Source: an uncultured Gammaproteobacteria bacterium | GTDB lineage: Bacteria > Patescibacteriota > Patescibacteriia > VMEV01 > CAYQCH01 | NCBI GenBank assembly: GCA_964352335.1 | Contig: CAYGRO010000003.1 | Coordinates: 24,798-88,797, forward strand | Length of the DNA stretch: 64,000 nt | Reading direction: 5' to 3' | In this document: piece after piece, positions 1-64,000 of the stretch | How positions within the stretch are numbered: the first letter of the stretch is position 1 | Layout of the letters: every line of letters begins with the position of its first letter | The notes under the pieces: generated by a model | What the model saw: the letters and a program-made list of their open reading frames with translations, nothing else | What the model was told of the DNA's origin: nothing | Database searches by the model: none | Translations under genes and position numbers: made by a program

Positions 1-833
1 CCAAGCTCATAATTAATACACATCAAATCAAAATACTTCCATAAAACATCTAAATGATCTGGCCTAATATTTGTAACTGTTACTGGATTTCCACAAAGAG
101 CTGCCAAAATTGCGAATGTCCCTGCTTCAATTCTATCTGGGATGATTTCTGTTTCACCACCTGATAAAGACTCAACCCCCTCTACAATAATTGTTGGTGA
201 ACCAGCACCTGTAATTTTTGCTCCGATAGAATTTAAATATTCAGCCATTGCCACAACTTCTGGCTCCATGGCAGCATTTTTAATTCTTGTTGTCCCTTCT
301 GCTAATACAGCCGCCATTAAAATAGCTTCTGTTCCTGTATGTGTCACCCATTTAAATGTATAATCTACAGCTTGCAATCTTTTTTCTGAAGTAATGACAT
401 AAGAATAGGGATTCGTTTTTACTTTAGCCCCCATCGAATAAAGAAAGTCTAATGTCATATCAATTGGTCTACGCCCGATTGAATCTCCACCTGGATGAGG
501 AAAATGCACTTCTTTAAATCTATGTAAAAGCGGAATAATAAATAAAAAAGATGCCCGCATTTTTGCGACCAACTCTACTGGCAATTTTCCGTCTTTAATC
601 GCGGCTGGTTCAATTTTAAGAGTTCTCTCATCTCTCGTTACTTTTCCACCTAATTCTGTTACAATATCAGACATCATTTGCACATCTAAAATTGCAGGAA
701 TATTTGTTAATGTACATGGTTCTGTACTTAATAAAGCGGCTGGAATCATTTTTAAAACATGGTTTTTAGCACCATAGACAGGAATTTCACCTTGCAATTC
801 TTGTTTTCCTTTGATAAGAAATGTATCTGACAT
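1..833 (-). CDS. murA: UDP-N-acetylglucosamine 1-carboxyvinyltransferase, N-terminal part; the C-terminus lies beyond the window edge
   Basis: My own minus-strand translation from the ATG at 831-833 reads MSDTFLIKGKQELQGEIPVYGAKNHVLKMIPAALL..., a typical MurA/EPSP-synthase-fold N-terminus. The ORF stays open to position 1. It is missing from the ORF track because it is truncated. Confidence 0.75.
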   Translation of the reverse strand, partial: MSDTFLIKGKQELQGEIPVYGAKNHVLKMIPAALLSTEPCTLTNIPAILDVQMMSDIVTELGGKVTRDERTLKIEPAAIKDGKLPVELVAKMRASFLFIIPLLHRFKEVHFPHPGGDSIGRRPIDMTLDFLYSMGAKVKTNPYSYVITSEKRLQAVDYTFKWVTHTGTEAILMAAVLAEGTTRIKNAAMEPEVVAMAEYLNSIGAKITGAGSPTIIVEGVESLSGGETEIIPDRIEAGTFAILAALCGNPVTVTNIRPDHLDVLWKYFDLMCINYEL

Positions 834-894
834 ATAATTAAATAAAGAGTTACACTGTTAATAACGGCAAAAAGCCTTAAATCTTACAAATAGC

Positions 895-2220
895 ATGACT
901 TTAACCCATCGAAGAATTTTAACATTTATCCTATTTTTATTGCTTATCTCTGTTGGCCCTGGCCTTATTTTTTATGGCGCTGGGTATAGAGTTAATATAA
1001 AACAAAAACGCATTGAACGCGTTGGACTTTTACATATTACAACAGATCCTGAAAATACGACAATTACCATAGATGGTCAATCTCACCCTATTTCAAACGA
1101 GCTTGTTTTGAGCAGTTTACAGCCAAAAGAATATGATATTGTCATTTCTAAAAATGAATACCATTCTTGGTATAAACGCTTAGAAATATTTCCTGGTGAA
1201 TCAACATTTATTCGTGATCTTCAGCTCTTTGTCGACAACCCCACGGAACTCATTACTTCTATTACACAAAACCCTGTCGAGCTTGCAACCACAAATGACT
1301 ATGCCTATTTTCAATCTGCTAATTCTTTAATGCAATTTGCATTTGCATCTGAAAAACTTACACAACACCCACTCGCCAACCAATTTGAAATTATTAATTT
1401 TCAAACAGATTCAAGTGGAAAAGCAGTCTTTTTACAAAATGCTATTTGGTATTATTTTGATGGATCAACTATTGCCCCACTAGATGTTAGATATCTAAAA
1501 GAAGATGTCAGTAAAATTTTTGTAGAAGGAAATCTTTTACATATCATTACTGAATCGGGAATTTATTCTGCATCTCCTCAAGAAGAGAATGCAAGTCTAA
1601 TCGTACAACAATCTTTTATACAAACACTTTTTGTTGCAAATACTCAATATTGGTTTATTGCCTATGAGCCATCAAAGAAACATAGTTTTTTGTATAAAGT
1701 TGTAAATGAACAATCACGCCCTGAATTAATAACTACATTACCCTACCAAGACCAGTATCTAATTAAAGAAAATTTTGATGGCTTTTTAACTCTTTCTTCT
1801 CCTGAAGAACTAAAAATTATTCTTGTTGATAGCAATACTTTACCCGCTATCACAGAAGAAATTCGTTCAATTAAAAACTGGCAATGGTCAAAAAACAGAA
1901 AACAACTATTGGTCGCAACTGATTTTGAATTATTGATCTTTCACTATAATGAAGCAAGAAGACAAGAATTATTGATGCGTCTTAGCAAACCGTTTTCTGA
2001 TGCCGCCTGGGAAACAAACGAAACCCATACATTCTATATTGCTGATGACCAATTGCAATTAGTCGAAAGAGATGAACGGTTCCAAAGAAATACAATCCTC
2101 CTAACAGAAAAGCTGCCTGAGTTACAAATCCTTGCAACTCCAATATCTGGTAAAACTATTTACTTAACCTCTATAAACTCAAATGGTGAGCTTTCAATTT
2201 TGAAACAAAACCTTAGATAG
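895..2220 (+). CDS. Hypothetical membrane-anchored protein with an N-terminal TM helix and a PEGA-like beta domain
   Basis: 441-aa ORF with an N-terminal hydrophobic segment. The motif ITTDPENTTITIDGQSHPISNELVLSSLQPKEYDIVISKNEYHSW resembles a PEGA domain. Confidence 0.45.
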   Translation: MTLTHRRILTFILFLLLISVGPGLIFYGAGYRVNIKQKRIERVGLLHITTDPENTTITIDGQSHPISNELVLSSLQPKEYDIVISKNEYHSWYKRLEIFPGESTFIRDLQLFVDNPTELITSITQNPVELATTNDYAYFQSANSLMQFAFASEKLTQHPLANQFEIINFQTDSSGKAVFLQNAIWYYFDGSTIAPLDVRYLKEDVSKIFVEGNLLHIITESGIYSASPQEENASLIVQQSFIQTLFVANTQYWFIAYEPSKKHSFLYKVVNEQSRPELITTLPYQDQYLIKENFDGFLTLSSPEELKIILVDSNTLPAITEEIRSIKNWQWSKNRKQLLVATDFELLIFHYNEARRQELLMRLSKPFSDAAWETNETHTFYIADDQLQLVERDERFQRNTILLTEKLPELQILATPISGKTIYLTSINSNGELSILKQNLR

Positions 2221-2223
2221 TCG

Positions 2224-3303
2224 TTATAATTCGACAAAAGTATTTTCCCCAATAACCAATTTATGGCCACTAGGAAGTGAGTGAATCGTTGAATGAACTG
2301 TACAGTTTTGACCTAAAATACTATCAACAATTCGTTCTTTTGTATCTATTGAAACACCATCCATTACAATAGAATGTTCAATTTCTGCTCGTTTAAAATT
2401 TGCATTATTTCCAATGGATGTATACGGACCGATATACGTATCTTCAATTATACAATTTTCACCAATAACAACTGGCCCACGAACTACAACATTTTTTCCA
2501 ATAACAGAACCTTTTCCAATTTGTACTAACCCTTGGATAATAGAATCTTCATGTACAGCTCCCTCAATTTTATGTTCAATTGTATGCATGACTAAACTAT
2601 TTCCCTCTAATAGTGCTTCTGGTTTTCCTGTATCTTTCCACCAACCAGTTACTTCGCTTACCGTCACTTTATGACCATTATCGATTAACCATTGGTGAGC
2701 AGGAGGTGGATAGTATTCGGCAATTGAACTATTCCCTTTTACTACAGGCTCTACATTTTCCATTGCCTCAAAAATTTCTGGACGATAAAAATAAATGGCC
2801 GTTACCGCTAAATTGCTAATAAATTCTTGTGGTTTTTCTACTGTTTTTGTAACAAGTCCATTTTCTACAACAGCTACTCCAAATCTTTCTGGATTATCTA
2901 CTTTTGTTACTAAAAGATGGGCAGCAGAATCTGATGCAAGAAATTCGTCATAATATTTTTTTATCCCGCCAGAAAGAATATTATCACCACCAAAAAGTAA
3001 AAAAGGTTCATTTCCTAATAATTCTTTGGCTAATAAAATTGGATACATCATTCCATTTGGTTCTGGTTGTTCAATATATTGAATGTTCAATCCCCATTTT
3101 GAACCATCTCCAATCGCATTGGGAATTTCTTTATCTCCTTTATTTAAATTGATAATCACATCTTTGATTCCACAGTCAGCAATATCATCTAAAACACGAA
3201 AAATCATGGGTTTCCCCGCGATCGGAATAAGATGTTTATTGATTGTATTGGTAATTGGCCGTAATCGAGTACCGCGACCACCAGCTAGGACAAGTGCTTT
3301 CAT
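2224..3303 (-). CDS. Sugar-phosphate nucleotidyltransferase, long glucose-1-phosphate thymidylyltransferase-like form with a C-terminal left-handed beta-helix
   Basis: The N-terminus MKALVLAGGRGTRLRPIT matches the G-x-G-T-R-L nucleotidyltransferase signature. The C-terminus has hexapeptide-repeat character. The gene sits next to rfbB. Confidence 0.75.
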   Translation of the reverse strand: MKALVLAGGRGTRLRPITNTINKHLIPIAGKPMIFRVLDDIADCGIKDVIINLNKGDKEIPNAIGDGSKWGLNIQYIEQPEPNGMMYPILLAKELLGNEPFLLFGGDNILSGGIKKYYDEFLASDSAAHLLVTKVDNPERFGVAVVENGLVTKTVEKPQEFISNLAVTAIYFYRPEIFEAMENVEPVVKGNSSIAEYYPPPAHQWLIDNGHKVTVSEVTGWWKDTGKPEALLEGNSLVMHTIEHKIEGAVHEDSIIQGLVQIGKGSVIGKNVVVRGPVVIGENCIIEDTYIGPYTSIGNNANFKRAEIEHSIVMDGVSIDTKERIVDSILGQNCTVHSTIHSLPSGHKLVIGENTFVEL

Positions 3304-3310
3304 ATAGATA

Positions 3311-3350
3311 TGATTCGAATAGACGAATTAATACTAATCTACGAATTTAC
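3311..3350. promoter_or_regulatory. Copy of the conserved AATCTACGAAT-containing ~35-nt motif, 5-45 nt upstream of the rmlA-like start codon
   Basis: The minus-sense sequence attcgtagattagtattaattcgtctattcgaatca matches copies at 20503-20590, 29771-29805, 30133-30175 and 30829-30866. Confidence 0.4.
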
Positions 3351-3395
3351 TGCGAATATACGAATAAAACCACAGAAAAGGCCTAATTGTCAACT

Positions 3396-3971
3396 CTAGA
3401 GCAAATGAGGGAAAGCTAACATTAGACAAGATAGGGTAAAACCATCTGTAATTTTTCCTGTTTGTACCAGTTCAAAGACTTGATCAATATCAAGTAATTC
3501 TACCGTCATCCCTTCTTCTGATTCATCTAATGTCGGTTCTGCAACCTTTTTACAACCAGAGATAAGATAAACCGTTGCGATATCATTTGAATGACCATTG
3601 GCAACATCAAACTCTCCAATGGGAAGATACGATTTACCTTCATACCCAGTTTCTTCTACTAACTCTTTTTTAATCACTTGTTCTGGTGTTGATGATAAAT
3701 CACCACCTCCTCCAGGCACCTCTAAAGAATCCCTTTGAGTCAAATATCTATACTGACGAACAAGAATAAGCTTCCTGTCTTCTGTTAATGCGATGGCTCC
3801 AACAGAAAAAACTTTCCCGACATAGAAGTAGTCGAATTTTTTTCCAGAATCAGTTTTTCCACTATCGTGTAAATAACTATACCAAGGGTTTTTATGTATT
3901 TCTTCCCTTTTTTCTAAACTCCATTTTGCTGTTTTTGATAATGGTTTTTGTTCTATAAGATCATCTGCCAT
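3396..3971 (-). CDS. NUDIX hydrolase
   Basis: Nudix box GGGGDLSSTPEQVIKKELVEETGY. The start was moved to the internal Met (MADDLIEQ) to remove an 89-bp overlap with rfbB. Confidence 0.6.
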   Translation of the reverse strand: MADDLIEQKPLSKTAKWSLEKREEIHKNPWYSYLHDSGKTDSGKKFDYFYVGKVFSVGAIALTEDRKLILVRQYRYLTQRDSLEVPGGGGDLSSTPEQVIKKELVEETGYEGKSYLPIGEFDVANGHSNDIATVYLISGCKKVAEPTLDESEEGMTVELLDIDQVFELVQTGKITDGFTLSCLMLAFPHLL

Positions 3972-4965
3972 ATTGATTTTTATACCATTCTTTATATGCT
4001 CCTGATTTAATTTTTTGCCACCATTCAGGATTGTTTTTATACCATTCAACAGTTTTTGCTAATCCCTCGTCAAAAGTAATAGAGGGATTCCATCCCATCG
4101 CTCGTAATTTACTTGAATCAACAGCATATCTTCTATCATGCCCAGGACGATCTTGAACATACTCAATTAATGATTCTGGCTTATCGAGCAATGAAAGAAT
4201 TTGTCTTGTTAGATCTAAGTTCGTTACTTCAGGCTCATTATCGGCTCCAACATTATAAATTTCTCCAGGCTTTCCTTCGTGCAAAACAAGGTCAATAGCA
4301 GAACAGTGATCATCTACATAAAGCCAATCACGAATTTGTTGCCCATCTCCATAAACAGGAACAGATTTGTCTTCGATGAGATTTGTAATGAACAAAGGGA
4401 TAATTTTTTCTGGATAGCAATACGGTCCGTAATTATTTGTGCATCTTGTAATCATTCCAGGAAAATCAAAGGTTCTATAAGCTGCGATGACTTGCACATC
4501 CCCACCAGCTTTAGAAGCTGAATAAGGACTACTTGGACGAATGGGAGAATCTTCTACCGCTTTTCCACCATTATCAAAATCACCATAAACTTCGTCTGTA
4601 GAAATCTGGAGATACTTTTTATGCCCAGCATCTCGAGCGGCTTGAATTAAGGCATAGGTTCCACGAACATCGGTATCAATAAAATCGAATGGATTTTGGA
4701 TTGACCGGTCTACATGTGTTTCTGCTGCAAAATTAATAATGACATCTACTTCATTTGCTAATTTACCTACGAGCTCATGATCAACGATATCACCTTTAAT
4801 AAATTTATATTGTTTATTGTTTTCAAAATCTGAAAGATTGTCTAAATTCCCCGCATACGTTAATTTATCAAAATTAAGAATATGATAATCGGGATATTTA
4901 TTTAACATATATCGAATAAAATTGGATCCGATAAAACCAGCTCCTCCAGTAACCATGATGCGCAT
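3961..4965 (-). CDS. rfbB: dTDP-glucose 4,6-dehydratase
   Basis: MRIMVTGGAGFIGSNF Rossmann motif, a YxxxK catalytic region (YSASKAG) and full-length similarity to the RmlB family. Confidence 0.85.
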   Translation of the reverse strand: MRIMVTGGAGFIGSNFIRYMLNKYPDYHILNFDKLTYAGNLDNLSDFENNKQYKFIKGDIVDHELVGKLANEVDVIINFAAETHVDRSIQNPFDFIDTDVRGTYALIQAARDAGHKKYLQISTDEVYGDFDNGGKAVEDSPIRPSSPYSASKAGGDVQVIAAYRTFDFPGMITRCTNNYGPYCYPEKIIPLFITNLIEDKSVPVYGDGQQIRDWLYVDDHCSAIDLVLHEGKPGEIYNVGADNEPEVTNLDLTRQILSLLDKPESLIEYVQDRPGHDRRYAVDSSKLRAMGWNPSITFDEGLAKTVEWYKNNPEWWQKIKSGAYKEWYKNQYGR

Positions 4966-4967
4966 AT

Positions 4968-5510
4968 CTACTTTTTCTTTAAATAATCAAGAAATCTATA
5001 AGCCCCAACCATGGTTGGTGCCCCAGTTAATTTACCTTGTTTTAGCATGTTTTCAAATACATTCAAAGAAACTGCTTCTATTTGGGATATTTCATCATCA
5101 ATAATAGCATTATCGATCTTTTCTAATCGTTCAGCCACATAAACAAAGGCCTTACGATTTGTGACGCCAGGAAGAAGAAAAAAACTCCCTAGTGATTTCC
5201 ATTTTTTTGCTTTTAAGCCAGTTTCTTCAAGTAATTCTCTTTTTGCTGACATTAATGGTGTTTCATTTCTATCAACCATTCCTGCTGGAACTTCCCATTG
5301 ATATTTTTTAATAGGGTGTCTAAAGTTTTTTACCAAATACACCAGTTTTTTCTTTCTATCAAAAGCAATAATGATAACACCTGCATTCGCGGTCATCACA
5401 TAATAGATTTGTTTTTTTCCTTTTGTATTTTCAAACCGATCTTCTCGTATTTGAAAATACGGATTTTTATGAATTGATTTGCTGCTAAGATTTTTTTTAG
5501 GTTTACCCAT
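4968..5510 (-). CDS. NUDIX hydrolase (ADP-ribose pyrophosphatase-like)
   Basis: Nudix box GMVDRNETPLMSAKRELLEETG. Confidence 0.65.
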   Translation of the reverse strand: MGKPKKNLSSKSIHKNPYFQIREDRFENTKGKKQIYYVMTANAGVIIIAFDRKKKLVYLVKNFRHPIKKYQWEVPAGMVDRNETPLMSAKRELLEETGLKAKKWKSLGSFFLLPGVTNRKAFVYVAERLEKIDNAIIDDEISQIEAVSLNVFENMLKQGKLTGAPTMVGAYRFLDYLKKK

Positions 5511-5518
5511 AGAAATAC

Positions 5519-5932
5519 CTATTGCAAGTTAGCTCGAATACTATTGGCCAATGTTTTTCCTTCTTCTAAATCTAAACTTCCTTTTCCATGCCAAGGAATA
5601 CGACCATCATTTTCAAATCGAGGCATAATATGTAAATGCGTATGATCAACACTTTGAGAAGCTACTTTTCCATTATTCACCCCAAGATTAAATCCCTTTG
5701 CATCCACAGATTTCATGATGGCTTTAGAAAGTTGAGGAATAATTCGCATTAAACTAGCCGCTACATCATCTAGGGTTTCTGAAAGCATTGGATAATGTTC
5801 TTTTGGAATCACAAGAGTATGCCCGTTATTTACAGGATTAACATCTAAAAACGCTAAGATTTCATCATCTTCATAAACTTTGATTGCAGGAATTTCATTC
5901 GCAACAATTTTACAAAAAAGACAATTTTCCAT
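5519..5932 (-). CDS. HIT-family (histidine triad) nucleotide hydrolase
   Basis: Contains the HxHxHxx motif (DHTHLHIMPR) and the N-terminal CLFCKI motif. Confidence 0.8.
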   Translation of the reverse strand: MENCLFCKIVANEIPAIKVYEDDEILAFLDVNPVNNGHTLVIPKEHYPMLSETLDDVAASLMRIIPQLSKAIMKSVDAKGFNLGVNNGKVASQSVDHTHLHIMPRFENDGRIPWHGKGSLDLEEGKTLANSIRANLQ

Positions 5933-5940
5933 AGATCTTA

Positions 5941-6567
5941 CTAGCTTAATAATAATGATTCTAGCTCTTTTGTATTATACAATAAATAATCAGGAGCGAC
6001 TTCTTTTAATTGTTCTTCTGTATTAAAGCCCCAAGTAACGGCAGCAGTTTGAACACCAACTTTTTTGCCTTCTTTTATATCACCAACAGTATCCGTAATG
6101 AAAAGTAACTCTTGTGGTTTAATTTTGAACTCTTCCAAAGCTAGTGCAATTTTTTTATCCTTATAAATAGAGACTTCCGGCCCCATATACATTGAAAAGA
6201 AAAGATCAATTTCTTCTCTCTCAAAAACAGGCATAATCAATGGAATAAAAGTGGAAGTATTAATAATCATAGGATACTGTTGTGCTAATTTCTGTAATGT
6301 TGATTTTATGTCATCGAATAAACTTAGATTATTGTAAGGCCCAATCAAGCCAGGTATTGAATCTTGCTTTACAGGAAGACTTGGGTCCACACCAATTTTA
6401 ACAAGAATATTCTCCCAAGAATTACCTTGAATAATTGAACGATATTCTTCTTGTGTAATGGTCTCGTTTGTTTTTTCAACTATAAAATTTTTTGCACTTT
6501 CAAAAGCATGTTCAAAAGAATCAATAATAGTTCCATCAACATCAAACATGAGTAATTTAGGTTTCAT
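5941..6567 (-). CDS. HAD-superfamily hydrolase
   Basis: N-terminal DVDGT HAD motif I (MFDVDGTIIDS). Confidence 0.65.
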   Translation of the reverse strand: MKPKLLMFDVDGTIIDSFEHAFESAKNFIVEKTNETITQEEYRSIIQGNSWENILVKIGVDPSLPVKQDSIPGLIGPYNNLSLFDDIKSTLQKLAQQYPMIINTSTFIPLIMPVFEREEIDLFFSMYMGPEVSIYKDKKIALALEEFKIKPQELLFITDTVGDIKEGKKVGVQTAAVTWGFNTEEQLKEVAPDYLLYNTKELESLLLS

Positions 6568-6667
6568 AAAATATCTACAGTTATTTTTTTAGAAAAATGC
6601 AGACCAAGTTTCCCCTAGTCTGCATCATCTGTATTTGTTTGACAAGCCTGAGTATCCTCACCCGAAG

Positions 6668-7951
6668 TTACCATTTTTTCTTTAGTTCTAGCTCGATTTC
6701 CATGAGTCTATTGTATTTTTCTACACGTTCTGACCGAGAAAGGCTTCCTGTTTTTATATATTCTGAATTTACGGCAACAGCAAGGTCCGCAATAGTTGTA
6801 TCCCCTGTTTCCCCTGAACGGTGAGAGATAATAACTTTATAACCATGTTTACGTGCTAATTTAATCGCATTCATGGTTTCTGTCATGGTTCCTATTTGAT
6901 TTACTTTAATCAAAATAGCATTTGCAACACCCATATCAATTCCTTTTTGCAAACGTTTTTCATTTGTCACAAAAAGATCGTCTCCAACAATTTGTACTTT
7001 TTTGCCCAATGCTTTTGTTAACTCGGCCCAATCTTCCCATTCACCTTCATCGAATGGATCTTCTAAAGAAATAATATGATACTTTTTAACCCATTCACCA
7101 AGCATTTTGATAATGGATTTTGCATTATGATACTTCTTCCCTGCTTTATCTTTTATTTTATAATCAAAGTCATACCCTTTTCCAATTTGGAAAAACTCAG
7201 AAGCAGCTAAATCTGAAGCAACAAAAACATCTTTTCCAGGTTTAAAGCCAGCGTCTTTAATCGCTTTAATAATATATTCCATGGCATGTTCATTGTTTTT
7301 AAGCGTTGGAGCAAAACCACCTTCATCTCCAACCAATGTCAAATAACCATCTTTGGCTAATAATGTTTTTAAGTGCTGGAATACTTCTACACCTTTCCAT
7401 ACACGCGACTCCATTGTTGGCCCTTTTGGCACAATCATGAACTCCTGAATTGATAATGGATTGTCTGCATGTTGCCCACCATTGATAATATTCATCATTG
7501 GTAAAGGAAACTTCCAACCAGTTGCTTTAACTCTATACATTGAACGCAAATGTTTATACAAAGGAATATTTTTCTGTTGCGCACCAGCTTTTGCACATGC
7601 AAGAGATACAGCTAAAATAGCATTGGCACCAAGATGTTTTTTATTATCAGTTCCGTCTAAATCAATCATTGCCTGATCAATTTGAGGTAACTTTGAAACA
7701 TCCATCCCTTTTAACTTTTTTTTGATGCTTTTATTCACATGCTCAACGGCTTTTTTTACACCTTTTCCATAAACTCGCTTTGCTTTATCTCGTAATTCCC
7801 AAGCCTCAAATGTACCTGTTGAAGCACCAGAAGGAACCGACGCATGAGCCATAGCCCCGCCTTGAAGAGTAACTTTCGCTTCAATTGTTGGCCAACCACG
7901 TGAATCGAGAATTTCTCTTGCTTTTATATCTTTAATTGCGAATTTATTCAT
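6668..7951 (-). CDS. eno: Enolase (phosphopyruvate hydratase)
   Basis: The sequence IKDIKAREILDSRGWPTIEAKV is a canonical enolase N-terminus. The likely true start is the internal MNKFAIKD, so the end was trimmed from 7975 to 7951. Confidence 0.9.
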   Translation of the reverse strand: MNKFAIKDIKAREILDSRGWPTIEAKVTLQGGAMAHASVPSGASTGTFEAWELRDKAKRVYGKGVKKAVEHVNKSIKKKLKGMDVSKLPQIDQAMIDLDGTDNKKHLGANAILAVSLACAKAGAQQKNIPLYKHLRSMYRVKATGWKFPLPMMNIINGGQHADNPLSIQEFMIVPKGPTMESRVWKGVEVFQHLKTLLAKDGYLTLVGDEGGFAPTLKNNEHAMEYIIKAIKDAGFKPGKDVFVASDLAASEFFQIGKGYDFDYKIKDKAGKKYHNAKSIIKMLGEWVKKYHIISLEDPFDEGEWEDWAELTKALGKKVQIVGDDLFVTNEKRLQKGIDMGVANAILIKVNQIGTMTETMNAIKLARKHGYKVIISHRSGETGDTTIADLAVAVNSEYIKTGSLSRSERVEKYNRLMEIELELKKKW

Positions 7952-7960
7952 AATATGACA

Positions 7961-8011
7961 CATGGTGCATGACATATGTGGGGTTTATTGCCCTATGTAT
8001 CATGCACCATG
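7961..8011. promoter_or_regulatory. Perfect 12-bp inverted repeat (catggtgcatga / tcatgcaccatg) with a 27-nt loop, 10 nt upstream of the eno start codon and just downstream of the SIMPL gene stop
   Basis: Read directly from the sequence. The same 17-mer atgtatcatgcaccatg recurs at 15737-15755, next to the tsf start. Confidence 0.4.
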
Positions 8012-8022
8012 TCTTATGGGAT

Positions 8023-8832
8023 TTATTTAACTTCGAAAACGATCGTTGCAGTTACATAAACATCTTGAGAGCCTGTTTCTAATTGTGGAGCAGGAACAGC
8101 AGTTTTTTGAACTGATTCAGCAGCCATGTCCATTGCACCACCGTAAAAAGGAACAGGATTATTTCCGTCATTTGAATATTCTGAGAAAGAAACAATTTTA
8201 CCTAGTTTCACACCAAGTGTTCTAGATAATTCATCTGCTTTTTGTTTTGCATTTTCTAACGCTTTTTGCCGAGCTTCTTCTCTATATTGTTCTGGTTCAT
8301 CAATAGTAAAGCTTAAACCACTAACTTGATTCGCACCACTATTACCAGCAGCTTGAATAACATCACCAGATTTTTCTAAGTCTCGAATAGTTACTTCTAC
8401 TGATTGTCGCACTTCATAACCATTAGAAACTCGTCCATTATCGGTATAATCATATAATGGGTTTACATTAAAGCTTGTTGTTTGCAGATCTTCTTCTTTG
8501 ATTCCTACTTCTTTTAAGGCAACCACAACTTGGTTAAATTGAGTAATATTTTCTTCTTGTGCTTCTTCAGCAGTATCTCGCTCTGTAACAATTGTCACAG
8601 TAACTTTTCCTAAATCAGGTTGAGCTGTAACTCTTCCCTCACCCATGATAGTAACAGTATCACGTTCTGTATCTAGTGTTCCTGTTGCCACCTTAATAAG
8701 CATGATAGAACCTGCAATTCCAAGCACAAGCAATGCCAATAAAATAAGATTGACTAACACTCCTGTAAAAGGATTGTTAAAATAGTTTTTCTTTTCCATA
8801 TTTTTTTGTTTAGACATAATTAATGATTTCAT
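8023..8832 (-). CDS. SIMPL-domain (DUF541) periplasmic protein with an N-terminal TM anchor
   Basis: N-terminal hydrophobic helix, followed by the segment GEGRVTAQPDLGKVTVTIV... typical of SIMPL/26-kDa periplasmic immunogenic proteins. Confidence 0.55.
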   Translation of the reverse strand: MKSLIMSKQKNMEKKNYFNNPFTGVLVNLILLALLVLGIAGSIMLIKVATGTLDTERDTVTIMGEGRVTAQPDLGKVTVTIVTERDTAEEAQEENITQFNQVVVALKEVGIKEEDLQTTSFNVNPLYDYTDNGRVSNGYEVRQSVEVTIRDLEKSGDVIQAAGNSGANQVSGLSFTIDEPEQYREEARQKALENAKQKADELSRTLGVKLGKIVSFSEYSNDGNNPVPFYGGAMDMAAESVQKTAVPAPQLETGSQDVYVTATIVFEVK

Positions 8833-8954
8833 TTATGTATTTGTATTATATCAAGAGTCAAGAAAACTACAAAGTTGCAAAATCGCACATCTACAAAAAA
8901 ATCCTTACCTTTTTGCAAATTTGCAATTTTGTCGTTTTGCAGTTTTTTACTAAC

Positions 8955-8992
8955 ATAAGTTTACGTATTTTCACTTTTGCCGTATAGTATTA
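8955..8992 (+). promoter_or_regulatory. Putative sigma-70-type promoter for hisS (TTTACG, 17-bp spacer, TATAGT)
   Basis: Hexamers read from the sequence about 30 nt upstream of the hisS ATG. The AT-rich divergent intergenic region also contains three TTGCAA repeats. Confidence 0.25.
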
Positions 8993-9022
8993 TTATCTAA
9001 ATGAGACTATTACCTAGCGTTT

Positions 9023-10303
9023 ATGGCAATTATTGAACCACAATTACTAAAAGGAACTCGAGATTTTGGACCGGAAGAAATGGCCAAACGTTTATTTATT
9101 TTAAAGAAAATGAGATCCGTTTTTAGCCAATTCGGATATGACGCCATCGAAACCCCAGCTTTAGAATATGCAAAAACAGTTTTAGGAAAATACGGAGATG
9201 AAGGAGACAAATTAACCTATACCTTTGAAGATCATGGTGGAAGAAAAATTGCTCTGCGTTATGACCAAACTGTACCAACAGCTCGTTTTGTTGCGGCTAA
9301 TCAAGGCACAATTGAATTCCCTTTCAAACGCTATCAAATCGGGCCAGTTTGGCGAGCAGATAAACCACAACGAGGGAGATACCGTGAATTTTACCAATGT
9401 GATATTGATATTGTTGGAACTGACAGTCTTTTAGCTGATGCAGAAATTGCTAAAGTGATTTATGCTGTTTTTGCAGAACTCGGGCTAAAGAAATTTTCTA
9501 TTCGACTCAATTCTCGAAAATTACTCGATGCGATTTTGGATACTTGTAAAATCAAAAAAGTAAACCGCATTGAAGTTATTCGGATAATCGACAAACTAGA
9601 TAAAATTGGATTAAACAAAGTAAAAACAGAATTAGCCAAGCATATTTCTAAAGAACAGGTAAAAGAACTTGTTTCTTTAGCATTAGATGAAAAAGTTCAA
9701 AACCAGATCAAACAGTTAGATGATTCTGAAGGAAAAAAAGAAATGGCTGAAATCTTAAACCATCTAAAAGCATTAGGAATCCCATCCAAACATATTAAAC
9801 TAGATCTCACTTTAGCTCGTGGACTGGATTATTATACGGGAATTATTTACGAAGTTGTGACAGATGATCTTTCTCTTGGTTCAATCTGTGGTGGAGGAAG
9901 ATATGACGATTTAACAGGGTTATTTAGTGTAAACAAATATCCAGGAACAGGCGTTGCCTTTGGTTTAGATAGAATCATGGTTTATATGGAAGAAAAAGGA
10001 ATGTTAAAAAACCTTATGAGAAACACCCAGGTTTTAGTAGCAAATTTTCCTGATACACTCAAAGAAAATATAGAGCTGGTAAATGAATTACAAAAAGCAG
10101 GTATGAATACAGAATTGTATCTAAATGATGCAAATTTAAAAAAACAATTTAAATATGCCGACAAAAAAGGTATTCCCTGGATGATTATTCAAGGAAGTGA
10201 AGAAGTCAAAAAGAAAAAAGTTGCTTTAAGAAATATGATGAGCGGAAAACAAGAATTCTTAACGGTAAAACAAGTTTTAAAAAAGTTAACAAAAGTAAAT
10301 TAA
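9023..10303 (+). CDS. hisS: Histidyl-tRNA synthetase
   Basis: The N-terminus LLKGTRDFGPEEMAKR and class-II aaRS motifs match HisRS over the full 426 aa. Confidence 0.9.
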   Translation: MAIIEPQLLKGTRDFGPEEMAKRLFILKKMRSVFSQFGYDAIETPALEYAKTVLGKYGDEGDKLTYTFEDHGGRKIALRYDQTVPTARFVAANQGTIEFPFKRYQIGPVWRADKPQRGRYREFYQCDIDIVGTDSLLADAEIAKVIYAVFAELGLKKFSIRLNSRKLLDAILDTCKIKKVNRIEVIRIIDKLDKIGLNKVKTELAKHISKEQVKELVSLALDEKVQNQIKQLDDSEGKKEMAEILNHLKALGIPSKHIKLDLTLARGLDYYTGIIYEVVTDDLSLGSICGGGRYDDLTGLFSVNKYPGTGVAFGLDRIMVYMEEKGMLKNLMRNTQVLVANFPDTLKENIELVNELQKAGMNTELYLNDANLKKQFKYADKKGIPWMIIQGSEEVKKKKVALRNMMSGKQEFLTVKQVLKKLTKVN

Positions 10304-10307
10304 AATT

Positions 10308-10694
10308 ATGAATCTACGAAACAAAAAACTCGTCATGGGTGTGCGAATCTTATTTGGTTTATTTATTCTCTACAGCGGAATTGGTGGATTTCTTGCTTCA
10401 GCTGCAGAGATGAAAGGCGTTCCAGAAGCAATGATAAATGCAACATTAGAATTACAAGCAAATGGATTATTTTACATGATCAAAATCACCGAAATTATTA
10501 CAGGTTTAATGCTCTTATTAAACTTCCGACCAGCTTTAGCATTATTAGGAATTGCACCAATTGGAGTTGGGGTCGTTGTTTTTAATGCAAATATTGCCCC
10601 AGCATTTGTTATCTCTGGAATTGTTGTTTGCCTTTTTACTGCTTTTCTTGGATATGCGTATTGGGATAAATACAAACCTCTGTTTGTAAAATAA
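10308..10694 (+). CDS. Small polytopic membrane protein (DoxX-like)
   Basis: 128 aa with four predicted hydrophobic helices. Confidence 0.4.
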   Translation: MNLRNKKLVMGVRILFGLFILYSGIGGFLASAAEMKGVPEAMINATLELQANGLFYMIKITEIITGLMLLLNFRPALALLGIAPIGVGVVVFNANIAPAFVISGIVVCLFTAFLGYAYWDKYKPLFVK

Positions 10695-10703
10695 ATTTGT
10701 TTT

Positions 10704-10739
10704 CAGTTTTAAAAGACCTGCCTTAGCAGGTCTTTTTAT
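10704..10739 (+). terminator. Rho-independent terminator downstream of the 10308..10694 gene
   Basis: The sequence aaaagacctgccttagcaggtcttttt is a perfect GC-containing hairpin followed by a T-run. Confidence 0.6.
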
Positions 10740-10993
10740 TTTGTTAATTTAGTTGACCCTTCTAAATGAACGTTAATAAAATTAGGGATTTCTATTTATC
10801 ACGCTCGCCGCGAGGGCCTTCATTTTTGGGCGGGCAAAAACGAAGCAAAAACCCGCTGGGGGAACTTGAGAGCTTCTTGCATGTTTTGATCATCTATTTT
10901 CTTCTCAGAAGCGCAATTCCCCCAGACCCCATAAGCACATTATTGATTTTCCCTCTATTGGAAGATCTCATTGTAATTGTAATTGTAATTGTA

Positions 10994-11058
10994 CTCCTCC
11001 CCTTGCCTTTCGACCTCGAGCTCAAGACCTGAGATGTGAAGGAGGGAGTTAGGGGGGG
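10994..11058. repeat. GC-rich palindromic intergenic repeat (ctcctcccc...cgacctcgagctca...ggagggag...ggggggg) at the left edge of GC island A; the short tandem repeat (ttgtaa)x4 at ~10973-10993 lies just upstream of the span
   Basis: Shares the ccctcc/ggaggg arms and the internal ctcgagctca core with the copy at 29065-29186. Confidence 0.5.
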
Positions 11059-11188
11059 TAATTTTAAAAGCAAAGACCCCAGAAGAAAAGTGAATAGCGA
11101 TTTGTGTTAGCCAATTGGCGTGACATTTCGCATCTCTTCTTCTGGGGCTTACGGGGCCTGCGCACGACGAACCGGGTGGTTCACGGGC

Positions 11189-11365
11189 TCAGGCGATCTT
11201 GTTGCCGTTGGGCTTGGCGTTCTTGCTCGCGTCGGGGTTGGCCCGTCGGCGGGTCGCGAGAACTTGGTCCAACAGAAAATCGGAACGACCATCGTTGAGG
11301 GCTGCCTCGACCCGCGAGCGGGGCGGCAGGGACTTCTTGATGGCCACTTGGGTGCTTGCTTTCAT
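11189..11365 (-). CDS. Hypothetical 58-aa basic protein in GC-rich island A (below the ORF-track size cutoff)
   Basis: My own translation reads MKASTQVAIKKSLPPRSRVEAALNDGRSDFLLDQVLATRRRANPDASKNAKPNGNKIA. It is preceded by a perfect GGAGGA Shine-Dalgarno and a TTGACA -35-like hexamer, and sits in a ~60% GC context. Confidence 0.3.
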   Translation of the reverse strand: MKASTQVAIKKSLPPRSRVEAALNDGRSDFLLDQVLATRRRANPDASKNAKPNGNKIA

Positions 11366-11427
11366 GTTTAGACTCCTCCTTTGTCTGATGACAGATTACC
11401 CCAAAACAGGATAATTGTCAACCGTGG

Positions 11428-11907
11428 CTACGCACCACAGTTGTCTTGGTCCGACATCCTATCTAGCACATGCAACAAGTGCATGTAGACAGCCATCCGG
11501 TATCTGTCGACGTGGTCCTGCTCCAAGGAGTGACAGAAGTACAGCTGGTCTCCTAGTCCCGCCATGTGGAAGAACAGCAGGATGCCTTCTCGGTGATTCG
11601 GATCAACGATCTCGTCGATCAAGAAAATGCGCTGGTGCATGACACCTTGCGCAGTCCTCATGATCAACGTCACTGGCTCGAAAGTCAAAGTCGGGACACG
11701 CGGGTCACCAACCCAAGCCGTTGTCAGCAAGATATCAGGAGGTGGAAACCTATCCACACCGCCGATCCCCGCCTGAATGACCACCTCACCAATCTCGTGA
11801 CTGGTTCCAGCGGTCTTGTTGTACTCAGCAACGCATCGCCGAAGCGAACGAAGGAGCTCACGGAAGACGGCTCGCCCTCCAATGATTGTAACTCGAATTT
11901 CTGCCAC
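11428..11907 (-). CDS. Hypothetical 159-aa protein in GC-rich island A, with an apparent GTG start
   Basis: Longest minus-strand ORF in the GC-rich segment, with a GAGGGG about 7 nt upstream. No recognisable family. High-GC DNA also yields spurious ORFs, so this call is tentative. Confidence 0.3.
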   Translation of the reverse strand: MAEIRVTIIGGRAVFRELLRSLRRCVAEYNKTAGTSHEIGEVVIQAGIGGVDRFPPPDILLTTAWVGDPRVPTLTFEPVTLIMRTAQGVMHQRIFLIDEIVDPNHREGILLFFHMAGLGDQLYFCHSLEQDHVDRYRMAVYMHLLHVLDRMSDQDNCGA

Positions 11908-12067
11908 TTTATATCCCCTCAGAATAGTGGTTTAATGTATTGCCAGCAAACCATTTGCTAGCTGATAAAACAAGTCCTCTGGGAACAGAGAACTTGCTGT
12001 ATCAGTAAAGATTACTATAGCACAAAAAGCCACTTTAGTCAATAAGTTATTGACTTTATTTGATCTT

Positions 12068-13078
12068 TTATTTCTTCAATTTCTTCCCCACTTCTGCAAC
12101 CATTTCAATCAAACGATTTGAATATCCCCATTCATTATCATACCAAGCAACTACTTTGACCATATCGCCATCAACCACCTTGGTAAGACTTAAATCGACA
12201 ATACTAGAATGTGGGTCACCAATAATATCGCTAGAAACGATAGGATCTGTTGTTGTGGTTAAAATATGTTTATACAAAGGATGTTCTGCTGCTTTTTTAA
12301 TTACTTCATTCACCTCTTCTACCGTAACGGATTTTTTTAATAAAAAGGTAAAATCAGATAAAGACCCAACAGCAACTGGAACACGAATAGATATTCCATC
12401 GAAAATACCTTGAAGCTCTGGAATCGTTTTGCCTGTTGCAATGGCAGCACCTGTAGACGTTGGAATAATATTTTGCGCAGCCGATCTCCCTCTACGCATA
12501 TCTTTATGTGGCCCATCTACCAATGCTTGGTCAGCAGTATAAGCGTGGATAGTTGTCATCATTGCTTTGGCTACACCAAAATTATTATTCATAATAGCTG
12601 CAACTGGAGCGATACAATTGGTAGTACAAGAAGCATTATCGATAATGAGATTATTGGCGTTATTATCTTGGTCATTTACTCCAAGCACAAATGTTTTTAC
12701 ATTCCCCCCTTTATTGGGAGCAGAAATCACAACACGTTTTGCCCCTGCATCTAAATGTTGCTTTGCACCTTCTTCATCTCTAAATACACCAGTACATTCA
12801 ATAACAACATCGATATCTAACTCTTTCCATGGCAATTGTTTAGGGTCTCGCTCTGAATACGTTAAAATCTTTTTCCCATTTACCGTAATATCGTCATCTG
12901 TAGAAGTAACTTCATGTTTATACCGACCATAAACTGTATCGTATTTTAATAAATAGGCAATAGAATCATTAGGAGCTAAATCATTAACTGCAACAAATTC
13001 TACATCGTCACGATCGAAACCAGCCTTAAAGACGTTTCGACCAATTCGGCCAAAGCCATTGATAGCAATGCGGATCAT
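12068..13078 (-). CDS. gap: Glyceraldehyde-3-phosphate dehydrogenase
   Basis: The NAD-binding motif MIRIAINGFGRIGRNVFKA and the catalytic SCTTNC motif are both present. Confidence 0.9.
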   Translation of the reverse strand: MIRIAINGFGRIGRNVFKAGFDRDDVEFVAVNDLAPNDSIAYLLKYDTVYGRYKHEVTSTDDDITVNGKKILTYSERDPKQLPWKELDIDVVIECTGVFRDEEGAKQHLDAGAKRVVISAPNKGGNVKTFVLGVNDQDNNANNLIIDNASCTTNCIAPVAAIMNNNFGVAKAMMTTIHAYTADQALVDGPHKDMRRGRSAAQNIIPTSTGAAIATGKTIPELQGIFDGISIRVPVAVGSLSDFTFLLKKSVTVEEVNEVIKKAAEHPLYKHILTTTTDPIVSSDIIGDPHSSIVDLSLTKVVDGDMVKVVAWYDNEWGYSNRLIEMVAEVGKKLKK

Positions 13079-13149
13079 AGAAAAAAATCAAATATAAAAG
13101 AGGCTTATTACAGCCTCTAGTATATCATAATTACTTATGCTTGATGAAT

Positions 13150-14934
13150 TTATTCTTCTAAATTTGCTACTTTTCGAATTCCAATAGGCGTTGCTTCATA
13201 ATGCCCAGGAACATAGATCTTACTATATTTTGTATAAGATCCGTAAAGTGTAAAGCTAATTACATAACCTTTCCCACCAAGTGCAGAATCATAAATGATA
13301 TGACTTGTAGGAGCTCCGGATTTGATATTGTCTAAGAAGACACGTCCAGTATTAGATTCAGGATGGAAACCACCATTTTCTGTTAAACGGTTTCGTCCAT
13401 TTTCACCTAATGCAACTGCATTGTCTCGCAATTCTGGATATCCACCACCTACATAGGCTGAATAATCATTTAAAGCAGAGATAATATGTTCTACTTGTGT
13501 AACAATGCGTTCAGCTTCTTTATTTACATCTACACCTTCTAGGTCAAAGACGAAGAATGGGTCACCAAGTTGATCGTACTGTTCTTGGTTTAAGAGTCCC
13601 CATTTAGAAGTCATATAATAGGTTCCAGCAGGTAATACTCCATAGTCTGTTGTCTCTAATTCTTCAGGCAAATTGAATTGCATGATTCCATTTCCTTCTG
13701 CATCTACGATAAAAGCAAAATGATTGAAGTAGAAATTAAAGAATTCATCTGTGAAATCTGACCATACCCAGAATGTTTCTTCTGTTTGATCTAATGTAAA
13801 GCCATCTTTAGTAAGATAAATAGCTTGTCCATATTCGAAAATATTTTCTAGCCATTGTGTACCAACATAATATTCATTGGCTGCATAGAATTGTTCATAA
13901 GCAGTCCATAATGATTGAGAGAATTCCCAACCATAAACAGAATTTGTATAGTCGTCAGCACGTAATGTTGATTTAATTTCGTCTAAATCTAAACGATTAT
14001 CTTTATTTTTTTGTAAGAGATCATCTTTTAATTTGTATTGATCTGAATTTACTAGATTTAAACCAGTAACAAAGTAATAAGTACCAGGAGCCAGTGTTCC
14101 ATAGTTTGGAGTATTCACTGATGCTGGTAAATAAAATTTCATTGTTGCATCTCCTGTTTCTGGATTTACATCAAAACTGAAATCATTTGTATACATTTTA
14201 TAGAATTCTGCAGAAAAGTTTTCCCATTGCCAATATGTTACTTGCGCATCAGTATCAAGAGTAAATCCTTTTTCTGTTAATGTAATCGCTTGGTTCCAAC
14301 CTAAAACATTGTCGAACCATTTAATATCTGGGTAATGATTATGATCTCGTTTAAATGATTCATATCCACGCCAAAGAGTATTTGCAAATTCCCAACCAAG
14401 TTCAGCACTTGCATAGTTTACTTGCGATACATTTGATTCAATTTGGTCTAAAGAGAAAACACGTCCTTGTGTAGGAACTTGTCCTAAATTTTCTAAGGTA
14501 ATCCCTAAAGCAACACCTTTCACTTGTTCATAGGTTTTTTCACCTGTTCCAAGATAATGTCTTGCATTTGTATGCGGGTTTACAAACCAAACTTCACCAT
14601 GATTTTCTACAGCTAAAAGGAATTGTCCTTTTAATCGATTCAATAAAGCTGGGTCTTGAGCTTTTTGACCAGGCAAAGGAAGTTTTGCTAAATCGGCATT
14701 AGAAATACCAATCATGCGGTCTTTAATAAGCATCCAAGCATTTGTGGCATCTGGAATATAAATACGTGTCCCATTTTCTGGGCTTACATACCAAATTTTA
14801 CCTCGATCTTGTACAGACAAAAGAAAGTGTCCTTTTAGACGCTCACTCAAATTAGTACTTTCGGCTGCAAATGTAGGTGCTACTGAGGTAAATACAGTCA
14901 TCACCGCTAAAGCAGCAAATACAATACGTTTCAT
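13150..14934 (-). CDS. Secreted hypothetical protein with two N-terminal ~55-aa repeats and two internal ~180-aa repeats
   Basis: Signal peptide MKRIVFAALAVMTVFTSVAPTFA. The tandem N-terminal repeats are LKGHFLLSVQDRGKIWYVSPENGTRIYIP and LKGQFLLAVENHGEVWFVNPHTNARHYLG. An internal duplication (NYASAELGWEF... / DYTNSVYGWEF...) is rich in aromatic residues. Confidence 0.5.
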   Translation of the reverse strand: MKRIVFAALAVMTVFTSVAPTFAAESTNLSERLKGHFLLSVQDRGKIWYVSPENGTRIYIPDATNAWMLIKDRMIGISNADLAKLPLPGQKAQDPALLNRLKGQFLLAVENHGEVWFVNPHTNARHYLGTGEKTYEQVKGVALGITLENLGQVPTQGRVFSLDQIESNVSQVNYASAELGWEFANTLWRGYESFKRDHNHYPDIKWFDNVLGWNQAITLTEKGFTLDTDAQVTYWQWENFSAEFYKMYTNDFSFDVNPETGDATMKFYLPASVNTPNYGTLAPGTYYFVTGLNLVNSDQYKLKDDLLQKNKDNRLDLDEIKSTLRADDYTNSVYGWEFSQSLWTAYEQFYAANEYYVGTQWLENIFEYGQAIYLTKDGFTLDQTEETFWVWSDFTDEFFNFYFNHFAFIVDAEGNGIMQFNLPEELETTDYGVLPAGTYYMTSKWGLLNQEQYDQLGDPFFVFDLEGVDVNKEAERIVTQVEHIISALNDYSAYVGGGYPELRDNAVALGENGRNRLTENGGFHPESNTGRVFLDNIKSGAPTSHIIYDSALGGKGYVISFTLYGSYTKYSKIYVPGHYEATPIGIRKVANLEE

Positions 14935-15049
14935 AGTTCTTTTTGCTAATAATCAACTAATTTCGAAACATTACCACATAATCTTAAAAATGTCAAGTAA
15001 TGAAAAGACCCCCAATTTGCAGGAGGTCTTTCATTGTGTTTTTCGCTAA

Positions 15050-15643
15050 TTAGAGCGAAAAACGAGTATATTGAGCAAGAGTAATATTTTCTCCAAGTAC
15101 TGCAATTGCATTTTGGATAAGCTCTTCAATAGTCTTAGAGTCATCTTTGATAAAAGGTTGTTTTAAAAGGACTTTTTCTTCATAAAACTTCCCTAATTTC
15201 CCTTCTACAATCTTTTCTAGCATTTCCTCTGGTTTCCCTTCTTTTCTTAAGATTTCCATTTGAATTTCTTTTTCTTTCCCTAAAGCATCTTGTGGAACAT
15301 CTTCTACATTAAGCCATTCTGGGTCAGAGGCTGCTACATGCATAGCAATATCTTTCGCTAAGGTTTGGAATCGTTCATTTCGGGCAACAAAGTCCGTTTC
15401 GCAATTTAATACGATTAAAGAACCAACTTTTCCACCAGCGTGGATATAAGCTTCTACTGTACCTTCATGTGTTTCTCGATCAGCTTTTTTTGCTGCTTTT
15501 GCAGCTCCAGCTTTTCGTAAAACATCGATTGCTTTTTCAATATCTTTACCTGCTTCTTCATAGGCTTTTTTAGCAGCCATAAGTCCGGCACCAGTACGAG
15601 CACGTAATTCAGTTACTTTTTTAATATCTTCATTCATAGTCAT
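15050..15643 (-). CDS. tsf: Elongation factor Ts (short form)
   Basis: The N-terminal UBA-like TAELVKELR-type segment (KKVTELRARTGAGLMAAKKAYEEAG) and the EF-Ts dimerisation core. Confidence 0.85.
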   Translation of the reverse strand: MTMNEDIKKVTELRARTGAGLMAAKKAYEEAGKDIEKAIDVLRKAGAAKAAKKADRETHEGTVEAYIHAGGKVGSLIVLNCETDFVARNERFQTLAKDIAMHVAASDPEWLNVEDVPQDALGKEKEIQMEILRKEGKPEEMLEKIVEGKLGKFYEEKVLLKQPFIKDDSKTIEELIQNAIAVLGENITLAQYTRFSL

Positions 15644-15755
15644 GGTTCATGGGGCATGATTCATGAGACATAATCAATACACCATTTTAATTTTTATTAC
15701 AGATTCATAGGACAGTACATGAAACACTGGAATAAACCATGTATCATGCACCATG
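15641..15755. promoter_or_regulatory. Long-range imperfect inverted repeat (catggttcatg ... catgcaccatg) spanning the rpsB-tsf intergenic region, with one arm overlapping the tsf start codon
   Basis: Read directly from the sequence. It shares the 17-mer atgtatcatgcaccatg with the element upstream of eno (7961-8011). Confidence 0.35.
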
Positions 15756-15766
15756 AATTGTTTGTT

Positions 15767-16543
15767 TTATTTTGCTTCTTTTTTTGGAGCTGTTTTCTTT
15801 GCTACTGGCTTTGTAGGTTTACTCACTTGTGCTTTTGCTGCTTTAGCTGGAACGATTTTTCGTTTCTTTTTTCCAGTAGCACAAGCTTCTGCAACTAATT
15901 TTACGATCATTTCTACTCCTTTAGTAGCATCATCATTAGCTGGAATAACATGTTTAACTGTTGTTGGGTTTACATTTGAATCACAAATAGCCACAACAGG
16001 AATTTTCATTACATTCGCTTCTTTTAGCGCTGTTTTTTCTATTCGAATATCTACAATGAAAACAATTTTAGGCATTCGGTCTAGGCTCACTAAACCAGCT
16101 ACTGAACCATCTAATTTGTCTACTTCTTTTTGTAAAAGAATTTGTTCTTTTTTTGTATATTTATCCCACTCACCGGCTTTCTTTTGCTTTTGTAAGTCTA
16201 CATATCGGCGAATAGATTTTTTTACTTCAGAAAAGTTGGTAAGCATTCCCCCAATCCATCGAGATCGGATATAAGGCATTTCTGCTTGTTTTGCATATTC
16301 TTCAATAATCGGTCGTGCTTGTGATTTTGTTCCTACAAAAAGAACATCACCACCATCTGCAACAGTTTTTTCGATAAACTTTAGAGACTCTTCTAAGTTT
16401 TTTTGCGTCTTTTTAAGATCGAAGATATGCAACCCATTTCGAGTTGTATATAAATATGATGCCATTTTAGGATGCCATCGATTTGTTTGATGCCCAAAAT
16501 GCATTCCTGCTTTGAGCATTTCTTCCATAGTTGGAATATTCAT
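15767..16543 (-). CDS. rpsB: 30S ribosomal protein S2
   Basis: The sequence MEEMLKAGMHFGHQTNRWHPKM is the canonical S2 N-terminus. The start was trimmed to the internal ATG, which is preceded by AAAGGAAAA. Confidence 0.9.
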   Translation of the reverse strand: MNIPTMEEMLKAGMHFGHQTNRWHPKMASYLYTTRNGLHIFDLKKTQKNLEESLKFIEKTVADGGDVLFVGTKSQARPIIEEYAKQAEMPYIRSRWIGGMLTNFSEVKKSIRRYVDLQKQKKAGEWDKYTKKEQILLQKEVDKLDGSVAGLVSLDRMPKIVFIVDIRIEKTALKEANVMKIPVVAICDSNVNPTTVKHVIPANDDATKGVEMIVKLVAEACATGKKKRKIVPAKAAKAQVSKPTKPVAKKTAPKKEAK

Positions 16544-16727
16544 AAAGTTTTCCTTTTTACGTCTATAGCTTTTCTTTGGGACCAATAAAAATTGGCAGGG
16601 CCAAAGATATTAGAAGCTATATGTTTGATTAGTTAAGAAAAACCAATGGGCTAAATTCCCAATTGGTTGAGTAAAATACTACCTAAAATAACTGTATTTG
16701 GCAAGATCTAGGCAAGAAGAGTATTTT

Positions 16728-17351
16728 CTAGCTTAATATACGTTGAATTTCTGGAATCATCTGTAAAGGGCTCGTAATAACAGCATTTGGATTTCCTGTG
16801 ACTAAATGCGCCTCAGGATGAAACCCCCAAGCCACACCAAGCGAAGAAATGCCTACTTTTTGCGCTTCACGTATATCGCCTAAAGTATCAGTAATAAATA
16901 AGGCATGAGACTTATTAACTTCTTTCTCATCGAGCACTCGCTGTATTTTTACAACTTTACTTTTATGAACATCTGCACCAAGTACTTGCTCAAAATAGTT
17001 CAATAAACCATGTTTATCTAAAAATTTTTGAACAGACGCATTTAATGAAGAGGAAATAATCATCATCTTATATTCATTAGAAAGCTCTTTGACAATCTCA
17101 ACTACCCCTTCTACAGGATTTAAGTTGATTAATTCTTTTGTATAATCAATAAACCAAGGATCATCAGATGGAATTTTGTCTTCATTTTTGTCATGTGAAA
17201 CTGAGGCTTCATAGACATTTCCATTAAAAAATTCACGATACATTTTACGAGTGAGCCCTGGTTTGTCATGAAATTTTTGAGAAATAGAAAAACATAATTC
17301 AAATGAATCTACAATCACTCCATCAAAATCAAATAAAAGATGTTTTTTCAT
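16728..17351 (-). CDS. HAD-superfamily hydrolase
   Basis: N-terminal FDFDGVIVDS HAD motif I. Confidence 0.6.
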   Translation of the reverse strand: MKKHLLFDFDGVIVDSFELCFSISQKFHDKPGLTRKMYREFFNGNVYEASVSHDKNEDKIPSDDPWFIDYTKELINLNPVEGVVEIVKELSNEYKMMIISSSLNASVQKFLDKHGLLNYFEQVLGADVHKSKVVKIQRVLDEKEVNKSHALFITDTLGDIREAQKVGISSLGVAWGFHPEAHLVTGNPNAVITSPLQMIPEIQRILS

Positions 17352-17353
17352 AC

Positions 17354-17509
17354 TTATTCTAAATCAAACTCTTGTTGCTCCCCACACCAAGGACAAAGCC
17401 AGTCTGTTTTATTTTCATCTGCATCTCCAATGGACCACCATTTAACGCAGTCAAGGCATTGAAAATGAAATAAGACCTCTTTAGATACTTGCCCTTTTTT
17501 CAATTCCAT
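17354..17509 (-). CDS. Small zinc-ribbon protein (51 aa, CxxC...CxxC), just upstream of and translationally coupled to the HAD hydrolase gene
   Basis: My own translation reads MELKKGQVSKEVLFHFQCLDCVKWWSIGDADENKTDWLCPWCGEQQEFDLE. It is below the 60-aa ORF-track cutoff. Its stop lies 3 nt upstream of the downstream ATG. Confidence 0.4.
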   Translation of the reverse strand: MELKKGQVSKEVLFHFQCLDCVKWWSIGDADENKTDWLCPWCGEQQEFDLE

Positions 17510-17624
17510 AGCTTTACTGAAAAAACTTTTGATAGACTGAATACCCCATATCTAGCAAGATAAGTAATACAATGAGCATGATAATTGCTTTTGCTTTTTG
17601 GTTAGACATGGGTTTATCACATAC

Positions 17625-17726
17625 CTCTCCCCAGCCCTCTCCTTAGCAAGGAGAGGGAGGAACAGAGATCGAGTACTTCCCCCTCCTAGAGTAGGAGGGG
17701 GTTAGGGGGAGGTAACATTACCCCCC
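17625..17726. repeat. GC-rich palindromic intergenic repeat (ccctctccttagcaaggagaggg ... ccccctcctagagtaggaggggg ttaggggg) overlapping the 3' end of secA
   Basis: About 40 nt are nearly identical to the copy at 21688-21786. Confidence 0.55.
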
Positions 17727-20459
17727 ATGACATTTTTTATACTTCTTCCCACTTCCACAAGGACAAGCATCATTTCTTCCTACTTTTTCAAAGTCATGCC
17801 CACCTGAATCGTGGTTTTGTTCTTTAGACGCTTCTCCAACAACGGCACCACCGGCAGAAGTTTTAGCAGGAGCAGAGAGAATTCCTCCTCCAGCTTGTTC
17901 AAGAATAGATTTTTGATCTTGTAATTGGGCTCGTACTTTAAAGATTGAGTACACAACCGTTTTTTGAATTTCTTTAAGCAAACCATTAAAGATTCTAAAC
18001 CCTTCTTTTTTATATTCCACCAATGGATCTCGTTGACCATACCCACGTAAACCAATACTCCCTCGTAAGGCATCCATGGTTTCTAAATGACCAACCCAAA
18101 GGTTATCGATTGTTCGGAGTAATAATTGTTTTTCTACATCTCTAAAGGCGCCTTCTTCGCCAACGGTTTCTTCTAGATGTTTTTCTACTTGAACGTAGAT
18201 AGCTTCTGCAATCCCATACAAATACGCGACTAATTTTTGTGCAATTTCATTCAGCACAATAGCTGATTCTGTTTTTTCTGGATTTGGCAATGCTTTGATT
18301 TTATCTATAGATAATTGTTGTTCTGCAGATAATGGATACATGGTTAAAACTGTTTCGTAAATTTCTTTTAGATTCCAGTTTGATGGATCATTATCTTGTG
18401 TATGCGCAGAAACAACGTCTTCTAGTTCCATGCGAATCATTTCTAAAACACGATTACGAGTAATTTCTGGTTTTTCTTGTGCATCGAGCAAAATTTCTCG
18501 GCGTTTTGCATAAATAACGGTCCGTTGTTTATTTAATACATCGTCGTATTGCACAACATGTTTACGGATATCGTAATTATTTGTTTCTACCCGTTTTTGC
18601 GCTTCTGTTAATGACCGAGAAACCATTTTATTTTCGATTGGCATATCTTCTGGAAGTTTGAGCGTTTCCATCATTTTACGCATACGGTCAGAAGCAAAAA
18701 TACGCATTAATTCGTCTTCCATAGACACATAAAACTGAGACATCCCAGGATCTCCTTGTCGCCCTGCACGTCCACGAAGCTGGTTATCGATACGTCGAGA
18801 TTCATGTCGTTCTGTCCCAATTACATGTAAACCACCAAGAGCTAAAACTTCTTTTTCTGTTAACTCATCTTTTGGCGCACCACCTAAAATAATGTCTACA
18901 CCACGACCTGCCATATTCGTAGCAATCGTCACAGAACCTGGTTTACCAGCTTGTGAAATAATAGAAGCTTCTCGTTCATGGTTTTTTGCATTCAACATTT
19001 CAAAAGGAATCCCTTCTTTCGTTAACAAACCAGAAAGCAATTCGTTTTTTTCAATAGAAGCTGTACCAACCAAAACTGGTTTCTTTTCTTCATGAAGCCG
19101 TTTAATTTCTTTTACAACAGCATTATATTTTCCAACCTCATTTTTATAAACACGGTCAACTTTATCGTCTCTTTGAATTGGTTTATTGGTTGGAATCACG
19201 GTTGTTTCTAAACCATAAATTTGTCTAAACTCTTCTGCCTCTGTCACAGCAGTACCTGTCATTCCTCCTAGTTTTTCGTAGATTCTAAAATAATTTTGGA
19301 AAGTAATCGTCGCAAGCGTTTTACTTTCTCTTTGGATTTGTACATTTTCTTTGGCTTCAATTGCTTGGTGCAAACCTTGAGAATAGCGTCGTCCTTCCAT
19401 TAAACGACCAGTGAATTCATCTACAATTAATACTTCTCCATTGCGAACAACATAATCTTTATCCTTTTTAAAGAGAGATTCTGCTCGTAAAGCATTTTCT
19501 AAATGGTGAATAGATTTAATACTTTTTTGTACATACAAATTCTCTACACCTAATGATTTTTCTACCTTTGCAATACCAGCCTCCGTTAAAGATGCAGCCC
19601 TTCGTTTTTCGTCTAGATTATAGTCTGTATCTTTAATCAATGTTTTAGCAATTTTAGCAAAGGTATAATATTCATCTGTAGACTCGGCATCTGGGGCGGA
19701 AATAATTAAAGGAGTTCTCGCTTCATCAATTAAAATACTGTCTACTTCGTCGACAATGGCATAAGATAAATCTCTTTGTACCATTCGCTCTGCTGTTGGA
19801 GCCATATTGTCACGCAAGTAGTCAAAACCAAATTCATTATTGGTTCCATAGGTTACATCAGCATTATAAGCTTCCTTTCGTTCACATTTTTTTAAATAAA
19901 CCTCTTCTATTTCTACTCCTTGATCTCTTACTTCATCGTCAGCTTCTGTCGCTCCATCTTCTGAATAAATATATGCTTGCGCATGCCCGATTGCCCCAAC
20001 CGTCATTCCTAGTTTTGCAAAAATTTGTCCCATCCATTCAGCATCACGTTTTGCCAAGTAATCATTGACAGTAACAAGGTGAACACCTTTTCCTGTAAGC
20101 GCATTTAAGTAAACAGGCGATGTTGAAGTTAATGTTTTTCCTTCCCCTGTTCTCATTTCGGCTACTTCTCCACGATGCAAAACAATCCCACCAACAAGCT
20201 GAACGTCATAATGACGTTGACCAAGCGTTCGTTTAGCAGCTTCCCGAACGGTTGCAAAAGCTTCTGGGAGTAGATCATCTAATGTTTCACCCTTTGCTAA
20301 ACGTTCTTTAAACTCTACAGTCTTTCCTTTTAATTGTTCATCAGAAAGAGCAATAAAATCTGGTTCGAGACCATTAATTTTATCGATAGTTGGTTGTAAT
20401 TTTTTAACGTATTTTTTATTAACATCTCCAACAAATACTTTTTCTAGTAATTTCTTCAT
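17718..20459 (-). CDS. secA: Preprotein translocase ATPase SecA
   Basis: 913 aa with DEAD-motor motifs and the C-terminal zinc-binding tail CPCGSGKKYKKCHG. Confidence 0.95.
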   Translation of the reverse strand: MKKLLEKVFVGDVNKKYVKKLQPTIDKINGLEPDFIALSDEQLKGKTVEFKERLAKGETLDDLLPEAFATVREAAKRTLGQRHYDVQLVGGIVLHRGEVAEMRTGEGKTLTSTSPVYLNALTGKGVHLVTVNDYLAKRDAEWMGQIFAKLGMTVGAIGHAQAYIYSEDGATEADDEVRDQGVEIEEVYLKKCERKEAYNADVTYGTNNEFGFDYLRDNMAPTAERMVQRDLSYAIVDEVDSILIDEARTPLIISAPDAESTDEYYTFAKIAKTLIKDTDYNLDEKRRAASLTEAGIAKVEKSLGVENLYVQKSIKSIHHLENALRAESLFKKDKDYVVRNGEVLIVDEFTGRLMEGRRYSQGLHQAIEAKENVQIQRESKTLATITFQNYFRIYEKLGGMTGTAVTEAEEFRQIYGLETTVIPTNKPIQRDDKVDRVYKNEVGKYNAVVKEIKRLHEEKKPVLVGTASIEKNELLSGLLTKEGIPFEMLNAKNHEREASIISQAGKPGSVTIATNMAGRGVDIILGGAPKDELTEKEVLALGGLHVIGTERHESRRIDNQLRGRAGRQGDPGMSQFYVSMEDELMRIFASDRMRKMMETLKLPEDMPIENKMVSRSLTEAQKRVETNNYDIRKHVVQYDDVLNKQRTVIYAKRREILLDAQEKPEITRNRVLEMIRMELEDVVSAHTQDNDPSNWNLKEIYETVLTMYPLSAEQQLSIDKIKALPNPEKTESAIVLNEIAQKLVAYLYGIAEAIYVQVEKHLEETVGEEGAFRDVEKQLLLRTIDNLWVGHLETMDALRGSIGLRGYGQRDPLVEYKKEGFRIFNGLLKEIQKTVVYSIFKVRAQLQDQKSILEQAGGGILSAPAKTSAGGAVVGEASKEQNHDSGGHDFEKVGRNDACPCGSGKKYKKCHGG

Positions 20460-20502
20460 AAATAGGGTTGGTCGATAAAGACTGAGTTTATGGATTTAGT
20501 GT

Positions 20503-20590
20503 GATGCCAATCTACGAATGCATTCTAATCTGCGAATAATGACAAATCTACGAATAGCTTATTCGTAGATTCGTTTACATTTGTAGATTC
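20503..20590. promoter_or_regulatory. Cluster of AATCTACGAAT motif copies upstream of secA, including a 12-bp perfect inverted repeat separated by 3 nt (aatctacgaata-gct-tattcgtagatt, 20545-20571)
   Basis: Read directly from the sequence. It shares the 29-mer GATTAG(A/T)AT(G/A)CATTCG(T/C)AGATTGGCATCA with the lexA upstream region. Confidence 0.45.
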
Positions 20591-20684
20591 AAGTAAATAG
20601 ACCAGCAACTGCGCTTGTTTTAAGCCAAATTAAAGTGGATTTAGTTTAGCAGAACACGGCTATTGGTTCAATTATGACCTAATT

Positions 20685-21677
20685 TTAGACAAATTGTACT
20701 TCCTCTTCTAAGTCTATACCGTAAACAGCTTTTGCTTCTTTCTTAATGATTTCGGTATATTCTTTAACGGCTTGGGCATTACCTTTTCCGGTATTTACTA
20801 AAAAGTTCGCATGTTTTTCCGAAACCTTGATCCCTTTATAGGGTTCTTTTTGTTTATACCCTAATTGTTCAATAATCCATCCAGCGGGAACTTTTCCATT
20901 TTTAATAAAATCTGGATGTTCTTTTTTAATATCAGTAAAAAATTGTTTCGTTGGTTCACCAGTACTAGCAGATGATAATTTTTCTTCACCTGGAATAAGT
21001 TCGATGTTTTTGAATAAGCACCCAGCACAAAGTTCTCCCATTGGTTGGTCGGCAAACTTTTTTTTGAGCATGTCTTTTACTCGCTGTTGTGCTTCGTCAG
21101 CATCAGCAGGCTCAAGTTCAAATGTTGCTTCTAAAACAAGTTCTTTTCCTTGAGTGTCTTTAATGGCACTTGAACGATAGCGAAAATTTAATTGATCATT
21201 CGTTCTTGTTTCAATCGTTTCGCTTGTGGCAACTTGAGCCGAAACCAATGTATCTTTTACTTCCCCACCAAATGCCCCTGCATTTCCTCGTACAGCCCCA
21301 CCAACCGTCCCTGGAACAGCAATACACCATTCTAAACCAGTTAAACCAGCTTTAGCCGTTTCTTGCGCAAGCTTTGCTAATGGCAAACCAGCTTCTGCGA
21401 TGACAGTAGACCCATTAATTTTCAAATCACGATTTCTTGGTCGGATAACAATTCCTTTGATCCCTTCATCTGGCAATAAAACATTAGCCCCTCCACCTAA
21501 AATAAAATAGGGCAAGTTATTTTTTATACAAAACTGAAATACTTCTACTAATTCTTCATTCGTTTTAGGTTCAACAAAAATTTCAGCTGGACCACCAATT
21601 TTAAAGGTTGAATATTTAGAAAGAGGTTCATTCACTTTTAAAATATCGGCAAATTGTTGTTTGAATTTTTCGTACAT
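20685..21677 (-). CDS. murB: UDP-N-acetylenolpyruvoylglucosamine reductase
   Basis: FAD-binding domain (KIGGPAEIFVEP...) and the MurB C-terminal domain. The start was trimmed to MYEKFKQ. Confidence 0.85.
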   Translation of the reverse strand: MYEKFKQQFADILKVNEPLSKYSTFKIGGPAEIFVEPKTNEELVEVFQFCIKNNLPYFILGGGANVLLPDEGIKGIVIRPRNRDLKINGSTVIAEAGLPLAKLAQETAKAGLTGLEWCIAVPGTVGGAVRGNAGAFGGEVKDTLVSAQVATSETIETRTNDQLNFRYRSSAIKDTQGKELVLEATFELEPADADEAQQRVKDMLKKKFADQPMGELCAGCLFKNIELIPGEEKLSSASTGEPTKQFFTDIKKEHPDFIKNGKVPAGWIIEQLGYKQKEPYKGIKVSEKHANFLVNTGKGNAQAVKEYTEIIKKEAKAVYGIDLEEEVQFV

Positions 21678-21687
21678 AATATTTTTG

Positions 21688-21786
21688 ACATTACCCCCTC
21701 CCAACCTCCCCCTTAGCAAAGGGGAGGAGGAATAACTTTCATGTTCTTCCCCCTCCTAGCATAGGAGGGGGCTAGGGGGTGGTAAA
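21688..21786. repeat. GC-rich palindromic intergenic repeat between the murG-murC stop and the murB start
   Basis: Contains cctcccccttagcaaaggggaggagg and ccccctcctagcataggaggggg ctagggggtggta. It is a near-copy of the 17625-17726 element. Confidence 0.55.
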
Positions 21787-21789
21787 AGA

Positions 21790-24288
21790 TCATCCTAATT
21801 CCTCTGCTAATCGATAAATATCTCCTGCGCCCATCATTAAGACCACATCATTGGGCTCGATAAGTGAATTTAACGCTGTTTTTGTTTCTTGTAAAGAACC
21901 AGAGGCAATCACTTTTGGACAACGACCACGCTTTTTAATGGCATCTACAAGCATTTGAGCATTCATTTCTTCTTTGGTAATTGTTTCTCGGCCTGCAACA
22001 GCATGAATATCTGGAATAACGGTGACATCAGCAAGGTCAAATGAAGCAACAAAATCATCAAATAATGCTTGAGTTCTATGTCTTGTATGCGCTTGAAAAA
22101 CAGCAATCAACCGTTGACCAGGATAAAATTCTTTTGCTCCTTTAATTGTGGCATGAACCGCTGTTGGGTGGTGAGCATAATCACTAATAATCACAGCTTG
22201 TTTATATTGCCCCAGAATTTGAAACCGTCGCCATGTTCCTTTAAAGCTAGATAAAGCATCACAAATTTCTTGTGGCTTATGCCCGACAATGGATAAAGCA
22301 ACAGCAATAGATGCTAATGCATTTTCAATATTAAATGTTCCTGGCAGTGGAAATGAGCAAGTCGCAACTTTGTCATTATATTGATAAAGAGATAATTCTT
22401 GTTTCTGATCTTTTACCACTACTTCTTTTAACCATAAGTCATTCTCTTTTTTAGACGAGAAAGCGAAAATATTTTTTCCTGATAAATCTAGTTTTTTTGT
22501 TTGTGTATCTTCATCGTTTATTACAAGAAGCCCGTCCTCTGGTAATTTATCTACCATTTTCTGAAAAGCGGCATAATAGTTTTCTTCTGTTTTATAATAA
22601 TCTAAATGATCAGGAACAATATTTGTAATAACAAGTACATCTGGATCTATTTCTAAAAAATGTTCTTTAAACTCATCTCCTTCTACAACTAAAATATCAC
22701 TTTTCCCTGCTCTAAAATTACATTTCCAATCGTTTACAACACTTCCAACCATTGCAGAAGGGTCACATCCCATTTGGATTAAGATATGTGAAATCATCGC
22801 TGTCGTTGTTGTTTTTCCTTTATTCCCTGCAACAACAATCGTATGATAATCCTTTGATAATTGCCCAACCACTTGAAAATTAGTCATCATTTTTATCCCT
22901 AGCTCTTTTGCTTTTACAAGCTCTGGATTATCTAATGGAATAGCATCATTATAGACAATAAGATCAATATCTTCTGTCACATTAGTTGATTCATGCCCCT
23001 TAAGCACAATTGCTCCAGCTTGAGCTAATTGATCTGTAATCATATTTTGTGACAAATCTGAACCTGAAACAACTTTATGATGATGCAAAAAGAAATAGGC
23101 AATATACGAAATACCAATCCCACCAATACCAACGAAATGAACTTTTTTAATGGTTGAAAGATCTAATTGTTTATTCACTTCTTCTTGCTCTTCTCCTTCT
23201 TCAATCGCTTCCACCTTTTGATGAGAAAGTGTTTCTACAATGATATTTGCAATTTTGCTACTAGCTTCTTTTTGATAAAAACTATGAATTTTCTTTCCAT
23301 ATTCTGCTAATTTTTCTTTATCTGAAATAATTTTTTTCAATTGAGCCGCAAATAATTGAGGACTCAATGAGGTTTGATCTAAAATATGAGCTGCTTTTTC
23401 ATTCCATAAAATCTCTGCATTATCTTCTTGATGAGAATTTGGAATTGGAATAATAACAGCAGGTTTTTTTAAGGCTGATAATTCTAAAAAGGTCCCAAGC
23501 CCACCCCGTGTAACAACAAGGTCTGCTTTATCATAGGCTTCTGCCATTTCATCTGTTAAAAATTCTTTTTGTCTATAATTATCTGCTTGAATAGTATTTC
23601 CTTTATCTTTTCCTGTGATATGAATAATATTGGCAAATTTTGTCAGCTCCTCTAACCCCCCCCAAACAAATTCATTCAATGCCTGTGCCCCTGTTCCACC
23701 ACCAAAAATGAATAGAACGGGAAGATTATTATCAAAAGTAAAAGCAGTTGTTATTGGGGTAAAAATTTCTTGTCGTACAGGACCACCTGTTACCGTTGTT
23801 TTTCCTTTTTTATAATCTTGCTCAGAAGCAGGAAAAGTCACACTAATCGTTTTGGCGAATGGAGACATTAATTTATTTGCCAAACCTGGACGGATATCTA
23901 ATTGATGTATATGACTTGGAATTTTTTTAAGCCAGGCCATCCAAACCAATGGAACAGCAATAAAGCCACCAGCGGTAATAATCGCATTTGGTTTTAATTC
24001 ATTCAGTAATTTCCATGCCTTAATACAAGCGTAAATAAGTAAAAATGGCGAAACAATATTTCGTAGGCTAAAAAAACGATCCAACTTAACCATTGGTAAT
24101 GTATAAAAACTAATCTGCTTTTGTGCTATTAATTTTCTTTCTGGACCATTTTTTGTCCCTACCCAAAGATAAGACCACTTAGAATATGATGACTTAAGCT
24201 CTTCGTATACAGCTAAAAGCGGTGTTACAGGACCAATTGTTCCACCACCTGCAAATAGAATTGTTTTTTTATCTTCATTCATAAGCAA
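21790..24288 (-). CDS. murG-murC: Fused MurG (N-terminal glycosyltransferase) and MurC (C-terminal UDP-N-acetylmuramate--L-alanine ligase) protein
   Basis: Residues ~1-360 carry the MurG glycine-rich loop (FAGGGTIGPVTP) and GT-B fold. Residues ~375-832 carry MurC motifs (HFVGIGGIGISYIA...; VAGNKGKTTTTAMISHIL). Confidence 0.85.
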   Translation of the reverse strand: MLMNEDKKTILFAGGGTIGPVTPLLAVYEELKSSYSKWSYLWVGTKNGPERKLIAQKQISFYTLPMVKLDRFFSLRNIVSPFLLIYACIKAWKLLNELKPNAIITAGGFIAVPLVWMAWLKKIPSHIHQLDIRPGLANKLMSPFAKTISVTFPASEQDYKKGKTTVTGGPVRQEIFTPITTAFTFDNNLPVLFIFGGGTGAQALNEFVWGGLEELTKFANIIHITGKDKGNTIQADNYRQKEFLTDEMAEAYDKADLVVTRGGLGTFLELSALKKPAVIIPIPNSHQEDNAEILWNEKAAHILDQTSLSPQLFAAQLKKIISDKEKLAEYGKKIHSFYQKEASSKIANIIVETLSHQKVEAIEEGEEQEEVNKQLDLSTIKKVHFVGIGGIGISYIAYFFLHHHKVVSGSDLSQNMITDQLAQAGAIVLKGHESTNVTEDIDLIVYNDAIPLDNPELVKAKELGIKMMTNFQVVGQLSKDYHTIVVAGNKGKTTTTAMISHILIQMGCDPSAMVGSVVNDWKCNFRAGKSDILVVEGDEFKEHFLEIDPDVLVITNIVPDHLDYYKTEENYYAAFQKMVDKLPEDGLLVINDEDTQTKKLDLSGKNIFAFSSKKENDLWLKEVVVKDQKQELSLYQYNDKVATCSFPLPGTFNIENALASIAVALSIVGHKPQEICDALSSFKGTWRRFQILGQYKQAVIISDYAHHPTAVHATIKGAKEFYPGQRLIAVFQAHTRHRTQALFDDFVASFDLADVTVIPDIHAVAGRETITKEEMNAQMLVDAIKKRGRCPKVIASGSLQETKTALNSLIEPNDVVLMMGAGDIYRLAEELG

Positions 24289-24293
24289 AATGA

Positions 24294-25469
24294 TTAAGCC
24301 ACAGACTCTTTCACCTGATTAAATCTTCGTACAATACGTCGCCCTCGCTCTTTTTTACTTTGTGTTTTGGTCATTTGCCGGGAAATATTAATAACAATAC
24401 CAATGGCAGCAAATAAAACAACGAGCGATGAACTTCCATAACTAACAAATGGTAATGGTAAACCGGTAATTGGGAGCAATCCAACCATAGCAGAAATATT
24501 TACAAAACTTTGAAAACCTATCCAACTCATAATTCCTGCGGCAAGTAATTTCCCAAATTGATCTGGAGCTTGCCGAGCAATATGATATCCGCGAAAAATA
24601 AGTGCAAGCATTGAAAGTAAAACAATGACAACGACAATAAATCCTAGTTCTTCTGCAATAATAGCAAAAATAGAATCTCCAATAACTTCTGGTAAATATA
24701 AATGTTTCTGCCTTGAATACCCAAATCCTAAACCGAATAACCCACCAGAACCAATCGCTAATAAAGCTTGGTTAATATGATACCCAATTCCTTGTGGATC
24801 TAATTGAGGGTGTAAAAATACGGTAAATCGAGCAGCTCTATAGGGTGCAATTTTAATCAAAACAGCTAAACCAGCAATCCCTATTAAACCTAAACTTACT
24901 AAATGTTTAATACTTGCACCTGCAACAAAATACACCATTAAAGCAATCATTACGATAATAGACATTGTTCCTACATCTGGCTGTAGGAAAATAAGGAGCA
25001 TAATAATGCTAAGTGACATTAAAAAAGGTATTAATCCTTCAGAAAAATCTTTTAACACTTTTGTATCTCGTCGCTCTAACCATGCAGCTAAATAAATAAT
25101 GAATGCAAGTTTCACAATTTCTGATGGCTGGAATGTAAAGAAACCTAGATCGATCCAACTTCTTGCCCCACCAAAACTTGCTCCCAATGGAGTAAAAACG
25201 GCTAAAAGCAATAGAATAGAAAAGACGAAAATAGGAAAAGCAATTTTTTTAAATAATTTATAATCAACAAAACTTAAAATGGCACAAAAAATTAATCCAG
25301 GTAAAAATCCATTTAATAGCTGATGTTTTACATAATACAAACTATCCCCAAAGCGTTGAAACGCCACCGCATTTGAAGCGGAAGAAAGCATTACCACACC
25401 AAAAATTGCGACAAAGGCAAAAAGACCTAAAAACAAATAATCTGGTGCATGATATTTCGCTCTTCGCAT
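24294..25469 (-). CDS. ftsW: FtsW/RodA/SpoVE-family peptidoglycan glycosyltransferase (SEDS)
   Basis: 391-aa polytopic membrane protein with conserved SEDS-family segments, located within the mur cluster. Confidence 0.8.
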   Translation of the reverse strand: MRRAKYHAPDYLFLGLFAFVAIFGVVMLSSASNAVAFQRFGDSLYYVKHQLLNGFLPGLIFCAILSFVDYKLFKKIAFPIFVFSILLLLAVFTPLGASFGGARSWIDLGFFTFQPSEIVKLAFIIYLAAWLERRDTKVLKDFSEGLIPFLMSLSIIMLLIFLQPDVGTMSIIVMIALMVYFVAGASIKHLVSLGLIGIAGLAVLIKIAPYRAARFTVFLHPQLDPQGIGYHINQALLAIGSGGLFGLGFGYSRQKHLYLPEVIGDSIFAIIAEELGFIVVVIVLLSMLALIFRGYHIARQAPDQFGKLLAAGIMSWIGFQSFVNISAMVGLLPITGLPLPFVSYGSSSLVVLFAAIGIVINISRQMTKTQSKKERGRRIVRRFNQVKESVA

Positions 25470-25479
25470 AAAAAATTAT

Positions 25480-26898
25480 CTAAGCATGGTGAGAAAGCGT
25501 TTTTTTAAGATCTATAATCGCTTGATCAAATTGATCTCCACGATCAAATTCATTATTAAATAAACCGAAACTGGCGAACCCAGGAGATAGCAATATAACA
25601 TCTCCTGCATCTGCTCGAACAAAAGCTTGTTTAACAGCTTGCTCCATACTTTCTGCGTCTCCATAATCAATATCATCCATCATCATGGTTTTGATTTTGT
25701 CTGTTCCTGAACCTGGTAGCCATATAATTGATTTGACCCCACCCAAGGCTGAAACAAAACCTTCTAACGGTAATTCTTTATCATATCCGCCTGCAATGAG
25801 AATCACTTTTCTTGAGTCCACAGATTTTAATGCAGCTTCTGCCGCCACAGGAGTTGTTGAAGTTGTATCATTAATAAAAGTAACCCCTTTTATTTCGTCA
25901 ATAAACTTGAGCCTACCATCTAAAGAAGCAAATGAGCCCATTTGTTGCCGAGCAGGATCTAGAGTATCTACAAGTTGATCAACAGTGGCGATCGCTGCGA
26001 GAATATTTGCATAATTATGCTCCCCCCTTAATGGTGCCTCATCTACACTTGAAATTTTTTCTCCATTTTTTACAATATCTCTCCCTTGTAAATAATAGCC
26101 TTTTTCTAATTGTTTTTCTGTAGAAAACCATTGAACTGGGGCTATTGTTTTCTCACCAATTACCTTTGTATACTCATTACTCGCATTCGTAATTAAAATA
26201 TCATCTTCCTTTTGATGGTTAGTAATTACTGCTTTTACATCTGCATATATTTGCATATCTCCATCATATCGATTCAAATGATCTGGTAAAACATTTAATA
26301 ACACAGCTATATGAGGACTCATCTTTTTTAGATTCAGGTATTCCAACATGAAATTAGATAATTCTAAAACAACAAAATCATCTTTTTTCATTTTATCTAA
26401 CATTTCTAATGGTGAACCTTTCGCAATATTTCCACCAACCCAAACCTTTTGTTTATAACCCTCTAGTAAATGGCCAATAAGCGCGGTTGTCGTACTTTTT
26501 CCTCTTGTACCAGTAATACCAATTATCTTTGCTGGACAGCGATCAAAAAACAAGGTCATTTCATGCTCAATAGGAATATTGTTTTCTAAGGCGAGCTGAA
26601 TCCATTTTGATGTAACTGGAATCGCTTGATTTGGTACAAGCAGATCACAATCTAAAATATCTACTTCTCTATGCTCACCCATAACCCAAGTTATTGTTCC
26701 TTGGTATTTTTTTTCTTCGATATAGTCTTTAACTCGCTTTACTTGAACAGATAGTTCTTCTTCTGTTTGTAAATCTGAAATAACTAAATCAGCGCCTTGT
26801 CTAATAAAAAATTTCACGGCAGCTAATCCGCTTCCGTGCTCGTATCGGCCTAAGCCTAAAATAGTTATTTTTTTTCCTTTCCAGTTGAGTTCTTTCAT
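25480..26898 (-). CDS. murD: UDP-N-acetylmuramoylalanine--D-glutamate ligase
   Basis: N-terminal ILGLGRYEHGSGLAAVKFF and Mur ligase P-loop GITGTRGKSTTTALIGHLL. The start was trimmed to MKELNW. Confidence 0.85.
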   Translation of the reverse strand: MKELNWKGKKITILGLGRYEHGSGLAAVKFFIRQGADLVISDLQTEEELSVQVKRVKDYIEEKKYQGTITWVMGEHREVDILDCDLLVPNQAIPVTSKWIQLALENNIPIEHEMTLFFDRCPAKIIGITGTRGKSTTTALIGHLLEGYKQKVWVGGNIAKGSPLEMLDKMKKDDFVVLELSNFMLEYLNLKKMSPHIAVLLNVLPDHLNRYDGDMQIYADVKAVITNHQKEDDILITNASNEYTKVIGEKTIAPVQWFSTEKQLEKGYYLQGRDIVKNGEKISSVDEAPLRGEHNYANILAAIATVDQLVDTLDPARQQMGSFASLDGRLKFIDEIKGVTFINDTTSTTPVAAEAALKSVDSRKVILIAGGYDKELPLEGFVSALGGVKSIIWLPGSGTDKIKTMMMDDIDYGDAESMEQAVKQAFVRADAGDVILLSPGFASFGLFNNEFDRGDQFDQAIIDLKKTLSHHA

Positions 26899-26956
26899 AT
26901 GCCAATCATAGCAAAAAAACGACTTCTCCCATACCCTTTTTTTCAACAGCATACCT

Positions 26957-27730
26957 CTATTTCAAAGAAAGGTAAGACCAAATCAATTTAGCTAATTCAT
27001 CTGGACTCCTTCGATAAGAAGCATAGTGATTATTTTCAAATGTACAGATGGAAGACAATTCAATATTTTGCTCTAAAACCCCCATTTTTAAAGCGAGTAC
27101 TTTATTTGCACAAGGTAAATCAAGGCTTATTTTGTCACCTTGTTTCTCTAAAACGACTTTATCCTCATCATTGAACAAACGATTGAATCGATCTTTTCTG
27201 TCATCAGTAACGGTAGAAATATCGTAACATTGGCCACAAATGGAAGGACCAATGACCATAAAAAGCTCTGATGACTCAGAATTGTATTCATCTTTCATTG
27301 TCTTTACCACCTCTTGTACAATGTTTTTACTCGTACCGCTCCACCCTGCATGGGCCAAACCTATCGCAAAATTTTTCGGGTCATAGAAAAAAATTGGCAC
27401 ACAATCTGCCGACTTAATAACAAGAGAAAGACCTGGCTGATTTGTTACCAAAGCATCAGCTTTGGGTAAATCATCTTCTTTTAAAAAGATATTCCCCTTT
27501 TGCCCTTCATTTATGACTAGCACATTATTATCATGCACTTGGTCTAGAACGAATGTCTTTTCTTCATCTGCTGAAATAGCTTTTAGTACTTCATTTCTAT
27601 TTTCTATCACATCAGAATCAGCTACCCCGCTTTCAAAACGAAGTACACCAAATGATTTTGATGTACTCCCATGAGAAAGATTTGAAAATTGTGACAGGAG
27701 TTTTGATTGCCAGATTAAATCACTCTTCAT
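26957..27730 (-). CDS. pgeF: YfiH/PgeF-family (DUF152, laccase-domain) protein
   Basis: Contains the H-x-G-W motif (GLAHAGWSG) and the C-terminal Cys pair (CGQCYD). Confidence 0.6.
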   Translation of the reverse strand: MKSDLIWQSKLLSQFSNLSHGSTSKSFGVLRFESGVADSDVIENRNEVLKAISADEEKTFVLDQVHDNNVLVINEGQKGNIFLKEDDLPKADALVTNQPGLSLVIKSADCVPIFFYDPKNFAIGLAHAGWSGTSKNIVQEVVKTMKDEYNSESSELFMVIGPSICGQCYDISTVTDDRKDRFNRLFNDEDKVVLEKQGDKISLDLPCANKVLALKMGVLEQNIELSSICTFENNHYASYRRSPDELAKLIWSYLSLK

Positions 27731-27792
27731 AAATCCGTGCTCATTAGTTAATACAGTCTTTATATCAAATTCATCAATGATTAGGAAACTAA

Positions 27793-29064
27793 CTAAGTAA
27801 ACTGATGAGGCTCTTTAAACCCTCCAACTTTTCGTTTTAAACGAGTATTTATAATACTTGCTCTTTGTAAAGCCTTTTCTCCATAACGATTATTAATCTT
27901 ATCTTGAGCTTCTAAAAGATTTCTATGACGTCTTTCTATACCTAAATAAGGTAATTGCATTCCATCTTTTTTAAGCATGGTTGCTCCAATACCAATTAAT
28001 CGTACAGGTAAACGAAAGAACCATTTATCTAACAAACTTTTGGCTATTTTATAGATATCATAACCATCATCAACATATGTTTTTAGTGTTTTCCCTTCAC
28101 CTGAACTTGTCATATCTTCCCATCGCAAATGCACCCAAATACGACGAGCTTCGTAACCATCTTTTCTTAGTCTTCTCCCAACCTTTTCTGATAACCGCAA
28201 AAGCATACGATAAACCTCATCTCTATTTACTGTATTTTGACTTAATGTATAGGTATGTCCAATTGATTTAGCAGGAGCCACCTCTTCTACATAGGGAACA
28301 ATTGTATGATCAATCCCTTTACCCATATCTGAAAGCATTTTTCCATTATTAGGCCCAAAGACTCGTTGTAATTCTTCTACAGGATAATTACCTAATTGCC
28401 GTAATGTTCTTATCCCCATATCGAATAAACGAATTTTTAAGCGATTACCAATACCTGGGATATCGGTTAATTCAACCCAATCTAAAACATGTCGTAATTG
28501 ATCTGGCTCAATAACAATTAATCCATCTGGCTTTTTCATGCTAGAAGCTAATTTAGACATCATTCTATTTGGAGCAATACCAATAGAACAAGTTAAAATA
28601 TCACCTATTTCTTCTTTAAGATTTTGTTTCATTTTATGAGCGATATCTATAGCCCCTTGATAATCTTTGACCCAGCCCGTTAAATCCATGAACAACTCAT
28701 CTACACTATAGACTTCTATACGATCACTATATCGCTTACCAATATTGATAAATTTTTGCGTAATTTCTTGGTACTTTGTTGGATCACCGTCTATAAACAT
28801 CAAATGAGGACAAAGTTTTAAGGCCTCTGAGGTCTTCATAGCTGTTTTTAGGCCATAGGCTTTTGCTTCTATAGAACAAGCAACAATAACACTTCTAGAC
28901 GCAGGAGAACCACCAATAGCAATAGGTTTACCACGCAAAAAAGGATTGCATTGCTGTTCAGCCGTTGCAAAATAGGAATTGAAATCGATATGTAATATAC
29001 AATTGACCCCGTATAACTCGTTACCTCGCTTACGGGGCAAGCCATTGATATGTGACATATGCAT
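27793..29064 (-). CDS. dinB: Y-family DNA polymerase (DNA polymerase IV-like)
   Basis: The N-terminal motif ILHIDFNSYFATAEQQCNPFLRGKPIAIGG matches the DinB/UmuC catalytic core. Confidence 0.8.
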   Translation of the reverse strand: MHMSHINGLPRKRGNELYGVNCILHIDFNSYFATAEQQCNPFLRGKPIAIGGSPASRSVIVACSIEAKAYGLKTAMKTSEALKLCPHLMFIDGDPTKYQEITQKFINIGKRYSDRIEVYSVDELFMDLTGWVKDYQGAIDIAHKMKQNLKEEIGDILTCSIGIAPNRMMSKLASSMKKPDGLIVIEPDQLRHVLDWVELTDIPGIGNRLKIRLFDMGIRTLRQLGNYPVEELQRVFGPNNGKMLSDMGKGIDHTIVPYVEEVAPAKSIGHTYTLSQNTVNRDEVYRMLLRLSEKVGRRLRKDGYEARRIWVHLRWEDMTSSGEGKTLKTYVDDGYDIYKIAKSLLDKWFFRLPVRLIGIGATMLKKDGMQLPYLGIERRHRNLLEAQDKINNRYGEKALQRASIINTRLKRKVGGFKEPHQFT

Positions 29065-29186
29065 ACCTCCCCCTAACCCCCTCCTTCACAGGAGGGGGAA
29101 GTATAAACAATTAAATACTACCTTCCCCTCCCATTCGGCTCGAGCTCATGGCCGAGAGCTAATTTAGGAGGGGATTGAGGGGTGGT
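29065..29186. repeat. GC-rich palindromic intergenic repeat (ccccctccttcacaggaggggg ... cccctcccattcggctcgagctcatggccgagagc ... ggaggggattgaggggtggta)
   Basis: Shares the ctcgagctca core with the 10994-11058 copy and the ggagggg-tgaggggtggta arm with the 21688-21786 copy. Confidence 0.55.
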
Positions 29187-29189
29187 ATG

Positions 29190-29438
29190 TTACTCCTGAT
29201 AATGTTCAACAAGATACCACTGCAAACTATCTGTATGAAGCTCTAAACGAAAAAACTCTGTGTCTGTAGCTACAGAGAAAAAATAAATACGTTCTTGACC
29301 ATTATGAGTTGAGTGGACATTTAAAATTTGCTTTATTTGATAAAGATTTTTTTCCCAACGTATTAATTTGGGGTGAACCTTCTTTTCATCAAAAAGAGCA
29401 ACGACTTTAATACGGTCTTGAAATTTTTCGTGAAGCAT
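29190..29438 (-). CDS. Hypothetical 82-aa protein immediately upstream of dinB (possible polymerase accessory factor)
   Basis: ORF only, with no recognisable motif. Its position between lexA and a Y-family polymerase is the sole basis for the functional guess. Confidence 0.3.
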   Translation of the reverse strand: MLHEKFQDRIKVVALFDEKKVHPKLIRWEKNLYQIKQILNVHSTHNGQERIYFFSVATDTEFFRLELHTDSLQWYLVEHYQE

Positions 29439-29439
29439 A

Positions 29440-30174
29440 AAGTTTTATTTAGGGAATAAAAAAACTTGCCAAAATTTAGAAGCAAGTTTTTTTATAAACA
29501 AGGTTACAGGTCGTTTTCAATCATCTTAAGGTTTAAAAGAACAAAAGATAACGTTAGATTGTAAACAACCTGTAAGGTTGTGCCAACAAAGTCGGAATTC
29601 TTGTACCTCTTATTAACTGAAAAAAAGGATTTAAAACAGAGAATAAGTCGGCCAATAAAGAATTTCGGTTCCCCTTCTCTTACCCGTCCCCAAATAAGAA
29701 AAGATGAATTGAATCGTTAGCAAGTGGTGTGGAGATGAAAAGATCTGTAACCTTGTTTATGTATGATGCAAATCTACGAATGAATACTAATCCTCCTTCG
29801 CTCTTGAGGAGCTTCGGCGGACAAGTCTGCAAATATTCAACGAATGAAAGGCATCATACTAATTTACTTTCTATTTCATTGTACGAGAGGAATGAAATAG
29901 GAGCAGTAAGAAACTTAGTGAGTGAAACTATACATCGCAACCTTATCTACAACTCTGCCAAGAAGTTGACGATAAAATGCTTTTGTTTTTCTTTTTTTCA
30001 TATTTTTGTTTTTCTAGACTAGGGTAAGGGCTGAAATAAGCAGCAATAAACAGGACCTGTCCAACCCATGGACCCGGATCATAGAGAATTTAGTTATTAG
30101 CGAGTTAAATTATTTTATGACAGTAGGAGGATGCGAATCTACGAATAAATACTAATCTACAAATATCCTACGAA
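29440..30174. other. 735-bp non-coding region between lexA and the dinB operon, carrying two copies of the AATCTACGAAT motif (29771-29805, 30133-30175) and a conserved hairpin (cgctcttgaggagcttcg); candidate ncRNA or regulatory region
   Basis: No convincing ORF. The 97-aa ORF at 29729-30022 has poor composition. Contains the hairpin aaaaacttgccaaaatttagaagcaagttttttt at 29460-29494 and a second copy of the hairpin motif at 31036-31058. Confidence 0.35.
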
Positions 30175-30801
30175 TTACATTGAGAGTTGTGGTGAAAACG
30201 ACCGGATCAAACCTTTAACAACCCCTTGAATAATTGGATCTCTTACAAATATTGGTGACATGGTTGAATTAGCAGGCTGTAAACGGATTTTATCTTTTTC
30301 TCGGTAGAATCGCTTAAGTGTTGCATAAGCATTATCGAGAAGGGCAACAACGATATCTCCATTTCTTGGACTTGGGTTTCTTTCTACAATTACGTAATCT
30401 CCGTCTAAAATTCCATCTTCAATCATTGATTCTCCTTTTACACGCAAGACATAGGAATTAGCAGGGTCGTCTACAAGAGTAATAGGAACAGCAATCGTTT
30501 CTCTTTCTTCTAAAGCTTCAATTGGACTACCTGCAGTAATGAGACCAACAAATGGTAAAGAAATAGACGGTGGTGCTGGTAGAGCTTTTGGTGTTAATTC
30601 AATAGAGCGAGCTTCATTATGATTTGAGGTGACATACCCTTTTTCTTCTAGAGCTTTCATATACTGATGAATACTTGAAGGAGATGAAAGATCAAATGCT
30701 TCTGCGATTTCTCTATAACTTGGCATATAGCTAAAGTCTTGGTAGAAGCTAATGAGAAAGTCGAGAATTTGCTTTTGTTTCTTTGTTAATTGAGCTGACA
30801 T
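30175..30801 (-). CDS. lexA: LexA repressor (S24 peptidase)
   Basis: N-terminal winged HTH (LTKKQKQILDFLISFYQDFSYMPSYREIAEAF) and the C-terminal Ser/Lys dyad (GESMIEDG ... TLKRF). The start was set to the ATG at 30801 (MSAQL); the ORF-track start is a TTG. Confidence 0.85.
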   Translation of the reverse strand: MSAQLTKKQKQILDFLISFYQDFSYMPSYREIAEAFDLSSPSSIHQYMKALEEKGYVTSNHNEARSIELTPKALPAPPSISLPFVGLITAGSPIEALEERETIAVPITLVDDPANSYVLRVKGESMIEDGILDGDYVIVERNPSPRNGDIVVALLDNAYATLKRFYREKDKIRLQPANSTMSPIFVRDPIIQGVVKGLIRSFSPQLSM

Positions 30802-30828
30802 ATGGTTTATGTTTTTCACAGAGAGGTA

Positions 30829-30866
30829 TGATGCCAATCTGCGAATGTATACTAATCTACAAATAA
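30829..30866. promoter_or_regulatory. Conserved ~35-nt motif (minus-sense GATTAGTATACATTCGCAGATTGGCATCATAC) ending about 24 nt upstream of the lexA ATG; candidate operator or promoter element
   Basis: Near-identical to the copies at 20503-20535 (secA upstream) and 29771-29805. Confidence 0.45.
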
Positions 30867-31089
30867 GATATGAATATTCTTTTTATTGCACCTACTAGAG
30901 TGCTGAGATCTGTTTTTCTTAACTCAATGATTGAATTATATATGAACAAAACATGAACGTCAAGTGTATTTAATTTTGGCTAAGGTAAGATCTATCTCTA
31001 TTTTTGTTCATTTTTTGTTTGTAGTTATCCACAGGTCTTCGCTCCTTGAGGAGCTTCGACCTGCACAGCATTCTTTAACCAAAACAAAA

Positions 31090-31120
31090 TCCCCTTTTTA
31101 AACAAAGGGGATTTTGAAAG
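31090..31120. terminator. Bidirectional hairpin terminator downstream of the DUF378 gene
   Basis: The sequence aaaatcccctttttaaacaaaggggatttt is a perfect palindrome flanked by A/T runs on both sides. Confidence 0.55.
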
Positions 31121-31138
31121 AATAGGGTTTATTCTTTT

Positions 31139-31387
31139 TTACATGCTTTTTTTCATTTCGCAATTTTTACAAGCTCCTTCTTTACATTTTTTGCATTTGC
31201 AACCAACGAGAAGAAGAATACCTGCTAGACCTACTAGTACGTAAACAATACGCATAACTAGCGGCCAAGAACCTAGTAAAGCTTCTACTAAGTTCCATTC
31301 GAAAGCTCCTACGAGCCCCCAATTTAGGGCACCAACGATTACCAATAACCAGGCAATCATATGTCCACTACATCCTTTTTTCATCAT
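31139..31387 (-). CDS. DUF378-family small membrane protein with an unusual Cys/Lys-rich C-terminal tail
   Basis: IAWLLVIVGALNWGLVGAFEWNLVEALLG...IVYVLVGLAGILLL matches the DUF378 pattern. The tail is GCKCKKCKEGACKNCEMKK. Confidence 0.55.
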   Translation of the reverse strand: MMKKGCSGHMIAWLLVIVGALNWGLVGAFEWNLVEALLGSWPLVMRIVYVLVGLAGILLLVGCKCKKCKEGACKNCEMKKSM

Positions 31388-31570
31388 AGCAATTAATATT
31401 ACTTATTTAGATAAAATTACGTTGTGTACATTTTATATTAGTGTCGTGACTCATGTAGTATACCATTTACTGCAGAAAATAAACAATAACTTTTACACAA
31501 AATTTCTATTGTTTTTTTATCTAAAATGATATACTTATACTAAATATTTAGTCTTATTTTAAGAGGGATT

Positions 31571-34500
31571 ATGACACAATTTAAAAAATGGAGTTTTTTA
31601 GGTAGTATTCTTTTTCTTACAATTGGTTCATTTCAGTATTTTTTTCAACAACAAAAAGTTGAACCAGCCTATGCAGCCGCTGGTGACGTAGCAGTAACAA
31701 TTACAAGAGCTGGGGATGCTCAAGCTGTAAGCGGAGCCAATATTCAAGTAAATTGTCCGGCAACTGGTAATAGTATTGTTTTAACAGAAGCTCCTCCCTC
31801 TTCTGGAAATTATTCAGGGAGTTTTCTTGGTCAATGTAATAATGGAGACGCTCTTCTTGCAACCATTCAAGTAAGTGGTTTTGTAGACCAAGCAGCACTC
31901 GCATTCCCTGGTAATTATAACCCTGGAACTGACCCAGATTGTGGTAGTAATACACAATGTTTAAATGTAACCAATTTTCAGCCAGGTGTAGCAATTACCG
32001 TAGAAGATGCTGGCTCTACCCCTATTACTGGGGCAACTGTAAGTTCTGCAAGTGTAGGATGTTATGCAGCTCCTGGTGGTGTTTATTTATGTATTGAACC
32101 AGAAGGCGCTGGTTGCCCAACAACAGATACGGCAACAGCCAATGCCAATGGATTTTTAGCTAATACTGGAAATTATAATCGAAGATGTAATGGGAACGAT
32201 GCACAAAGCCAAATAACAATCCAATTGGCTGTTGACCCCAATGCTGGAGGTGGTGGTATTTTCAAGTTTTTACAACAACAAGAATCTGAATCAAATAAGG
32301 AAACCATTCTACCTAAAATTAATACCAAGGCTATTGATATTCAAATTGAAGAATTAAAGCTTGAATCTACTAACCCCATTCTTATTTGCCCATTCCAAAC
32401 TGAAGAAAAAGATCTTGATGTCTATAGTTTTTACACCCCCCAAAATGCTCCGATTTCACCTATTCCAGGAGAAATTGTTCAACCAGGTATTTTTGGATTT
32501 AAAAATACACAAGGAAAAAATGTAAGAATTGAATTTAATAGTACAAATCCTGGTAATAACGATAATTGGAATTTTGAAGTCACACGCTCTCTTTATGAAG
32601 CTGTAGGGGTTCTTCTTTCATCTACAAAATATATTTATCGTGCTTCTTCAACAAATACTTTACAATTGGTTCAAATTTCTGATGCTCAATTTTTTAATCC
32701 ACAAACCTTACAAGTTATCGGAAACCAGACTATTTATGAATATGATGAAAACGGAAATCTAGCACGAGCTTTTATTCACCCTGATTTTAATGAAAACTTA
32801 CGAGAAGAACTTGCATTCGACGCCATTACTCCTCCTTCATCAGCCTTAGATCACTTTATCCCAAGAAGTAGTTGTCAATTAGCAAATGCCCCTCAACTTC
32901 CTCCAGAAAAAACAGCACCTCTTGAAATTGCCAATCCTATTATTCAATCCCCTTCTATTTTAGAGTTTGAATATGACGCAAATTCAAATGAAGTGCGTGT
33001 TGATTGTCCTGTAGAAACAGCCGTAGCTGGTATTGAGTCATTCCTCTTCTCTAAACTCTTTGCGCCAGGGATAATAGAACCAGGAAACTTACCTTTAGAC
33101 CTTGTTTATTTTATTGTTTGTGATAATGAAACAACGAACCTTGGTTTAGGTGAACGATTAGGAGTGATCAATTCATTTGCTTCAACCTTTAATAGAGTCC
33201 CATTGTCTACAGAAGACTGGATTGATGTTTTATTTATTGCCCATGGATCTGAACCAATACAAAAACCTTCTGAAAAGAAATTTGATGAAGCAAAAAATCT
33301 TTTCGTAAAACTCTTTGATCGACAACCAAATGAACAAGATCCACGTGACAGAGAAAAACTAGATCAATTAGTCTTTGGTATACGACCATTACAGCGAGAT
33401 CTCGAAAAAGAATATGGGGCTATTTTAGAATTTGGTTCAATCTTTAGTGCTTTCCCTGCCTCAAATATGGATTGGAATGTGGTAAGAACCCTTGCCTATG
33501 GAGATGATGTAATTGATTTAAATAAAGTAGATCGACAATTAGCAGATATTAGATCTTCATTAGAAAAAGGACCTTGTACAGAAGAAGAAATAGCCGCTTT
33601 AAATGCACAAAAAGCTCTATTAGAACAAGAAGCGGAAAGTCTTACAAAAAAACAAGATAAATTAAAAGATGAAATTAAAGCTTGTAATGATAAGTCCTCT
33701 GATATGCAGACCAAAAAGAATGATGCAAATACAAAAGCAGAAGATGCAGGAAAAAAATCTGACGACGCACAAAAAGAAGCAGATAAAGCAGATCAAGAAA
33801 TAGCAGACTTAGAAAAAGATATCAAAGATTTACAAGAAACATTAACTGGTGGTGATAATGTAGAAACAAAGTCTACAACAGATCCTCTTGGTGGCATTAA
33901 TTCTGGAGCTGCTATTACCTTTGATGGTGGGGTTACATGGGTTGTAGCAACTGGCGAAAGTGGTGCACAACAACTTGCAGAGAATTTGGCAAATAACCCA
34001 GGCATTGTAAAAGATTTGCAAAATAAGAAAAACGAATTGAATGAGAAAAAAGCTGATAAACAAAAAGCCGAAGAAAACAAAGAAAAGGCTGATAAAGAAA
34101 AAGCGGATGCCGAAAAAGAAGCCTCTGACCTAGAAAAACAACTTGAAGCAAAAAAAGCTGATACAGCAAAAAAAGAAAAGGACTTAGATGATATTGGAAA
34201 GCGTATTGATGAATTAAATAAAAAGATTGCCGAATTTAATGAAGTTGCAAAAAAATGCGATATCGCAGCTGCTGGTGCAAAAAGAGAAGCTTCTGAAAAG
34301 CTAAATGAAGCCAAAAAGAAATTAGACAAAATGCCCCCAGAAGAAAAAGAAGAAGCAGAAAATATCTTTGATGAAAATGCAACAGATGAAGAAAAAGGAG
34401 CCGATACAGATGCAGGATATGCTGGTGGAGCAGCTGATAAAGCAGCAGATAAACTAGAAGAAGCAATGCGTGCGGCTTCTGGCTGTAAAGATGGCGATAA

Positions 34501-35170
34501 AAAGTGTGGAGGAACCTATTCCACAGGCAAAACACTCATCGGTAGCGGGACAGAAGGATGGTTCCAAACCCTTCTCTATTTACGTGGCGGTGGTCTTGAT
34601 GGAGATGTTAAATACAATGAAATGGTAAATGATGTTCAAGATGCCTTTGGTAATGTAGAGTCGATTGAACAAGTAGGATTAGCTATTGGAACAACCGTTG
34701 AGGTTTTATCTGGCAGTAGTATTTTAGGGATTGGTATGGCTATTCCTGGTCTTGTTTATGGGGCTTGGTCAAATATAGCAACAGAAGCTGCCTTAAATAG
34801 AATTGCAGAAATTAGAAATGTTGTTCCTAACCCTACAATTGACGGAGACCTCTTCTTCTATGGAGGTTGGGATAAATATAGTCAAGACACCAGAATAGAA
34901 AGATTCATCTGTCTAGATGGAATTTGGCAACCAAATGGATCTTCACTTGTCTCTACCAAAATTACTTGTGAATATAGAGATCCAGCTATTGAAGTTGTCC
35001 CTATCCCAGAAGGAAACCTCCCCGACTACAGTGAAAAAGAAAATGGAAACTGGAGAAACCCAGATAGTCTTAAAAAATTCTCTGAATGGAGAGCAACCCA
35101 ATTAAATGAACACCAACCATTTGGTACCTGCAAAGAACAAATCTTTACGTATAGCCCTAGTTGTGGGTAA
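31571..35170 (+). CDS. Giant secreted protein (1199 aa) with an N-terminal signal/TM, a Cys-containing beta-rich region and a ~300-aa K/E/A/D-rich coiled-coil segment
   Basis: Hydrophobic N-terminus (WSFLGSILFLTIGSF). The coiled-coil block covers residues ~640-960 (KKADKQKAEENKEKADKEKADAEKEASDLEKQLEAKKAD...). Antisense ORFs in this block are low-complexity artefacts. Confidence 0.6.
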   Translation: MTQFKKWSFLGSILFLTIGSFQYFFQQQKVEPAYAAAGDVAVTITRAGDAQAVSGANIQVNCPATGNSIVLTEAPPSSGNYSGSFLGQCNNGDALLATIQVSGFVDQAALAFPGNYNPGTDPDCGSNTQCLNVTNFQPGVAITVEDAGSTPITGATVSSASVGCYAAPGGVYLCIEPEGAGCPTTDTATANANGFLANTGNYNRRCNGNDAQSQITIQLAVDPNAGGGGIFKFLQQQESESNKETILPKINTKAIDIQIEELKLESTNPILICPFQTEEKDLDVYSFYTPQNAPISPIPGEIVQPGIFGFKNTQGKNVRIEFNSTNPGNNDNWNFEVTRSLYEAVGVLLSSTKYIYRASSTNTLQLVQISDAQFFNPQTLQVIGNQTIYEYDENGNLARAFIHPDFNENLREELAFDAITPPSSALDHFIPRSSCQLANAPQLPPEKTAPLEIANPIIQSPSILEFEYDANSNEVRVDCPVETAVAGIESFLFSKLFAPGIIEPGNLPLDLVYFIVCDNETTNLGLGERLGVINSFASTFNRVPLSTEDWIDVLFIAHGSEPIQKPSEKKFDEAKNLFVKLFDRQPNEQDPRDREKLDQLVFGIRPLQRDLEKEYGAILEFGSIFSAFPASNMDWNVVRTLAYGDDVIDLNKVDRQLADIRSSLEKGPCTEEEIAALNAQKALLEQEAESLTKKQDKLKDEIKACNDKSSDMQTKKNDANTKAEDAGKKSDDAQKEADKADQEIADLEKDIKDLQETLTGGDNVETKSTTDPLGGINSGAAITFDGGVTWVVATGESGAQQLAENLANNPGIVKDLQNKKNELNEKKADKQKAEENKEKADKEKADAEKEASDLEKQLEAKKADTAKKEKDLDDIGKRIDELNKKIAEFNEVAKKCDIAAAGAKREASEKLNEAKKKLDKMPPEEKEEAENIFDENATDEEKGADTDAGYAGGAADKAADKLEEAMRAASGCKDGDKKCGGTYSTGKTLIGSGTEGWFQTLLYLRGGGLDGDVKYNEMVNDVQDAFGNVESIEQVGLAIGTTVEVLSGSSILGIGMAIPGLVYGAWSNIATEAALNRIAEIRNVVPNPTIDGDLFFYGGWDKYSQDTRIERFICLDGIWQPNGSSLVSTKITCEYRDPAIEVVPIPEGNLPDYSEKENGNWRNPDSLKKFSEWRATQLNEHQPFGTCKEQIFTYSPSCG

Positions 35171-35189
35171 TACATTCTCCCTTTAAAAA

Positions 35190-35230
35190 GCAAGGCCCCC
35201 ACCTCTCAGGAAGATGTGGGGGTTTTGTCT
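35190..35230 (+). terminator. Rho-independent terminator after the giant gene
   Basis: The sequence gcaaggcccccacctctcaggaagatgtgggggttttgtc is a GC hairpin followed by a T-run. Confidence 0.55.
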
Positions 35231-35478
35231 TGGCTCGTCGCCTCACTCGGAGGAAGCTTAAGACTTGCGTCATTGCTAAACGTAACCAAGGCGATACATA
35301 GACCAATGAGAATGAAGACATACCCCCCAGTGATCAGGGGATACTCTCCAGGAAGATCCTTTTCTCCGCCCACGATGAGACAGATAAAGGTTATTAATCC
35401 AACGAGACACCAGATCAGAAAAACGACCATGGTGTAGTACATCTTTTCGTCAGGAATATGAGACTTCTTTTGCGGCAT
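35206..35478 (-). CDS. Small membrane protein (90 aa, two TM helices) at the edge of GC island B
   Basis: ORF with two hydrophobic helices and intermediate GC content. Coding status is uncertain. Confidence 0.3.
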   Translation of the reverse strand: MPQKKSHIPDEKMYYTMVVFLIWCLVGLITFICLIVGGEKDLPGEYPLITGGYVFILIGLCIALVTFSNDASLKLPPSEATSQDKTPTSS

Positions 35479-35605
35479 GTCTAGCTCCTTTGCCTAAACA
35501 AGGTTTACCATACTTTTTTACAAAATGAAACGAGCTAGCAAGACAGTCCGCTCCCGTGAGGGTGCATAATGTCGAGCTAGCTCGTTGTGGGCCAATTACG
35601 CTGGC

Positions 35606-37277
35606 TTAGGGCTTGTCCCGCGCCGTGACCAGGGTCCGGGCCGGGTCGAAGGTCCCGGGGTTGAGAGGGTCTTCCCTTCGCTCGATTGCGAAGAGAAAGT
35701 CCTCACCCAGAGTGGGCGTCCCGTTCTTGATGAACATGTGGCTATCCCTCACGTCGGAGGAACGACCATCGGGCATGAACGACCACTTGTTGTCGTCCCC
35801 CAAGTCCGCGTCGTTGAATGGCAACGTGTGCCGGCCAACGGGGTTGGTGGGGTCGACGTTCAAGCGCGTCGTGCCTTCGTCGAAGGGGAACGGATGCGTT
35901 CCCAGCTGTTGATTGGCCGCATCGCGACGCACCGTGAGCGTGGGAATGACCATCGTCCCGTAGTCCGGTGGACCGAACCAGGCGGGACTGTCGGTGTTGG
36001 TGCACCGCCAGATCGACGAGACCGTGGGAAGCACCCACTTGCCTGCTGCCACCTGGTACGGAATCCCGAACCGCATGTGGGTGTCCCAGATACGGTTGGT
36101 GATATTGCCGGAGCCGTCCAGTCGAACGTGAACGGTAGGGTTACCGTCGAGCGTACGCGACTTGAACGTCTGCGTCATCCCGTTGAAGGTCGCGGTGATG
36201 GTGAAGAACGAGTTGATCCCGTTACCTCCCTTCACGTCGCGCCCCTCGATGAGGATGGGCTGGCCGTTGAAGTCGTTGACCACCGCGGCCTTGTTGGCAT
36301 CGTCGATGGACATCGTACACTGCGTGGTCACCTCCGCCATGCTCGCGAGGTCATAGACCCGGAACCGACGCCGCTCGCCCATCGAGATGAACGAGGGAGC
36401 CTGGATGACCAGCCCCGTGGAAGGAAGTGTGGGAGAGGAAGTCAGTGTCAGCTCATTGCTGACGATGACCTCATTCCAGCCCTGTTGGACGGTAGAGGTT
36501 CCACCGCCAGCGTCGGTGAAGGTCTTGGTCAAGGTGGTCTGAGCACCGACCCCGAAGGAGCGGACCTTGATCTGCTCGTTGTTGAGACGAGCGACGACCT
36601 TGCCGTCCGCATCGACAGCGGCAGCCCCAGACACGACCTCGTAGAAGACGAGGGTCCTGTTGACCGAGGAGGCGTTGTCGGTGTGAACCAGGTTGGTACC
36701 CAGCTCCGCACCGGTCCCGACGTCGATCTGAGCCGGCGCCGAGAGCGTGATGCTCTTGAGCAAGTCCGTCGTGGGGATGGGGTTGCTCCCACCACCGCCA
36801 CCGCCTCCAGTGGAAGCGACGACGACCTCCACGATGTCGGTGATCCTCTCGGTGATCGTCTTGCCGTTCTTCGTCACGGTGAACGTGATCGAAACCTTGC
36901 TAGGCGCAACGGCCAGGATCAGCCCCGTGTTGTCCAACACCTGAACGATGTTGGGGTCGGAGCTATTGACGGAGTCAGCCGTAACCTTCTCCGTCTGGCT
37001 CGTTCCCTTGAAGATCGCCACGATCTCCAGCTGCTGCTGGGTACCCTGGACGAGCTGGAAGGCACGAGGGGTCACCCCGATACCGACGAACTCGAGGTTC
37101 GCAGTGTTGGGGTTGTTGGTGGGTGGAGTGTTCGTCGGTCCACCACCGCTCGGGTTGGCACCTCCGGAGCCAGCGAGCTGGTTACCCTTGGGGCGACGAC
37201 GCGAGTCGCAGGCCTGGAAGATCATCGCCGAAACGATGACGAAGATGATCAGAAACAGGGTGCGCAATCCACGCATA
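35606..37277 (-). CDS. GC-rich putative lipoprotein with Big_2-like Ig domains, likely horizontally acquired
   Basis: Lipobox at MRGLRTLFLIIFVIVSAMIFQAC, preceded by AGGAGGTG. A Big_2-like segment (VTPRAFQLVQGTQQQLEIVAIFKGTSQTEKVTADSVNSSDPNIVQV) and G/T/S-rich linkers are present. The GC content is far above the flanks. The opposite-strand 576-aa ORF is Arg-rich antisense noise. Confidence 0.5.
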
Positions 37278-37470
37278 GTACACCTCCTAGGTGTTTGAAA
37301 CGTTGTTTGATATGAAAAAAGCACTCGCTAGCAATATGCCAGCAAATACTCTCTCCCCTTCTATTCTCTCATTACAGTGGCGCATTTAAGCGTATAATGA
37401 AAGAATAGATTAAATTACAATAAAAACGGCTTTTTGTCAAGCCATAAAGCCCCTAATAAAATAGCTAATA

Positions 37471-38661
37471 TTAGGCTAATTTTTTAAATGATTGCATATT
37501 GGAAGCGATAAAAAGGAGGGTAAAACCACCAGCTAAAACAAAAGTTAAGGCAAAGAAAGTTGTCTCATCTAAATAAAGAGCTAATGGGATAAGCAATAAA
37601 TAGAAAAAAACACGAGTAATATTGGTTAAAACTTCCCTCCCCAAAATAAAGGTTGTAGGTGCTTTTTCTCTTTTAGCGAGCTTATAAAAAATACTTGACC
37701 AAGCAACAATTAAAGCAGGATAAAATAAAAAGAAGAGCAAATGACTAATCGATGCTGTTAAAGCAGAGTCAACAAATAGACGACTAAACCAAACGAGAGC
37801 TGTTAATATCGCTGTAACACTCAACACTTTTTTTCTTTTCCCATGATCAGTCATTGAACCAGCAATAAAAGTCATTAAAGAACTGATCAATAGTGAAAGT
37901 GAAATGAGCCCTCCAAATTCTTCTAAATTCCCTATTTGAATAAATAGATACAGTTTCCACAAAACAGTCGCAACAATAAATTCATTGGCATAGCCGATAT
38001 TAGAGATTGTATGCGCCCAATGTTTTTTATTAAAAACAGATTGAAATAAATGCTTCGCAGTTAAATTCGGAGAGACTTTTCGTTTTTTAAAAAACAGAAG
38101 TGGCAAAAGTGCTAAGACTAAAATACAAGCACTTAAAAAGAAGACTGTTTTAAAATTGAATTGCGTAATAATCACAGCACCTAAAAATGGAGCAGCCAAT
38201 GCGACAAGTGAAGTAATCATATGACGCAAACCAAGTTCTTTCCCTAAATCTTTTTTATCACTTGCCCCCGAAAAATCTAAATGATACCCCGTATTAAAAA
38301 AGATCGATTTATAAACAGCAATGAGAGGAATAACCCAAAAGAGCCATGAATAATTTTCTAAAAATGGTATCAACAAAGCTGTCCCCACAAAAAAAGGAAC
38401 GCTTGCAATAAGCATCGATTTATCTGACATTTTTCGCAATATCGGAATACTCAAAAAAGCAGCGATAACAAAATAGACATTTTCTATCGCATAAAATAAT
38501 AAAATCTTCCAAAGTGGATATCCTAATTCCCAAAGAAAAATTGGAATAAAAACTGTCACAAGCCCAAGTGCAAAATTCACCAAGGCAACAGCAAAATAGA
38601 GAGATGTCACTTCCCTATTTCCAAAAAACTGGATATGCCTGGTTATATGATTATTAATCAT
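37471..38661 (-). CDS. Polytopic membrane transporter (MFS-like)
   Basis: 396 aa with about 11-12 hydrophobic helices. Confidence 0.4.
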   Translation of the reverse strand: MINNHITRHIQFFGNREVTSLYFAVALVNFALGLVTVFIPIFLWELGYPLWKILLFYAIENVYFVIAAFLSIPILRKMSDKSMLIASVPFFVGTALLIPFLENYSWLFWVIPLIAVYKSIFFNTGYHLDFSGASDKKDLGKELGLRHMITSLVALAAPFLGAVIITQFNFKTVFFLSACILVLALLPLLFFKKRKVSPNLTAKHLFQSVFNKKHWAHTISNIGYANEFIVATVLWKLYLFIQIGNLEEFGGLISLSLLISSLMTFIAGSMTDHGKRKKVLSVTAILTALVWFSRLFVDSALTASISHLLFFLFYPALIVAWSSIFYKLAKREKAPTTFILGREVLTNITRVFFYLLLIPLALYLDETTFFALTFVLAGGFTLLFIASNMQSFKKLA

Positions 38662-39710
38662 TTTTTCACAAAAAGTGTTTGTGTTGGATAAGCAAATTCA
38701 ATTTTCTCTTGAGCAAATACTTTATTTAAAGCAAATAACACTTCTTGTTGCTTATCTAGATACAAAACAAAATCATCATCATTTACAAAATAAGAAAATT
38801 CAAATGTAATAGCAGAGTCGTCAAAACTTATTAAATGAGCTCTATTGAAGGTAACTTGTTCTACCTCATCTACAATCTTTTTAAAGATCTCAGGGATTTT
38901 TTCTAATTTTTCTTGTGGAGTTTCGTAAAGAACACCAACAGAAAAAATAACATTTCTACTTTTTATTCGTCTAAAGTTATTAATTCGGCTGGTCGTTAAT
39001 TCTTGATTAGAAATGATAATCTCTTCTCCTTGCAATGACTGTAATCTTGTTGTTTTAATTCCAACCTTTTTTACTGTCCCAGAATCTTGTCCGACCTGAA
39101 TAAAATCACCAACCTCAAAAGGTTTATCAAAATAAATAGCAAAAGAACTAAATAAATCACCCAAAACATTTTGTAAGGCTAATGCGACGGCAACCCCACC
39201 AATACCTAGCCCCGCAATAAGTGATGTAATATTTACCCCTAAATTTGAAAGAATCAGTAATCCACCAATTAGCCAAAAAACTCCCATGGTCATTTGGCGT
39301 AATAAACCAATCATGGGAGCAGAGCCATTCTTTTTCATCTGATGCTCAGCGATATAGTCAATAAAAACACTAAGAGCATTCACAACCACGATAACTGACC
39401 AAACTGTAAGAATGACATTAGCTGCTGTCTTTAGGTAACTTGGTAATTGTAAAAGGCTTAACGAAATCGAAAATGCAAAAAAAAGATAAAATGAAGTAGA
39501 AATGCTTTTAAGCATTCGTATAACTAAATCATCAATTCCAATAGCTGTTTTTTGTGTTAATGCATATAGTTTATGCAGAATATAAACTATAATAACTTTA
39601 AAGAACACAAATAAGATGATAAATACACCCAAAGCAATACAATACTGTAAAAGCGTATTGGAAAAAAACATCATTCCCCAAAATGGCAAATCTAAAAAAT
39701 CATTTATCAT
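38658..39710 (-). CDS. mscS: Small-conductance mechanosensitive channel
   Basis: TM3-beta domain signature GLGIGGVAVALALQNVLGDLFSSFAIYFDKPFEVGDFIQV. Confidence 0.75.
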   Translation of the reverse strand: MINDFLDLPFWGMMFFSNTLLQYCIALGVFIILFVFFKVIIVYILHKLYALTQKTAIGIDDLVIRMLKSISTSFYLFFAFSISLSLLQLPSYLKTAANVILTVWSVIVVVNALSVFIDYIAEHQMKKNGSAPMIGLLRQMTMGVFWLIGGLLILSNLGVNITSLIAGLGIGGVAVALALQNVLGDLFSSFAIYFDKPFEVGDFIQVGQDSGTVKKVGIKTTRLQSLQGEEIIISNQELTTSRINNFRRIKSRNVIFSVGVLYETPQEKLEKIPEIFKKIVDEVEQVTFNRAHLISFDDSAITFEFSYFVNDDDFVLYLDKQQEVLFALNKVFAQEKIEFAYPTQTLFVKK

Positions 39711-39726
39711 ACAAAACCAGAATACT

Positions 39727-40263
39727 TTAGTACACTCGAACAGGAAAATCTATTGGAAGATTATTATTCGCACGTAGTTTTTCATAAGCAACGATATCTA
39801 ATGTAATATCATAGCAGTCGGTACCAGCTGCATGCTCATAATAAGTACCTGAACGATTAATATACTCGTATTTTGTATTTAGATATGGACGTTCATTTGT
39901 GTTTTCAAGTGCAAAATTAGCACAAAGTTTAAATGCATCTTTAGAAATCTTTGTATAAGTATAATACTCTTTTGTTTCAGGATCTTTTACTAAATTTTTA
40001 TCATAAATCCTTTCTTCGATTTCTGCTAAAGAATCTGGCAAATCTTGTTGTTGATTCCAATATGTAATTAACTCGCTATCAATGGCATTTAATGCATTCG
40101 ATCGTTGATCATCTAAACGTTTTAATCTTTGCTGTACTGGTGAACCAATTAAAACAAAACCAATAACAATGGTCGCAAAAACAAATAGAACCACTAACGA
40201 AATAAATGCCATTAATCCTTTATTTTTTTTCATAGTTTTTTTCATCCCAAAGATAATATCCAA
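39727..40263 (-). CDS. Hypothetical membrane-anchored protein (the start is probably an internal Met at 40212-40245)
   Basis: N-terminal TM helix, then a soluble domain with no recognisable motif. Confidence 0.35.
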   Translation of the reverse strand: MDIIFGMKKTMKKNKGLMAFISLVVLFVFATIVIGFVLIGSPVQQRLKRLDDQRSNALNAIDSELITYWNQQQDLPDSLAEIEERIYDKNLVKDPETKEYYTYTKISKDAFKLCANFALENTNERPYLNTKYEYINRSGTYYEHAAGTDCYDITLDIVAYEKLRANNNLPIDFPVRVY

Positions 40264-40693
40264 AAATAGAACCCGTTACCAAGAGAACTGTTAATAATTT
40301 AAGAATAAATCTTACTGTAATCTCACCATTCAAAAAGGTCATAACTAATGCAATCGTACTTCCAATGATGATTAATGCTGCTATAAAAAGCGTAAAATAC
40401 ACCAACCATTTTCGGATCCATTGTTTATGCTTGCTTGCATCTTTTTGATAAGACTTTGTTAATGTCCAAGAAGTAAAGAGATACACCGGGAAAACAACAA
40501 TAAGAAATGCTAAAGCAGTTCGAATAGCACTCTGAGCATTTTCTGCTGAATAATATTGATCTACAATGTCAGGAATCCAAGTATTAATCGCTTGGAAAGA
40601 AATAACGGTAACACTGATCGCACTCACATATAATGTCACCATTGACAAAAGATGTAAGAAAAAATCCTTTGGAGTTACTTTGGCTGTTTTCAT
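40220..40693 (-). CDS. Hypothetical 4-TM membrane protein
   Basis: The start was set to MKTAKVTPKDFF to remove the overlap with mutY. Four predicted hydrophobic helices. Confidence 0.35.
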   Translation of the reverse strand: MKTAKVTPKDFFLHLLSMVTLYVSAISVTVISFQAINTWIPDIVDQYYSAENAQSAIRTALAFLIVVFPVYLFTSWTLTKSYQKDASKHKQWIRKWLVYFTLFIAALIIIGSTIALVMTFLNGEITVRFILKLLTVLLVTGSIFGYYLWDEKNYEKK

Positions 40694-40740
40694 AAGTTTT
40701 GATTTATTTAGTACTTTTACTATAGCAAATTCCTCGTTCT

Positions 40741-41643
40741 TCAGGAACCTGGCAGTAAATACTTTCGTTTTTTGTATAAAATTAATCCATCTTTTATTAA
40801 TCGTGCCAATAGATGATCTAACCATTGTTTATCTTGTTTGGACTCATAGAAGAGGCCTGATATTGCTTCAATTTCTTTCCTTGTAACTCCTGCTTTGTTA
40901 TTTTTCACACACTGTAACACTTTCCCTCTATAGATTCGGTCTGGATACTTTTTCCCCATATGAATCTTTTCTTTTGCTTTTGGCAAAGAGCGTTTTGGGA
41001 TAAGAACGTTTCCAGAAAGAAATCGTTTTGATGATTTACAAGTTGTTTTAAGTGGACAAACTGAACAACTAGGCTTTTTTGAACAAACTTTTGTCCCAAG
41101 ATCAAATAATGCTTGTGGAATATCATAGTATTCTTTTGACTCCGACAAAAGTTGTAAACCAGATTTTTGTATTTTTTCATCATCTGAAAAATCAGGAAAT
41201 AGTTTTCCTAAGGAATACCTCCCTATTACTCGTCGAATAATACTATCAATGGGAAAGACTTTCTCATGAGCAGAAAATAATGCGATTGCCGATGAAGTAT
41301 AAGGACCAATTCCTTTGAGTTGAACCCATTCCTTTTGTGTTTTGGGTAAACCATCATCTATTACTTGCTTGGCGATATCTCTTAAAGCTAATGCCCGTCG
41401 GTTATAGCCTAGCCCCGACCAAGCATGAATAACATCAGCATTTGTCGCTTTTGCCAATGCAGAAAAATCTGGAAATTGTTTTAACCAATTTTTGTAAAAA
41501 TTGATTACGCGATCAACCTGCGTTTGTTGAAGCATGATTTCTGAAACCAAAATTTTATAAGGGTCTATTGTTTCTCTCCAAGGCAAGTCCCGTTTTTCTT
41601 TTTCATACCACTGTAATAATTTTGTTGCTGTTTTCATAAACAT
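40741..41643 (-). CDS. mutY: HhH-GPD base-excision DNA glycosylase (MutY/Nth-like) with a 4Fe-4S cluster loop
   Basis: LLQWYEKEKRDLPWRETIDPYKILVSEIMLQQTQV, followed by HhH (LKGIGPYTSSAIALF) and an FeS loop (CSKKPSCSVCPLKTTC). Confidence 0.6.
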   Translation of the reverse strand: MFMKTATKLLQWYEKEKRDLPWRETIDPYKILVSEIMLQQTQVDRVINFYKNWLKQFPDFSALAKATNADVIHAWSGLGYNRRALALRDIAKQVIDDGLPKTQKEWVQLKGIGPYTSSAIALFSAHEKVFPIDSIIRRVIGRYSLGKLFPDFSDDEKIQKSGLQLLSESKEYYDIPQALFDLGTKVCSKKPSCSVCPLKTTCKSSKRFLSGNVLIPKRSLPKAKEKIHMGKKYPDRIYRGKVLQCVKNNKAGVTRKEIEAISGLFYESKQDKQWLDHLLARLIKDGLILYKKRKYLLPGS

Positions 41644-41711
41644 CAAATATCGTTCTCTAAAAATAGCCCTTGTTTTTAACAAGAGCTATTAGTGTAACGT
41701 AACTAAAAAAT

Positions 41712-42092
41712 TTAGGCTAAAAACCCTTGATACAAGAAAAACAAACCAAAACAAAGATCAATAATAGCAAAAGAAATCCAAGTACTTCTTTTCGTTAATG
41801 ATTTTGTTAAAGAAATCATGCTTTGAGGAAAAAGCAAAAGCGAAATCCCTTTTAACAAAGCGATCAACCCGATAAGTGGAATAAGCATAGCCCATCCATC
41901 CCAAGAAGGATGCATAAGCAAAATACTCGCACCAGTAACTAAAGATAATAAACCAGCTAAAAGTAAAAAACCTTTATCTTTTAAATATTTATGAACCGCT
42001 TGTGCATAAAACTCTCGATTTAGTAATAAACTAATACTAATCACCGTTGTTACGATACCTATTAACCTTGTGAGAAACATTGATGGCTCCAT
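41712..42092 (-). CDS. Hypothetical small membrane protein (4 TM)
   Basis: Hydrophobic ORF with no recognisable motif. Confidence 0.3.
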   Translation of the reverse strand: MEPSMFLTRLIGIVTTVISISLLLNREFYAQAVHKYLKDKGFLLLAGLLSLVTGASILLMHPSWDGWAMLIPLIGLIALLKGISLLLFPQSMISLTKSLTKRSTWISFAIIDLCFGLFFLYQGFLA

Positions 42093-42129
42093 ATATTTTG
42101 TAATTAAATTCTAATAAATTTATTTTAGC

Positions 42130-43215
42130 TTATTTTCTAACAATAATCATCGCAGAAGAAGCATCTTCTGGAATGGGAACATAATTACCAGAAGGATAAT
42201 CTCTTAAAGAAGTCCTAATTGTTTCATAACTATATCGAAAATCTTTTCCTCGTTTTGTCCCAGGTTCATTTGTTATAAACTCTGCTGTTTCCCAATCGAA
42301 TCCTGTTACAACCAACATATGGCGTTCTGGCCCACCATTTACAAAGTGATCATTTCTTAGGGCTTTTCCATCTACTGGAATCAAGACAAGATTCCCCTTC
42401 GACAACTCTTCTCTGATAGTAGAGGCAGCAATATTGTGTCGAACCTCAACATTCATATAGTCAAAATATTCATTAAACAATCGATCAACAGTATCTTGGG
42501 CAGATGTATCTACATAAGCACCATAGCGAGTTTTTTGTTGCTCAGCCATTGCAATAATCTGATCCCGCGAATCGTCTAGTGATATGTTTTCACCACGCGC
42601 CCAAGCAATAGCCATAAGAGTAGAAGCTTCTTCACATCCTTCTTGTTGACGCAAATCATCCCATTCTGCAAATGGTGATTGCGGTGTAAATGGTACATCT
42701 AAGGTATTTGTAAGCGCGACTTGCACTCCATCAGGAATTTTTTCTAATTGCTCATTCAAGATTGGCAAACCAAGGTTTTGAATTGATTCGTATATTTCTT
42801 CCTCTACACCTAATTGATGTTTTTGCAAATTATCGGGGTCTATATACCAAGCAAATAATGCATTTTCAATATCTAAAATAATTCTTCCAGAAAGTCTTTT
42901 TCTCAAATCTAAATCACCCACAAAAGAATCGGATACCAGAGGGATTTGCTCTAAATCTTTTGAGGTAACCCCAAGCCCAACAGTTGTAATCACGGTCTTT
43001 GCTTCATTTGGTGTTCCAACAAAATATCGTTCATTTGTTAATGGATGAACATACCAAGCATCTCCCCCGTTATTTACATCTAAAAAAAACTTACCTGCAT
43101 GAGCCTCTACAAAATTTATCTTATAAGGAAAAAAGAAAAGGGTTACCGCAAAAATTGCAGCGATAATAACAAGGCAAGCGAGAATAATTCTTACAAATAA
43201 AGCAGGTTTTTTCAT
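42130..43215 (-). CDS. Membrane-anchored secreted protein with the same two N-terminal ~55-aa repeats as the 13150..14934 protein plus a C-terminal C39-like (papain-fold) domain
   Basis: The repeats are GKFFLDVNNGGDAWYVHPLTNERYFVG and SGRIILDIENALFAWYIDPDNLQKHQLG. The C-terminal region (CEEASTLMAIAWARG ... HMLVVTGFDWETAEFITNEPG) resembles Peptidase_C39-like domains. Confidence 0.4.
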   Translation of the reverse strand: MKKPALFVRIILACLVIIAAIFAVTLFFFPYKINFVEAHAGKFFLDVNNGGDAWYVHPLTNERYFVGTPNEAKTVITTVGLGVTSKDLEQIPLVSDSFVGDLDLRKRLSGRIILDIENALFAWYIDPDNLQKHQLGVEEEIYESIQNLGLPILNEQLEKIPDGVQVALTNTLDVPFTPQSPFAEWDDLRQQEGCEEASTLMAIAWARGENISLDDSRDQIIAMAEQQKTRYGAYVDTSAQDTVDRLFNEYFDYMNVEVRHNIAASTIREELSKGNLVLIPVDGKALRNDHFVNGGPERHMLVVTGFDWETAEFITNEPGTKRGKDFRYSYETIRTSLRDYPSGNYVPIPEDASSAMIIVRK

Positions 43216-43224
43216 AACTCTATT

Positions 43225-43797
43225 TTACCAAAAACTAAGAGTCATAACACCATAAGCGAGCAATACATTAAAAAAAGTATTCCCAATTAAAGCGATCGGG
43301 AAAATATAACGCAATCGATACCCAAGAAAACCAAGGGGAACGATTACCAATTCATTTGGCGCTGGTGCAATTGAAGCATAAATACCTAAAACAATTAAAG
43401 GCAAGCGAGGATTTCTTTCTTTTAATCTTGTAATTGTTGTTAAAGATTTTTGTGAAACGGCAGATGTTGTAATTTTTCTTCCCGTATCTCCAATAAAATA
43501 ACCAATTACATCTCCTGTTGTCATTCCTAAACTAATCAAAAAAATGGTAAAAAAAGGATGAAGACCTGATTGAACAAAAACAGAATAAAATGCAATAACC
43601 GGAATTGGTACAAAAACGTTAAACCCACTAATAATTGAAATAATAAATAACCCTGGATAACCAAAAGCCTGAACAATAGCTTGTATTGCCGAATCATTTG
43701 GCACAGATTTTGTTAAATAAATCGCTGTGATCAAGATAACCAAAACAATTCCTGCTTGCACAACAAGTTTAACTATTTTTTTCTGTTTTTCTTTCAT
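43225..43797 (-). CDS. DedA/VTT-family membrane protein
   Basis: 190 aa with hydrophobic helices. The glycine-containing segment GMTTGDVIGYFIGDTG is typical of DedA/SNARE-associated proteins. Confidence 0.45.
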   Translation of the reverse strand: MKEKQKKIVKLVVQAGIVLVILITAIYLTKSVPNDSAIQAIVQAFGYPGLFIISIISGFNVFVPIPVIAFYSVFVQSGLHPFFTIFLISLGMTTGDVIGYFIGDTGRKITTSAVSQKSLTTITRLKERNPRLPLIVLGIYASIAPAPNELVIVPLGFLGYRLRYIFPIALIGNTFFNVLLAYGVMTLSFW

Positions 43798-43888
43798 TCC
43801 CTTATTTTAGCACAAATTTCATAGATCTATAACGAACGACACGCCAGATAAGATTGCTCTCATCTGACGTGTCTGTTGAGATAGATAC

Positions 43889-44734
43889 CTAGTCGAGGTA
43901 GGCCATCATCGCTTCGAGGAATTTCCGTAACTGTTCAGCCCGGTCAGCTCCTCGGCGGCTGATCTCTTCGTGGTCGTGCTCTTCCTTGTCATCGTTGGTG
44001 ATCAAGCAGAGCATCAAAGCACGAACACCTAGATCTCGGTACAACCGAGCAAGGTACATTTCCCACTGCCCGCTCATTCCGATGACTTCTGCCCCCCAAC
44101 TCTTGAAGAGAGGTTTTTCCGCCCACCGCCCCTCGAGATGAGGTCCACGGCAGATCATGTGAGTGGCAAGCTTACCACCCAGCTCCTCTATGGCGACACG
44201 AGAGAGCTCATGATCAACACCGTCTTCTGGGGCAGCGAAATCGTCGCCGGCAAAAGCCATTGGCGGGCTGTAGAACGAAGCACCAAGGAAAGCCCTTGGC
44301 ACAGCGATGTCCCCAACCACGAGATCCTCGGAAAGACTCCCGCAACCGCTCGTCGAGATCAAGTAGCGGACTCCTGCGTGGAAGAGCATCTCGATTGAGA
44401 GGCGTGCGAGCTTCATGCTTGGGTCTTGGTAGCCATGGATTCGGCTACAAATGACAACATCAAGCCCCTTAACCTCCATATAGCCCAGCCACTTACCGTG
44501 ACCATCAACACCATCGAGGTTCGCGACTTCTTCCAAGCCGGGAACGTCTTGAAGACGGATCTTCACCTTGAAGTCCTTGTCTTCGAAAGCATCACCCCAG
44601 CCACTACCTGGAATGATGGCAACTGCTGGGCTGCTCCCCTTTGGAATCTGCAGAAGATCCCGAAGAGCTGCCCCGGCTTTCTCTGCCGACTCGAGGCAAG
44701 CTCGATTTACACCTTTTTCCATAAACACATCCAA
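43889..44734 (-). CDS. Purine nucleoside phosphorylase / MTA phosphorylase-family enzyme (PNP family 2), GC-rich and likely horizontally acquired
   Basis: IIPGSGWG phosphate-binding loop and VIGMSGQWEMYLARLYRDLGVRALMLCLITND, which matches the PNP/MTAP signature GMSTVPEVIVARH...SLITN. The GC content is far above that of the neighbouring genes. Confidence 0.6.
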   Translation of the reverse strand: MDVFMEKGVNRACLESAEKAGAALRDLLQIPKGSSPAVAIIPGSGWGDAFEDKDFKVKIRLQDVPGLEEVANLDGVDGHGKWLGYMEVKGLDVVICSRIHGYQDPSMKLARLSIEMLFHAGVRYLISTSGCGSLSEDLVVGDIAVPRAFLGASFYSPPMAFAGDDFAAPEDGVDHELSRVAIEELGGKLATHMICRGPHLEGRWAEKPLFKSWGAEVIGMSGQWEMYLARLYRDLGVRALMLCLITNDDKEEHDHEEISRRGADRAEQLRKFLEAMMAYLD

Positions 44735-44892
44735 TGCCCGTAGGCTCTAGAGGAAAAGTGAGATTATCAAAGTTTTTTAGAAATGACCAATATACCCTTG
44801 CCAAAAACACAATAATCTGGTAAATTTTCTTTAATCTAAATTCAATTTGATAATGATTTTCAATTTGTATTATTTTACCTAATTTTAGCTAA

Positions 44893-46332
44893 ATGTCTAA
44901 AGAAAAAGTCCAAAAAATAGCTGATCAGGAGTATAAATATGGCTTTGTAAGCGATATTGAAATGGATATTGCTCCAAAAGGCTTAAATGAAGATACGATT
45001 AGACTCATTTCTCAAAAGAAGAATGAGCCTGATTTTATGTTGGAATTTAGACTCAAAGCTTATAAACATTGGCTTACACAAACGGAGCCAAAATGGTCTA
45101 ACCTTACCTACCCTCCTATTGATTACCAAGAAATCTCGTATTATGCCGCTCCAACCAAAAAGAAGGAGCTAAAATCTTTAGACGAAGTAGATCCAGAAAT
45201 TTTAGAAACCTTTAAAAAATTAGGCATTTCTTTAGATGAACAAAAACGATTATCCAATGTTGCCGTAGATGCCGTGATGGATAGTGTTTCTGTCGCGACA
45301 ACCTTTAAAGATAAATTAGCCAAAGCCGGTGTTATTTTTTGTTCTATTTCAGAAGCGATTCAAACTCATCCTGAATTAGTAAAAAAATATCTAGGAACTG
45401 TTGTCCCCTATCATGATAATTTTTTTGCGACATTAAATTCAGCAACGTTTACCGACGGATCTTTTGTTTATATTCCAAAAGGTGTTCGTTGCCCAATGGA
45501 ATTATCTACCTACTTTAGAATCAATGCTGCCAATACCGGTCAATTTGAACGCACACTTATTATTGCCGACGAAGGTTCGCATGTAAGTTACCTCGAAGGT
45601 TGTACAGCTCCAATGCGAGATGAAAATCAATTGCATGCTGCTGTTGTAGAATTGATCGCTTTGAAGGATGCAGAAATCAAATACTCAACCGTACAGAACT
45701 GGTACCCCGGTGACGAAAACGGAAAAGGTGGTATTTATAATTTTGTTACGAAGCGTGGATTATGTCTTGGTGAGAATTCAAAAATTTCTTGGACGCAAGT
45801 AGAAACTGGTTCTGCAATTACATGGAAGTACCCTAGTTGCATTCTGCGTGGAGATAATTCTAAAGGAGAATTTTACTCTGTTGCTTTAACAAACAATATG
45901 CAACAAGCGGACACAGGAACAAAAATGATTCATGTAGGAAAAAATACAAAGAGCACAATCATTTCAAAAGGTATTTCTGCTGGAAAAAGCAAGAACACTT
46001 ATCGTGGAATGGTTAAGGTTGCCAAGAATGCATCAAATACAAGAAACTTCACACAATGTGATTCTTTATTGATTGGATCTGAATGTACCGCCGACACCTT
46101 CCCTAAAGTGGATGTAAAAAATGCAGACTCAATGGTTGAACATGAAGCAACAACATCAAAAATTTCTGATGAACAATTATTCTACCTGCAACAACGGGGA
46201 TTAAACCCAGAAGACGCAGCAAGCTTGATTGTCAACGGATTTTGTAAAGATGTCTTTGACCAACTCCCAATGGAATTTGCAGCCGAAGCTCATCAATTAT
46301 TAGCACTTAAATTAGAAGGGACTATTGGATAA
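44893..46332 (+). CDS. sufB: Fe-S cluster assembly protein SufB
   Basis: 479 aa with full-length SufB similarity (…[14 protein letters not shown]…). Confidence 0.9.
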
Positions 46333-46347
46333 GAAATCAAAGGGTCA

Positions 46348-46405
46348 AAGCGTCAGAGCGTCAAAGAAAATAACTTTGTCGCTCTGACGCTTTGACGCAC
46401 TGACC
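46348..46405. repeat. Long near-perfect palindrome (gtcaaagcgtcagagcg tcaaagaaaataactttg tcgctctgacgctttgac) in the sufB-sufC intergenic region
   Basis: Read directly from the sequence. The ~17-bp stem suggests an mRNA processing or stability hairpin, or an intra-operon attenuator. Confidence 0.5.
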
Positions 46406-46413
46406 TCACAACT

Positions 46414-47178
46414 ATGTTACAAATCAAAAATCTCCATATTCAAACAGAAGGAAAAGAAATCCTTAAAGGTCTTGATCTCACAATCAAGGCTGGTGAGGTG
46501 CATGCCATTATGGGACCAAATGGTGCTGGTAAAAGCACATTGGCCTCTGTTCTTGCTGGAAAAGATCAATATGAACTCACAGACGGATCTATTTCTTTTG
46601 AAAACAATGACTTAACAAAGCTTTCTCCGGAAGAACGTTCTTTAGCTGGCATCTTCCTTGCATTCCAATACCCTGTCGAAATCCCAGGAGTGAGTAATCT
46701 TGAATTCTTTAAATCAATTGTAAACCAACATCGTATTCACAGAGGAGAAGATGCTATGGATACATTTCAATTTCAAGCATTCATGAAAGAAAAGCTAGCT
46801 GAATTTGGAATGGACGATAAACTCATGGATAGAAACTTAAACGAAGGATTCTCTGGTGGAGAAAAGAAAAAGAATGAGTTATTACAAATGGCATTACTAA
46901 ATCCAAAGTTAAAAATTCTTGACGAAACAGATTCAGGATTAGATGTAGATGCATTAAAAACAGTTGCAGAAGGTGTGAATAAATTACAATCACCTGAGTC
47001 AGCAACATTAGTGATCACACATTATAATCGTATTCTTGATTACTTGAATATCGATTTCGTACATATTATGGTTGAAGGAAAAATTGTTGCAACGGGTGGA
47101 ATAGAGTTAGCAAAAGAAATTGAAACTGATGGTTATAAAAAGTATCTTCCTAAGAAGCCTTTGACTGTTCTCAATTAA
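46414..47178 (+). CDS. sufC: Fe-S cluster assembly ATPase SufC
   Basis: ABC ATPase Walker A (GPNGAGKST), signature (FSGGEKKK) and Walker B (ILDETDSGLD). Confidence 0.9.
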   Translation: MLQIKNLHIQTEGKEILKGLDLTIKAGEVHAIMGPNGAGKSTLASVLAGKDQYELTDGSISFENNDLTKLSPEERSLAGIFLAFQYPVEIPGVSNLEFFKSIVNQHRIHRGEDAMDTFQFQAFMKEKLAEFGMDDKLMDRNLNEGFSGGEKKKNELLQMALLNPKLKILDETDSGLDVDALKTVAEGVNKLQSPESATLVITHYNRILDYLNIDFVHIMVEGKIVATGGIELAKEIETDGYKKYLPKKPLTVLN

Positions 47179-47179
47179 T

Positions 47180-47851
47180 ATGAAAACAATCGCCGCCAAT
47201 ACAATTGAATCAATGAATCAAACAAAATCTGAGCAAATGGAAATCACCATTGAAGCTGGGGCACGTTTTAATCATGCTTTAATTGGTGGTTGTGGTGACA
47301 TTATTGTGCATGTAAAAAAAGACGCTATCTACTCCCCTTTTCTTTTTTCTAATAAAGAAGATGTTCAAAAAACGAAATTACAAATCAATCTTGCAGAACA
47401 AGGAGCAGAAGTAGACTTAAAGGGATTACTTATCGCTAATGAGAAGCAAACCATCACAAGTGATGTTATCATCTCTCATATCGCAGAACATACAAATAGT
47501 AATCAATACGTAAAAACGATGGCAAATGATGAAGCAATCATCACAGCAGACGCGACTGTTCGTATTGAACGTCATGCAGCTCATTCTTCTGCACATCAAT
47601 TAGCAAAAAATCTTCTTCTGACATCTACGGCTCAAATTCAAACCGAACCTAAGCTTGAGATTGATAATGATGACGTACAAGCAAGCCATGGAACTTCGGT
47701 TGGATCATTAGATCAACAGGCTCTCTTTTACTTGCAAGCTAGAGGGATTGCACAATCTGAAGCGAGAAAACTTCTTACAAAAGCGTTTATTGATGAAATG
47801 CTCAATGAAGTAAAAGACAAAACTATTCTTGATGCCATCAATTATGAATAA
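47180..47851 (+). CDS. sufD: Short SufD-like protein
   Basis: Position between sufC and sufS, with C-terminal similarity to the SufB/D beta-helix. Confidence 0.55.
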   Translation: MKTIAANTIESMNQTKSEQMEITIEAGARFNHALIGGCGDIIVHVKKDAIYSPFLFSNKEDVQKTKLQINLAEQGAEVDLKGLLIANEKQTITSDVIISHIAEHTNSNQYVKTMANDEAIITADATVRIERHAAHSSAHQLAKNLLLTSTAQIQTEPKLEIDNDDVQASHGTSVGSLDQQALFYLQARGIAQSEARKLLTKAFIDEMLNEVKDKTILDAINYE

Positions 47852-49049
47852 CTTTAAAAAACAATTCCCCATTTTTACACAAACCATGAATGATAAACCG
47901 CTCGTGTATCTTGATAGTGCAGCAACAACACAAAAACCTCAGGTTGTGATTGACGCTGTAAGCAATTTTTATACTGAATACAATTCCAATATTCATCGCG
48001 GTGTTTACCAACTAAGTCAAAAAGCGACTGATGCTTATGAAGGAGCACGAAAAACTGTGGCTGAATTCATCAATGCAGAAGAAAATGAAGTAGTCTTTAC
48101 AAAAGGAGCAACAGAAGCAATCAACTTAGTTGCGCAAACCTATGGAAGAATGAATATTGAAGAAGGTGATGAAATATTGCTTACAGAAATGGAACATCAT
48201 GCAAATATTGTTCCCTGGCAAATGCTAGCAGCATCAAAGCAAGCTATCATCAAATACATTCCACTTAAAGATGATGGAAGCTTAGATCTTGCACAGGTTG
48301 ATACTTTACTTACAAAGAAAACAAAGTTTGTTTCTCTCGTATACACATCAAATACACTGGGAACAATCAATGATGTAAAACAAGTCATCGAAGCAGCGCA
48401 TCAAATCGGAGCCCCCGTATTAATCGACGCCTGCCAAACAGCAGCTCATCAAGCAATCGATGTAAAACAACTTGATGCTGACTTCCTTGTATTTTCTGGC
48501 CACAAACTTTATGGACCAACTGGAATTGGTGTTTTGTATGGAAAAAGCACACTACTTGAAGCAATGCCTCCTTATCAAGGTGGTGGTGATATGATTGAGT
48601 CTGTTACTTTGGAGAAAACAACCTTCCGAGAAGCACCTGCGAAGTTTGAAGCAGGTACTCCCAATATCGCAGGAGCTATTGGATTAGGGAAAGCGATTGA
48701 GTTTATTCAAACTATTGGATTCGAATCCATCCACACTCATGAACAAACTTTACTTGAGCATGCAACAAAAGAATTACAAATGGTTGATGGATTAACTGTG
48801 ATTGGAACAGCATCAGAAAAAGCAGCCATCATTTCTTTTATTATCAAAGGAGTTCACCCACATGATATGGGAACAATTCTAGATCAAGAAGGAGTTGCTG
48901 TAAGAACAGGACATCATTGCACACAACCAATCATGCAACGATTCAAGATTCCAGCAACCACTCGAGCCTCATTTGCAATCTACAATACGAAGGAAGACGT
49001 TGATGCATTAGTAAATGGAATTAAGAAAGCACAAGAATTACTTGCGTAA
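47829..49049 (+). CDS. sufS: Cysteine desulfurase SufS
   Basis: PLP-lysine motif (FSGHKLYGPTGIGVLYGK) and the active-site Cys loop (RTGHHCTQP). Confidence 0.9.
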   Translation: MMPSIMNNFKKQFPIFTQTMNDKPLVYLDSAATTQKPQVVIDAVSNFYTEYNSNIHRGVYQLSQKATDAYEGARKTVAEFINAEENEVVFTKGATEAINLVAQTYGRMNIEEGDEILLTEMEHHANIVPWQMLAASKQAIIKYIPLKDDGSLDLAQVDTLLTKKTKFVSLVYTSNTLGTINDVKQVIEAAHQIGAPVLIDACQTAAHQAIDVKQLDADFLVFSGHKLYGPTGIGVLYGKSTLLEAMPPYQGGGDMIESVTLEKTTFREAPAKFEAGTPNIAGAIGLGKAIEFIQTIGFESIHTHEQTLLEHATKELQMVDGLTVIGTASEKAAIISFIIKGVHPHDMGTILDQEGVAVRTGHHCTQPIMQRFKIPATTRASFAIYNTKEDVDALVNGIKKAQELLA

Positions 49050-49151
49050 ACAACACTACTTGTCACTCTGAGCCTGCCGAAGAGTCTCGTCCTTCTCGAT
49101 AAACTCGAAATAGTTTATCGCAAGGGACAAGATGTCTCGGCTCCGCTCGAC

Positions 49152-49622
49152 ATGACAAAGAACATGTTTACCGCTCTAAAAACCACTATGAACTTACAAA
49201 ATCTCTACAAATCATTAATTCTCGATCATAACAAATCTCCACAAAACTTTGGAGAACTTAATGATGCCACACATTCTGCAGAAGGTTATAACCCTTTATG
49301 TGGTGATCATTATTGGGTTGAAATTAAGATGAACGGAGAGATTATTGATGATGTGAAATTTCATGGCGAAGGATGCGCAATTTCAAAAGCCTCTGCTTCT
49401 TTAATGACTTCAACAATCAAAGGGCAAGACAAACCATTTATACAAGCAACAATCAGACAATTTTTAGAAATGATCACAGGAAAAACAGAACAAGCACCAA
49501 GCCAAAGACTCGAAGCATTTAAAGGCGTGAGAGATTTCCCTACACGAACGAAGTGTGCAAGCTTAGCATGGCATGCATTGGAGGCTGCGATGGACAACAA
49601 GAACTCTGCTTCGACTGAATAA
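49152..49622 (+). CDS. sufU: SufU/IscU-type Fe-S scaffold (SufE-like sulfur acceptor)
   Basis: Conserved Cys ligands (NPLCGDHYWV ... GEGCAISKASASLM ... KCASLAWHAL). Confidence 0.8.
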   Translation: MTKNMFTALKTTMNLQNLYKSLILDHNKSPQNFGELNDATHSAEGYNPLCGDHYWVEIKMNGEIIDDVKFHGEGCAISKASASLMTSTIKGQDKPFIQATIRQFLEMITGKTEQAPSQRLEAFKGVRDFPTRTKCASLAWHALEAAMDNKNSASTE

Positions 49623-49639
49623 TTTCTTCAACTGAACAA

Positions 49640-49795
49640 AAAACAGAAGATGATAGTCGAGCGACCTAATGGGGTCCGGGGTATTAGTGGCCCCGCACAG
49701 TAAATACTTGCGGGGTAAACTTCTGGAGTCGAGCTTGCCCCGTAAATGAACGGAGTGAATTCTACGGGGCGGCGAGCAGCGTAAACATTAAAAAA
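49640..49795. ncRNA. GC-rich, highly structured ~150-nt element between sufU and the sigma-like gene; candidate small RNA or terminator cluster (family unknown)
   Basis: Several CCCCG/CGGGG helices occur in an otherwise AT-rich genome (gggtccggggtattagtggccccg; gcggggtaaacttctggagtcgagcttgccccg; ctacggggcggcgagcagcg). A T-run hairpin follows at 49797-49830. Confidence 0.25.
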
Positions 49796-49815
49796 AACGC
49801 ACCACCCAACAAGCA

Positions 49816-50496
49816 CTAAGCTTGTTTTTTGATGCGTTCTGACGCTTGCTTGAATCGTGGCGAATACAATATTCGCAAAGCACGTTGATAATCCGACTGA
49901 GCAACCGACATAGCGATGTTCAGCAAATCAGCCACCTCAGCGAATGTTCTAAAGTACCCAGCAACATCTAGCCCATGACGAAGTTGTAAAACTTTGTAGG
50001 ACCTAATATGGATACCACGAAGAACATCGAGCGCTCCTTCTTCGAGCAATGTATACAAACGACGTGTTAGCACAACATCATCGTCAGAAACATCACAAGA
50101 GTCAGACCAACCGAATTCTCTGCGAATTCTTTCTGACTTAGTTTGACGAGGATTTTTTTGAATCAATGCCTCGTTTTCTGATGAATCTGTTTCTTTTGCT
50201 ATTCGTCGACTGAGCGAGAGTGCGTTTTCTTGTGTTGTCTGTGACCAATGGCCACTGCACCCTAAATAGCAAATAATTGCCGCAATTTTTGCAGAAATAC
50301 TTGGAGGCTTTACTCCAAATTTTTCTGCAATACGGTTTTGGTTTTGATACTCTTCTTCACCCAAACCATAGTAAATTTTTGTAAACGTCCACCCTTTTGG
50401 GCAATACGTCTTAATTTTTTCTATTCGACTTGAATCTAGTTCAGCCAAATCAAGAAGAAACTGACGCCGGTTATCCCAATCGATACCTTTATACAT
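49816..50496 (-). CDS. HTH protein with two sigma-70 region-4-like domains, transcribed divergently from the surface-protein array
   Basis: The C-terminus LQLRHGLDVAGYFRTFAEVADLLNIAMSVAQSDYQRALRIL fits the sigma-70 r4 pattern. A second, weaker r4-like segment (YYGLGEEEYQNQNRIAEKFGVKPPSISAKIAAI) lies upstream. Confidence 0.45.
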   Translation of the reverse strand: MYKGIDWDNRRQFLLDLAELDSSRIEKIKTYCPKGWTFTKIYYGLGEEEYQNQNRIAEKFGVKPPSISAKIAAIICYLGCSGHWSQTTQENALSLSRRIAKETDSSENEALIQKNPRQTKSERIRREFGWSDSCDVSDDDVVLTRRLYTLLEEGALDVLRGIHIRSYKVLQLRHGLDVAGYFRTFAEVADLLNIAMSVAQSDYQRALRILYSPRFKQASERIKKQA

Positions 50497-50614
50497 GAGT
50501 TCTCCTTTCTTTGAACTGTTTACAAAGATAACAGTAATTTATCCAAAAATCAATCAAAAAATAAGTGTAGAAAAAAATTAGCAGAAAAAGCTTGTTTTTT
50601 GTTATAATAAATTC

Positions 50615-53600
50615 ATGAAAAAGCAGAAAAGAAAAAAAGCTGAGAAAGTAGAACACTATTCGCCATCAAAAAAAGAATTTCATCTTCTTTCTAGCCCAGC
50701 ACCCGCTTTTGTCCATTTTTTCCTTAAAATTGGGCATTTTTTCCATTGGTGCTTTCATCTCTTACTTCCAGACAATTTCAAAGAAGACCCAGGTTTTACA
50801 GACCATGTGAAGCTATTTTTCATGACGCGCCACTATTCCTATTTGCGAAAGTTCTTTGTTGTGTGGATGTTTGTCATTACAACAACAATTGGTGTAACCG
50901 GATATAATATTTATCAAGCCAGAGAATTAGGTGCAGCCAATGCCACATTTCCTTTTGATATTTCTGGAAGTTATACATTCGATTCAGCCAGAGTCAATGT
51001 AACCGGAAGTGAGGCAGTGCTTTTATCTGTTGATCAAATTGACAATGACAATACAGCTACAGGTTTTGCCGGAGGAACATTTTCTGACACAAACTTTGCC
51101 ACCAGCCACGTAGGACTTGATGCAACAGGCCTCACAAATGGAACAGGAACTTTTACTTCACGAATAATAAATGCGGGAGGTTCTGTTGCGTGGAATCAAT
51201 TAGACTGGACCCCAGAAAGACCAATTCAAAAAGAACTTCCAAATAATAGCGGAATTGAATCTGCTTATAGCACAGGTAATATGTCTATGACAGGGAATGT
51301 ACTTTTAATGCATTTAAATGAAACAAGTGGAACCATTACTGATTCTTCTGTGAATGGGAATACTGCAACTGGAACAGGTATTACATATGCAAGCCAAGGT
51401 ATCTTTGGAACCGGAATTGATTTAACCGGAAATGGTGATAAAATTGAATCAAGTGCCTTTAATTATGTTTTTGGAACTGAAATTACACTAGCAGGATGGT
51501 TTCGATTTACCGGCCCAGGAACTGGTTCACCTAGAATTTTAGAAATCTCAAGACTTGGTGATTCAAACACACATGCTCTTGCGCCAGACGGAGATGGTTC
51601 TCTGCGTGCTTGGGCTGTTTGTAATAATGGATCGCGTGTAGGCTCTGCCGACGACCCAACAAACTATAACGACGGCCAATGGCATCATTTTGTTTACACA
51701 TATAGTAATCCAACAGGAATTATTTATGTAGATGGCGTGCAAACAGCTACAGCTTCTAATGCATGTGCAAACTTAGATGACGGGAGTGAGCTGATTTTGG
51801 GTGCAATTTCAGATGTAAGTGGTAACTTTACAAATGCACAACATGAATTTGATGGATACATTGATGAAATGGCTGCATTTAACCGAGCATTAACCCCAAC
51901 AGAGGTTCAAGACATCTATTTACGTGGTGCGTTAAGACAACAAATTCAGGTAAGAACATGTGACGATGCTATTTGTGATACAGAAGTTTTTGTAGGATCA
52001 GACGGAACAAATGGAACTTTTTTTAGTGAGCTTTTAAATTCAACAACTGGATTGCCAAGTCTTGCAATGCCCCTCCCTAATAATCAATACTTTCAATACC
52101 AAGTTACTCTAGAAACAGATGACAATGTCACAAACTCTCGATTGAGTAATGTTACTATTGGCCCAAGCCATTTAGACGGAGGTTCACCAACTATTCAAAA
52201 TACCTCTGGTATTGCTTATACATCATCGTTGGATAGCTTTACAGAAACACTCGGAGGTGGGCATACTGGAACAACAACTTATCAACTTTCCAATAATGGT
52301 GCGAATTTCTATTATTTTAACGGAGGTTCATGGTCTCCAGCTGTGAGTTCTGTTCAATCGAATACAGCTGGAATTATTGGTGCGAATATCACAACATTTG
52401 TAAATGACGTAGGTACAGGTAACTTCTTTTTTCGTGCCTTTTTAGGTTCGAATTTAGGGACACAAGTCATTGAATTAGATCAAATTGAACTAACATTTGA
52501 CACAGGTGGAGGAGGCGGTGGTGGAGGGTCTTCGAAAATCTTTTTTCTCCCCCCCAGCGCACCAGGTGATGGGTTTCAAGTTATCATTAACGAAAAAGCA
52601 GAACAAACAACAGACCAAATTGTAGACCTTACATTTAATGCTGGTAATGAAGTATCGCTTGTAGAGTTATCAAATGAACAAAGTTTTATAGAATCAATTA
52701 CTTTAGGACTAACACCAACTATTGAGTGGGATCTTTGTTCTGTGAGTGGAAAACCTGTTTCTAGAGATTGCCCAGATGGCGAATATACTGTCTATGCAAA
52801 TTTTTTAACATCTTTAGGACAACCTCCATCTCCAATAGTTTCTGACACAATCACATTAGGAGAAGAAGAAGAAGAAGTTGTTGAAGAAGAACCAGTGGTA
52901 ACTGAACCAGAAACCGAAACTGAAGAAACTCCCGATGAAGAAGTCATTATAGAACAAGAACAAAACGAACCTCCTATTACACCAGCCCCCTCTGAACCAG
53001 AAGAAACAACTGAACAACCCGAAGATGAAACTCAAGAACCATCTGTAATCGAGGAAGAGATTGTAGAAGAAAACCAACAAGAACCTACTCCAATTCAACC
53101 TTCACCAGAACAAACACCCCCGCAACCACCTATAAACCAGAACGACCCCACAACCGCTCCGCCTTCAGAAGTAAATGAAGGGCAAATCATTCAAACAGTC
53201 ACACAAGAAATTGGAACAAATAACTATTTACTAACTGTTTCTACAGGAGAAGAACTAGAACAGAATGAAAAAGTATTTGTACAATTTTTGTCTGGAGCTC
53301 TTGCTGGTCAAAGCATTGTTTTAGATGAATACGTTGCAAATGACCAAGAAATTTTCTTTTACACCCCACTCCAAGTAAACCCAAGTCCTGGTGATAAAGT
53401 AAAAGTATCTGGAGGAACTGTGTTTAAGCAAGAAACATTTGTCTCACCAAAAACAGAATCAACTGTTTCAGACTTTAAAGTGTCGGCACCTGAAAAACCT
53501 TCTCTTCTTGCGCTACAAATTGTAATAGCTATTGGCTTGTTTTTAGGCCTGTTTATTCTCTTTTCATTGTGGAAACAAAATACTGCCCTTACAACACTCA

Positions 53601-53653
53601 TTGAACATGAACACGCGAACTTATACCATAAAGGGAAACACGGTAAGCACTAA
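50615..53653 (+). CDS. Large surface protein, paralog 1 of 3 (N-terminal TM, conserved beta domain, LamG/concanavalin-like lectin domain, acidic P/E/T-rich linker, C-terminal domain and C-terminal TM anchor)
   Basis: 1012 aa. LamG signature FDGYIDEMAAFNRALTPTEVQDIYLRG. Gly-run GGGGGGGS. C-terminal helix LLALQIVIAIGLFLGLFILF followed by a basic tail. Confidence 0.6.
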   Translation: MKKQKRKKAEKVEHYSPSKKEFHLLSSPAPAFVHFFLKIGHFFHWCFHLLLPDNFKEDPGFTDHVKLFFMTRHYSYLRKFFVVWMFVITTTIGVTGYNIYQARELGAANATFPFDISGSYTFDSARVNVTGSEAVLLSVDQIDNDNTATGFAGGTFSDTNFATSHVGLDATGLTNGTGTFTSRIINAGGSVAWNQLDWTPERPIQKELPNNSGIESAYSTGNMSMTGNVLLMHLNETSGTITDSSVNGNTATGTGITYASQGIFGTGIDLTGNGDKIESSAFNYVFGTEITLAGWFRFTGPGTGSPRILEISRLGDSNTHALAPDGDGSLRAWAVCNNGSRVGSADDPTNYNDGQWHHFVYTYSNPTGIIYVDGVQTATASNACANLDDGSELILGAISDVSGNFTNAQHEFDGYIDEMAAFNRALTPTEVQDIYLRGALRQQIQVRTCDDAICDTEVFVGSDGTNGTFFSELLNSTTGLPSLAMPLPNNQYFQYQVTLETDDNVTNSRLSNVTIGPSHLDGGSPTIQNTSGIAYTSSLDSFTETLGGGHTGTTTYQLSNNGANFYYFNGGSWSPAVSSVQSNTAGIIGANITTFVNDVGTGNFFFRAFLGSNLGTQVIELDQIELTFDTGGGGGGGGSSKIFFLPPSAPGDGFQVIINEKAEQTTDQIVDLTFNAGNEVSLVELSNEQSFIESITLGLTPTIEWDLCSVSGKPVSRDCPDGEYTVYANFLTSLGQPPSPIVSDTITLGEEEEEVVEEEPVVTEPETETEETPDEEVIIEQEQNEPPITPAPSEPEETTEQPEDETQEPSVIEEEIVEENQQEPTPIQPSPEQTPPQPPINQNDPTTAPPSEVNEGQIIQTVTQEIGTNNYLLTVSTGEELEQNEKVFVQFLSGALAGQSIVLDEYVANDQEIFFYTPLQVNPSPGDKVKVSGGTVFKQETFVSPKTESTVSDFKVSAPEKPSLLALQIVIAIGLFLGLFILFSLWKQNTALTTLIEHEHANLYHKGKHGKH

Positions 53654-56600
53654 TTGTATATGAAGAAAAAACATCATAGACCAAATCATAACCACCCTGT
53701 CATTGCCTTTTTACTAAAGACAAGTCATTTTTTTCATTGGTCTTTTCATGTTTTACTTCCCGACTTTATCTCAAAAGTACCTAGTGCCAAATTAAACAGG
53801 CTTCTTTTCTTAAAAACTCGTTACTTTTCTAAGATGAGAACTCTTGTTATCGGGTGGCTTATTATGAGCATTAGTATTTTAAGTGTCACAGGATATCAAT
53901 TTGCAAAAGCTCCAATCATAAAAGCAGCCAATACTACCTTCCCTTTTGACCTAGCAGGAAACTATACTTTTGACACAGACAGAATAGCAATTGGATCAAG
54001 TCTTGCAACGCTTCCGTCGGTCGACCAAATAGATGACGACAATACTGCTACGGGTTTTGCAGGAGGGACGTTTAGTGACACCGCGTTTTCTGGAGGCTTC
54101 TTGCAATTAGACGCAACTGGACTTACAAATACCACAGGGCTTTTTACTTCAAGAGTTATAGACGCAGGTGGTGACGTAGCATGGTCGTCAGTGGACTGGA
54201 CACCTCAACGCCCCTATCAAAAAGATCTTCCCGACTCAGGATCAGCTGAAACGGCGTATACTGCTGGGAATATCGACATGAATGGTAATCTTGCATTACT
54301 TCATGCAGACGAAACAGCTGGTGCAACAACGATTCTAGATTCATCTGGTAATGCGAATAACTTCTCTTGTACTACTTGCCCTGCTTCTGGAGGAACGGGC
54401 CGATTCAATACAACCCTAGAATTCAATGGAGGCGAAACACTTGAGGACGCAGATGGAGAAACCTATTTAAACGGGCTTACTGCATTCTCATTGGGTTTTT
54501 GGGTCAAATCCGATGTCGTTGGAACTGACAGAGGCTTTTTTATCGGAACAGCCCCAAGTGGAAGTGATGACGGACTTACTATTCGTTACGACGATGCGGG
54601 CGCAAACGGAGGAGGAAATGATGTCATTAAAGCAGGAATAACAACAACCACAGGAACAACACAAGTCGAAAGCTCTACAAATATTCAAACAACAGACTGG
54701 CAACATATTGTTCTCACATGGACCTCTGGCAGTGCTTTATCACTGTATGTAAACGGCCAACTGGACACACCAACCAGTGCAGGAGCGACCGTAGGAGGAG
54801 CCATTAGCACATTAGACCGAGCAATACTTGGGAGAGGTGGAAAAGACACAGCAGCAGGAGCCGGGTGGTTAGGACTAATCGATGAATTCTCGGTTTTTGA
54901 TAGGGCACTCGCCCCAGCAGAAATTTCTGATCATTATCTTCGGGGTGCGACAAGACTTGGAATTCAAGTTCGTTCTTGTGACGATGCAATTTGTGACATA
55001 GAACCATTTATTGGTCCAGACGGAACAGCAAGCACCTTTTACGGTGAAGGCTTAAATACAACAAATGCACTCCCAAGCACAACGACACTTTCTTCTATCG
55101 TAAACAACCGTTACTTTCAGTATCAAATAGTATTAGACTCAGATGATTCGATTACAACACCTCAATCTTCTTCATTTTCTTTTGCCCCATCTCATTTAGA
55201 TGCAGGTGGCCCAACTATTCAAAATGCAACAGGAATAACATATCAAACAATCGATGGATTTGTAGAAACTCTTGGGGGAGGAAATACTGGCACAACAAGA
55301 TACCAAGTCTCAAATAATGGAACAAATTTTTATTACTTTAATGGATTAAATTGGGTAACGGCTCTCTCTGCTGCACAAAGTAATCCTGCTGGTGTTATTA
55401 ATAGTAATGCAACAACCATTGCAACTGATATTGGAACTGGAGACTTCTTTTTTCGAGCTTTTCTAAATTCAGCACTCGGACAACAAATTGTAGAACTAGA
55501 TGAAATTGAAGTTATTTTTGACACAAGCTCAAATAATAACGGGGGTGGTGGTAGCTCATTACTCTTCTTTAGCCAACCAGTCCCCCCAACCAATGGATTT
55601 GCATTAACAATAAACGAAGAAGCAACAGTAACAGAATCACCTCTTGTTTCATTAGGTTTTAATGCTGGCTCAGATATTTCCCTTGTTGAAATTTCTAATG
55701 AACCAAATTTTTTAGAATCAATTACATTAACCTACTCAAATCCACTTTCTTGGAATCTCTGCTCCTCTAAAGGAGAAGCACAAACTGAATGTATAGATGG
55801 TGAATACACCGTTTATGCAAAATTCTATAAATCATTTGGTCAAGCCCCTTCGGTCGTTGTTCAGGATACTATTGCCCTTCTCTCCCTCGAGAACATAGAT
55901 GCTATTGATAAAAACACTGAAGAGGAAAACCCTACTGAAGAAAAATTATCACCAATTGAAATCCCCGAAGACAATACACCACCAACAGAAGAACCTCTCA
56001 TTGTTGATGCTGAAAACCAAGAAGAAAATGAAACCATTCTCTCTCCCCCATCAGAAATAGTTGAACAAGAACAAAAGAAAGAACAGGAATTATTACAACC
56101 AGAGTCTACACAAGAAAAAGAATTAAATCTTCCCACCTCACCACAAACGCCTTCGGAACAACCAAGCCAACCAATTCCTCAAAAGACTCAAACTCTGCCT
56201 CAAACACAAGTTGTACAACAAGTATCACAAGAAATTGGCACTTCTAACTTTTTGATTAGTACAACATTACCTGCTGGGTTTGATGAAAACGAATCTTTTG
56301 TTATTTCTTTTACCTCTGGTGCCCTTGCTGGTCAAAGCGTGCTTATTGATAAATATGTAGCAAATGACCAAGGTATTCTTCTTTTTACAGAGCTTAAAAC
56401 CTCACCAACTATTGGAGATTTGTTTCAGCTCTTTTCTGGAAGATTTTATGAAGAAAAAACATTTGTCTCTCCACAACTTCCCCCCTCTTCACCTGTTATA
56501 ATTCAATATGACAGCTTTACTGACCAAAGATCATTTTTCTGGTTTCTCTTTGGGTTGCTTATTGTAACTATCACAGGTTTTGGACTCCTTGTACTTGTGC

Positions 56601-56692
56601 TCTTCCGATTATGGAAACAAAACACAACGCTTACAACACTCATCGAAGCTGAGCACAAAGAATTGTTTATGAAGAAAAGAAAGCGTAAATAA
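53654..56692 (+). CDS. Large surface protein, paralog 2 of 3
   Basis: 1012 aa, colinear with paralog 1 (TFPFDLAGNYTFD...VDQIDDDNTATGFAGGTFSDT...; LIDEFSVFDRALAPAEISDHYLRG). The linker and C-terminus are divergent. Confidence 0.6.
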   Translation: MYMKKKHHRPNHNHPVIAFLLKTSHFFHWSFHVLLPDFISKVPSAKLNRLLFLKTRYFSKMRTLVIGWLIMSISILSVTGYQFAKAPIIKAANTTFPFDLAGNYTFDTDRIAIGSSLATLPSVDQIDDDNTATGFAGGTFSDTAFSGGFLQLDATGLTNTTGLFTSRVIDAGGDVAWSSVDWTPQRPYQKDLPDSGSAETAYTAGNIDMNGNLALLHADETAGATTILDSSGNANNFSCTTCPASGGTGRFNTTLEFNGGETLEDADGETYLNGLTAFSLGFWVKSDVVGTDRGFFIGTAPSGSDDGLTIRYDDAGANGGGNDVIKAGITTTTGTTQVESSTNIQTTDWQHIVLTWTSGSALSLYVNGQLDTPTSAGATVGGAISTLDRAILGRGGKDTAAGAGWLGLIDEFSVFDRALAPAEISDHYLRGATRLGIQVRSCDDAICDIEPFIGPDGTASTFYGEGLNTTNALPSTTTLSSIVNNRYFQYQIVLDSDDSITTPQSSSFSFAPSHLDAGGPTIQNATGITYQTIDGFVETLGGGNTGTTRYQVSNNGTNFYYFNGLNWVTALSAAQSNPAGVINSNATTIATDIGTGDFFFRAFLNSALGQQIVELDEIEVIFDTSSNNNGGGGSSLLFFSQPVPPTNGFALTINEEATVTESPLVSLGFNAGSDISLVEISNEPNFLESITLTYSNPLSWNLCSSKGEAQTECIDGEYTVYAKFYKSFGQAPSVVVQDTIALLSLENIDAIDKNTEEENPTEEKLSPIEIPEDNTPPTEEPLIVDAENQEENETILSPPSEIVEQEQKKEQELLQPESTQEKELNLPTSPQTPSEQPSQPIPQKTQTLPQTQVVQQVSQEIGTSNFLISTTLPAGFDENESFVISFTSGALAGQSVLIDKYVANDQGILLFTELKTSPTIGDLFQLFSGRFYEEKTFVSPQLPPSSPVIIQYDSFTDQRSFFWFLFGLLIVTITGFGLLVLVLFRLWKQNTTLTTLIEAEHKELFMKKRKRK

Positions 56693-56697
56693 TTTCT

Positions 56698-59600
56698 ATG
56701 AAGAATAGTAATCATCATAAAAATGCTTATAAACAAATCATTCAACTAAAGAATGGTGTTCTTAAATATCTTTTACTTTTTCTTCATTTTGTTCAATGGT
56801 CTATACATCTACTTATTCCAGATGAAATCACAGATATCCCTAGTCTTAAAAAAGCCTGGGAAATTGTAAAAACACATCAAAGATTTTACAGGCTACGCTA
56901 TGCATTCGGAACACTCGTACTTCTTACTGCAGTACTTGGTTCATCTGCTTTTTATAGCTTAAAAACGAGTCCTCTCCTTTTAGCAGCTGCAACAACTTTT
57001 CCGTTTACTGTACCAGCAAATTACACCTTCTCCGCAACTGCTATTAGTCTAAATGCAGGGATAGCATCTCTTATTGCTATTGATCAAATTGACGATGATA
57101 ATACAGCTACAGGATTTGCTGGTGGTACATTTTCAGATACAGAATTTTCACTCACAAACTTACAACTAGATGCTACTGGTATTACAAATGGAACAGGTAT
57201 GTTTACTTCTCGAGTCATAGACGCTGGAAGCTCTGTTGCATGGTCTACCTTTAATTGGACACCACAAGCCCCCTACCATAAAGAACTCCCAGACAATGCA
57301 GCCATAGAAACAAACTACACAAATAGAAATGTTTCTATGGTAAATAATGAATTACTCCTTCATTTAAATGAATCAGGTGGCGCAGTAAGTTTTGCAGATA
57401 CTTCTGGAAATGCTGCAAATGGTAGTTGCGCAGATTGCCCTACACAAACAAATGGTCAATTTAACAATGCATTTGAATTTGATGGAGCTACAAATGAAAT
57501 AGAACTACCAAACTCAGTCTTAAACGGAAGCGGTGATTCTAGTATTGCACTTTGGTTTCGAACAGCAAATACGGGCCAACAAGCAATTATTAGTGGAGCA
57601 AATGGATCAAATGACAATGAATACCTTCTCTTTCTTCCAAATCAAACTACTATTGCCTTTTATACAGGAGAAAGCTCAGGAGGAAACACAACTTGGGCTG
57701 TACCGTCTATGGCAGACAATAACTGGCACCATCTCGTACTCACAAGAGATGATTTAAACAATCAAGTATCTGCTTATTTTGATGGATCATTACTTTCTAC
57801 ACAAGGCACCACAATTAACCCTGTTTCAATAGACCTTGGCGGCTTATTTCTTGGGCAAGAGCAAGATTCTGTTGGGGGCGGGTTTACTCCAACACAAGCT
57901 TTTGAAGGCGATATGGATGAAGTAGCTATTTTTTCTCGTGTACTCACCGCATCAGATGTAACCGCTATCTATGAAAGAACATTTCACGATATCCGCTTTC
58001 AACTACGTTCTTGCGACGACTCACTTTGTGATACAGAACTATTTATTGGCCCAGATGGCACAGCTGGAACTTTTTATGACGAATTAGGAAATGCAACTAT
58101 AAACCTACCTTCACAAACTATTACAAATCTTTCAGATAATCGATATTTTCAGTATCAAGCAACACTTACATCTTCAGACAATATTCAAACACCACAAGTG
58201 TCTTCAATTTCTGTAGGCCCTACTCATTTTGATGCAAGCACTCCCTCTATTACTCCATTAACAGGGATTCCATACACTTCACTTACAGGGTTTACAGAAA
58301 CTTTGGGCGGAGGAAATGTAGGAACAGTTCAATACCAAATTTCTAATGACAATGTAACCTATTATTATCATAATGGAGCCAACTGGGTTTCTGCGATTAA
58401 TTCAGCACAAAGTAATACTGCATTAGGCGTGAATGCTCAAATTTCAAGCTTTGTTTCAGACATTGGCACTGGTGACTTCTATTTTAGAGCATTCTTTTTC
58501 TCAACAAACGGAGTTCAGCAAGTTGAGTTAGATGAAGTAAGTATTAGTTTTGAAAATGACCCGGGTAATGGTGGAAACGGAGGAGGCTCTTTCATCTTCT
58601 TAGCTCTCCCTCCAACACCTCCAGCAGAAGGATTTAAGGTTTTGATAAATGAAGACAATGAATTTGCAGAATCTCAAAATGTCACGCTTTCTTTTAATGC
58701 AGGTTCTGACATTAAACTAGTAGAGCTTTCTAATGAAGAAACAATGACTGAGTCTACAACTATTAGCTATAAAGAGGAACTTGCGTGGGACCTTTGTTCA
58801 ATTCGTGGTGAAACACAAAATTCAGTTTGTGAAACAGGAGAAAAAACTGTCTACGCTCGTTTTTCAAAAGGTTTTGGATCTACTCCTTCAGATGTTGTTA
58901 GTGACACCATTATTTTAAATCAAAATGTTGGAACTCCTGTTGAAACACCAAAAGAAACTATAAATGAATCAGAAACAAATCAAACAGAAGAAGAAGACTT
59001 AAATAGCGAAACACCAACGGAAAATACAACCAAAACAACAGAGGAACAGCAAGAATCAACAGAAACTTCTGATGAAACACCCTCTACAGAACAAGTAGAA
59101 ACAGAAATACCTGTAGAAACAACTGAACCGACTCCACCCTCTGCTGAGGAAAATATCAGTCAACAACCTTCACCAACTCTAGAAACAAAACAAGAAACGA
59201 CAGAACCTCTGGTGGCAGAACAGCCCGAAACAGACCAACAACTTCAAGTAACACCAAATGGTATTTTACTAACCTCTTCTATTCCCCCTGGTCCTCTAGG
59301 TCAATCAACTATTCCAACAACTCTCACAGAACCATATGCTGGTTACTACAATGGAGCATTTATTATCTTTACTTCTGGAGATGTTGTAGGACAAATGGCT
59401 CAAATAGAAAAATTTGTAGACGGTCAATTCTTCTTTACTCCCCCATTATCTATTACACCTTCTGTAAATGATCAATTCACAATTACCATTCCATTACAAA
59501 CAGAAGACACAACAATGGTTTCCTCAAATAGTTCTGATCTTCAAGGAATAGCAACAATTTTCCGAGATCTTGTCTATCCAAGAGACCTCATTAGAACAAT

Positions 59601-59733
59601 CTTTTGGGCTGGTGTCTTTATTGGAGCAGGAGTAGCAATTATTCTAACGAGAATCCTTATGATTCTCTGGCAACACCACATGCTCACACATCATGCAACA
59701 AGCATTCCAAAACGCAAAAACAAAAAAACTTGA
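56698..59733 (+). CDS. Large surface protein, paralog 3 of 3
   Basis: 1011 aa, colinear with paralogs 1 and 2 (TFPFTVPANYTFS...IDQIDDDNTATGFAGGTFSDT...; GDMDEVAIFSRVLTASDVTAIYERT). Confidence 0.6.
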   Translation: MKNSNHHKNAYKQIIQLKNGVLKYLLLFLHFVQWSIHLLIPDEITDIPSLKKAWEIVKTHQRFYRLRYAFGTLVLLTAVLGSSAFYSLKTSPLLLAAATTFPFTVPANYTFSATAISLNAGIASLIAIDQIDDDNTATGFAGGTFSDTEFSLTNLQLDATGITNGTGMFTSRVIDAGSSVAWSTFNWTPQAPYHKELPDNAAIETNYTNRNVSMVNNELLLHLNESGGAVSFADTSGNAANGSCADCPTQTNGQFNNAFEFDGATNEIELPNSVLNGSGDSSIALWFRTANTGQQAIISGANGSNDNEYLLFLPNQTTIAFYTGESSGGNTTWAVPSMADNNWHHLVLTRDDLNNQVSAYFDGSLLSTQGTTINPVSIDLGGLFLGQEQDSVGGGFTPTQAFEGDMDEVAIFSRVLTASDVTAIYERTFHDIRFQLRSCDDSLCDTELFIGPDGTAGTFYDELGNATINLPSQTITNLSDNRYFQYQATLTSSDNIQTPQVSSISVGPTHFDASTPSITPLTGIPYTSLTGFTETLGGGNVGTVQYQISNDNVTYYYHNGANWVSAINSAQSNTALGVNAQISSFVSDIGTGDFYFRAFFFSTNGVQQVELDEVSISFENDPGNGGNGGGSFIFLALPPTPPAEGFKVLINEDNEFAESQNVTLSFNAGSDIKLVELSNEETMTESTTISYKEELAWDLCSIRGETQNSVCETGEKTVYARFSKGFGSTPSDVVSDTIILNQNVGTPVETPKETINESETNQTEEEDLNSETPTENTTKTTEEQQESTETSDETPSTEQVETEIPVETTEPTPPSAEENISQQPSPTLETKQETTEPLVAEQPETDQQLQVTPNGILLTSSIPPGPLGQSTIPTTLTEPYAGYYNGAFIIFTSGDVVGQMAQIEKFVDGQFFFTPPLSITPSVNDQFTITIPLQTEDTTMVSSNSSDLQGIATIFRDLVYPRDLIRTIFWAGVFIGAGVAIILTRILMILWQHHMLTHHATSIPKRKNKKT

Positions 59734-59776
59734 TAGATCTCTATCAAGTTTTTTTTAACTTCAAAGTCCCCGCTCT

Positions 59777-59923
59777 TTATTTCAAAAGCCCAGCAAGCCC
59801 CAAAAGCACAAAAGCAATACCACTAATCATTGGTGGATTAATAGCACCTTTTCCAAAAGTCACGATCATATAAAGACCTAGAAGTAATGTGATTACGTAG
59901 AGGACTGATTTGAATGGTTTCAT
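59777..59923 (-). CDS. Possible 48-aa two-TM micro-protein
   Basis: My own translation reads MKPFKSVLYVITLLLGLYMIVTFGKGAINPPMISGIAFVLLGLAGLLK. It is below the ORF-track cutoff. Confidence 0.2.
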   Translation of the reverse strand: MKPFKSVLYVITLLLGLYMIVTFGKGAINPPMISGIAFVLLGLAGLLK

Positions 59924-59989
59924 AAAAATGTAGTTATGTTTATGAGCTTAGTATAGCAAAAAAACTCACCGAACTGATGAGCTATTATT

Positions 59990-60075
59990 TGGTTCCCAGA
60001 CAGGGATTCGAACTCCGATTCCATGGACCAGCCCTCCTTCGCTGAAGATTCGTAGGACAAGAACCATAAAATAAA
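59990..60075 (-). pseudogene. tRNA-like element whose 3' ~42 nt (through an encoded CCA) are near-identical to the 3' half of the adjacent tRNA-Gln; no canonical 5' half could be folded
   Basis: The minus-sense sequence ctggtccatggaatcggagttcgaatccctgtctgggaacca matches ctggtccatagaatcggggttcgaatcctcgtctcggaa of the tRNA-Gln. The T-arm is intact, but the 5' acceptor strand needed to pair with TCTGGGA is absent. Confidence 0.35.
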
Positions 60076-60086
60076 CAGTCACTCTG

Positions 60087-60157
60087 TTCCGAGACGAGGA
60101 TTCGAACCCCGATTCTATGGACCAGAACCATATGTCCTACCATTAGACGATCTCGGA
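60087..60157 (-). tRNA. tRNA-Gln (anticodon CUG)
   Basis: Manual fold: acceptor TCCGAGA/TCTCGGA, D-stem GTCT/GGAC with loop AATGGTA, anticodon stem TATGG/CCATA with loop TTCTGGT (anticodon CTG), variable loop GAAT, T-arm CGGGG-TTCGAAT-CCTCG, discriminator A. CCA is not encoded. Confidence 0.7.
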
Positions 60158-60209
60158 ACACAAAGACCGTTTATCAAACTTGTCACCTGCAACCTGAAAA
60201 CCTGCCCCA

Positions 60210-61988
60210 CTACTCCATCACACTTCCACCAAAGGCTTCTGCTAATTGAGAAAACTCGTTTAATAAGGCTTCTTTTTCTTCTTGTTTAGGCTCTTCTACA
60301 TCTCCGCCACTTACATAATCCATATTTTCATCAATCGCTAGCTCAAATTGCATTCTTTTTCCTGGTAACATCCTTGCTCCATGCTCAATAAGGATGTTTT
60401 TTGAACGAGCAACATGGTCATAATGCATTTGAAAACGAAAGGCTAATAATGCACCACCGCTTTCACTCTGACGCAATTCCCCTGTTCTCATGACAATAAA
60501 AAGAGAGTGAGAAGCGTCAGACAATTTATTCATGAATTCTCGCCAAACTCCTTCAATTTCTTCAAATGTCGCCAAAGGAGCATTCGGATCAACTTCAACA
60601 GATTCTAAAACAATATCCGCTGTTTCTTTCGTGCCCCCTCTGTCACTAGTCGCTTCGCTCCGCGTGACATCTCCCCCGACCTTACGTCCGGAGAGAGAAT
60701 TTTGATTGATTCCAGTTTGTTTCTGATTTTGTAATTCTGTAGCTTTGACGTTTTGCAAGTTTGCAGGTTTATTTTTTTGTTCATTTGTATTTTCAACTGG
60801 TGCTTTTGGGAGTGGTGCCGGTTTAGTCATTAGTGGTGGTGGTGGCGGTGACGAAGCAACAGGTGGTACAGAATTGGGAGCAGATTGTATTTGAGGTTGT
60901 TTACTCAATTCAACAATAGCTAATTCCAAGGGCAATTTCCCTTCATTGAAGTTTTTTAATTGCTCTCTTCGCTTCATTAAAATATCAATAGACCACAATA
61001 ATTTTTCGGCAGAATACCTCTGTGCAATAGCTTTAATTTGTTCTAATTGATCATTACCCACAATTCCATCAAAAATATCAGGGTGACTCCCAATAATCAT
61101 GAGCATCATTTCGTGGGCAAATTCAATTAATTCAGTGCAATAATGTTGAAAACGAATTCCTTGTTTCCCTAATTCATCTAAAAGCAACATCCCTTCTGAC
61201 ATCTTTGCTTGTGAAACCAAATCAAAAAAACGAATAACATGCTCCATATTCGTCACTGGTAAAACCAATGAAGCAGATTCTGGAGTGATATCACCAGGGA
61301 TGCTTAATACTTGCCCCAATAAAGACATCGCATCTCGAATATGCCCTGTGCTTTTTTTCACAATTGTCGCAATAACAGCTTCATCAACTTTTCTTTCTTC
61401 TTTTTTAACCAATTCTGTTAAATACTCTTTTAATAAAGCAGATTCAACTGGATGAAAATCAAAACGCTGACATCGAGAAATAATTGTTTCAGGAATCTTA
61501 TGAATTTCTGTGGTTGCCAAAATAAATAAAACACGTTCCGGCGGTTCTTCGATTGTTTTTAAAAGCGCATTAAAAGAATGCGTCGATAACATATGTACTT
61601 CATCGATAATAAACACTTTATACTCATCTCCCTTAACAGCTACACGAGCATTCGCAATAATATTATCTCGAATATTTTCTACACCAGTTTGTGAAGCAGC
61701 ATCAACTTCAATCAAATTTAATGATTTCCCTGCGGTAATATTTTTACAAGAATCACAAGTATTACAAGGTTCACCTTCTGTTGATTTTCTTGTTGAACAA
61801 TTTAAGGCTTTTGCTAAAACACGAGCAGAGGTTGTTTTTCCAATCCCTCGAGGACCGTAAAATAAAAAAGCATGGGGTAATTTCCCCGTAATTAATTCTT
61901 GTTGAATCGTGCTTTTTACATGCTCTTGATTCACTATTTCCGCAAAGGTTTGCGGTCGATATTTACGATAAAGGGTCACAGAAGCCAT
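60210..61988 (-). CDS. dnaX: DNA polymerase III subunit gamma/tau
   Basis: N-terminus MASVTLYRKYRPQTFAEIVNQEHV, AAA+ P-loop GPRGIGKTTSARVLAKAL and the clamp-loader zinc module CNTCDSC. Confidence 0.9.
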   Translation of the reverse strand: MASVTLYRKYRPQTFAEIVNQEHVKSTIQQELITGKLPHAFLFYGPRGIGKTTSARVLAKALNCSTRKSTEGEPCNTCDSCKNITAGKSLNLIEVDAASQTGVENIRDNIIANARVAVKGDEYKVFIIDEVHMLSTHSFNALLKTIEEPPERVLFILATTEIHKIPETIISRCQRFDFHPVESALLKEYLTELVKKEERKVDEAVIATIVKKSTGHIRDAMSLLGQVLSIPGDITPESASLVLPVTNMEHVIRFFDLVSQAKMSEGMLLLDELGKQGIRFQHYCTELIEFAHEMMLMIIGSHPDIFDGIVGNDQLEQIKAIAQRYSAEKLLWSIDILMKRREQLKNFNEGKLPLELAIVELSKQPQIQSAPNSVPPVASSPPPPPLMTKPAPLPKAPVENTNEQKNKPANLQNVKATELQNQKQTGINQNSLSGRKVGGDVTRSEATSDRGGTKETADIVLESVEVDPNAPLATFEEIEGVWREFMNKLSDASHSLFIVMRTGELRQSESGGALLAFRFQMHYDHVARSKNILIEHGARMLPGKRMQFELAIDENMDYVSGGDVEEPKQEEKEALLNEFSQLAEAFGGSVME

Positions 61989-62035
61989 GTTTTTGGGGTA
62001 AATTTAGTAGTATGAGTATACTTTATTTAAACGTG

Positions 62036-62165
62036 GGTTTCAAGGGTAGTGAACCCCTGCCTGCCGGCAGGCAGGCTCCCTCTCTTTCCTAGGGAGAGAA
62101 AAATGAAACTGTAACAAAAAACCTCCCTAGGAAAGGGAGGAAATGCGTAATACCCGAAGGGTATA
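62036..62165. repeat. Cluster of GC-rich hairpins between the dnaX start and the upstream gene: a 20-nt perfect palindrome (cctgcctgccggcaggcagg), then ctccctctctttcctagggagag, cctccctaggaaagggagg and atacccgaagggtat
   Basis: Read directly from the sequence. It carries the same ccctcc/ggaggg-type arms as the other palindromic repeats. Confidence 0.5.
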
Positions 62166-62185
62166 AGCGAAGGTGGTTTCATGTA

Positions 62186-62824
62186 CTAAATCTCTTCAAA
62201 AGGGTCATTCCCATCGGCAGAGCCAATAATATTGTCGACAGCAGCCCAAGCGCTTTGACCACCGGGAGGAGTTAAAATAATAACTTCATCCCCTGCTTTT
62301 CCATGATAATAGGTTACAGAAGCTAATAAAACTTTATATAATTTTTTATCTACCAATACTCGAAATTCTCCTGTTTCTTTATCTTTGACTAAACTTCCAC
62401 GTAAACGATCTCGATCAATTGGTTTGATTTGTTTATAAATAAAAGCTCCATCATTTGCAATGGTAAGCTTAAGCAAATCACCTTCTACTAATTTAGACTT
62501 AGAAGCATAATTTGCAGGAATAGAATACTTTTTTCCATCTGGCCCAATCATTTGGTAACCATCAAAAACACCTTCGATAATACTTCCTTCATCACCAGTA
62601 CTTTCATCTGGAGTCATTTGGAACCGATCCATATCTTCATCCGTCATTTCCATTTTTCCATTTTCCATATCACGAACCATAGCCTCGACATTGGCGAGAC
62701 TTTGTTTCATTTGATCTAAAATTTTATGGACTGCTTTTAGTTTTGCATCCTCCATAGTTTTTGTTTTGCGTTTTGTTTTATTTTTGCGCAACTTTTTACT
62801 TCTATCTACACTAAATTGTAACAA
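62186..62824 (-). CDS. Hypothetical conserved protein (212 aa; acidic N-terminal half, beta-rich C-terminal half)
   Basis: ORF only. The true start may be the internal MEDAKLKAV. Confidence 0.35.
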   Translation of the reverse strand: MLQFSVDRSKKLRKNKTKRKTKTMEDAKLKAVHKILDQMKQSLANVEAMVRDMENGKMEMTDEDMDRFQMTPDESTGDEGSIIEGVFDGYQMIGPDGKKYSIPANYASKSKLVEGDLLKLTIANDGAFIYKQIKPIDRDRLRGSLVKDKETGEFRVLVDKKLYKVLLASVTYYHGKAGDEVIILTPPGGQSAWAAVDNIIGSADGNDPFEEI

Positions 62825-62904
62825 TGTTTGTCAAATTGTGGAAGTGGATAACGGAAAAACAATTGACAGTTGACCTTTGACTACTGACAACACCGCATCT
62901 TGTC

Positions 62905-62947
62905 ATTCCCGCCCCGCATCAAGTGCGGGATAAACTCCGGCGGGAAT
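62905..62947. repeat. Nested GC-rich palindrome (attcccgcc ccgcatcaagtgcggg ... ggcgggaat)
   Basis: Read directly from the sequence. Confidence 0.4.
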
Positions 62948-63228
62948 CTAGAGGATAGATAAGAAATTATTTTATAATCCTGAACAAACCTTTGTATTCT
63001 TCATACCAGAAGTAGTCGGTACTCCCCAAATCGTAAGTCCTTTCAAAGCAAGTTCGTGATGAGACAAACAAAGCTGTTGATTTTTTTCTGTCAAAGGGAA
63101 AAAGTGATAATAGATGCCCCAAGTAATAGGAGGAGTTAACCAAAATAAACAACAACAAACAAATAATGCTATTGGGACACAAATTATGATAAAGATACTT
63201 TTTATCAGTTTCATACAGGTTTTCTTTC

Positions 63229-63280
63229 ACCTCTCCTCCCTGCCAAGGGGGAGATGCCCGATAGGACAGAGGGGGTATTC
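63229..63280. repeat. GC-rich palindromic repeat copy (cacctctcctccctgccaagggggagatg ... agagggggtattc)
   Basis: ctcc/ggag-type arms as in the other family members. It overlaps weak small ORFs. Confidence 0.4.
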
Positions 63281-64000
63281 TACAAATCATCAAAAGGACT
63301 TCTAGCTTTTGGTTTCGCTAATTTTACTTTTACCCGATCTCGAATTTCATTTTCTACTTCCATACGAGGCTTACCGTATTTAAGTCGTGATAATTCTGCA
63401 ATGGCTTGTTGAATTTCTAAATTATGCCCCTCATCTAATGGCAATCCTTTCATGCTAAATGGTTTAAGCGTTTGGTTTTGTACCAACAGTTTAACGTAAC
63501 TTGTATATTGCTCCACGTTTAAGACATCATATTCATTAAAGACAGGGGCAAATTCTTTGGCGAATGTTTCGGCATCTTCTACACCAATTTTAAACGCACA
63601 AATAGTACCAACGTTTCCAAAGACAGCATCTTTGATTTCTGAATCTCCATTTTCTACTAATTGCCCAACATATTGATGCGCAATAACTAAATTGAGTAAA
63701 TACTTACGAGCTTCAGATAAAATAATGGCAATAGAATCTGTTGTGAAGTTTTGGAATTCATCGATATATAAATAAAAATCTTTTCTATCCGCTTTTGGCT
63801 GGTCGGTTCTACTTAAAGCAGACATCAAGATCTTCCCTACAATAACCATCCCTAAAAGATGGGCATTTAATTCCCCAATTTTTCCTTTTGATAATTTAAC
63901 CAAAAGGATTTTTTGTGAGTCCATTAATTCTCTAAAGTTAAACGCACTTTTTTGCTGACCAATAATTGGTCGCATAACGTCATTGGCAACGAATTGATTT
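63280..64000 (-). CDS. C-terminal part of a P-loop NTPase (VirD4/TraG- or HerA/FtsK-like ATPase); the N-terminus lies beyond the window end
   Basis: Walker-B-like YIDEFQNF, followed by a conserved AHQ segment. The reading frame stays open upstream of the first Met to position 64000. Confidence 0.35.
   Translation of the reverse strand, partial: NQFVANDVMRPIIGQQKSAFNFRELMDSQKILLVKLSKGKIGELNAHLLGMVIVGKILMSALSRTDQPKADRKDFYLYIDEFQNFTTDSIAIILSEARKYLLNLVIAHQYVGQLVENGDSEIKDAVFGNVGTICAFKIGVEDAETFAKEFAPVFNEYDVLNVEQYTSYVKLLVQNQTLKPFSMKGLPLDEGHNLEIQQAIAELSRLKYGKPRMEVENEIRDRVKVKLAKPKARSPFDDL

Follow-up and report, generated by a model that had tools for sequence, protein, structure and literature searches.

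At the junction between a DedA gene and the suf operon, a block of GC-rich DNA that carries a single gene interrupts the AT-rich window, i.e., the whole stretch of 64,000 nucleotides from an uncultured Gammaproteobacteria bacterium that was analysed; all positions given below are counted from its first letter. The earlier note had placed this block at 43830-44760, which is essentially right; a comparison with the uninterrupted version of the same junction in a related genome (locus L009) sets its ends at 43817 and 44792. The locus comprises the following features, listed in the order of their coordinates:

43225-43797, minus strand: native, AT-rich gene for a DedA/VTT-domain protein, left flank (Pfam VTT_dom)
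43804-43812, minus strand: putative extended -10-like element of dedA, TGCTAAAAT (direct reading)
43817-44792, no strand assigned: GC-rich insert, bounded by CACAAA towards dedA and by TACCCTTGCCAAAA towards sufB (delimited against the L009 empty site)
43838-43873, minus strand: terminator-like hairpin inside the insert (consensus scan and direct reading)
43889-44722, minus strand: coding sequence of a purine nucleoside phosphorylase (PNP), 277 amino acids plus stop codon (Pfam, PDB matches, AlphaFold2, aligned catalytic residues)
44723-44792, minus strand: 5' leader of the insert, 70 nt (sequence)
44798-44826, plus strand: sufB promoter-like site (consensus scan)
44893-46332, plus strand: native sufB gene, right flank (Pfam SUFBD_core)

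The window has a background GC content of about 0.35 and remains mostly between 0.30 and 0.40 when it is read in 500-nt steps. In 100-nt steps, GC values of 0.52-0.59 are found over approximately 43850-44750 and values of 0.21-0.37 on either side, with an abrupt change between them; the insert as a whole has a GC content of 0.527 over its 976 bp. The PNP gene (GC 0.552, GC3 0.586) is a strong composition outlier when compared with the 44 other open reading frames of the window, whose GC3 has a mean of 0.233 (sd 0.033, maximum 0.317), the corresponding z-scores being 10.6 for GC3 and 8.4 for GC. The two core genes that the earlier note had singled out for comparison, gap (12068-13078) and eno (6668-7975), both have a GC3 of 0.252. 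Only two further stretches of the window (about 10.9-12.0 kb and 35.4-37.3 kb) reach a GC content of at least 0.5 at this scale, and the three high-GC islands that had been described are thus real. As for the suggestion of the earlier note that all three derive from the same kind of donor, their GC3 values are unequal (0.59, 0.64 and 0.80), and two of the three carry genes without a clear family. It should be kept in mind that a search of this kind is subject to an ascertainment bias, since the only transfers that it renders visible are the GC-discordant ones.

As had been claimed, the segment holds a single gene and is located between an AT-rich DedA gene and the suf operon. The first possible start codon gives an open reading frame on the minus strand from 43889 to 44734, while the ATG at 44722 yields a 277-amino-acid product, which a public assembly also lists. 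The hairpin, a stem of 16 pairs followed by GTTCGTTATA, starts 16 nt past the PNP stop codon. Upstream of the gene, the leader is composed of 42 AT-rich nucleotides, 28 GC-rich nucleotides and then the ATG; on reading its 70 nt, neither a convincing promoter nor a strong Shine-Dalgarno sequence of its own was detected. The dedA gene (GC3 0.188) has orthologues in two related loci, L008 and L009, and sufB is the first gene of a sufBCDS-nifU cluster (sufB, sufC, sufD, sufS, nifU). Directly outside the insert on the dedA side lies TGCTAAAAT, whose equivalent in L009 reads TGATATAAT. On the other side, the sufB promoter-like site consists of TTGCCA, a 17-nt spacer and TAAATT, with a TG preceding the second hexamer; its -35 hexamer starts 6 nt from the insert boundary, and TTGCCA lies inside a sufB-upstream block that is conserved in loci L001, L008, L009 and L010. 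According to these predictions, the insert is placed exactly between the back-to-back promoters of dedA and sufB. A consensus scan of the conserved sufB-upstream block also detected a minus-strand TAGACA-16-TAAAAT, and transcription of the PNP gene may start within this block.

The insert carries one gene only; it contains no integrase, recombinase or transposase, and no meaningful direct or inverted repeats flank it. There is no tRNA gene near it, the sole tRNA gene of the window being located at 60086-60157. Insertion by a mobile element was rejected on the grounds that flanking repeats, a tRNA and a recombinase are all missing, and a phage vector was rejected after a scan of viral contigs that did not return any relative.

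Four syntenic loci (L001, L008, L009 and L010) were reached through their SufB homologues. The SufB protein of the window is 92% identical to that of L001 and 82% identical to that of L009; it is also 76% identical to SufB proteins from Ignavibacteria and others and is thus too conserved for placing the organism. L009 represents the empty site: dedA and sufB are divergently oriented neighbours, and the entire spacer between them measures 123 nt. This spacer reads CACAAA immediately followed by CCCTTGCCAA, and the same two motifs stand 976 bp apart in the window, where the left flank ends at 43816, the insert spans 43817-44792, and the right flank resumes at 44793. At the same junction, L008 carries a gene for a 244-amino-acid family-2 glycosyltransferase (GT2) with a moderately raised GC content (0.47 vs. 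0.39), and L010 contains unrelated sequence there, with no PNP gene. The sister genome L001 holds three GC-rich genes in this slot. One of them encodes a PNP (P0002; GC 0.60, GC3 0.69) that is 45-46% identical to the PNP of the window (P0001) and occupies the same slot in the same orientation. The second encodes a PNP-like protein (P0029) with degenerate catalytic motifs, and the third a GT2 that is located on the opposite strand and is 66-67% identical to the GT2 of L008. A gene that had been called on the plus strand of L001 (11986-12861) was considered as a PNP paralogue and rejected, the real gene being the GT2 on the opposite strand. The dedA gene is absent from the L001 locus, the intergenic promoter stretch within the L001 island is AT-rich, and the leader of the window insert shares no similarity with the L001 leader beyond the junction.

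Abrupt changes in GC content are a classic warning sign of an assembly chimera or of contaminant read-through in a metagenome-assembled genome, and the contig that provided the window is evidently itself metagenome-assembled, its proteins (11 were found) each occurring once in the collection. The block is internal, however, with native syntenic genes within 100 nt on both sides, its boundaries match the L009 empty site to the base, and 10 contigs that were assembled independently from other samples likewise have a homologous GC-rich gene at this position. We consequently give hardly any credence to an artefact of this type. The contigs that encode an identical SufC protein are only 1.9-2.9 kb long, too short to reveal a strain without the insert. 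The horizontal acquisition advanced in the earlier note is thus supported by the aberrant composition, by the empty site in L009 and by the different cargo in L008, but not as an event private to this genome, since L001 shares a PNP gene in the slot; the acquisition most likely predates the divergence of the window lineage from that of L001.

That the gene encodes a phosphorylase of the PNP family, as already recognized in the earlier note, is borne out by Pfam, by the predicted fold and by the contact residues. PF01048 (PNP_UDP_1) matches with 77.2 bits (cut-off, 25.1; E = 1.7e-21), residues 62-277 of the protein being aligned to positions 21-232 of the 233 positions of the profile. Among the NCBIfam models, those for purine-nucleoside phosphorylases come out on top, although their trusted cut-offs are missed by a wide margin (PRK08202, 103.6 vs. 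218 bits; TIGR01697, 83.5 vs. 197.1 bits; TIGR01700, 69.6 vs. 293 bits; TIGR01698, 65.4 vs. 303 bits). As none of the trusted cut-offs of the PNP equivalog and subfamily models is reached by this divergent member, their substrate range is not automatically transferable to it. Models for uridine phosphorylase and DeoD score much lower than the PNP models. An identity as MTAP was rejected, given that TIGR01694 scores 58.5 against a cut-off of 274.85 bits and the other MTAP models only 24-40 bits; MTAP matches in the PDB are weaker and partial. With trimeric PNPs, in contrast, the PDB sequence search produced end-to-end alignments. An AlphaFold2 model calculated from 77 homologues (pLDDT 93.8, pTM 0.92) has exclusively PNPs among its best 50 Foldseek matches (TM-scores of 0.76-0.84, E about 1e-22), and its TM-scores to the human and Mycobacterium tuberculosis PNPs are 0.80-0.84.

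The roles of the residues that bind phosphate, ribose and the base are known from the established structural literature on PNPs, in which the Glu/Asn pair (E201 and N243 in the human enzyme) is regarded as the hallmark of specificity for 6-oxopurines (inosine/guanosine). Five residues of the human phosphate site (S33, H64, R84, H86, S220) correspond to S40, H75, R94, H96 and S217 of the window protein, and five residues of the ribose and base site (Y88, E201, M219, N243, H257) correspond to Y98, E197, M216, N243 and H251. The sole contact residue that has changed is human F200, which is conservatively replaced by L196. R94 and S217 are invariant in an alignment of 130 sequences, and H75, R94, H96 and S217 are invariant in the alignment of 77 sequences. 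The window protein consequently shares with the trimeric PNPs (PunA/human-type; EC 2.4.2.1; PF01048) the fold, the full-length alignment and the residues that contact phosphate, ribose and base, the E201/N243 pair included. It differs from them in that its identity to the known enzymes amounts to only 23-27%, in having GSGWG where they have GSGLG, in the replacement of N115/A116 by S/G, and in a shorter loop before the catalytic histidine. From the alignments and the structural model, the gene appears to encode an intact, sequence-divergent PNP of the trimeric type that is probably active. The enzyme is predicted to convert a purine (deoxy)ribonucleoside and phosphate into the free base and (deoxy)ribose-1-phosphate.

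The deviating composition of the gene is not confined to silent positions. In the PNP gene of the window, GC1 is 0.655 and GC2 is 0.414, values that equal those of a high-GC homologue native to L005 (0.639 and 0.410); GC3 alone is lower (0.586 vs. 0.774). The protein is of the high-GC amino-acid type (GARP 0.31, FYMINK 0.21), in contrast to the proteins of its native neighbours (GARP 0.20-0.24, FYMINK 0.28-0.35) and to a native low-GC homologue in L013 (GARP 0.18, FYMINK 0.35). In four source genomes, the GC content of the homologue and that of the rest of its contig were 0.34/0.35, 0.50/0.47, 0.61/0.62 and 0.68/0.59, the last pair (L007) being the loosest. Hence, the GC content of the homologues roughly tracks that of their contigs over a range of 0.34-0.68, which argues that a high GC content is not a property of the enzyme as such.

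These data bear on the proposal that the gene is native, without any transfer, and that its high GC content was made or kept locally, either by GC-biased gene conversion at an accessory slot prone to recombination or by selection acting on the mRNA or DNA. In favour of such a process, GC-rich accessory genes occur on AT-rich backgrounds in all five related genomes examined, divergent homologous surface-protein genes are GC3-rich (0.80 for the gene in island B of the window and 0.845 for its L010 counterpart, at 27% identity), and the L001 GT2 combines a GC3 of 0.87 with a protein of AT-type composition. The PNP protein, however, is itself high-GC in composition, so that the bias extends beyond silent sites; nothing at all occupies the slot in L009; homologues in low-GC genomes are AT-rich (the L013 gene has a GC content of 0.34), and function does not, accordingly, demand a high GC content; and the AT-rich intergenic promoter stretch within the L001 island is at odds with a conversion bias acting on the whole region. 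We regard a purely local origin of the GC bias as very unlikely for the PNP gene, although it may apply to other accessory genes of the lineage.

When 1.84 billion cluster representatives were searched exhaustively with HMMER, only 829 proteins were recovered at E <= 1e-3. P0002 was the best match (46% identity), followed by proteins that are at most 40% identical, and no homologue above 46% identity was present among 15 billion proteins; a close donor or a near-identical homologue was not found in that collection. When the PNP pair was scanned against the GTDB species representatives, among which the genome of the window is absent, the one match was 33% identical and came from a short, high-GC contig labelled as Gammaproteobacteria. 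A profile search delineated a PNP subfamily with scores of at least 233 bits, followed by a sharp fall to 145 bits or less for other PNPs. The named members of this subfamily are all Patescibacteria (Nomurabacteria, Harrisonbacteria, Uhrbacteria, Parcubacteria or Patescibacteria group), and the nearest homologues of the window PNP within it are 35-40% identical. Proteins of GC-type amino-acid composition make up 95 of its 119 members.

An HMM of the subfamily that was built without the slot copies assigned 211 bits to P0001 and 222 bits to P0002, compared with 124-164 bits for the human and other PNPs and with at least 240 bits (median 365) for the true members, whose scores are raised by their inclusion in the model. 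The window PNP thus scores about 50 bits above other PNPs, yet stays under all of the true members (211 vs. at least 240 bits). It shares with the subfamily the G-[ST]-G-W-G sequence, the GH-x-R motif and E-E-H-x-H-E; it departs from it through a one-residue deletion together with RIHGYQD (subfamily, GRIHLNE) and through GMSGQ (subfamily, GMSxLPE). In a neighbor-joining tree of 130 sequences, P0001, P0002 and P0029 form a clade with 99% bootstrap support, within which P0002 and P0029 are sisters (99%). This slot clade, with P0021 and P0035 alongside it, attaches within the outgroups, at the base of the group of 119 members; the bootstrap values for its nearest neighbours are only 36-64%. In this tree, the window PNP and its L001 counterparts are thus placed at the base of the Patescibacteria-named subfamily, which is annotated as punA. 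Taken at the level of sequence comparison, the slot genes appear to be a divergent offshoot whose nearest known relatives belong to a PNP subfamily with exclusively patescibacterial named members.

An actinobacterial donor, a possibility that the earlier note had proposed to examine, does not accord with these results and was rejected: the best actinobacterial PNP in the PDB, that of M. tuberculosis, is 23-24% identical, and the named members among the nearest homologues are all Patescibacteria. The GC1 and GC2 values and the protein composition of the high-GC type, combined with a lowered GC3 alone, point to a donor of roughly 55-65% GC and to a subsequent partial amelioration, and this donor was probably another patescibacterium. 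We infer the direction and the source of the transfer from such considerations, and the assignment to a patescibacterial donor should be read as the nearest fit, not as a demonstration.

With respect to the number of events, the slot PNPs have several derived features in common: IIPGSGWG, the one-residue deletion before RIHGYQDP, GMSGQ, and LYRD-GVR-LML. Together with the shared slot and orientation and the 99% support for their monophyly, these features argue for a single acquisition before the split between the window and L001 lineages. At four-fold degenerate positions within conserved residues, identity amounts to 0.35 for the PNP pair (0.26 expected at saturation) and to 0.31-0.51 for the flanking core genes (0.27-0.34 expected). 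The excess in the PNP pair is comparable with that of the flanking core genes, which suggests that it is about as old as its neighbours. More distant genome pairs keep a similarly small excess, which places the synonymous sites of the window/L001 pair near saturation.

Alternatively, the junction could be a recurrent landing or replacement site at which the window and L001 lineages each gained a PNP gene of their own at a later date, the sources being two related donors rich in GC; the common position would then reflect a permissive spot flanked by two promoters and not shared ancestry. The cargo does differ from one junction to the next (none in L009, GT2 in L008, PNP in the window, and PNP, a second PNP and GT2 in L001), and some slot genes appear to be recent, since the L001 GT2 has a GC3 of 0.87 and its 66%-identical L008 counterpart one of 0.49. 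Moreover, the GC3 of the slot PNPs (0.59-0.69) lies above the approximately 0.44-0.50 that a rough estimate of neutral amelioration would lead one to expect, and no other protein pair of the neighbourhood has diverged as far as the two PNPs (45% identity, compared with 53-92% for most neighbours). Separate gains are, however, difficult to reconcile with the monophyly and the shared derived features of the slot PNPs, with their being placed and oriented in the same way with respect to the sufB promoter, and with a synonymous divergence that resembles that of the flanking core genes; the supposed donor clade, furthermore, has no member among the 15 billion proteins. We consider two separate gains to be unlikely.

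The reading that we favour, and that we hold to be likely, is a horizontal acquisition of a single PNP gene from a donor of about 55-65% GC, at a time that predates the divergence of the window and L001 lineages, with partial amelioration thereafter. A gene for a trimeric-type PNP would have entered, most probably from a patescibacterial donor, with its own terminator hairpin included, and would have been inserted between the back-to-back promoters of dedA and sufB in the common ancestor of the two lineages. Patescibacteria generally lack de novo nucleotide synthesis and commonly possess machinery for DNA uptake. As the insert bears no signature of mobility, the simplest route of entry, and the probable one, is the uptake of foreign DNA and its illegitimate recombination at a selectively neutral site that has promoters on both sides. 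Since then, the gene would have been inherited vertically, its third codon positions drifting in part towards the AT-rich composition of the host while the protein retained its high-GC amino-acid make-up, and in the L001 lineage it would have undergone a tandem duplication. The host is expected to be without de novo nucleotide synthesis, and the phosphorolysis of inosine/guanosine-type (deoxy)nucleosides could feed both purine salvage and the use of pentose carbon.

Scavenged nucleosides are believed to sustain reduced epibiotic bacteria, and the gain or loss of a PNP would directly change their salvage range. In groundwater Patescibacteria, the transfers detected come mostly from other Patescibacteria, which account for 83% of the events (PMC12455944). 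As proposed for the window, metabolic genes were gained there by ultra-small, AT-rich genomes, with an intra-phylum donor as the commonest case. The window insert differs from those islands in being a single gene of less than 1 kb without any mobile-element hallmark, in having been detected by its GC content and an empty site instead of by a donor-recipient pair, and in its greater age, as it is common to two diverged lineages. In one patescibacterial genus with 35% GC, punA is present in two of ten genomes (PMC11809585), a distribution that matches an accessory gene subject to gain and loss. Mammal-associated Saccharibacteria are reported to have acquired the arginine deiminase system (PMC8764695), an earlier example of a reduced epibiont that profits from a catabolic or salvage function gained from outside; that case concerns another pathway, encoded by a multi-gene operon and experimentally tested. 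The kind of event seen here, a small acquired island without hallmarks, has already been described for Patescibacteria and is an ordinary single-gene transfer. The value of the locus resides in its base-precise empty site, in the comparative series at one junction and in the tandem expansion in the sister genome. Its partial amelioration is datable and could serve to calibrate the rate at which foreign genes are assimilated in such genomes. Furthermore, the locus defines a divergent PNP branch that stands beside, rather than clearly inside, the patescibacterial punA subfamily.

A broader interpretation is that the accessory genes of this AT-rich, ultra-small lineage are persistently GC-rich at silent sites, even those that seem to be vertically inherited or that encode proteins of AT-type composition, and that the PNP island is one instance of this behavior. 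We judge this to be decidedly unlikely; if true, it would imply either that genes are constantly exchanged with a GC-rich gene pool or partner organism that has escaped sampling, or that a local process raises GC, such as biased gene conversion at slots prone to recombination. A small number of old transfers with later amelioration does not account for the patterns of the GT2 and island B genes. A metagenome scan for donors of the island B protein did not find any, and a corresponding scan with the L001 and L008 GT2 proteins returned only relatives of at most 41% identity. Pfam assigned no families to the other island open reading frames of the window, L001, L008, L009 and L010, and a literature search on DUF5671 was without result. 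The identity between the L001 and L008 GT2 proteins is typical of vertically inherited neighbours, yet the composition of the L001 gene has not been ameliorated: this gene, with its AT-type protein, has a GC3 of 0.87, and the L008 gene at the same junction has one of 0.49. The island B gene of the window encodes a protein of 572 amino acids and has a GC3 of 0.80, while the L010 gene, whose product is 27% identical to it, has a GC3 of 0.85; across genomes of 35-49% GC, the homologous surface-protein genes have GC3 values of 0.72-0.85.

Between dedA and sufB lies a variable slot, into which the gene for the purine nucleoside phosphorylase (PNP) is inserted in the window; its fixed edge is defined by a conserved block upstream of sufB. 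This block is kept in the sister-genome locus L001 and in the related loci L008 and L009, and partly in L010. TTGCCA and a TTATCAAATT-like motif are among its elements, and it is likely a promoter or a regulator site. The block and the genes found at the slot in relatives include the following:

Window 44793-44892: conserved block 5' of sufB, roughly 100 nt
L001 11050-11940, plus strand: P0029, tandem PNP paralogue
L001 12079-12810, minus strand: family-2 glycosyltransferase (GT2), beside the sufB promoter
L008 9125-9859, plus strand: GT2, same junction, beside the sufB promoter

The two GT2 proteins share 66-67% identity, and the amino-acid composition of each is AT-type. Their genes have GC3 values of 0.87 (L001) and 0.49 (L008). 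A public gene call at L001 11986-12861, on the strand opposite to the GT2 gene, was rejected as spurious. P0029 has lost key catalytic residues (RIHGY to RVNPF, GMSGQ to GNSGQ, and TN to TT), and its product is probably inactive or endowed with a new function.

GC-rich accessory genes, set in an AT-rich or lower-GC core, are present at every related locus examined (L001, L008, L009, L010); most belong to no known family, and several lie beyond the MFS gene, the place held by island B in the window.

L001 2242-2460 and 20169-end: GC-rich stretches
L008 1-1936: GC-rich stretch
L009 1104-2208: GC-rich stretch
L010 2683-4311 and 14805-15674: GC-rich stretches
Window 10950-11990: island A, GC-rich (GC 0.52-0.55)
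Window 35606-37324, minus strand: island B gene, 572 aa, GC 0.61, GC3 0.80

Island B shows the least amelioration among the window islands. Its product is lipoprotein-like with a weak Big_2 match, and is 27% identical to the 542-aa product of the L010 gene at 2683-4311 (GC3 0.85); a scan of JGI metagenome contigs found no relatives of island B. Island A, which neighbours the native, AT-rich gap gene, holds nothing but short fragments that overlap and a 159-aa ORF (11428-11907, minus strand, GC3 0.64), with neither a Pfam match to any of these nor a clean long gene; an orphan gene and an acquisition in decay are both conceivable readings.

The window contains further ORFs. A MurG (glycosyltransferase 28) domain and a MurC-like Mur ligase domain are fused in a single ORF of 832 aa (21790-24288, minus strand). 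The product of a 1199-aa ORF (31571-35170, plus strand), to which Pfam gave no match, is suggested to contain a compositionally biased or repetitive segment because the AT skew within the ORF is very strong around 33.5-34.5 kb (+0.31 to +0.47). Three paralogous ORFs of 1011-1012 aa each lie in tandem at 50615-59733 (plus strand) and probably encode surface proteins; a domain scan, run on the first of them only, showed Laminin_G_3 (concanavalin-like lectin).

Follow-up and report, generated by a model that had tools for sequence, protein, structure and literature searches.

The 226-aa protein encoded on the minus strand of the window (the whole 64-kb stretch of DNA that was analysed) is probably a transcription regulator of an ordinary kind, though rare and fast-evolving. 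It is referred to here as the double-helix-turn-helix (double-HTH) protein, for which a role in transcription would be the natural expectation. We give about even weight to the more specific reading that it is a DNA-binding regulator carrying two units of the sigma-70 domain-4 type on a flexible tether, with a specificity unlike that of the -35 element. It is not a sigma factor: its two domains and the linker between them fill all 226 residues and include no sigma-2 domain (regions 2.1–2.4), which rules out both binding to the beta' clamp helices and melting of the -10 element. The features of the gene and of its product are listed in Table 1.

Table 1. Features of the double-HTH gene and its flanking signals, in window coordinates (a dot marks a feature assigned to neither strand)
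Feature	Position	Strand	Basis
Complete ORF, 226 aa plus stop codon	49816..50496	-	ORF list; homologues P0002 and P0003 cover from residue 4–10 to 211; AF2 pLDDT 82.4
C-terminal domain, aa 138–226, homologue of sigma-70 region 4 (4.1 and 4.2)	49819..50085	-	PDB SigA, family profile, Foldseek
Inter-domain segment, aa 81–137: long helix 86–114, then low-confidence linker	50086..50256	-	AF2, alignments
N-terminal domain, aa 1–80, diverged sigma-4-like HTH, motif IYYGLGEEEYQNQNRIAEKFGV	50257..50496	-	hhalign, column shuffles, AF2 pLDDT 78–92
Shine-Dalgarno AGGAG, 7 nt 5' of the ATG	50502..50506	-	Read from sequence
Putative promoter: -35 TTGATT (50552–50557), 17-nt spacer including TG, -10 TATCTT (50525–50530)	50525..50557	-	Read from sequence
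Hairpin AACAAGC-ACTAA-GCTTGTT, T/U runs on both strands	49808..49826	.	Terminator scan; RNA folds, both strands

Domain architecture of the double-HTH protein

A HMMER search of 1.84 billion cluster representatives gave seven hits, including six relatives of the window protein: P0002 (309 aa, E = 8e-27) and P0003 (224 aa, E = 1e-21), both aligned from residue ~4–10 to 211, and the more distant P0004–P0007 (E = 5e-5 to 5e-4). P0008 and P0009 were recovered by a word-indexed search that used the full-length family profile, bringing the family to nine members, all of which share the double-HTH core.

The homology of the C-terminal domain to sigma-70 region 4 can be regarded as secure on sequence grounds, because the family profile matches region 4 of SigA/RpoD in the PDB (E = 3e-14) and because several members exceed the Pfam Sigma70_r4 threshold (P0004, P0005, P0007, and P0009, 32–74 bits). 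Among the first seven members, four passed Sigma70_r4 (best E = 7.6e-21), as did P0009 (E = 1.2e-08). The window protein alone gave sub-threshold Pfam matches across aa 168–208 (Sigma70_r4_2, E = 0.083; Sigma70_r4, E = 0.1), with 12.6 bits against PF04545 compared to a gathering threshold of 24.1; its matches to the C-termini of RpoD, SigK, and SigE in NCBIfam (E = 0.002–0.03) and to region 4 of SigA in the PDB (E = 0.003, aa 136–214) were likewise sub-threshold. Since the window protein lies under the Pfam threshold that its relatives pass, we infer its homology transitively, via the family profile.

In the alignment to SigA, region 4.1 and the LRHGLD motif are conserved (KVLQLRHGLD...FRTFAEVADLLNI in the window protein vs KVLKLRFGLE...ARTLEEVGKEFDV in SigA), and the C-terminal tail is basic. 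The recognition helix reads IAMSVAQSDYQRALRIL, compared to VTRERIRQIEAKALRKL in SigA, and the conserved -35-contact residues of the region 4.2 helix are missing: the positions that we take to contact the -35 element (R584, E585, R588, and Q589 in E. coli sigma-70 numbering) are occupied by M, S, Q, and S. P0002 and P0003 likewise lack the canonical contact residues. The distant members P0004–P0009 retain the canonical recognition helix (V/L)TRERxRQxE, which points to sigma-4-type DNA binding as the ancestral activity of the C-terminal domain. In the window protein, the net charge is -1 for the C-domain HTH, +3 for the N-domain HTH, and +4 for the C-terminal tail; with a recognition helix that in this subfamily is acidic to neutral and every canonical DNA-contact residue lost, at least the C-terminal domain may now serve protein–protein contacts.

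The N-terminal domain has no direct sequence match in Pfam or the PDB; a generic HTH match was obtained for aa 41–69 of the window protein (Fe_dep_repress in Pfam, E = 0.09, sub-threshold), and comparing the two halves of the protein with each other by BLASTP gave no significant match. The internal duplication is visible at profile level only. There, the profile of the nine N-domain sequences aligned in register with the family C-domain (hhalign E = 2.5e-5, probability 75%, 60 columns), with the same succession of a helix, an [RY][YF][GC]L motif, and an HTH in both. The score of this alignment was 29.2, compared to 9.5 ± 1.9 for 200 column shuffles (maximum 18.0; z ~10); against three genuine SigA region-4 sequences the N-domain scored 21.1, compared to 9.9 ± 2.1 for 200 column shuffles (maximum 17.4). 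By these profile–profile statistics and the predicted secondary structure, on which the assignment rests, the N-terminal domain is confirmed as a more diverged copy of the sigma-4 fold of the C-terminal domain. An alternative partition, in which the two domains would represent sigma-3 followed by sigma-4, was rejected: when compared to a primary sigma factor, the N-domain preferred region 4 (15.6, 40 columns) over region 3 (7.9, 13 columns).

An AlphaFold2 (AF2) model built on the nine-sequence alignment (mean pLDDT 82.4) was the only model used; a single-sequence AlphaFold model, with a pLDDT of 39, was of no use. The AF2 model consists of two helical domains alike in their helix pattern, between which lie a long helix and a linker of low confidence (pLDDT 47–67 for blocks 101–140). 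Predicted helices span residues 7–20, 22–31, and 33–43 of the N-terminal domain, followed by the HTH at 53–60 and 66–78, and residues 138–152, 156–162, 164–173, 185–192, and 196–210 of the C-terminal domain. Within the linker, the motif SERxRxExGWSD (aa 121–132) is conserved among the three proteins of CPR (candidate phyla radiation) type, while all nine family members have G129. Sigma factors were the top PDB matches of the model in Foldseek. One domain superposed on isolated sigmaA domain-4 chains with an rmsd of 1.3–2.4 Å (4g6d_A, 8cwt_B, and 8cyf_B), including 62 columns at 2.3 Å and 35% identity for 4g6d_A and an rmsd of 1.3 Å for 8cwt_B. The entire model aligned with full-length sigma factors over 190–310 columns (E = 0.006–0.05), with a TM-score of only ~0.27 that corresponds to the superposition of a single domain.

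No match to sigma region 2 or 3 was found in Pfam or NCBIfam for the window protein (Sigma70_r2 threshold E ≤ 10), or for the other family members at thresholds of E ≤ 0.01 and E ≤ 0.1. It is highly improbable that the double-HTH protein is instead one half of a split sigma factor, providing the domain-4 function while a separate sigma-2-only protein, encoded elsewhere, provides core binding and -10 melting. Two-subunit sigma factors do exist: in SigO–RsoA of B. subtilis, sigma function is divided between polypeptides, one of which lacks part of the sigma domains (PMC10141391). The two sigma-4-type domains with a long linker loosely reminiscent of region 3.2 would fit such an arrangement, as would the Foldseek alignment of the entire model with full-length sigma factors. 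In L001, the locus that encodes P0003, a small membrane-peptide gene precedes the double-HTH gene, loosely like the membrane regulator of SigO–RsoA (reference 46 in PMC10141391). However, the TM-scores to full sigma factors are low, the residues that would read the promoter are lost, and the two domain-4 copies are not complementary halves, unlike the subunits of SigO–RsoA. Moreover, neither the 64-kb window nor L001 yielded an ORF resembling sigma region 2 (crude phmmer searches with two sigma queries, best E > 1), which weakens the split-sigma reading. Known split sigma factors are, to our knowledge, encoded by adjacent genes, and no sigma-2 partner gene adjoins the double-HTH gene in the window or in L001.

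The first-pass annotation of this DNA had placed the ORF at exactly these coordinates, and its description of a stand-alone protein with two sigma-70 region-4-like HTH domains but without sigma regions 2 and 3 is borne out by the family profile, hhalign, the shuffles, and the AF2 model. Of the region-4 Pfam profiles that it had named as a check, Sigma70_r4 is passed by members of the family, and the window protein alone gives sub-threshold matches to both Sigma70_r4 and Sigma70_r4_2. Its view of the protein as a 'duplicated -35-recognition module' does not agree with the substituted contact residues, the negative charge of the C-domain HTH, or the same loss in the two closest relatives. Its suggestion of an anti-sigma-resistant transcription factor gained neither support nor contradiction from the analysis. 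Nor did the LuxR-type HTH that it had listed find any counterpart, as the window protein matched no GerE or LuxR profile in Pfam at E ≤ 10.

Gene signals and chromosomal neighbourhood

The 226-aa ORF, which starts with ATG, is a genuine gene, with a Shine-Dalgarno sequence, a promoter-like site of its own, a terminator hairpin, and homologues. In L001, GGAGG occupies the position equivalent to the AGGAG of the double-HTH gene. The promoter-like site is of the extended -10 type (TTGATT-17-TGTTATCTT; (TG)TTATCTT); with 8 of 12 matches it lies under the threshold of the simple scan and so can be called putative at most. Comparable extended -10 sites (TGnTAnnnT) are found 5' of sufB, the gene for the 48-aa peptide, and the first of the LamG genes. 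The hairpin at the other end overlaps the last codons of the ORF and is likely to be a bidirectional terminator common to the convergent suf operon and the double-HTH gene. In the structured spacer between sufU and the gene, Rfam detected nothing other than a weak isrK-like match (E = 0.01). A truncated sigma pseudogene was ruled out: the architecture and the N-terminus are conserved in four short members, there is no coding remnant upstream, and with a mere 118-bp spacer on that side the gene cannot be a truncated one.

The surrounding DNA is AT-rich (37% GC) and carries housekeeping genes. The genes sufB-C-D-S-U lie on the plus strand, upstream of the double-HTH position and convergent with the double-HTH gene. 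On its other side, across the spacer of 118 bp (24–30% GC), three Laminin_G_3 paralogues of ~1012 aa are encoded on the plus strand (50615–59733), forming a divergent 9-kb LamG array. Beyond the array, the minus strand carries a 48-aa membrane-peptide gene, tRNA-Gln, and dnaX; the best matches of DnaX are from Patescibacteria (Komeili-, Buchanan-, Magasanik-, Falkow-, and Uhrbacteria), which identifies the window as DNA of a CPR bacterium.

L001 is collinear with the window, comprising tRNA-Gln, a 48/49-aa peptide gene, the double-HTH gene, sufU-S-D-C-B, and a gene for a C39-like peptidase. In L001 the peptide gene (49 aa) directly precedes the double-HTH gene at a distance of 56 bp, and LamG genes are absent. 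On the P0002 contig, the double-HTH gene is preceded by dnaX, a 49-aa gene, and a Fur-family gene, the last of these 68 bp upstream on the same strand; a patatin gene lies between the double-HTH gene and sufU, and no LamG gene adjoins. In three related genomes, the double-HTH gene has thus been retained vertically without a change of chromosomal position. No partner or target gene was found that is conserved beyond this general synteny.

Across the syntenic block, the double-HTH gene is the fastest-evolving. Between L001 and the window its product is 28% identical, compared to 81% for SufB, 63% for SufS, 61% for SufC, 57% for the C39-like peptidase, and 54% for both SufU and the 48-aa peptide. 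The protein is 28–34% identical between genomes in which SufB is 81% identical, a divergence that is unusually fast for a housekeeping regulator.

The position of the surface-protein array on the other strand, beginning 118 bp upstream, is as the first-pass annotation had described it, and that annotation had suggested a dedicated regulator of the divergent 9-kb array, acting through -35-like direct repeats in the intergenic region 50497–50614. The divergent arrangement and the short AT-rich spacer are compatible with such a role, and the spacer contains promoter-like sites in both directions, that of the double-HTH gene on the minus strand and TGTTATAAT at 50600–50608 on the plus strand. However, the number of promoter-like matches is not above the shuffled expectation, and no meaningful direct repeats are present, only short chance matches in AT-rich DNA. 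The gene also predates the array: because L001 and the P0002 contig keep the gene without LamG beside it, the array is a lineage-specific insertion next to a pre-existing gene, and conserved co-occurrence of the two is not seen in the relatives. We therefore consider dedicated control of the array, or a local role at it in this one genome, decidedly improbable, so that what stands of the first-pass interpretation is the stand-alone double region-4 architecture, and not the -35 module or the dedicated array regulator.

On the opposite side, the gene adjoins sufBCDSU in all three CPR genomes, always tail-to-tail with sufU, and together with the Fur-family gene of the P0002 contig this could suggest a regulator of suf (Fe-S assembly), iron, or oxidative stress. 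We regard this as very unlikely. The block from tRNA-Gln to the C39-like peptidase gene is syntenic between the window and L001, so that the adjacency, although conserved, is explained by general synteny and shared ancestry; the convergent orientation leaves no common promoter region, and in one relative the patatin gene is inserted between the double-HTH gene and sufU. The suf promoter itself has an ordinary conserved -35/extended -10 structure with no obvious operator. Neither the LamG-array role nor the suf role has comparative support. As for a candidate operator of the double-HTH protein, the 118-bp spacer yielded no conserved repeat, and inspection by eye revealed no motif in common with the suf promoter.

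A rare family with members on phage-like contigs

The window protein represents the short, CPR-lineage form of a family that includes longer proteins on high-GC, phage-like contigs. A word-indexed protein search with the window protein alone recovered only itself, and the same type of search with the N-domain profile recovered nothing. Comparison of the close-family alignment with genome, metagenome, and viral contigs gave no further relative; in the wider alignment, no stretch was sufficiently conserved for such a comparison. Family members were also absent from 80 dnaX loci, of which Patescibacteria contributed over half. The family is thus very rare, and its short form is confined to one CPR lineage.

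The longer members vary in architecture. A third region-4-like copy is present in P0002 and P0007, and a further HTH in P0009. P0005–P0009 have an N-terminal extension, which in P0005–P0007 matches DUF1699/DUF1699_N (PF08004 on P0007, E = 9e-7; PF28505 from precomputed matches). P0007 and P0009 are encoded on contigs of 69–70% GC with many short co-directional ORFs and genes for an HNH endonuclease, a helicase, and an RNA ligase, a context that is phage-like; P0004 lies on a bacterial-looking contig of 62% GC. Longer family members match phrog_351 (E down to 8e-18), and the window protein had no match in PHROG. PADLOC returned nothing for the window protein; its sole result for distant members was a match of region 4 to MzaA at the C-terminus of the latter. 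A literature search on the family and on tandem or stand-alone region-4 proteins found no paper on the family, and a search on DUF1699 returned only papers on the FAM83 gene family and none on the domain.

Phages commonly target sigma-4 and the beta-flap, as do T4 AsiA, ORF67 of phage G1, and gp39 of P23-45. The main alternative, though an unlikely one, is that the double-HTH protein is itself a sigma-4 mimic or RNA-polymerase modulator, with one or both domains docking on the beta-flap tip helix, where sigma domain 4 normally sits, or binding sigma-4-binding factors. Such a protein, of phage origin and domesticated in this CPR lineage, would compete with the housekeeping sigma factor and reprogramme or dampen -35-dependent transcription. 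The retention of region 4.1 and the hydrophobic core alongside the loss of the DNA-reading residues would agree with this, as would the negatively charged C-domain HTH, the longer relatives on phage-like contigs, and the rapid divergence of the gene compared to its neighbours; in addition, the sigmaA structures matched by Foldseek are region-4/beta-flap chimeras. However, in the phage-borne members the helix that reads DNA is still fully canonical, which argues for DNA binding as the basic activity of the family, and the window protein is basic overall (pI 8.9). The stronger proposal, that the family as a whole consists of phage-derived sigma-4 decoys that sit on the beta-flap of RNA polymerase or titrate sigma-4-binding factors, and that one CPR lineage has domesticated such a protein as a global transcription brake, would explain both the loss of DNA-reading residues and the very fast divergence, but we consider it distinctly unlikely.

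Proposed function and relation to known systems

For the DNA-binding regulator reading, we infer DNA binding, a two-site mode of binding, and a regulatory role. The two tandem domains of sigma-70 domain-4 fold would have arisen by an old internal duplication and are joined by a helical and flexible linker of ~55 residues. DNA would be bound by the HTH domains, the best candidates for contact being the N-terminal HTH and the C-terminal tail, both of which are basic; as the sigma-70 -35-contact residues are gone, the sequence specificity would not be that of the -35 element. With a flexible linker between them, the two domains would be able to contact two half-sites, and a small regulon would then be repressed or activated. 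In our view, the variable number of tandem HTH units among members would fit DNA-binding proteins that read repeated sites. The Shine-Dalgarno sequence, promoter-like site, and terminator of the gene count in favor of a regulator, as does vertical retention in the three related genomes.

The closest known counterpart of the C-terminal domain is domain 4 of the group-1 sigma factors SigA and RpoD (PF04545), with which it shares the LRxGLD motif and the order of helices. Unlike SigA and RpoD, the window protein has no sigma-2 or sigma-3, its -35 contacts are replaced, and domain 4 is present twice. Stand-alone Sigma70_r4 proteins of phages (BFVD A0A6J5S254 and A0A6J5LJJ3; PHROG 351/3512) are similar in being small and consisting mainly of a region-4-type HTH, but the window protein differs from these in its conserved CPR chromosomal context, its two domains, and its own N-domain and linker motif. 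Proteins of the DUF1699/DUF1699_N type (PF08004 and PF28505) are represented within the family by P0005–P0007, in which DUF1699 precedes the same two-HTH core, whereas the window protein, P0002, and P0003 start directly with the first HTH domain. The LuxR/GerE tetrahelical HTH is a related four-helix fold that serves as a stand-alone DNA-binding output domain; unlike that group, the window protein gives a signal that is specifically that of group-1 sigma region 4.

Sigma-70 domain 4 is a textbook building block, and stand-alone region-4 proteins are already known to be common in phages. What is new is the family itself, which is small and unannotated and combines a duplicated domain-4 core with an N-domain and a linker motif of its own, and the way in which its members are divided between a CPR chromosome and phage-like elements of high GC content.

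For annotation, the protein should be labelled neither as a sigma factor nor as a regulator of the neighbouring LamG surface proteins. If the DNA-binding reading holds, as the larger part of our weighting has it, the protein simply adds to the number of HTH regulators; a sigma-4 mimic with the polymerase flap as its target would, if true, represent a new cellular mode of global transcription control. With either reading, a previously undescribed small family connects phage-like elements of high GC content with a CPR chromosome. CPR bacteria have very few recognisable transcription regulators, so that any lineage-specific one helps to explain how expression is controlled in a reduced genome.

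LamG array and hydrophobic peptide gene

The divergent LamG array upstream of the double-HTH gene comprises three tandem paralogues, which share 35-43% pairwise identity and a common layout: a TM-like segment at the N-terminus and a TM segment at the C-terminus, together with a Laminin_G_3/pentaxin-like domain (aa ~270-430) and a low-complexity stretch rich in Glu, Pro and Thr. The syntenic position of L001, the relative locus that encodes a homologue of the double-HTH protein, has no such array; the array is therefore a lineage-specific insertion or expansion.

Directly downstream of tRNA-Gln is a gene for a conserved hydrophobic peptide that had no family matches in Pfam. In L001 and in the contig of P0002, a close homologue of the double-HTH protein, this gene shares its strand with the double-HTH gene and lies a short way upstream of it; within the window, the LamG array intervenes between the two. 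The peptide might be the double-HTH protein's membrane partner or its regulator, or the two might be unrelated.

Positions of features in the window and, where present, in the syntenic locus L001
Feature	Window (strand)	L001	Description
Convergent spacer, sufU/double-HTH gene	49623-49815		193 nt
Promoter-like sites	44815-44850; 50600-50608; 59930-59960	180-200	Extended -10, TGnTAnnnT form
LamG array	50615-59733		Three tandem paralogues, each ~1012 aa
Hydrophobic peptide gene	59777-59923 (-)	218-367	48/49 aa, 54% identical
ORF similar to TraG-D_C/TrwB coupling proteins	63280-63975 (-)		231 aa

Promoter-like sites and the sufU spacer

The extended -10 is common to the promoter-like sites of the window genome and of the L001 relative, and often lies immediately 3' of a hairpin and T-run. 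At the sufB promoter, the -35 region ACCCTTGCCA is also kept in both genomes. The ATG of the first LamG ORF is located just ~7 nt beyond TGTTATAAT, so that the mRNA is leaderless unless the real start lies further downstream.

The spacer in which sufU and the double-HTH gene converge has a GC content of ~51% (compared with 37% for the window) and is predicted to form several strong hairpins (CCCCGCA...TGCGGGG; CCCCGUAAAUGA...ACGGGG), with fold z-scores of -2.8 (+) and -2.5 (-). No Rfam family scored above threshold, the sole match being weak and isrK-like (E=0.01). The spacer could encode a small RNA or could simply be a stack of terminators; in the corresponding L001 spacer it is apparently not conserved.

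Other loci and sequences

The coupling-protein-like ORF appears to be either a piece of a type IV secretion coupling protein or a short form of one; the adjoining 212-aa ORF had no family matches. Many of the closest DnaX loci (L009, L013, L014, L016, and similar) are TPA assemblies titled “uncultured Gammaproteobacteria bacterium,” yet their DnaX proteins cluster with Patescibacteria; the titles are apparently placeholders or incorrect as taxonomic labels.

Homologues and gene neighbourhood

A primary sigma factor from JGI (P0011, 521 aa), retrieved in the profile search, has an additional region-4-like copy (…VLALRYGLNGGSGLSEQETSARLDLNLRSVREVEGSALNTLG…) beyond its normal region 4; thus, tandem region-4 duplication is also found inside complete sigma factors. 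On the P0002 contig (JGI 3300072015), the homologue is preceded on its own strand, at a distance of 68 bp, by a Fur-family regulator gene and is separated from sufU by a patatin gene. This gene order, from one genome only, may hint at a connection with iron or oxidative stress.

Follow-up and report, generated by a model that had tools for sequence, protein, structure and literature searches.

Which surface proteins allow ultra-small CPR/Patescibacteria to recognise and hold partner cells? To our knowledge, little is known on this point beyond type IV pili. A group of three large genes in the window, the whole 64,000-nucleotide stretch of DNA that was analysed, bears on this question. The chromosome carrying them is most likely that of a Patescibacteria (CPR) bacterium, and the source organism is uncultivated and probably ultra-small, of the Patescibacteria/CPR type. 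The original prediction of a tandem array of three paralogs on one strand, each of ~1011 aa, is borne out by the ORF list, the translations and alignment. The locus comprises the following features.

50615..53653, + strand: paralog 1, 1012 aa from ATG (ORF list and translation)
53660..56692, + strand: paralog 2, 1010 aa from the ATG at 53660; the ORF opens at TTG 53654 (1012 aa)
56698..59733, + strand: paralog 3, 1011 aa from ATG
50600..50608, + strand: extended -10-like sequence TGnTATAAT, ending 6 nt upstream of the paralog 1 ATG (direct sequence reading)
59722..59755, no strand assigned: palindromic hairpin with a 15-bp stem and A and T runs on either side, overlapping the stop codon of paralog 3
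49816..50496, - strand: divergent 226-aa HTH protein, with C-terminal residues 136-214 resembling sigma-70 region 4

Paralog 2 likely starts at ATG 53660, because the database protein P0001 is 1010 aa long. Direct reading of the junctions places the stop codon of paralog 1 (TAA) at 53651-53653 and that of paralog 2 (TAA) at 56690-56692, leaving gaps of 6 and 5 nt. The first gap would be 0 if TTG is used. All three genes would form one transcription unit, given the 5-6 nt gaps and the sole strong hairpin of the array, which lies downstream of gene 3 and is likely the terminator that closes the unit. The position of the -10-like sequence suggests that the paralog 1 transcript may be leaderless or have a very short leader; a consensus scan scored no better than shuffles. 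Relatives mostly occur as a single gene per locus, with the exception of L006, where two lie in tandem, and the triple array is a feature that is not conserved among them.

The divergent upstream gene had been credited with two sigma-70 region-4-like domains and with a possible regulatory tie to the array. One such domain was recovered (residues 136-214, matching PDB SigA at E 0.003), whereas the second, N-terminal HTH gave a faint match. The 226-aa protein was not accepted as a sigma-70 family member, as it has no region 2 and its Pfam r4 scores (E ~0.1, 12.6-13 bits) lie below the cutoffs of 24-26 bits. A tie to the array is not established; no homolog of the HTH gene was found beside relatives.

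In a MAFFT alignment of the three paralogs, the other two are 45% and 37% identical to paralog 1, and 300+ columns are invariant. All of the conserved motifs quoted previously are present in this alignment. Among the invariant elements are HF.W..H.L.PD, TFPF, DQID.DNTATGFAGGTFSDT, LDATG.TN, R.CDD..CD.E, a Gly run, SG...GQ and the C-terminal transmembrane segment (TM). The modules of paralog 1 are ordered as follows.

50615..50935, + strand: N-terminal module, putative extended signal peptide, residues 1-107 (hydropathy, column statistics, local HMM)
50936..51400, + strand: N-domain, residues 108-262, beta-rich with an invariant DQIDxDN acidic loop
51401..51925, + strand: LamG, subtype 1, residues 263-437 (nearest P0170, P0053 and P0073 at 58-63%)
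51926..52510, + strand: Cys module (R[ST]CDDxxCD) and middle beta domain, residues 438-632 (alignment, AF2), followed by the Gly run
52532..52858, + strand: Ig-like beta-sandwich domain after the Gly run, residues 640-748, containing a conserved Cys pair
52859..53209, + strand: acidic E/P/T/Q linker, residues 749-865, net charge -38, pLDDT <50
53210..53464, + strand: small beta module "Cmod", F.SG..GQ...Y....P..GD (local HMM)
53504..53650, + strand: C-terminal TM (residues 964-982), LWKQN juxtamembrane motif and basic tail (hydropathy, alignment)

Kyte-Doolittle hydropathy gave one N-proximal hydrophobic segment for each of paralogs 1-3 (residues 81-99, 63-81 and 70-88) and a strong C-terminal segment (964-982, 965-983 and 972-990) followed by a basic tail, confirming the predicted C-terminal TM in all three. 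Together with the conserved Cys pairs, these signal/anchor segments and C-terminal ends support the extracytoplasmic location that had been proposed. The N-domain is 51-58% identical among paralogs, and its beta strands are predicted with a pLDDT of mostly 85-95 in AF2 model 2 of paralog 2 (overall pLDDT 83.8, pTM 0.79). Profile searches with this conserved domain, singled out in the original prediction, found no known relative in Pfam or the PDB. The Cys module and middle domain share 46-63% identity among paralogs. The Ig-like domain is modelled with a pLDDT of 73-90 over residues 641-750 (AF2 model 1, paralog 2) and was matched in 9 other family proteins by local HMM.

The LamG/ConA-like assignment of the heads stands. 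Laminin_G_3 (PF13385) scores 74.9, 70.4 and 84.9 bits in the three paralogs against a gathering cutoff of 27.6 (E 1e-19 to 8e-24), in agreement with AF2 model 2 and the PDB matches of the profile. The domain is a 13-14-stranded jelly roll that can be superposed on solved LamG/ConA-like domains. A profile of the whole cassette matches PDB entries over the LamG part alone, the best being 4qvs, an S-layer-domain protein (E 3e-21). LamG folds have non-lectin roles too, and we know of no conserved binding-site signature for PF13385. The LamG domains of the other two paralogs belong to different subtypes.

54401-54943, + strand: paralog 2 LamG, subtype 2 (nearest P0005, P0009 and P0013 at 47-49%)
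57457-57978, + strand: paralog 3 LamG, subtype 3, pentraxin-like (Pfam Pentaxin 62 bits; nearest P0049 at 51%)

It is in this domain that the paralogs differ most. Identity among them is 25-27% in LamG, against 46-63% in the flanking modules and 27-35% in the linker, with a conservation trough at residues ~240-400. Each LamG is nearest to foreign LamGs (47-63%) and the scaffold modules are nearest to one another. The array is therefore one scaffold bearing three LamG subtypes. The acidic low-complexity linkers are present as predicted, but their hypervariability is not the chief difference between the paralogs, and the linker was rejected as the main variable element. Per-segment dN/dS across the paralogs exceeds 1 nowhere and, with synonymous sites at saturation (pS 0.56-0.85), gives no demonstration of diversifying selection.

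Beyond the head, the paralogs have equivalent linker and anchor elements, which in paralogs 2 and 3 are located as follows.

~55886-56227, + strand: paralog 2 linker (module comparison)
~58921-59295, + strand: paralog 3 linker (module comparison)
56546-56602, + strand: paralog 2 C-terminal TM (hydropathy)
59611-59667, + strand: paralog 3 C-terminal TM (hydropathy)

The linkers are 106-117 aa long, E/P/T/Q-rich and carry a net charge of -20 to -38; no repeat arrays were found in any of the three. Cmod, which in the paralogs lies between passenger and anchor (F.SG.L.GQ...Y......L.P.L...P..GD.F.I), is common to Falkowbacteria and other Patescibacteria relatives, with local HMM matches in L004, L005, L008, L013, L016, L019, L020, L023, L025 and L032. 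It faintly resembles Phage_BR0599 (a weak match, E 0.006). The C-terminal TM contains GFGLL and is followed by a juxtamembrane motif of the [LM]W[KR][HQ][QN] type, which reads LWKQN in paralogs 1 and 2, LWQHH in paralog 3, and MWRHQ or MWKHQ in relatives. The relatives have 176-312 cytoplasmic residues beyond this TM, with Pfam SH3_3 at the C-terminal end in 3/3 tested, and the C-terminal element is therefore not a sortase signal. A regex search found no LPxTG motif in any of the three paralogs, and they were rejected as sortase substrates since the motif is missing ahead of the C-terminal hydrophobic segment.

The N-terminal module had been described as containing a TM. The hydrophobic segment is present, but rather than a permanent anchor it is probably the h-region of a cleavable signal, as judged from the junction statistics of 36 distinct N-terminal modules. 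In paralog 1 a basic start, the HFFHWCFHLLLPD motif and a basic stretch precede the h-region/TM1 (residues 81-99), after which lies a putative signal-peptidase site, LGAA↓N. The putative sites are IKA↓A or KAA↓N in paralog 2 and LAAA↓T in paralog 3. The module comprises an amphipathic helix, [LIV][LIV]PD, a basic stretch, an h-region and Ala at the junction, with the copies in the window being divergent (LLPDF/N/E in place of LVPDFLIGHPNLWDNL). Position 56 past the PDF motif is Ala in 33/36 modules, with I/S/T/V at position 54 and A-[P/V] at 51-52. Conservation falls away past this junction, where at least five unrelated passenger types start. With Ala at -1, I/S/T/V at -3 and such varied passengers, the module looks like an extended Sec signal peptide. 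The signal peptidase I pattern is strong in the 36 relatives; paralogs 1 and 3 fit it acceptably and paralog 2 imperfectly (IIKAA). YSIRK, KxYKxGKxW, lipoprotein and Tat signals were not found by regex in the N-terminal 120 residues of the paralogs.

Both the N-terminal module and the "LWKQ"-tailed C-terminal TM belong to an undescribed chassis, defined in this analysis and represented by at least 36 distinct sequences, whose sources are Patescibacteria MAGs and unclassified metagenome contigs. No Pfam or NCBIfam model covers either module, and the N-terminal 104 aa gave no match in these databases. A local HMM built from the N-terminal modules of the three paralogs matches Patescibacteria, Parcubacteria and Falkowbacteria proteins (E 1e-13 to 1e-16), and the MAGs of the relatives are assigned to Patescibacteria, Parcubacteria, Falkowbacteria and Staskawiczbacteria. 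Other proteins carry the N-domain/LamG/Cys cassette after a lipoprotein signal peptide or an ordinary one.

These features are consistent with a three-gene unit of Sec-exported, LamG-headed type I surface proteins with three ligand specificities on a common stalk, a reading considered moderately probable. Each newly made protein would carry a long N-terminal signal module, some 90-107 aa in length, that runs from a basic start through a conserved amphipathic motif with L-L-P-D at its end, a basic stretch and an h-region to a small-residue (Ala) site; signal peptidase I would probably remove this module. The mature product would be a type I membrane protein with a head of about 520 aa at its free N-terminus, made up of the N-domain with its acidic DQIDDDN loop, the LamG/ConA-like jelly roll, a Cys module of disulfide type and another beta domain. 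The head would be followed by the Ig-like domain and an acidic Pro/Glu/Thr/Gln spacer of ~110 aa, probably extended, and then by the small beta module, the C-terminal transmembrane helix and a cytoplasmic tail that is short and basic. Three LamG subtypes on a common stalk would most plausibly provide three ligand specificities, the ligands probably being glycans of a host or partner cell, or of polymers. We infer surface exposure, ligand binding, a role in attachment and signal cleavage for the three proteins, the last because of the (-3,-1) pattern; the h-region of ~19-21 residues could form a stable TM. An uncleaved module would hold the head close to the membrane and therefore be a poor fit for an adhesin. 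A possible adhesin or host-interaction function agrees with literature speculation on CPR lectin-domain proteins, in which lectin/concanavalin-type proteins are proposed as attachment factors (PMC12911398).

Were the N-terminal segment to remain uncleaved, the proteins would be doubly anchored with the ~870-aa ectodomain as a membrane-proximal loop, and LamG might bind glycopolymers of the wall or surface of the same cell, serving to organise or sense the envelope and not to bind a host. Consistent with this are the length of the h-region (19-21 residues, KD 1.5-1.7), a strongly conserved n-region of a size unusual in a mere signal, and the long helices that AF2 predicts at both ends of paralog 2. 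Furthermore, the N-terminal module occurs together with a C-terminal TM with MW[RK]HQ in L002, L004, L005, L008, L015, L016, L019 and L032, where the two would lie on the cytoplasmic side and might interact. However, the junction suits the signal-peptidase I rule very well, with its Ala at -1 in 33/36, a small/aliphatic residue at -3 and a helix breaker at -5/-6. The module is also found on ~380-aa FISUMP proteins, in which the local HMM scan detected no C-terminal TM module, and stalk proteins with a C-terminal TM can bear an ordinary signal peptide (L023, L025). The N- and C-terminal ends are therefore separable modules, and double anchoring is regarded as unlikely.

Two further explanations concern the role of the heads. 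Polymer use has been suggested for CPR-associated ConA-like genes (PMC12911398), and the array could encode surface-tethered polysaccharide-processing enzymes or nutrient-capture modules without a role in cell-cell attachment, the ConA-like fold acting as, or assisting, a glucanase or lyase by which sugars are won from polymers in the environment. This is improbable: Pfam gives no match to a glycoside hydrolase or lyase family at any threshold, no catalytic domain accompanies LamG in the three paralogs, and the best-matching structures are binding modules without catalytic function. The conserved IDE/MDE triplet is part of the motif of the final LamG strand (G.IDE..I.NRAL) and not of a GH16 ExDxxE site. 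It is very improbable that the proteins are pilus-associated adhesins, built into type IV pili as modular minor pilins, even though the attachment organelles known in Saccharibacteria are chiefly type IV pili (10.1101/2024.11.25.624915). The same cassette follows a type IV prepilin N-terminus (PF07963) in P0007 and P0183, and the lectin module of Streptococcus sanguinis PilC is a structural match. The three paralogs lack PF07963 and the class III signal (G↓[FM]TLxE), and this missing motif largely refutes a type IV pilin/pseudopilin identity. They also have a C-terminal TM and cytoplasmic tail, which pilins do not, and no pilus genes lie in the window.

Several known systems resemble the array proteins in part. 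Gram-positive surface proteins combine a YSIRK-G/S or KxYKxGKxW signal with a C-terminal LPXTG sorting signal, and in the YSIRK-type logic an n-region motif in an extended Sec signal is followed by a variable passenger, a low-complexity stalk, a C-terminal hydrophobic segment and a basic tail. The array proteins follow a like logic with other motifs and without sequence relationship, and their C-terminal element is a true TM, unlike the LPXTG signal. PilC (PDB 7oa7/7oa8) is a type IV pilin with a grafted LamG, whereas the array proteins have a C-terminal TM and no class III signal. Likeness to the clostridial neurotoxin/NTNH HCN lectin-like domain, pentraxins, CBM40 and AbnA domain 4 goes no further than the ~180-aa jelly roll, where identity is 13-21%, and the array proteins have no toxin, sialidase or GH43 domains. 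The sole NCBIfam match is TafC (NF052521), over the LamG region. TafC is the LamG-containing subunit of haloarchaeal Tat-fimbriae and a surface-appendage protein of the same fold (PMC11821415), but membership of its family was rejected, as scores of 25.8-29.6 bits are far below the cutoff of 410 and there is no twin-arginine signal. The LamG/ConA-like surface proteins of CPR/DPANN (PMC12911398; PMC9563170) are likewise large, secreted or membrane-bound, contain PF13385 and come from small-genome, presumably episymbiotic organisms, with function inferred there as here. To these the array adds the N-domain/LamG/Cys/middle cassette, the export/anchor chassis and the three-subtype arrangement, of which no description was found in either paper.

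The locus supplies an alignable multi-domain head cassette in which LamG is the exchangeable part, and a natural set of three heads on one scaffold suited to comparative binding work. If the proteins serve ordinary envelope maintenance, their value would be limited to annotation, several modules having no Pfam or NCBIfam model. Across Parcubacteria-type lineages, surface proteins whose passengers are unrelated have the conserved extended signal peptide and stalk/anchor in common. These two elements could be used to mine the surface proteome and hint at a dedicated export or sorting route. A tentative and rather doubtful extension is that the N-terminal module (…HFLKWAIKLLVPDFLIGHPNLWDNLKTLRKHPQFKPLR + h-region + A-x-A) is a Patescibacteria-specific sorting signal with a dedicated reader, comparable to YSIRK or accessory-Sec signals. 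With the Cmod/GGIQTF-TM/MWRHQ stalk-anchor it would form a lineage-wide "plug-in" display for interchangeable heads (LamG subtypes, FISUMP, MG2), of which the array would hold a small host- or ligand-recognition repertoire.

The three LamG surface-protein genes of the window, referred to here as paralogs 1, 2 and 3, are adjoining + strand ORFs with the following borders in the ORF list:

50615-53653, + strand: paralog 1 ORF, stop TAA at 53651-53653
53654-56692, + strand: paralog 2 ORF, opening with TTG at 53654 and stopping at 56690-56692
56698-59733, + strand: paralog 3 ORF, start ATG at 56698

The database copy of paralog 2 (P0001) is 1010 aa long and begins at ATG 53660. With this start, the intergenic gaps are 6 nt and 5 nt; from TTG 53654 the first gap would be 0 nt. 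The head-to-tail arrangement of the original prediction holds. Translations of the three ORFs align to paralog 1 over their full length with 45% and 37% identity and several hundred invariant columns, and every sequence motif quoted in the prediction was found in these translations or their alignment. A hairpin with a 15-bp stem flanked by A and T runs (59722-59755) overlaps the stop codon of paralog 3, and a TGnTATAAT element upstream of paralog 1 ends 6 nt short of the first ATG. Together with the short gaps, these elements suggest that the genes form one transcription unit, possibly leaderless, a tentative reading, as consensus scans gave no excess over shuffled controls. The paralog 2 junction and start (53652-53678, AATTGTATATGAAGAAAAAACATCATA) resembles 56661-56687 (81% over 27 nt), which codes for the final residues of paralog 2 (…ELFMKKRKRK). 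This likeness may be the trace of a duplication junction absorbed into the tail.

LamG is the one domain of the paralogs with a clear family assignment. Laminin_G_3 from Pfam matches paralogs 1, 2 and 3 at 74.9, 70.4 and 84.9 bits, respectively, against a cutoff of 27.6, and overlapping clan members also match, with Pentaxin reaching 62 bits on paralog 3. The sole NCBIfam match, TafC, also falls over LamG but far below threshold. When the PDB was searched with profiles of the N-domain by itself and of the whole cassette (N-domain, LamG, Cys module, and middle domain), matches were confined to LamG, the best being the S-layer-domain protein 4qvs (E 3e-21), which confirms the identity of this domain. 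A BFVD search matched LamG-type phage fibre proteins. An AF2 model of the full-length protein, built on an untrimmed alignment, had a mean pLDDT of 58, and only its LamG and post-Gly domains could be used. Besides LamG it resolves a sandwich of 7 strands past the Gly run (residues 641-750, pLDDT 73-90) and long helices at both ends. A second model, limited to residues 85-640 of paralog 2 and based on a trimmed cassette alignment of 20 sequences, took its place (pLDDT 83.8, pTM 0.79). The proposed LamG/ConA-like domain is therefore borne out by Pfam scores above cutoff in all three paralogs and by its resolution in AF2. Outside LamG, no segment has a Pfam match even at E up to 10, apart from a weak resemblance of the small C-terminal module to Phage_BR0599. 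No family could be assigned to the beta-rich N-domain, Cys module, middle domain, and small C-terminal module. Hydropathy places a hydrophobic segment near the N-terminus after a K/R-rich stretch, and a strong C-terminal TM with a basic tail behind it.

Divergence among the paralogs is greatest in LamG.

Identity among the three paralogs, by module
N-domain: 51-58%
Cys module: 46-54%
Middle domain: 50-63%
Post-Gly domain: 49-53%
Linker: 27-35%
LamG: 25-27%

The original prediction of conserved cores joined by hypervariable linkers has to be revised, as LamG is more divergent than the linker, with the flanking domains at 46-63%. In a sliding window the deepest trough (8-30%) lies at paralog 1 residues ~240-400, lower than the linker. 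A per-domain dN/dS comparison of the three paralogs, made on saturated synonymous sites (pS 0.56-0.85), puts no segment above 1. Gene conversion or recent duplication is rejected, since shared nucleotide sequence extends over 72 nt at most, at 76% identity. Repeat-driven linker variation and phase variation are rejected as well, since the linkers lack tandem repeat arrays.

Each module was compared by BLASTP with about 180 collected family proteins. For the N-domain, the best matches of each paralog are the other paralogs (55-61%). Paralogs 1 and 2 are also mutual best matches over the Cys-plus-middle segment, while for paralog 3 several foreign proteins (46-51% identity) score slightly above its own paralogs (50-55%). 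The LamG of paralog 1 is nearest to those of P0170, P0053, and P0073 (58-63%), that of paralog 2 to P0005, P0013, and P0009, a Planctomycetota PA14 protein (47-49%), and that of paralog 3 to P0049 (51%). The nearest LamGs thus lie in unrelated proteins, and those of the other paralogs are absent among the top matches. The array is one scaffold carrying three LamG subtypes, a pattern consistent with module exchange at the LamG position or with ancient subtypes that persisted as the scaffold co-evolved. At the equivalent position, the LamG of the related proteins P0003, P0004, and P0088 is interrupted by propeller-like repeats, and the related locus L017 carries a ~290-aa unrecognised insert.

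An exhaustive profile search for the wider family returned 169,954 proteins, mainly through LamG. Profile positions ~100-626, which cover the cassette, turn up together as a block in many proteins, and some giants, reaching 7,000 aa, contain it more than once. The N-termini ahead of this block include lipoprotein signals, ordinary signals, simple anchors, and type IV prepilins (P0007, P0183). As it is found behind several kinds of N-terminus, the block is an extracytoplasmic display cassette.

A second conserved set, the chassis, consists of the N-terminal module, the small beta module, and the C-terminal TM with its juxtamembrane motif. P0062, P0074, P0081, P0082, P0088, P0113, P0177, P0179, and P0180 have the N-terminal motif in common with the window proteins. 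Scans of GTDB representatives and metagenomes with the three-paralog alignment found no relative, the window motifs being too divergent for the pattern step, and a word-index search of a 5.8-billion-sequence protein database with the 72-aa anchor alone gave no match, the query being too short. An alignment of the N-terminal module found 40 loci in GTDB representatives and JGI metagenomes. Among the GTDB loci with this module, five bear the title Patescibacteria group, Parcubacteria group, or Candidatus Falkowbacteria, and one "bacterium". In four further GTDB loci the match is limited to the N-domain/LamG part (one Patescibacteria group, two Saccharibacteria, one Omnitrophota), and a partial related protein is annotated Candidatus Staskawiczbacteria. 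These labels come from GTDB loci and one annotated protein, the metagenome contigs carrying none. With local HMMs derived from the three paralogs, the related loci show matches to the N-terminal module (E 1e-13 to 1e-16), to the small beta module (E 1e-7 to 1e-11), and to the C-terminal TM with the juxtamembrane motif, which reads MWRHQ or MWKHQ in relatives, LWKQN in paralogs 1 and 2, and LWQHH in paralog 3.

The passengers of the chassis include the LamG cassette, MG2 domains (L008, L005), FISUMP domains in ~380-aa proteins (TIGR02145, E 2e-35; PF09603; metagenome contigs L021-L025 and L027), and at least two more, unrecognised types. FISUMP proteins with the extended N-terminal module were also noted in P0184-P0193. 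Relatives are mostly single genes per locus. The only other tandem case seen is L006 (JAUYLZ010000001.1, 1-2804), in which the first of two chassis ORFs ends in …MWRYQ… and a basic tail and the second opens with the N-terminal module 31 nt on. Pfam and NCBIfam have no model for the N-terminal module, small module, or TM tail, and a literature search found no paper describing the chassis. The locus is a lineage-specific triplication within an undescribed family of Patescibacteria-type surface proteins. The general kind, LamG-bearing proteins of the surface with a supposed role in attachment, is already known. New here are LamG as the apparently exchangeable and most divergent module, a putative extended signal peptide and stalk/anchor chassis common to unrelated passengers, and several beta modules without assignment.

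Signal peptidase I substrates (Sec signals) are marked by an n-h-c layout and the (-3,-1) rule. In a gapless alignment of 36 distinct N-terminal modules, set from the invariant P of PDF, positions 1-27 are basic and almost invariant (PDFLIGHPNLWDNLKTLRKHPQFKPLR), positions 28-48 are hydrophobic, positions 51-52 read A-[P/V], position 54 is I/S/T/V, and position 56 is Ala in 33 of the 36. Past position 56 conservation is gone, and differing passengers start exactly there. The copies in the window proteins have diverged and read LGAA|N, IKA|A, and LAAA|T at this junction. The pattern of the 36 modules follows the layout and rule of such substrates, and the module is probably an extended signal peptide. 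The N-terminal TM originally predicted is thus present as a hydrophobic segment after a K/R-rich stretch, but is probably the h-region of this signal. Cleavage would leave mature type I membrane proteins whose free end is the LamG head, borne on a stalk formed by the acidic spacer. An uncleaved module would instead give doubly anchored loops with the head adjoining the membrane, possibly serving as an envelope organiser. Against this double anchor, either end module can occur apart from the other in relatives: FISUMP proteins with the N-terminal module show no C-terminal TM module in a local HMM scan, and the stalk proteins of L023 and L025 carry an ordinary signal. Cleavage is judged about twice as likely as retention. 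In L023 and L025 the stalk protein, an ordinary signal peptide plus small beta module, is encoded by the ORF after the FISUMP gene.

A sortase-type signal at the C-terminal end is rejected, as there is no LPXTG and in canonical relatives (L004, L005, L008, L013, L015, L019, L020, L032) 176-312 residues follow the TM (…GGIQTFATWGIIL…MWRHQ). Pfam places an SH3_3 domain at this end in L004, L005, and L008, the three relatives tested. This bacterial SH3_3 would be cytoplasmic by predicted topology, which is unusual for SH3b.

Architecture, fold, mosaicism, and the family chassis are established, and from the signal, conserved Cys pairs, and display of the cassette on prepilins and lipoproteins elsewhere we infer that the paralogs are surface exposed. 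As their closest counterparts among solved structures are non-catalytic binding modules, the paralogs presumably bind a ligand, and they may take part in attachment to partner cells or polymers. The original observation is confirmed and its interpretation supported in part. Attachment is the standing hypothesis for lectin-type proteins of CPR (PMC12911398) and DPANN (PMC9563170), and experimental attachment work in Patescibacteria concerns type IV pili (10.1101/2024.11.25.624915). Rival roles are that of a doubly anchored envelope organiser and polymer processing or nutrient capture. A pilus subunit is rejected, as the prepilin motif is missing.

The upstream gene (49816-50496, - strand) encodes a 226-aa protein. 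It is divergent from the array as predicted and has a region-4-like HTH, but only one of the two proposed sigma-70 region-4 domains is supported (residues 136-214, E 0.003 to SigA). All of its Pfam and NCBIfam matches are under cutoffs and include no region 2. No further homolog occurs elsewhere in the window, and none in the 10 GTDB loci and the Staskawiczbacteria contig (L001-L011), so that a conserved linkage is rejected for these loci. Regulation of the array by this gene is possible but unsupported.

The array lies in ordinary chromosome. The G+C of the window is about 35-38%, with a SUF operon (sufB, C, D, S, U; 44893-49622) upstream of the array, tRNA-Gln and dnaX downstream, and SecA, MurB, FtsW, MurD, enolase, GAPDH, HisRS, EF-Ts, LexA, and DinB farther off. 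A prophage or tail-fibre origin is rejected on account of these housekeeping neighbours (SUF operon, dnaX, tRNA-Gln, SecA, Mur genes). The SufD-like gene (47180-47851, + strand) is short, at 223 aa with the core domain only, and overlaps the sufS start by 23 nt. In the murB/ftsW/murD cluster, a single 832-aa ORF (21790-24288, - strand) encodes a MurG–MurC-type fusion with N and C Glyco_transf_28 domains and Mur_ligase, _M, and _C.

A G+C-rich island at ~34000-38000 (0.45-0.51 against a background of ~0.35) spans the end of a secreted 1199-aa coiled-coil protein (31571-35170, + strand), which was considered as an extra family member and rejected as unrelated. The island includes a 572-aa ORF (35606-37324, - strand) with a weak Big_2 match, whose + strand mirror ORF looks non-coding. 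The island possibly represents acquired surface-protein genes. Between the array terminator and the tRNA is a hydrophobic 48-aa small ORF (59777-59923, - strand) with two helices predicted by eye. The stretch 59993-60060 (- strand), not called as a tRNA by ARAGORN or Rfam, resembles the 3' half of the adjacent tRNA-Gln (60086-60157; TGGTTCCCAGACAGGGATTCGAAC…) and may be a tRNA remnant or disrupted copy. At the window edge, beside unannotated small ORFs (62186-63293), lies the C-terminal part of a TraG/VirD4-type coupling protein (63280-63975, - strand; TraG-D_C, TrwB_AAD_bind; phrog_5156, E 2e-27), which may be part of the monoderm-type T4SS that PMC12102498 describes in Patescibacteria.
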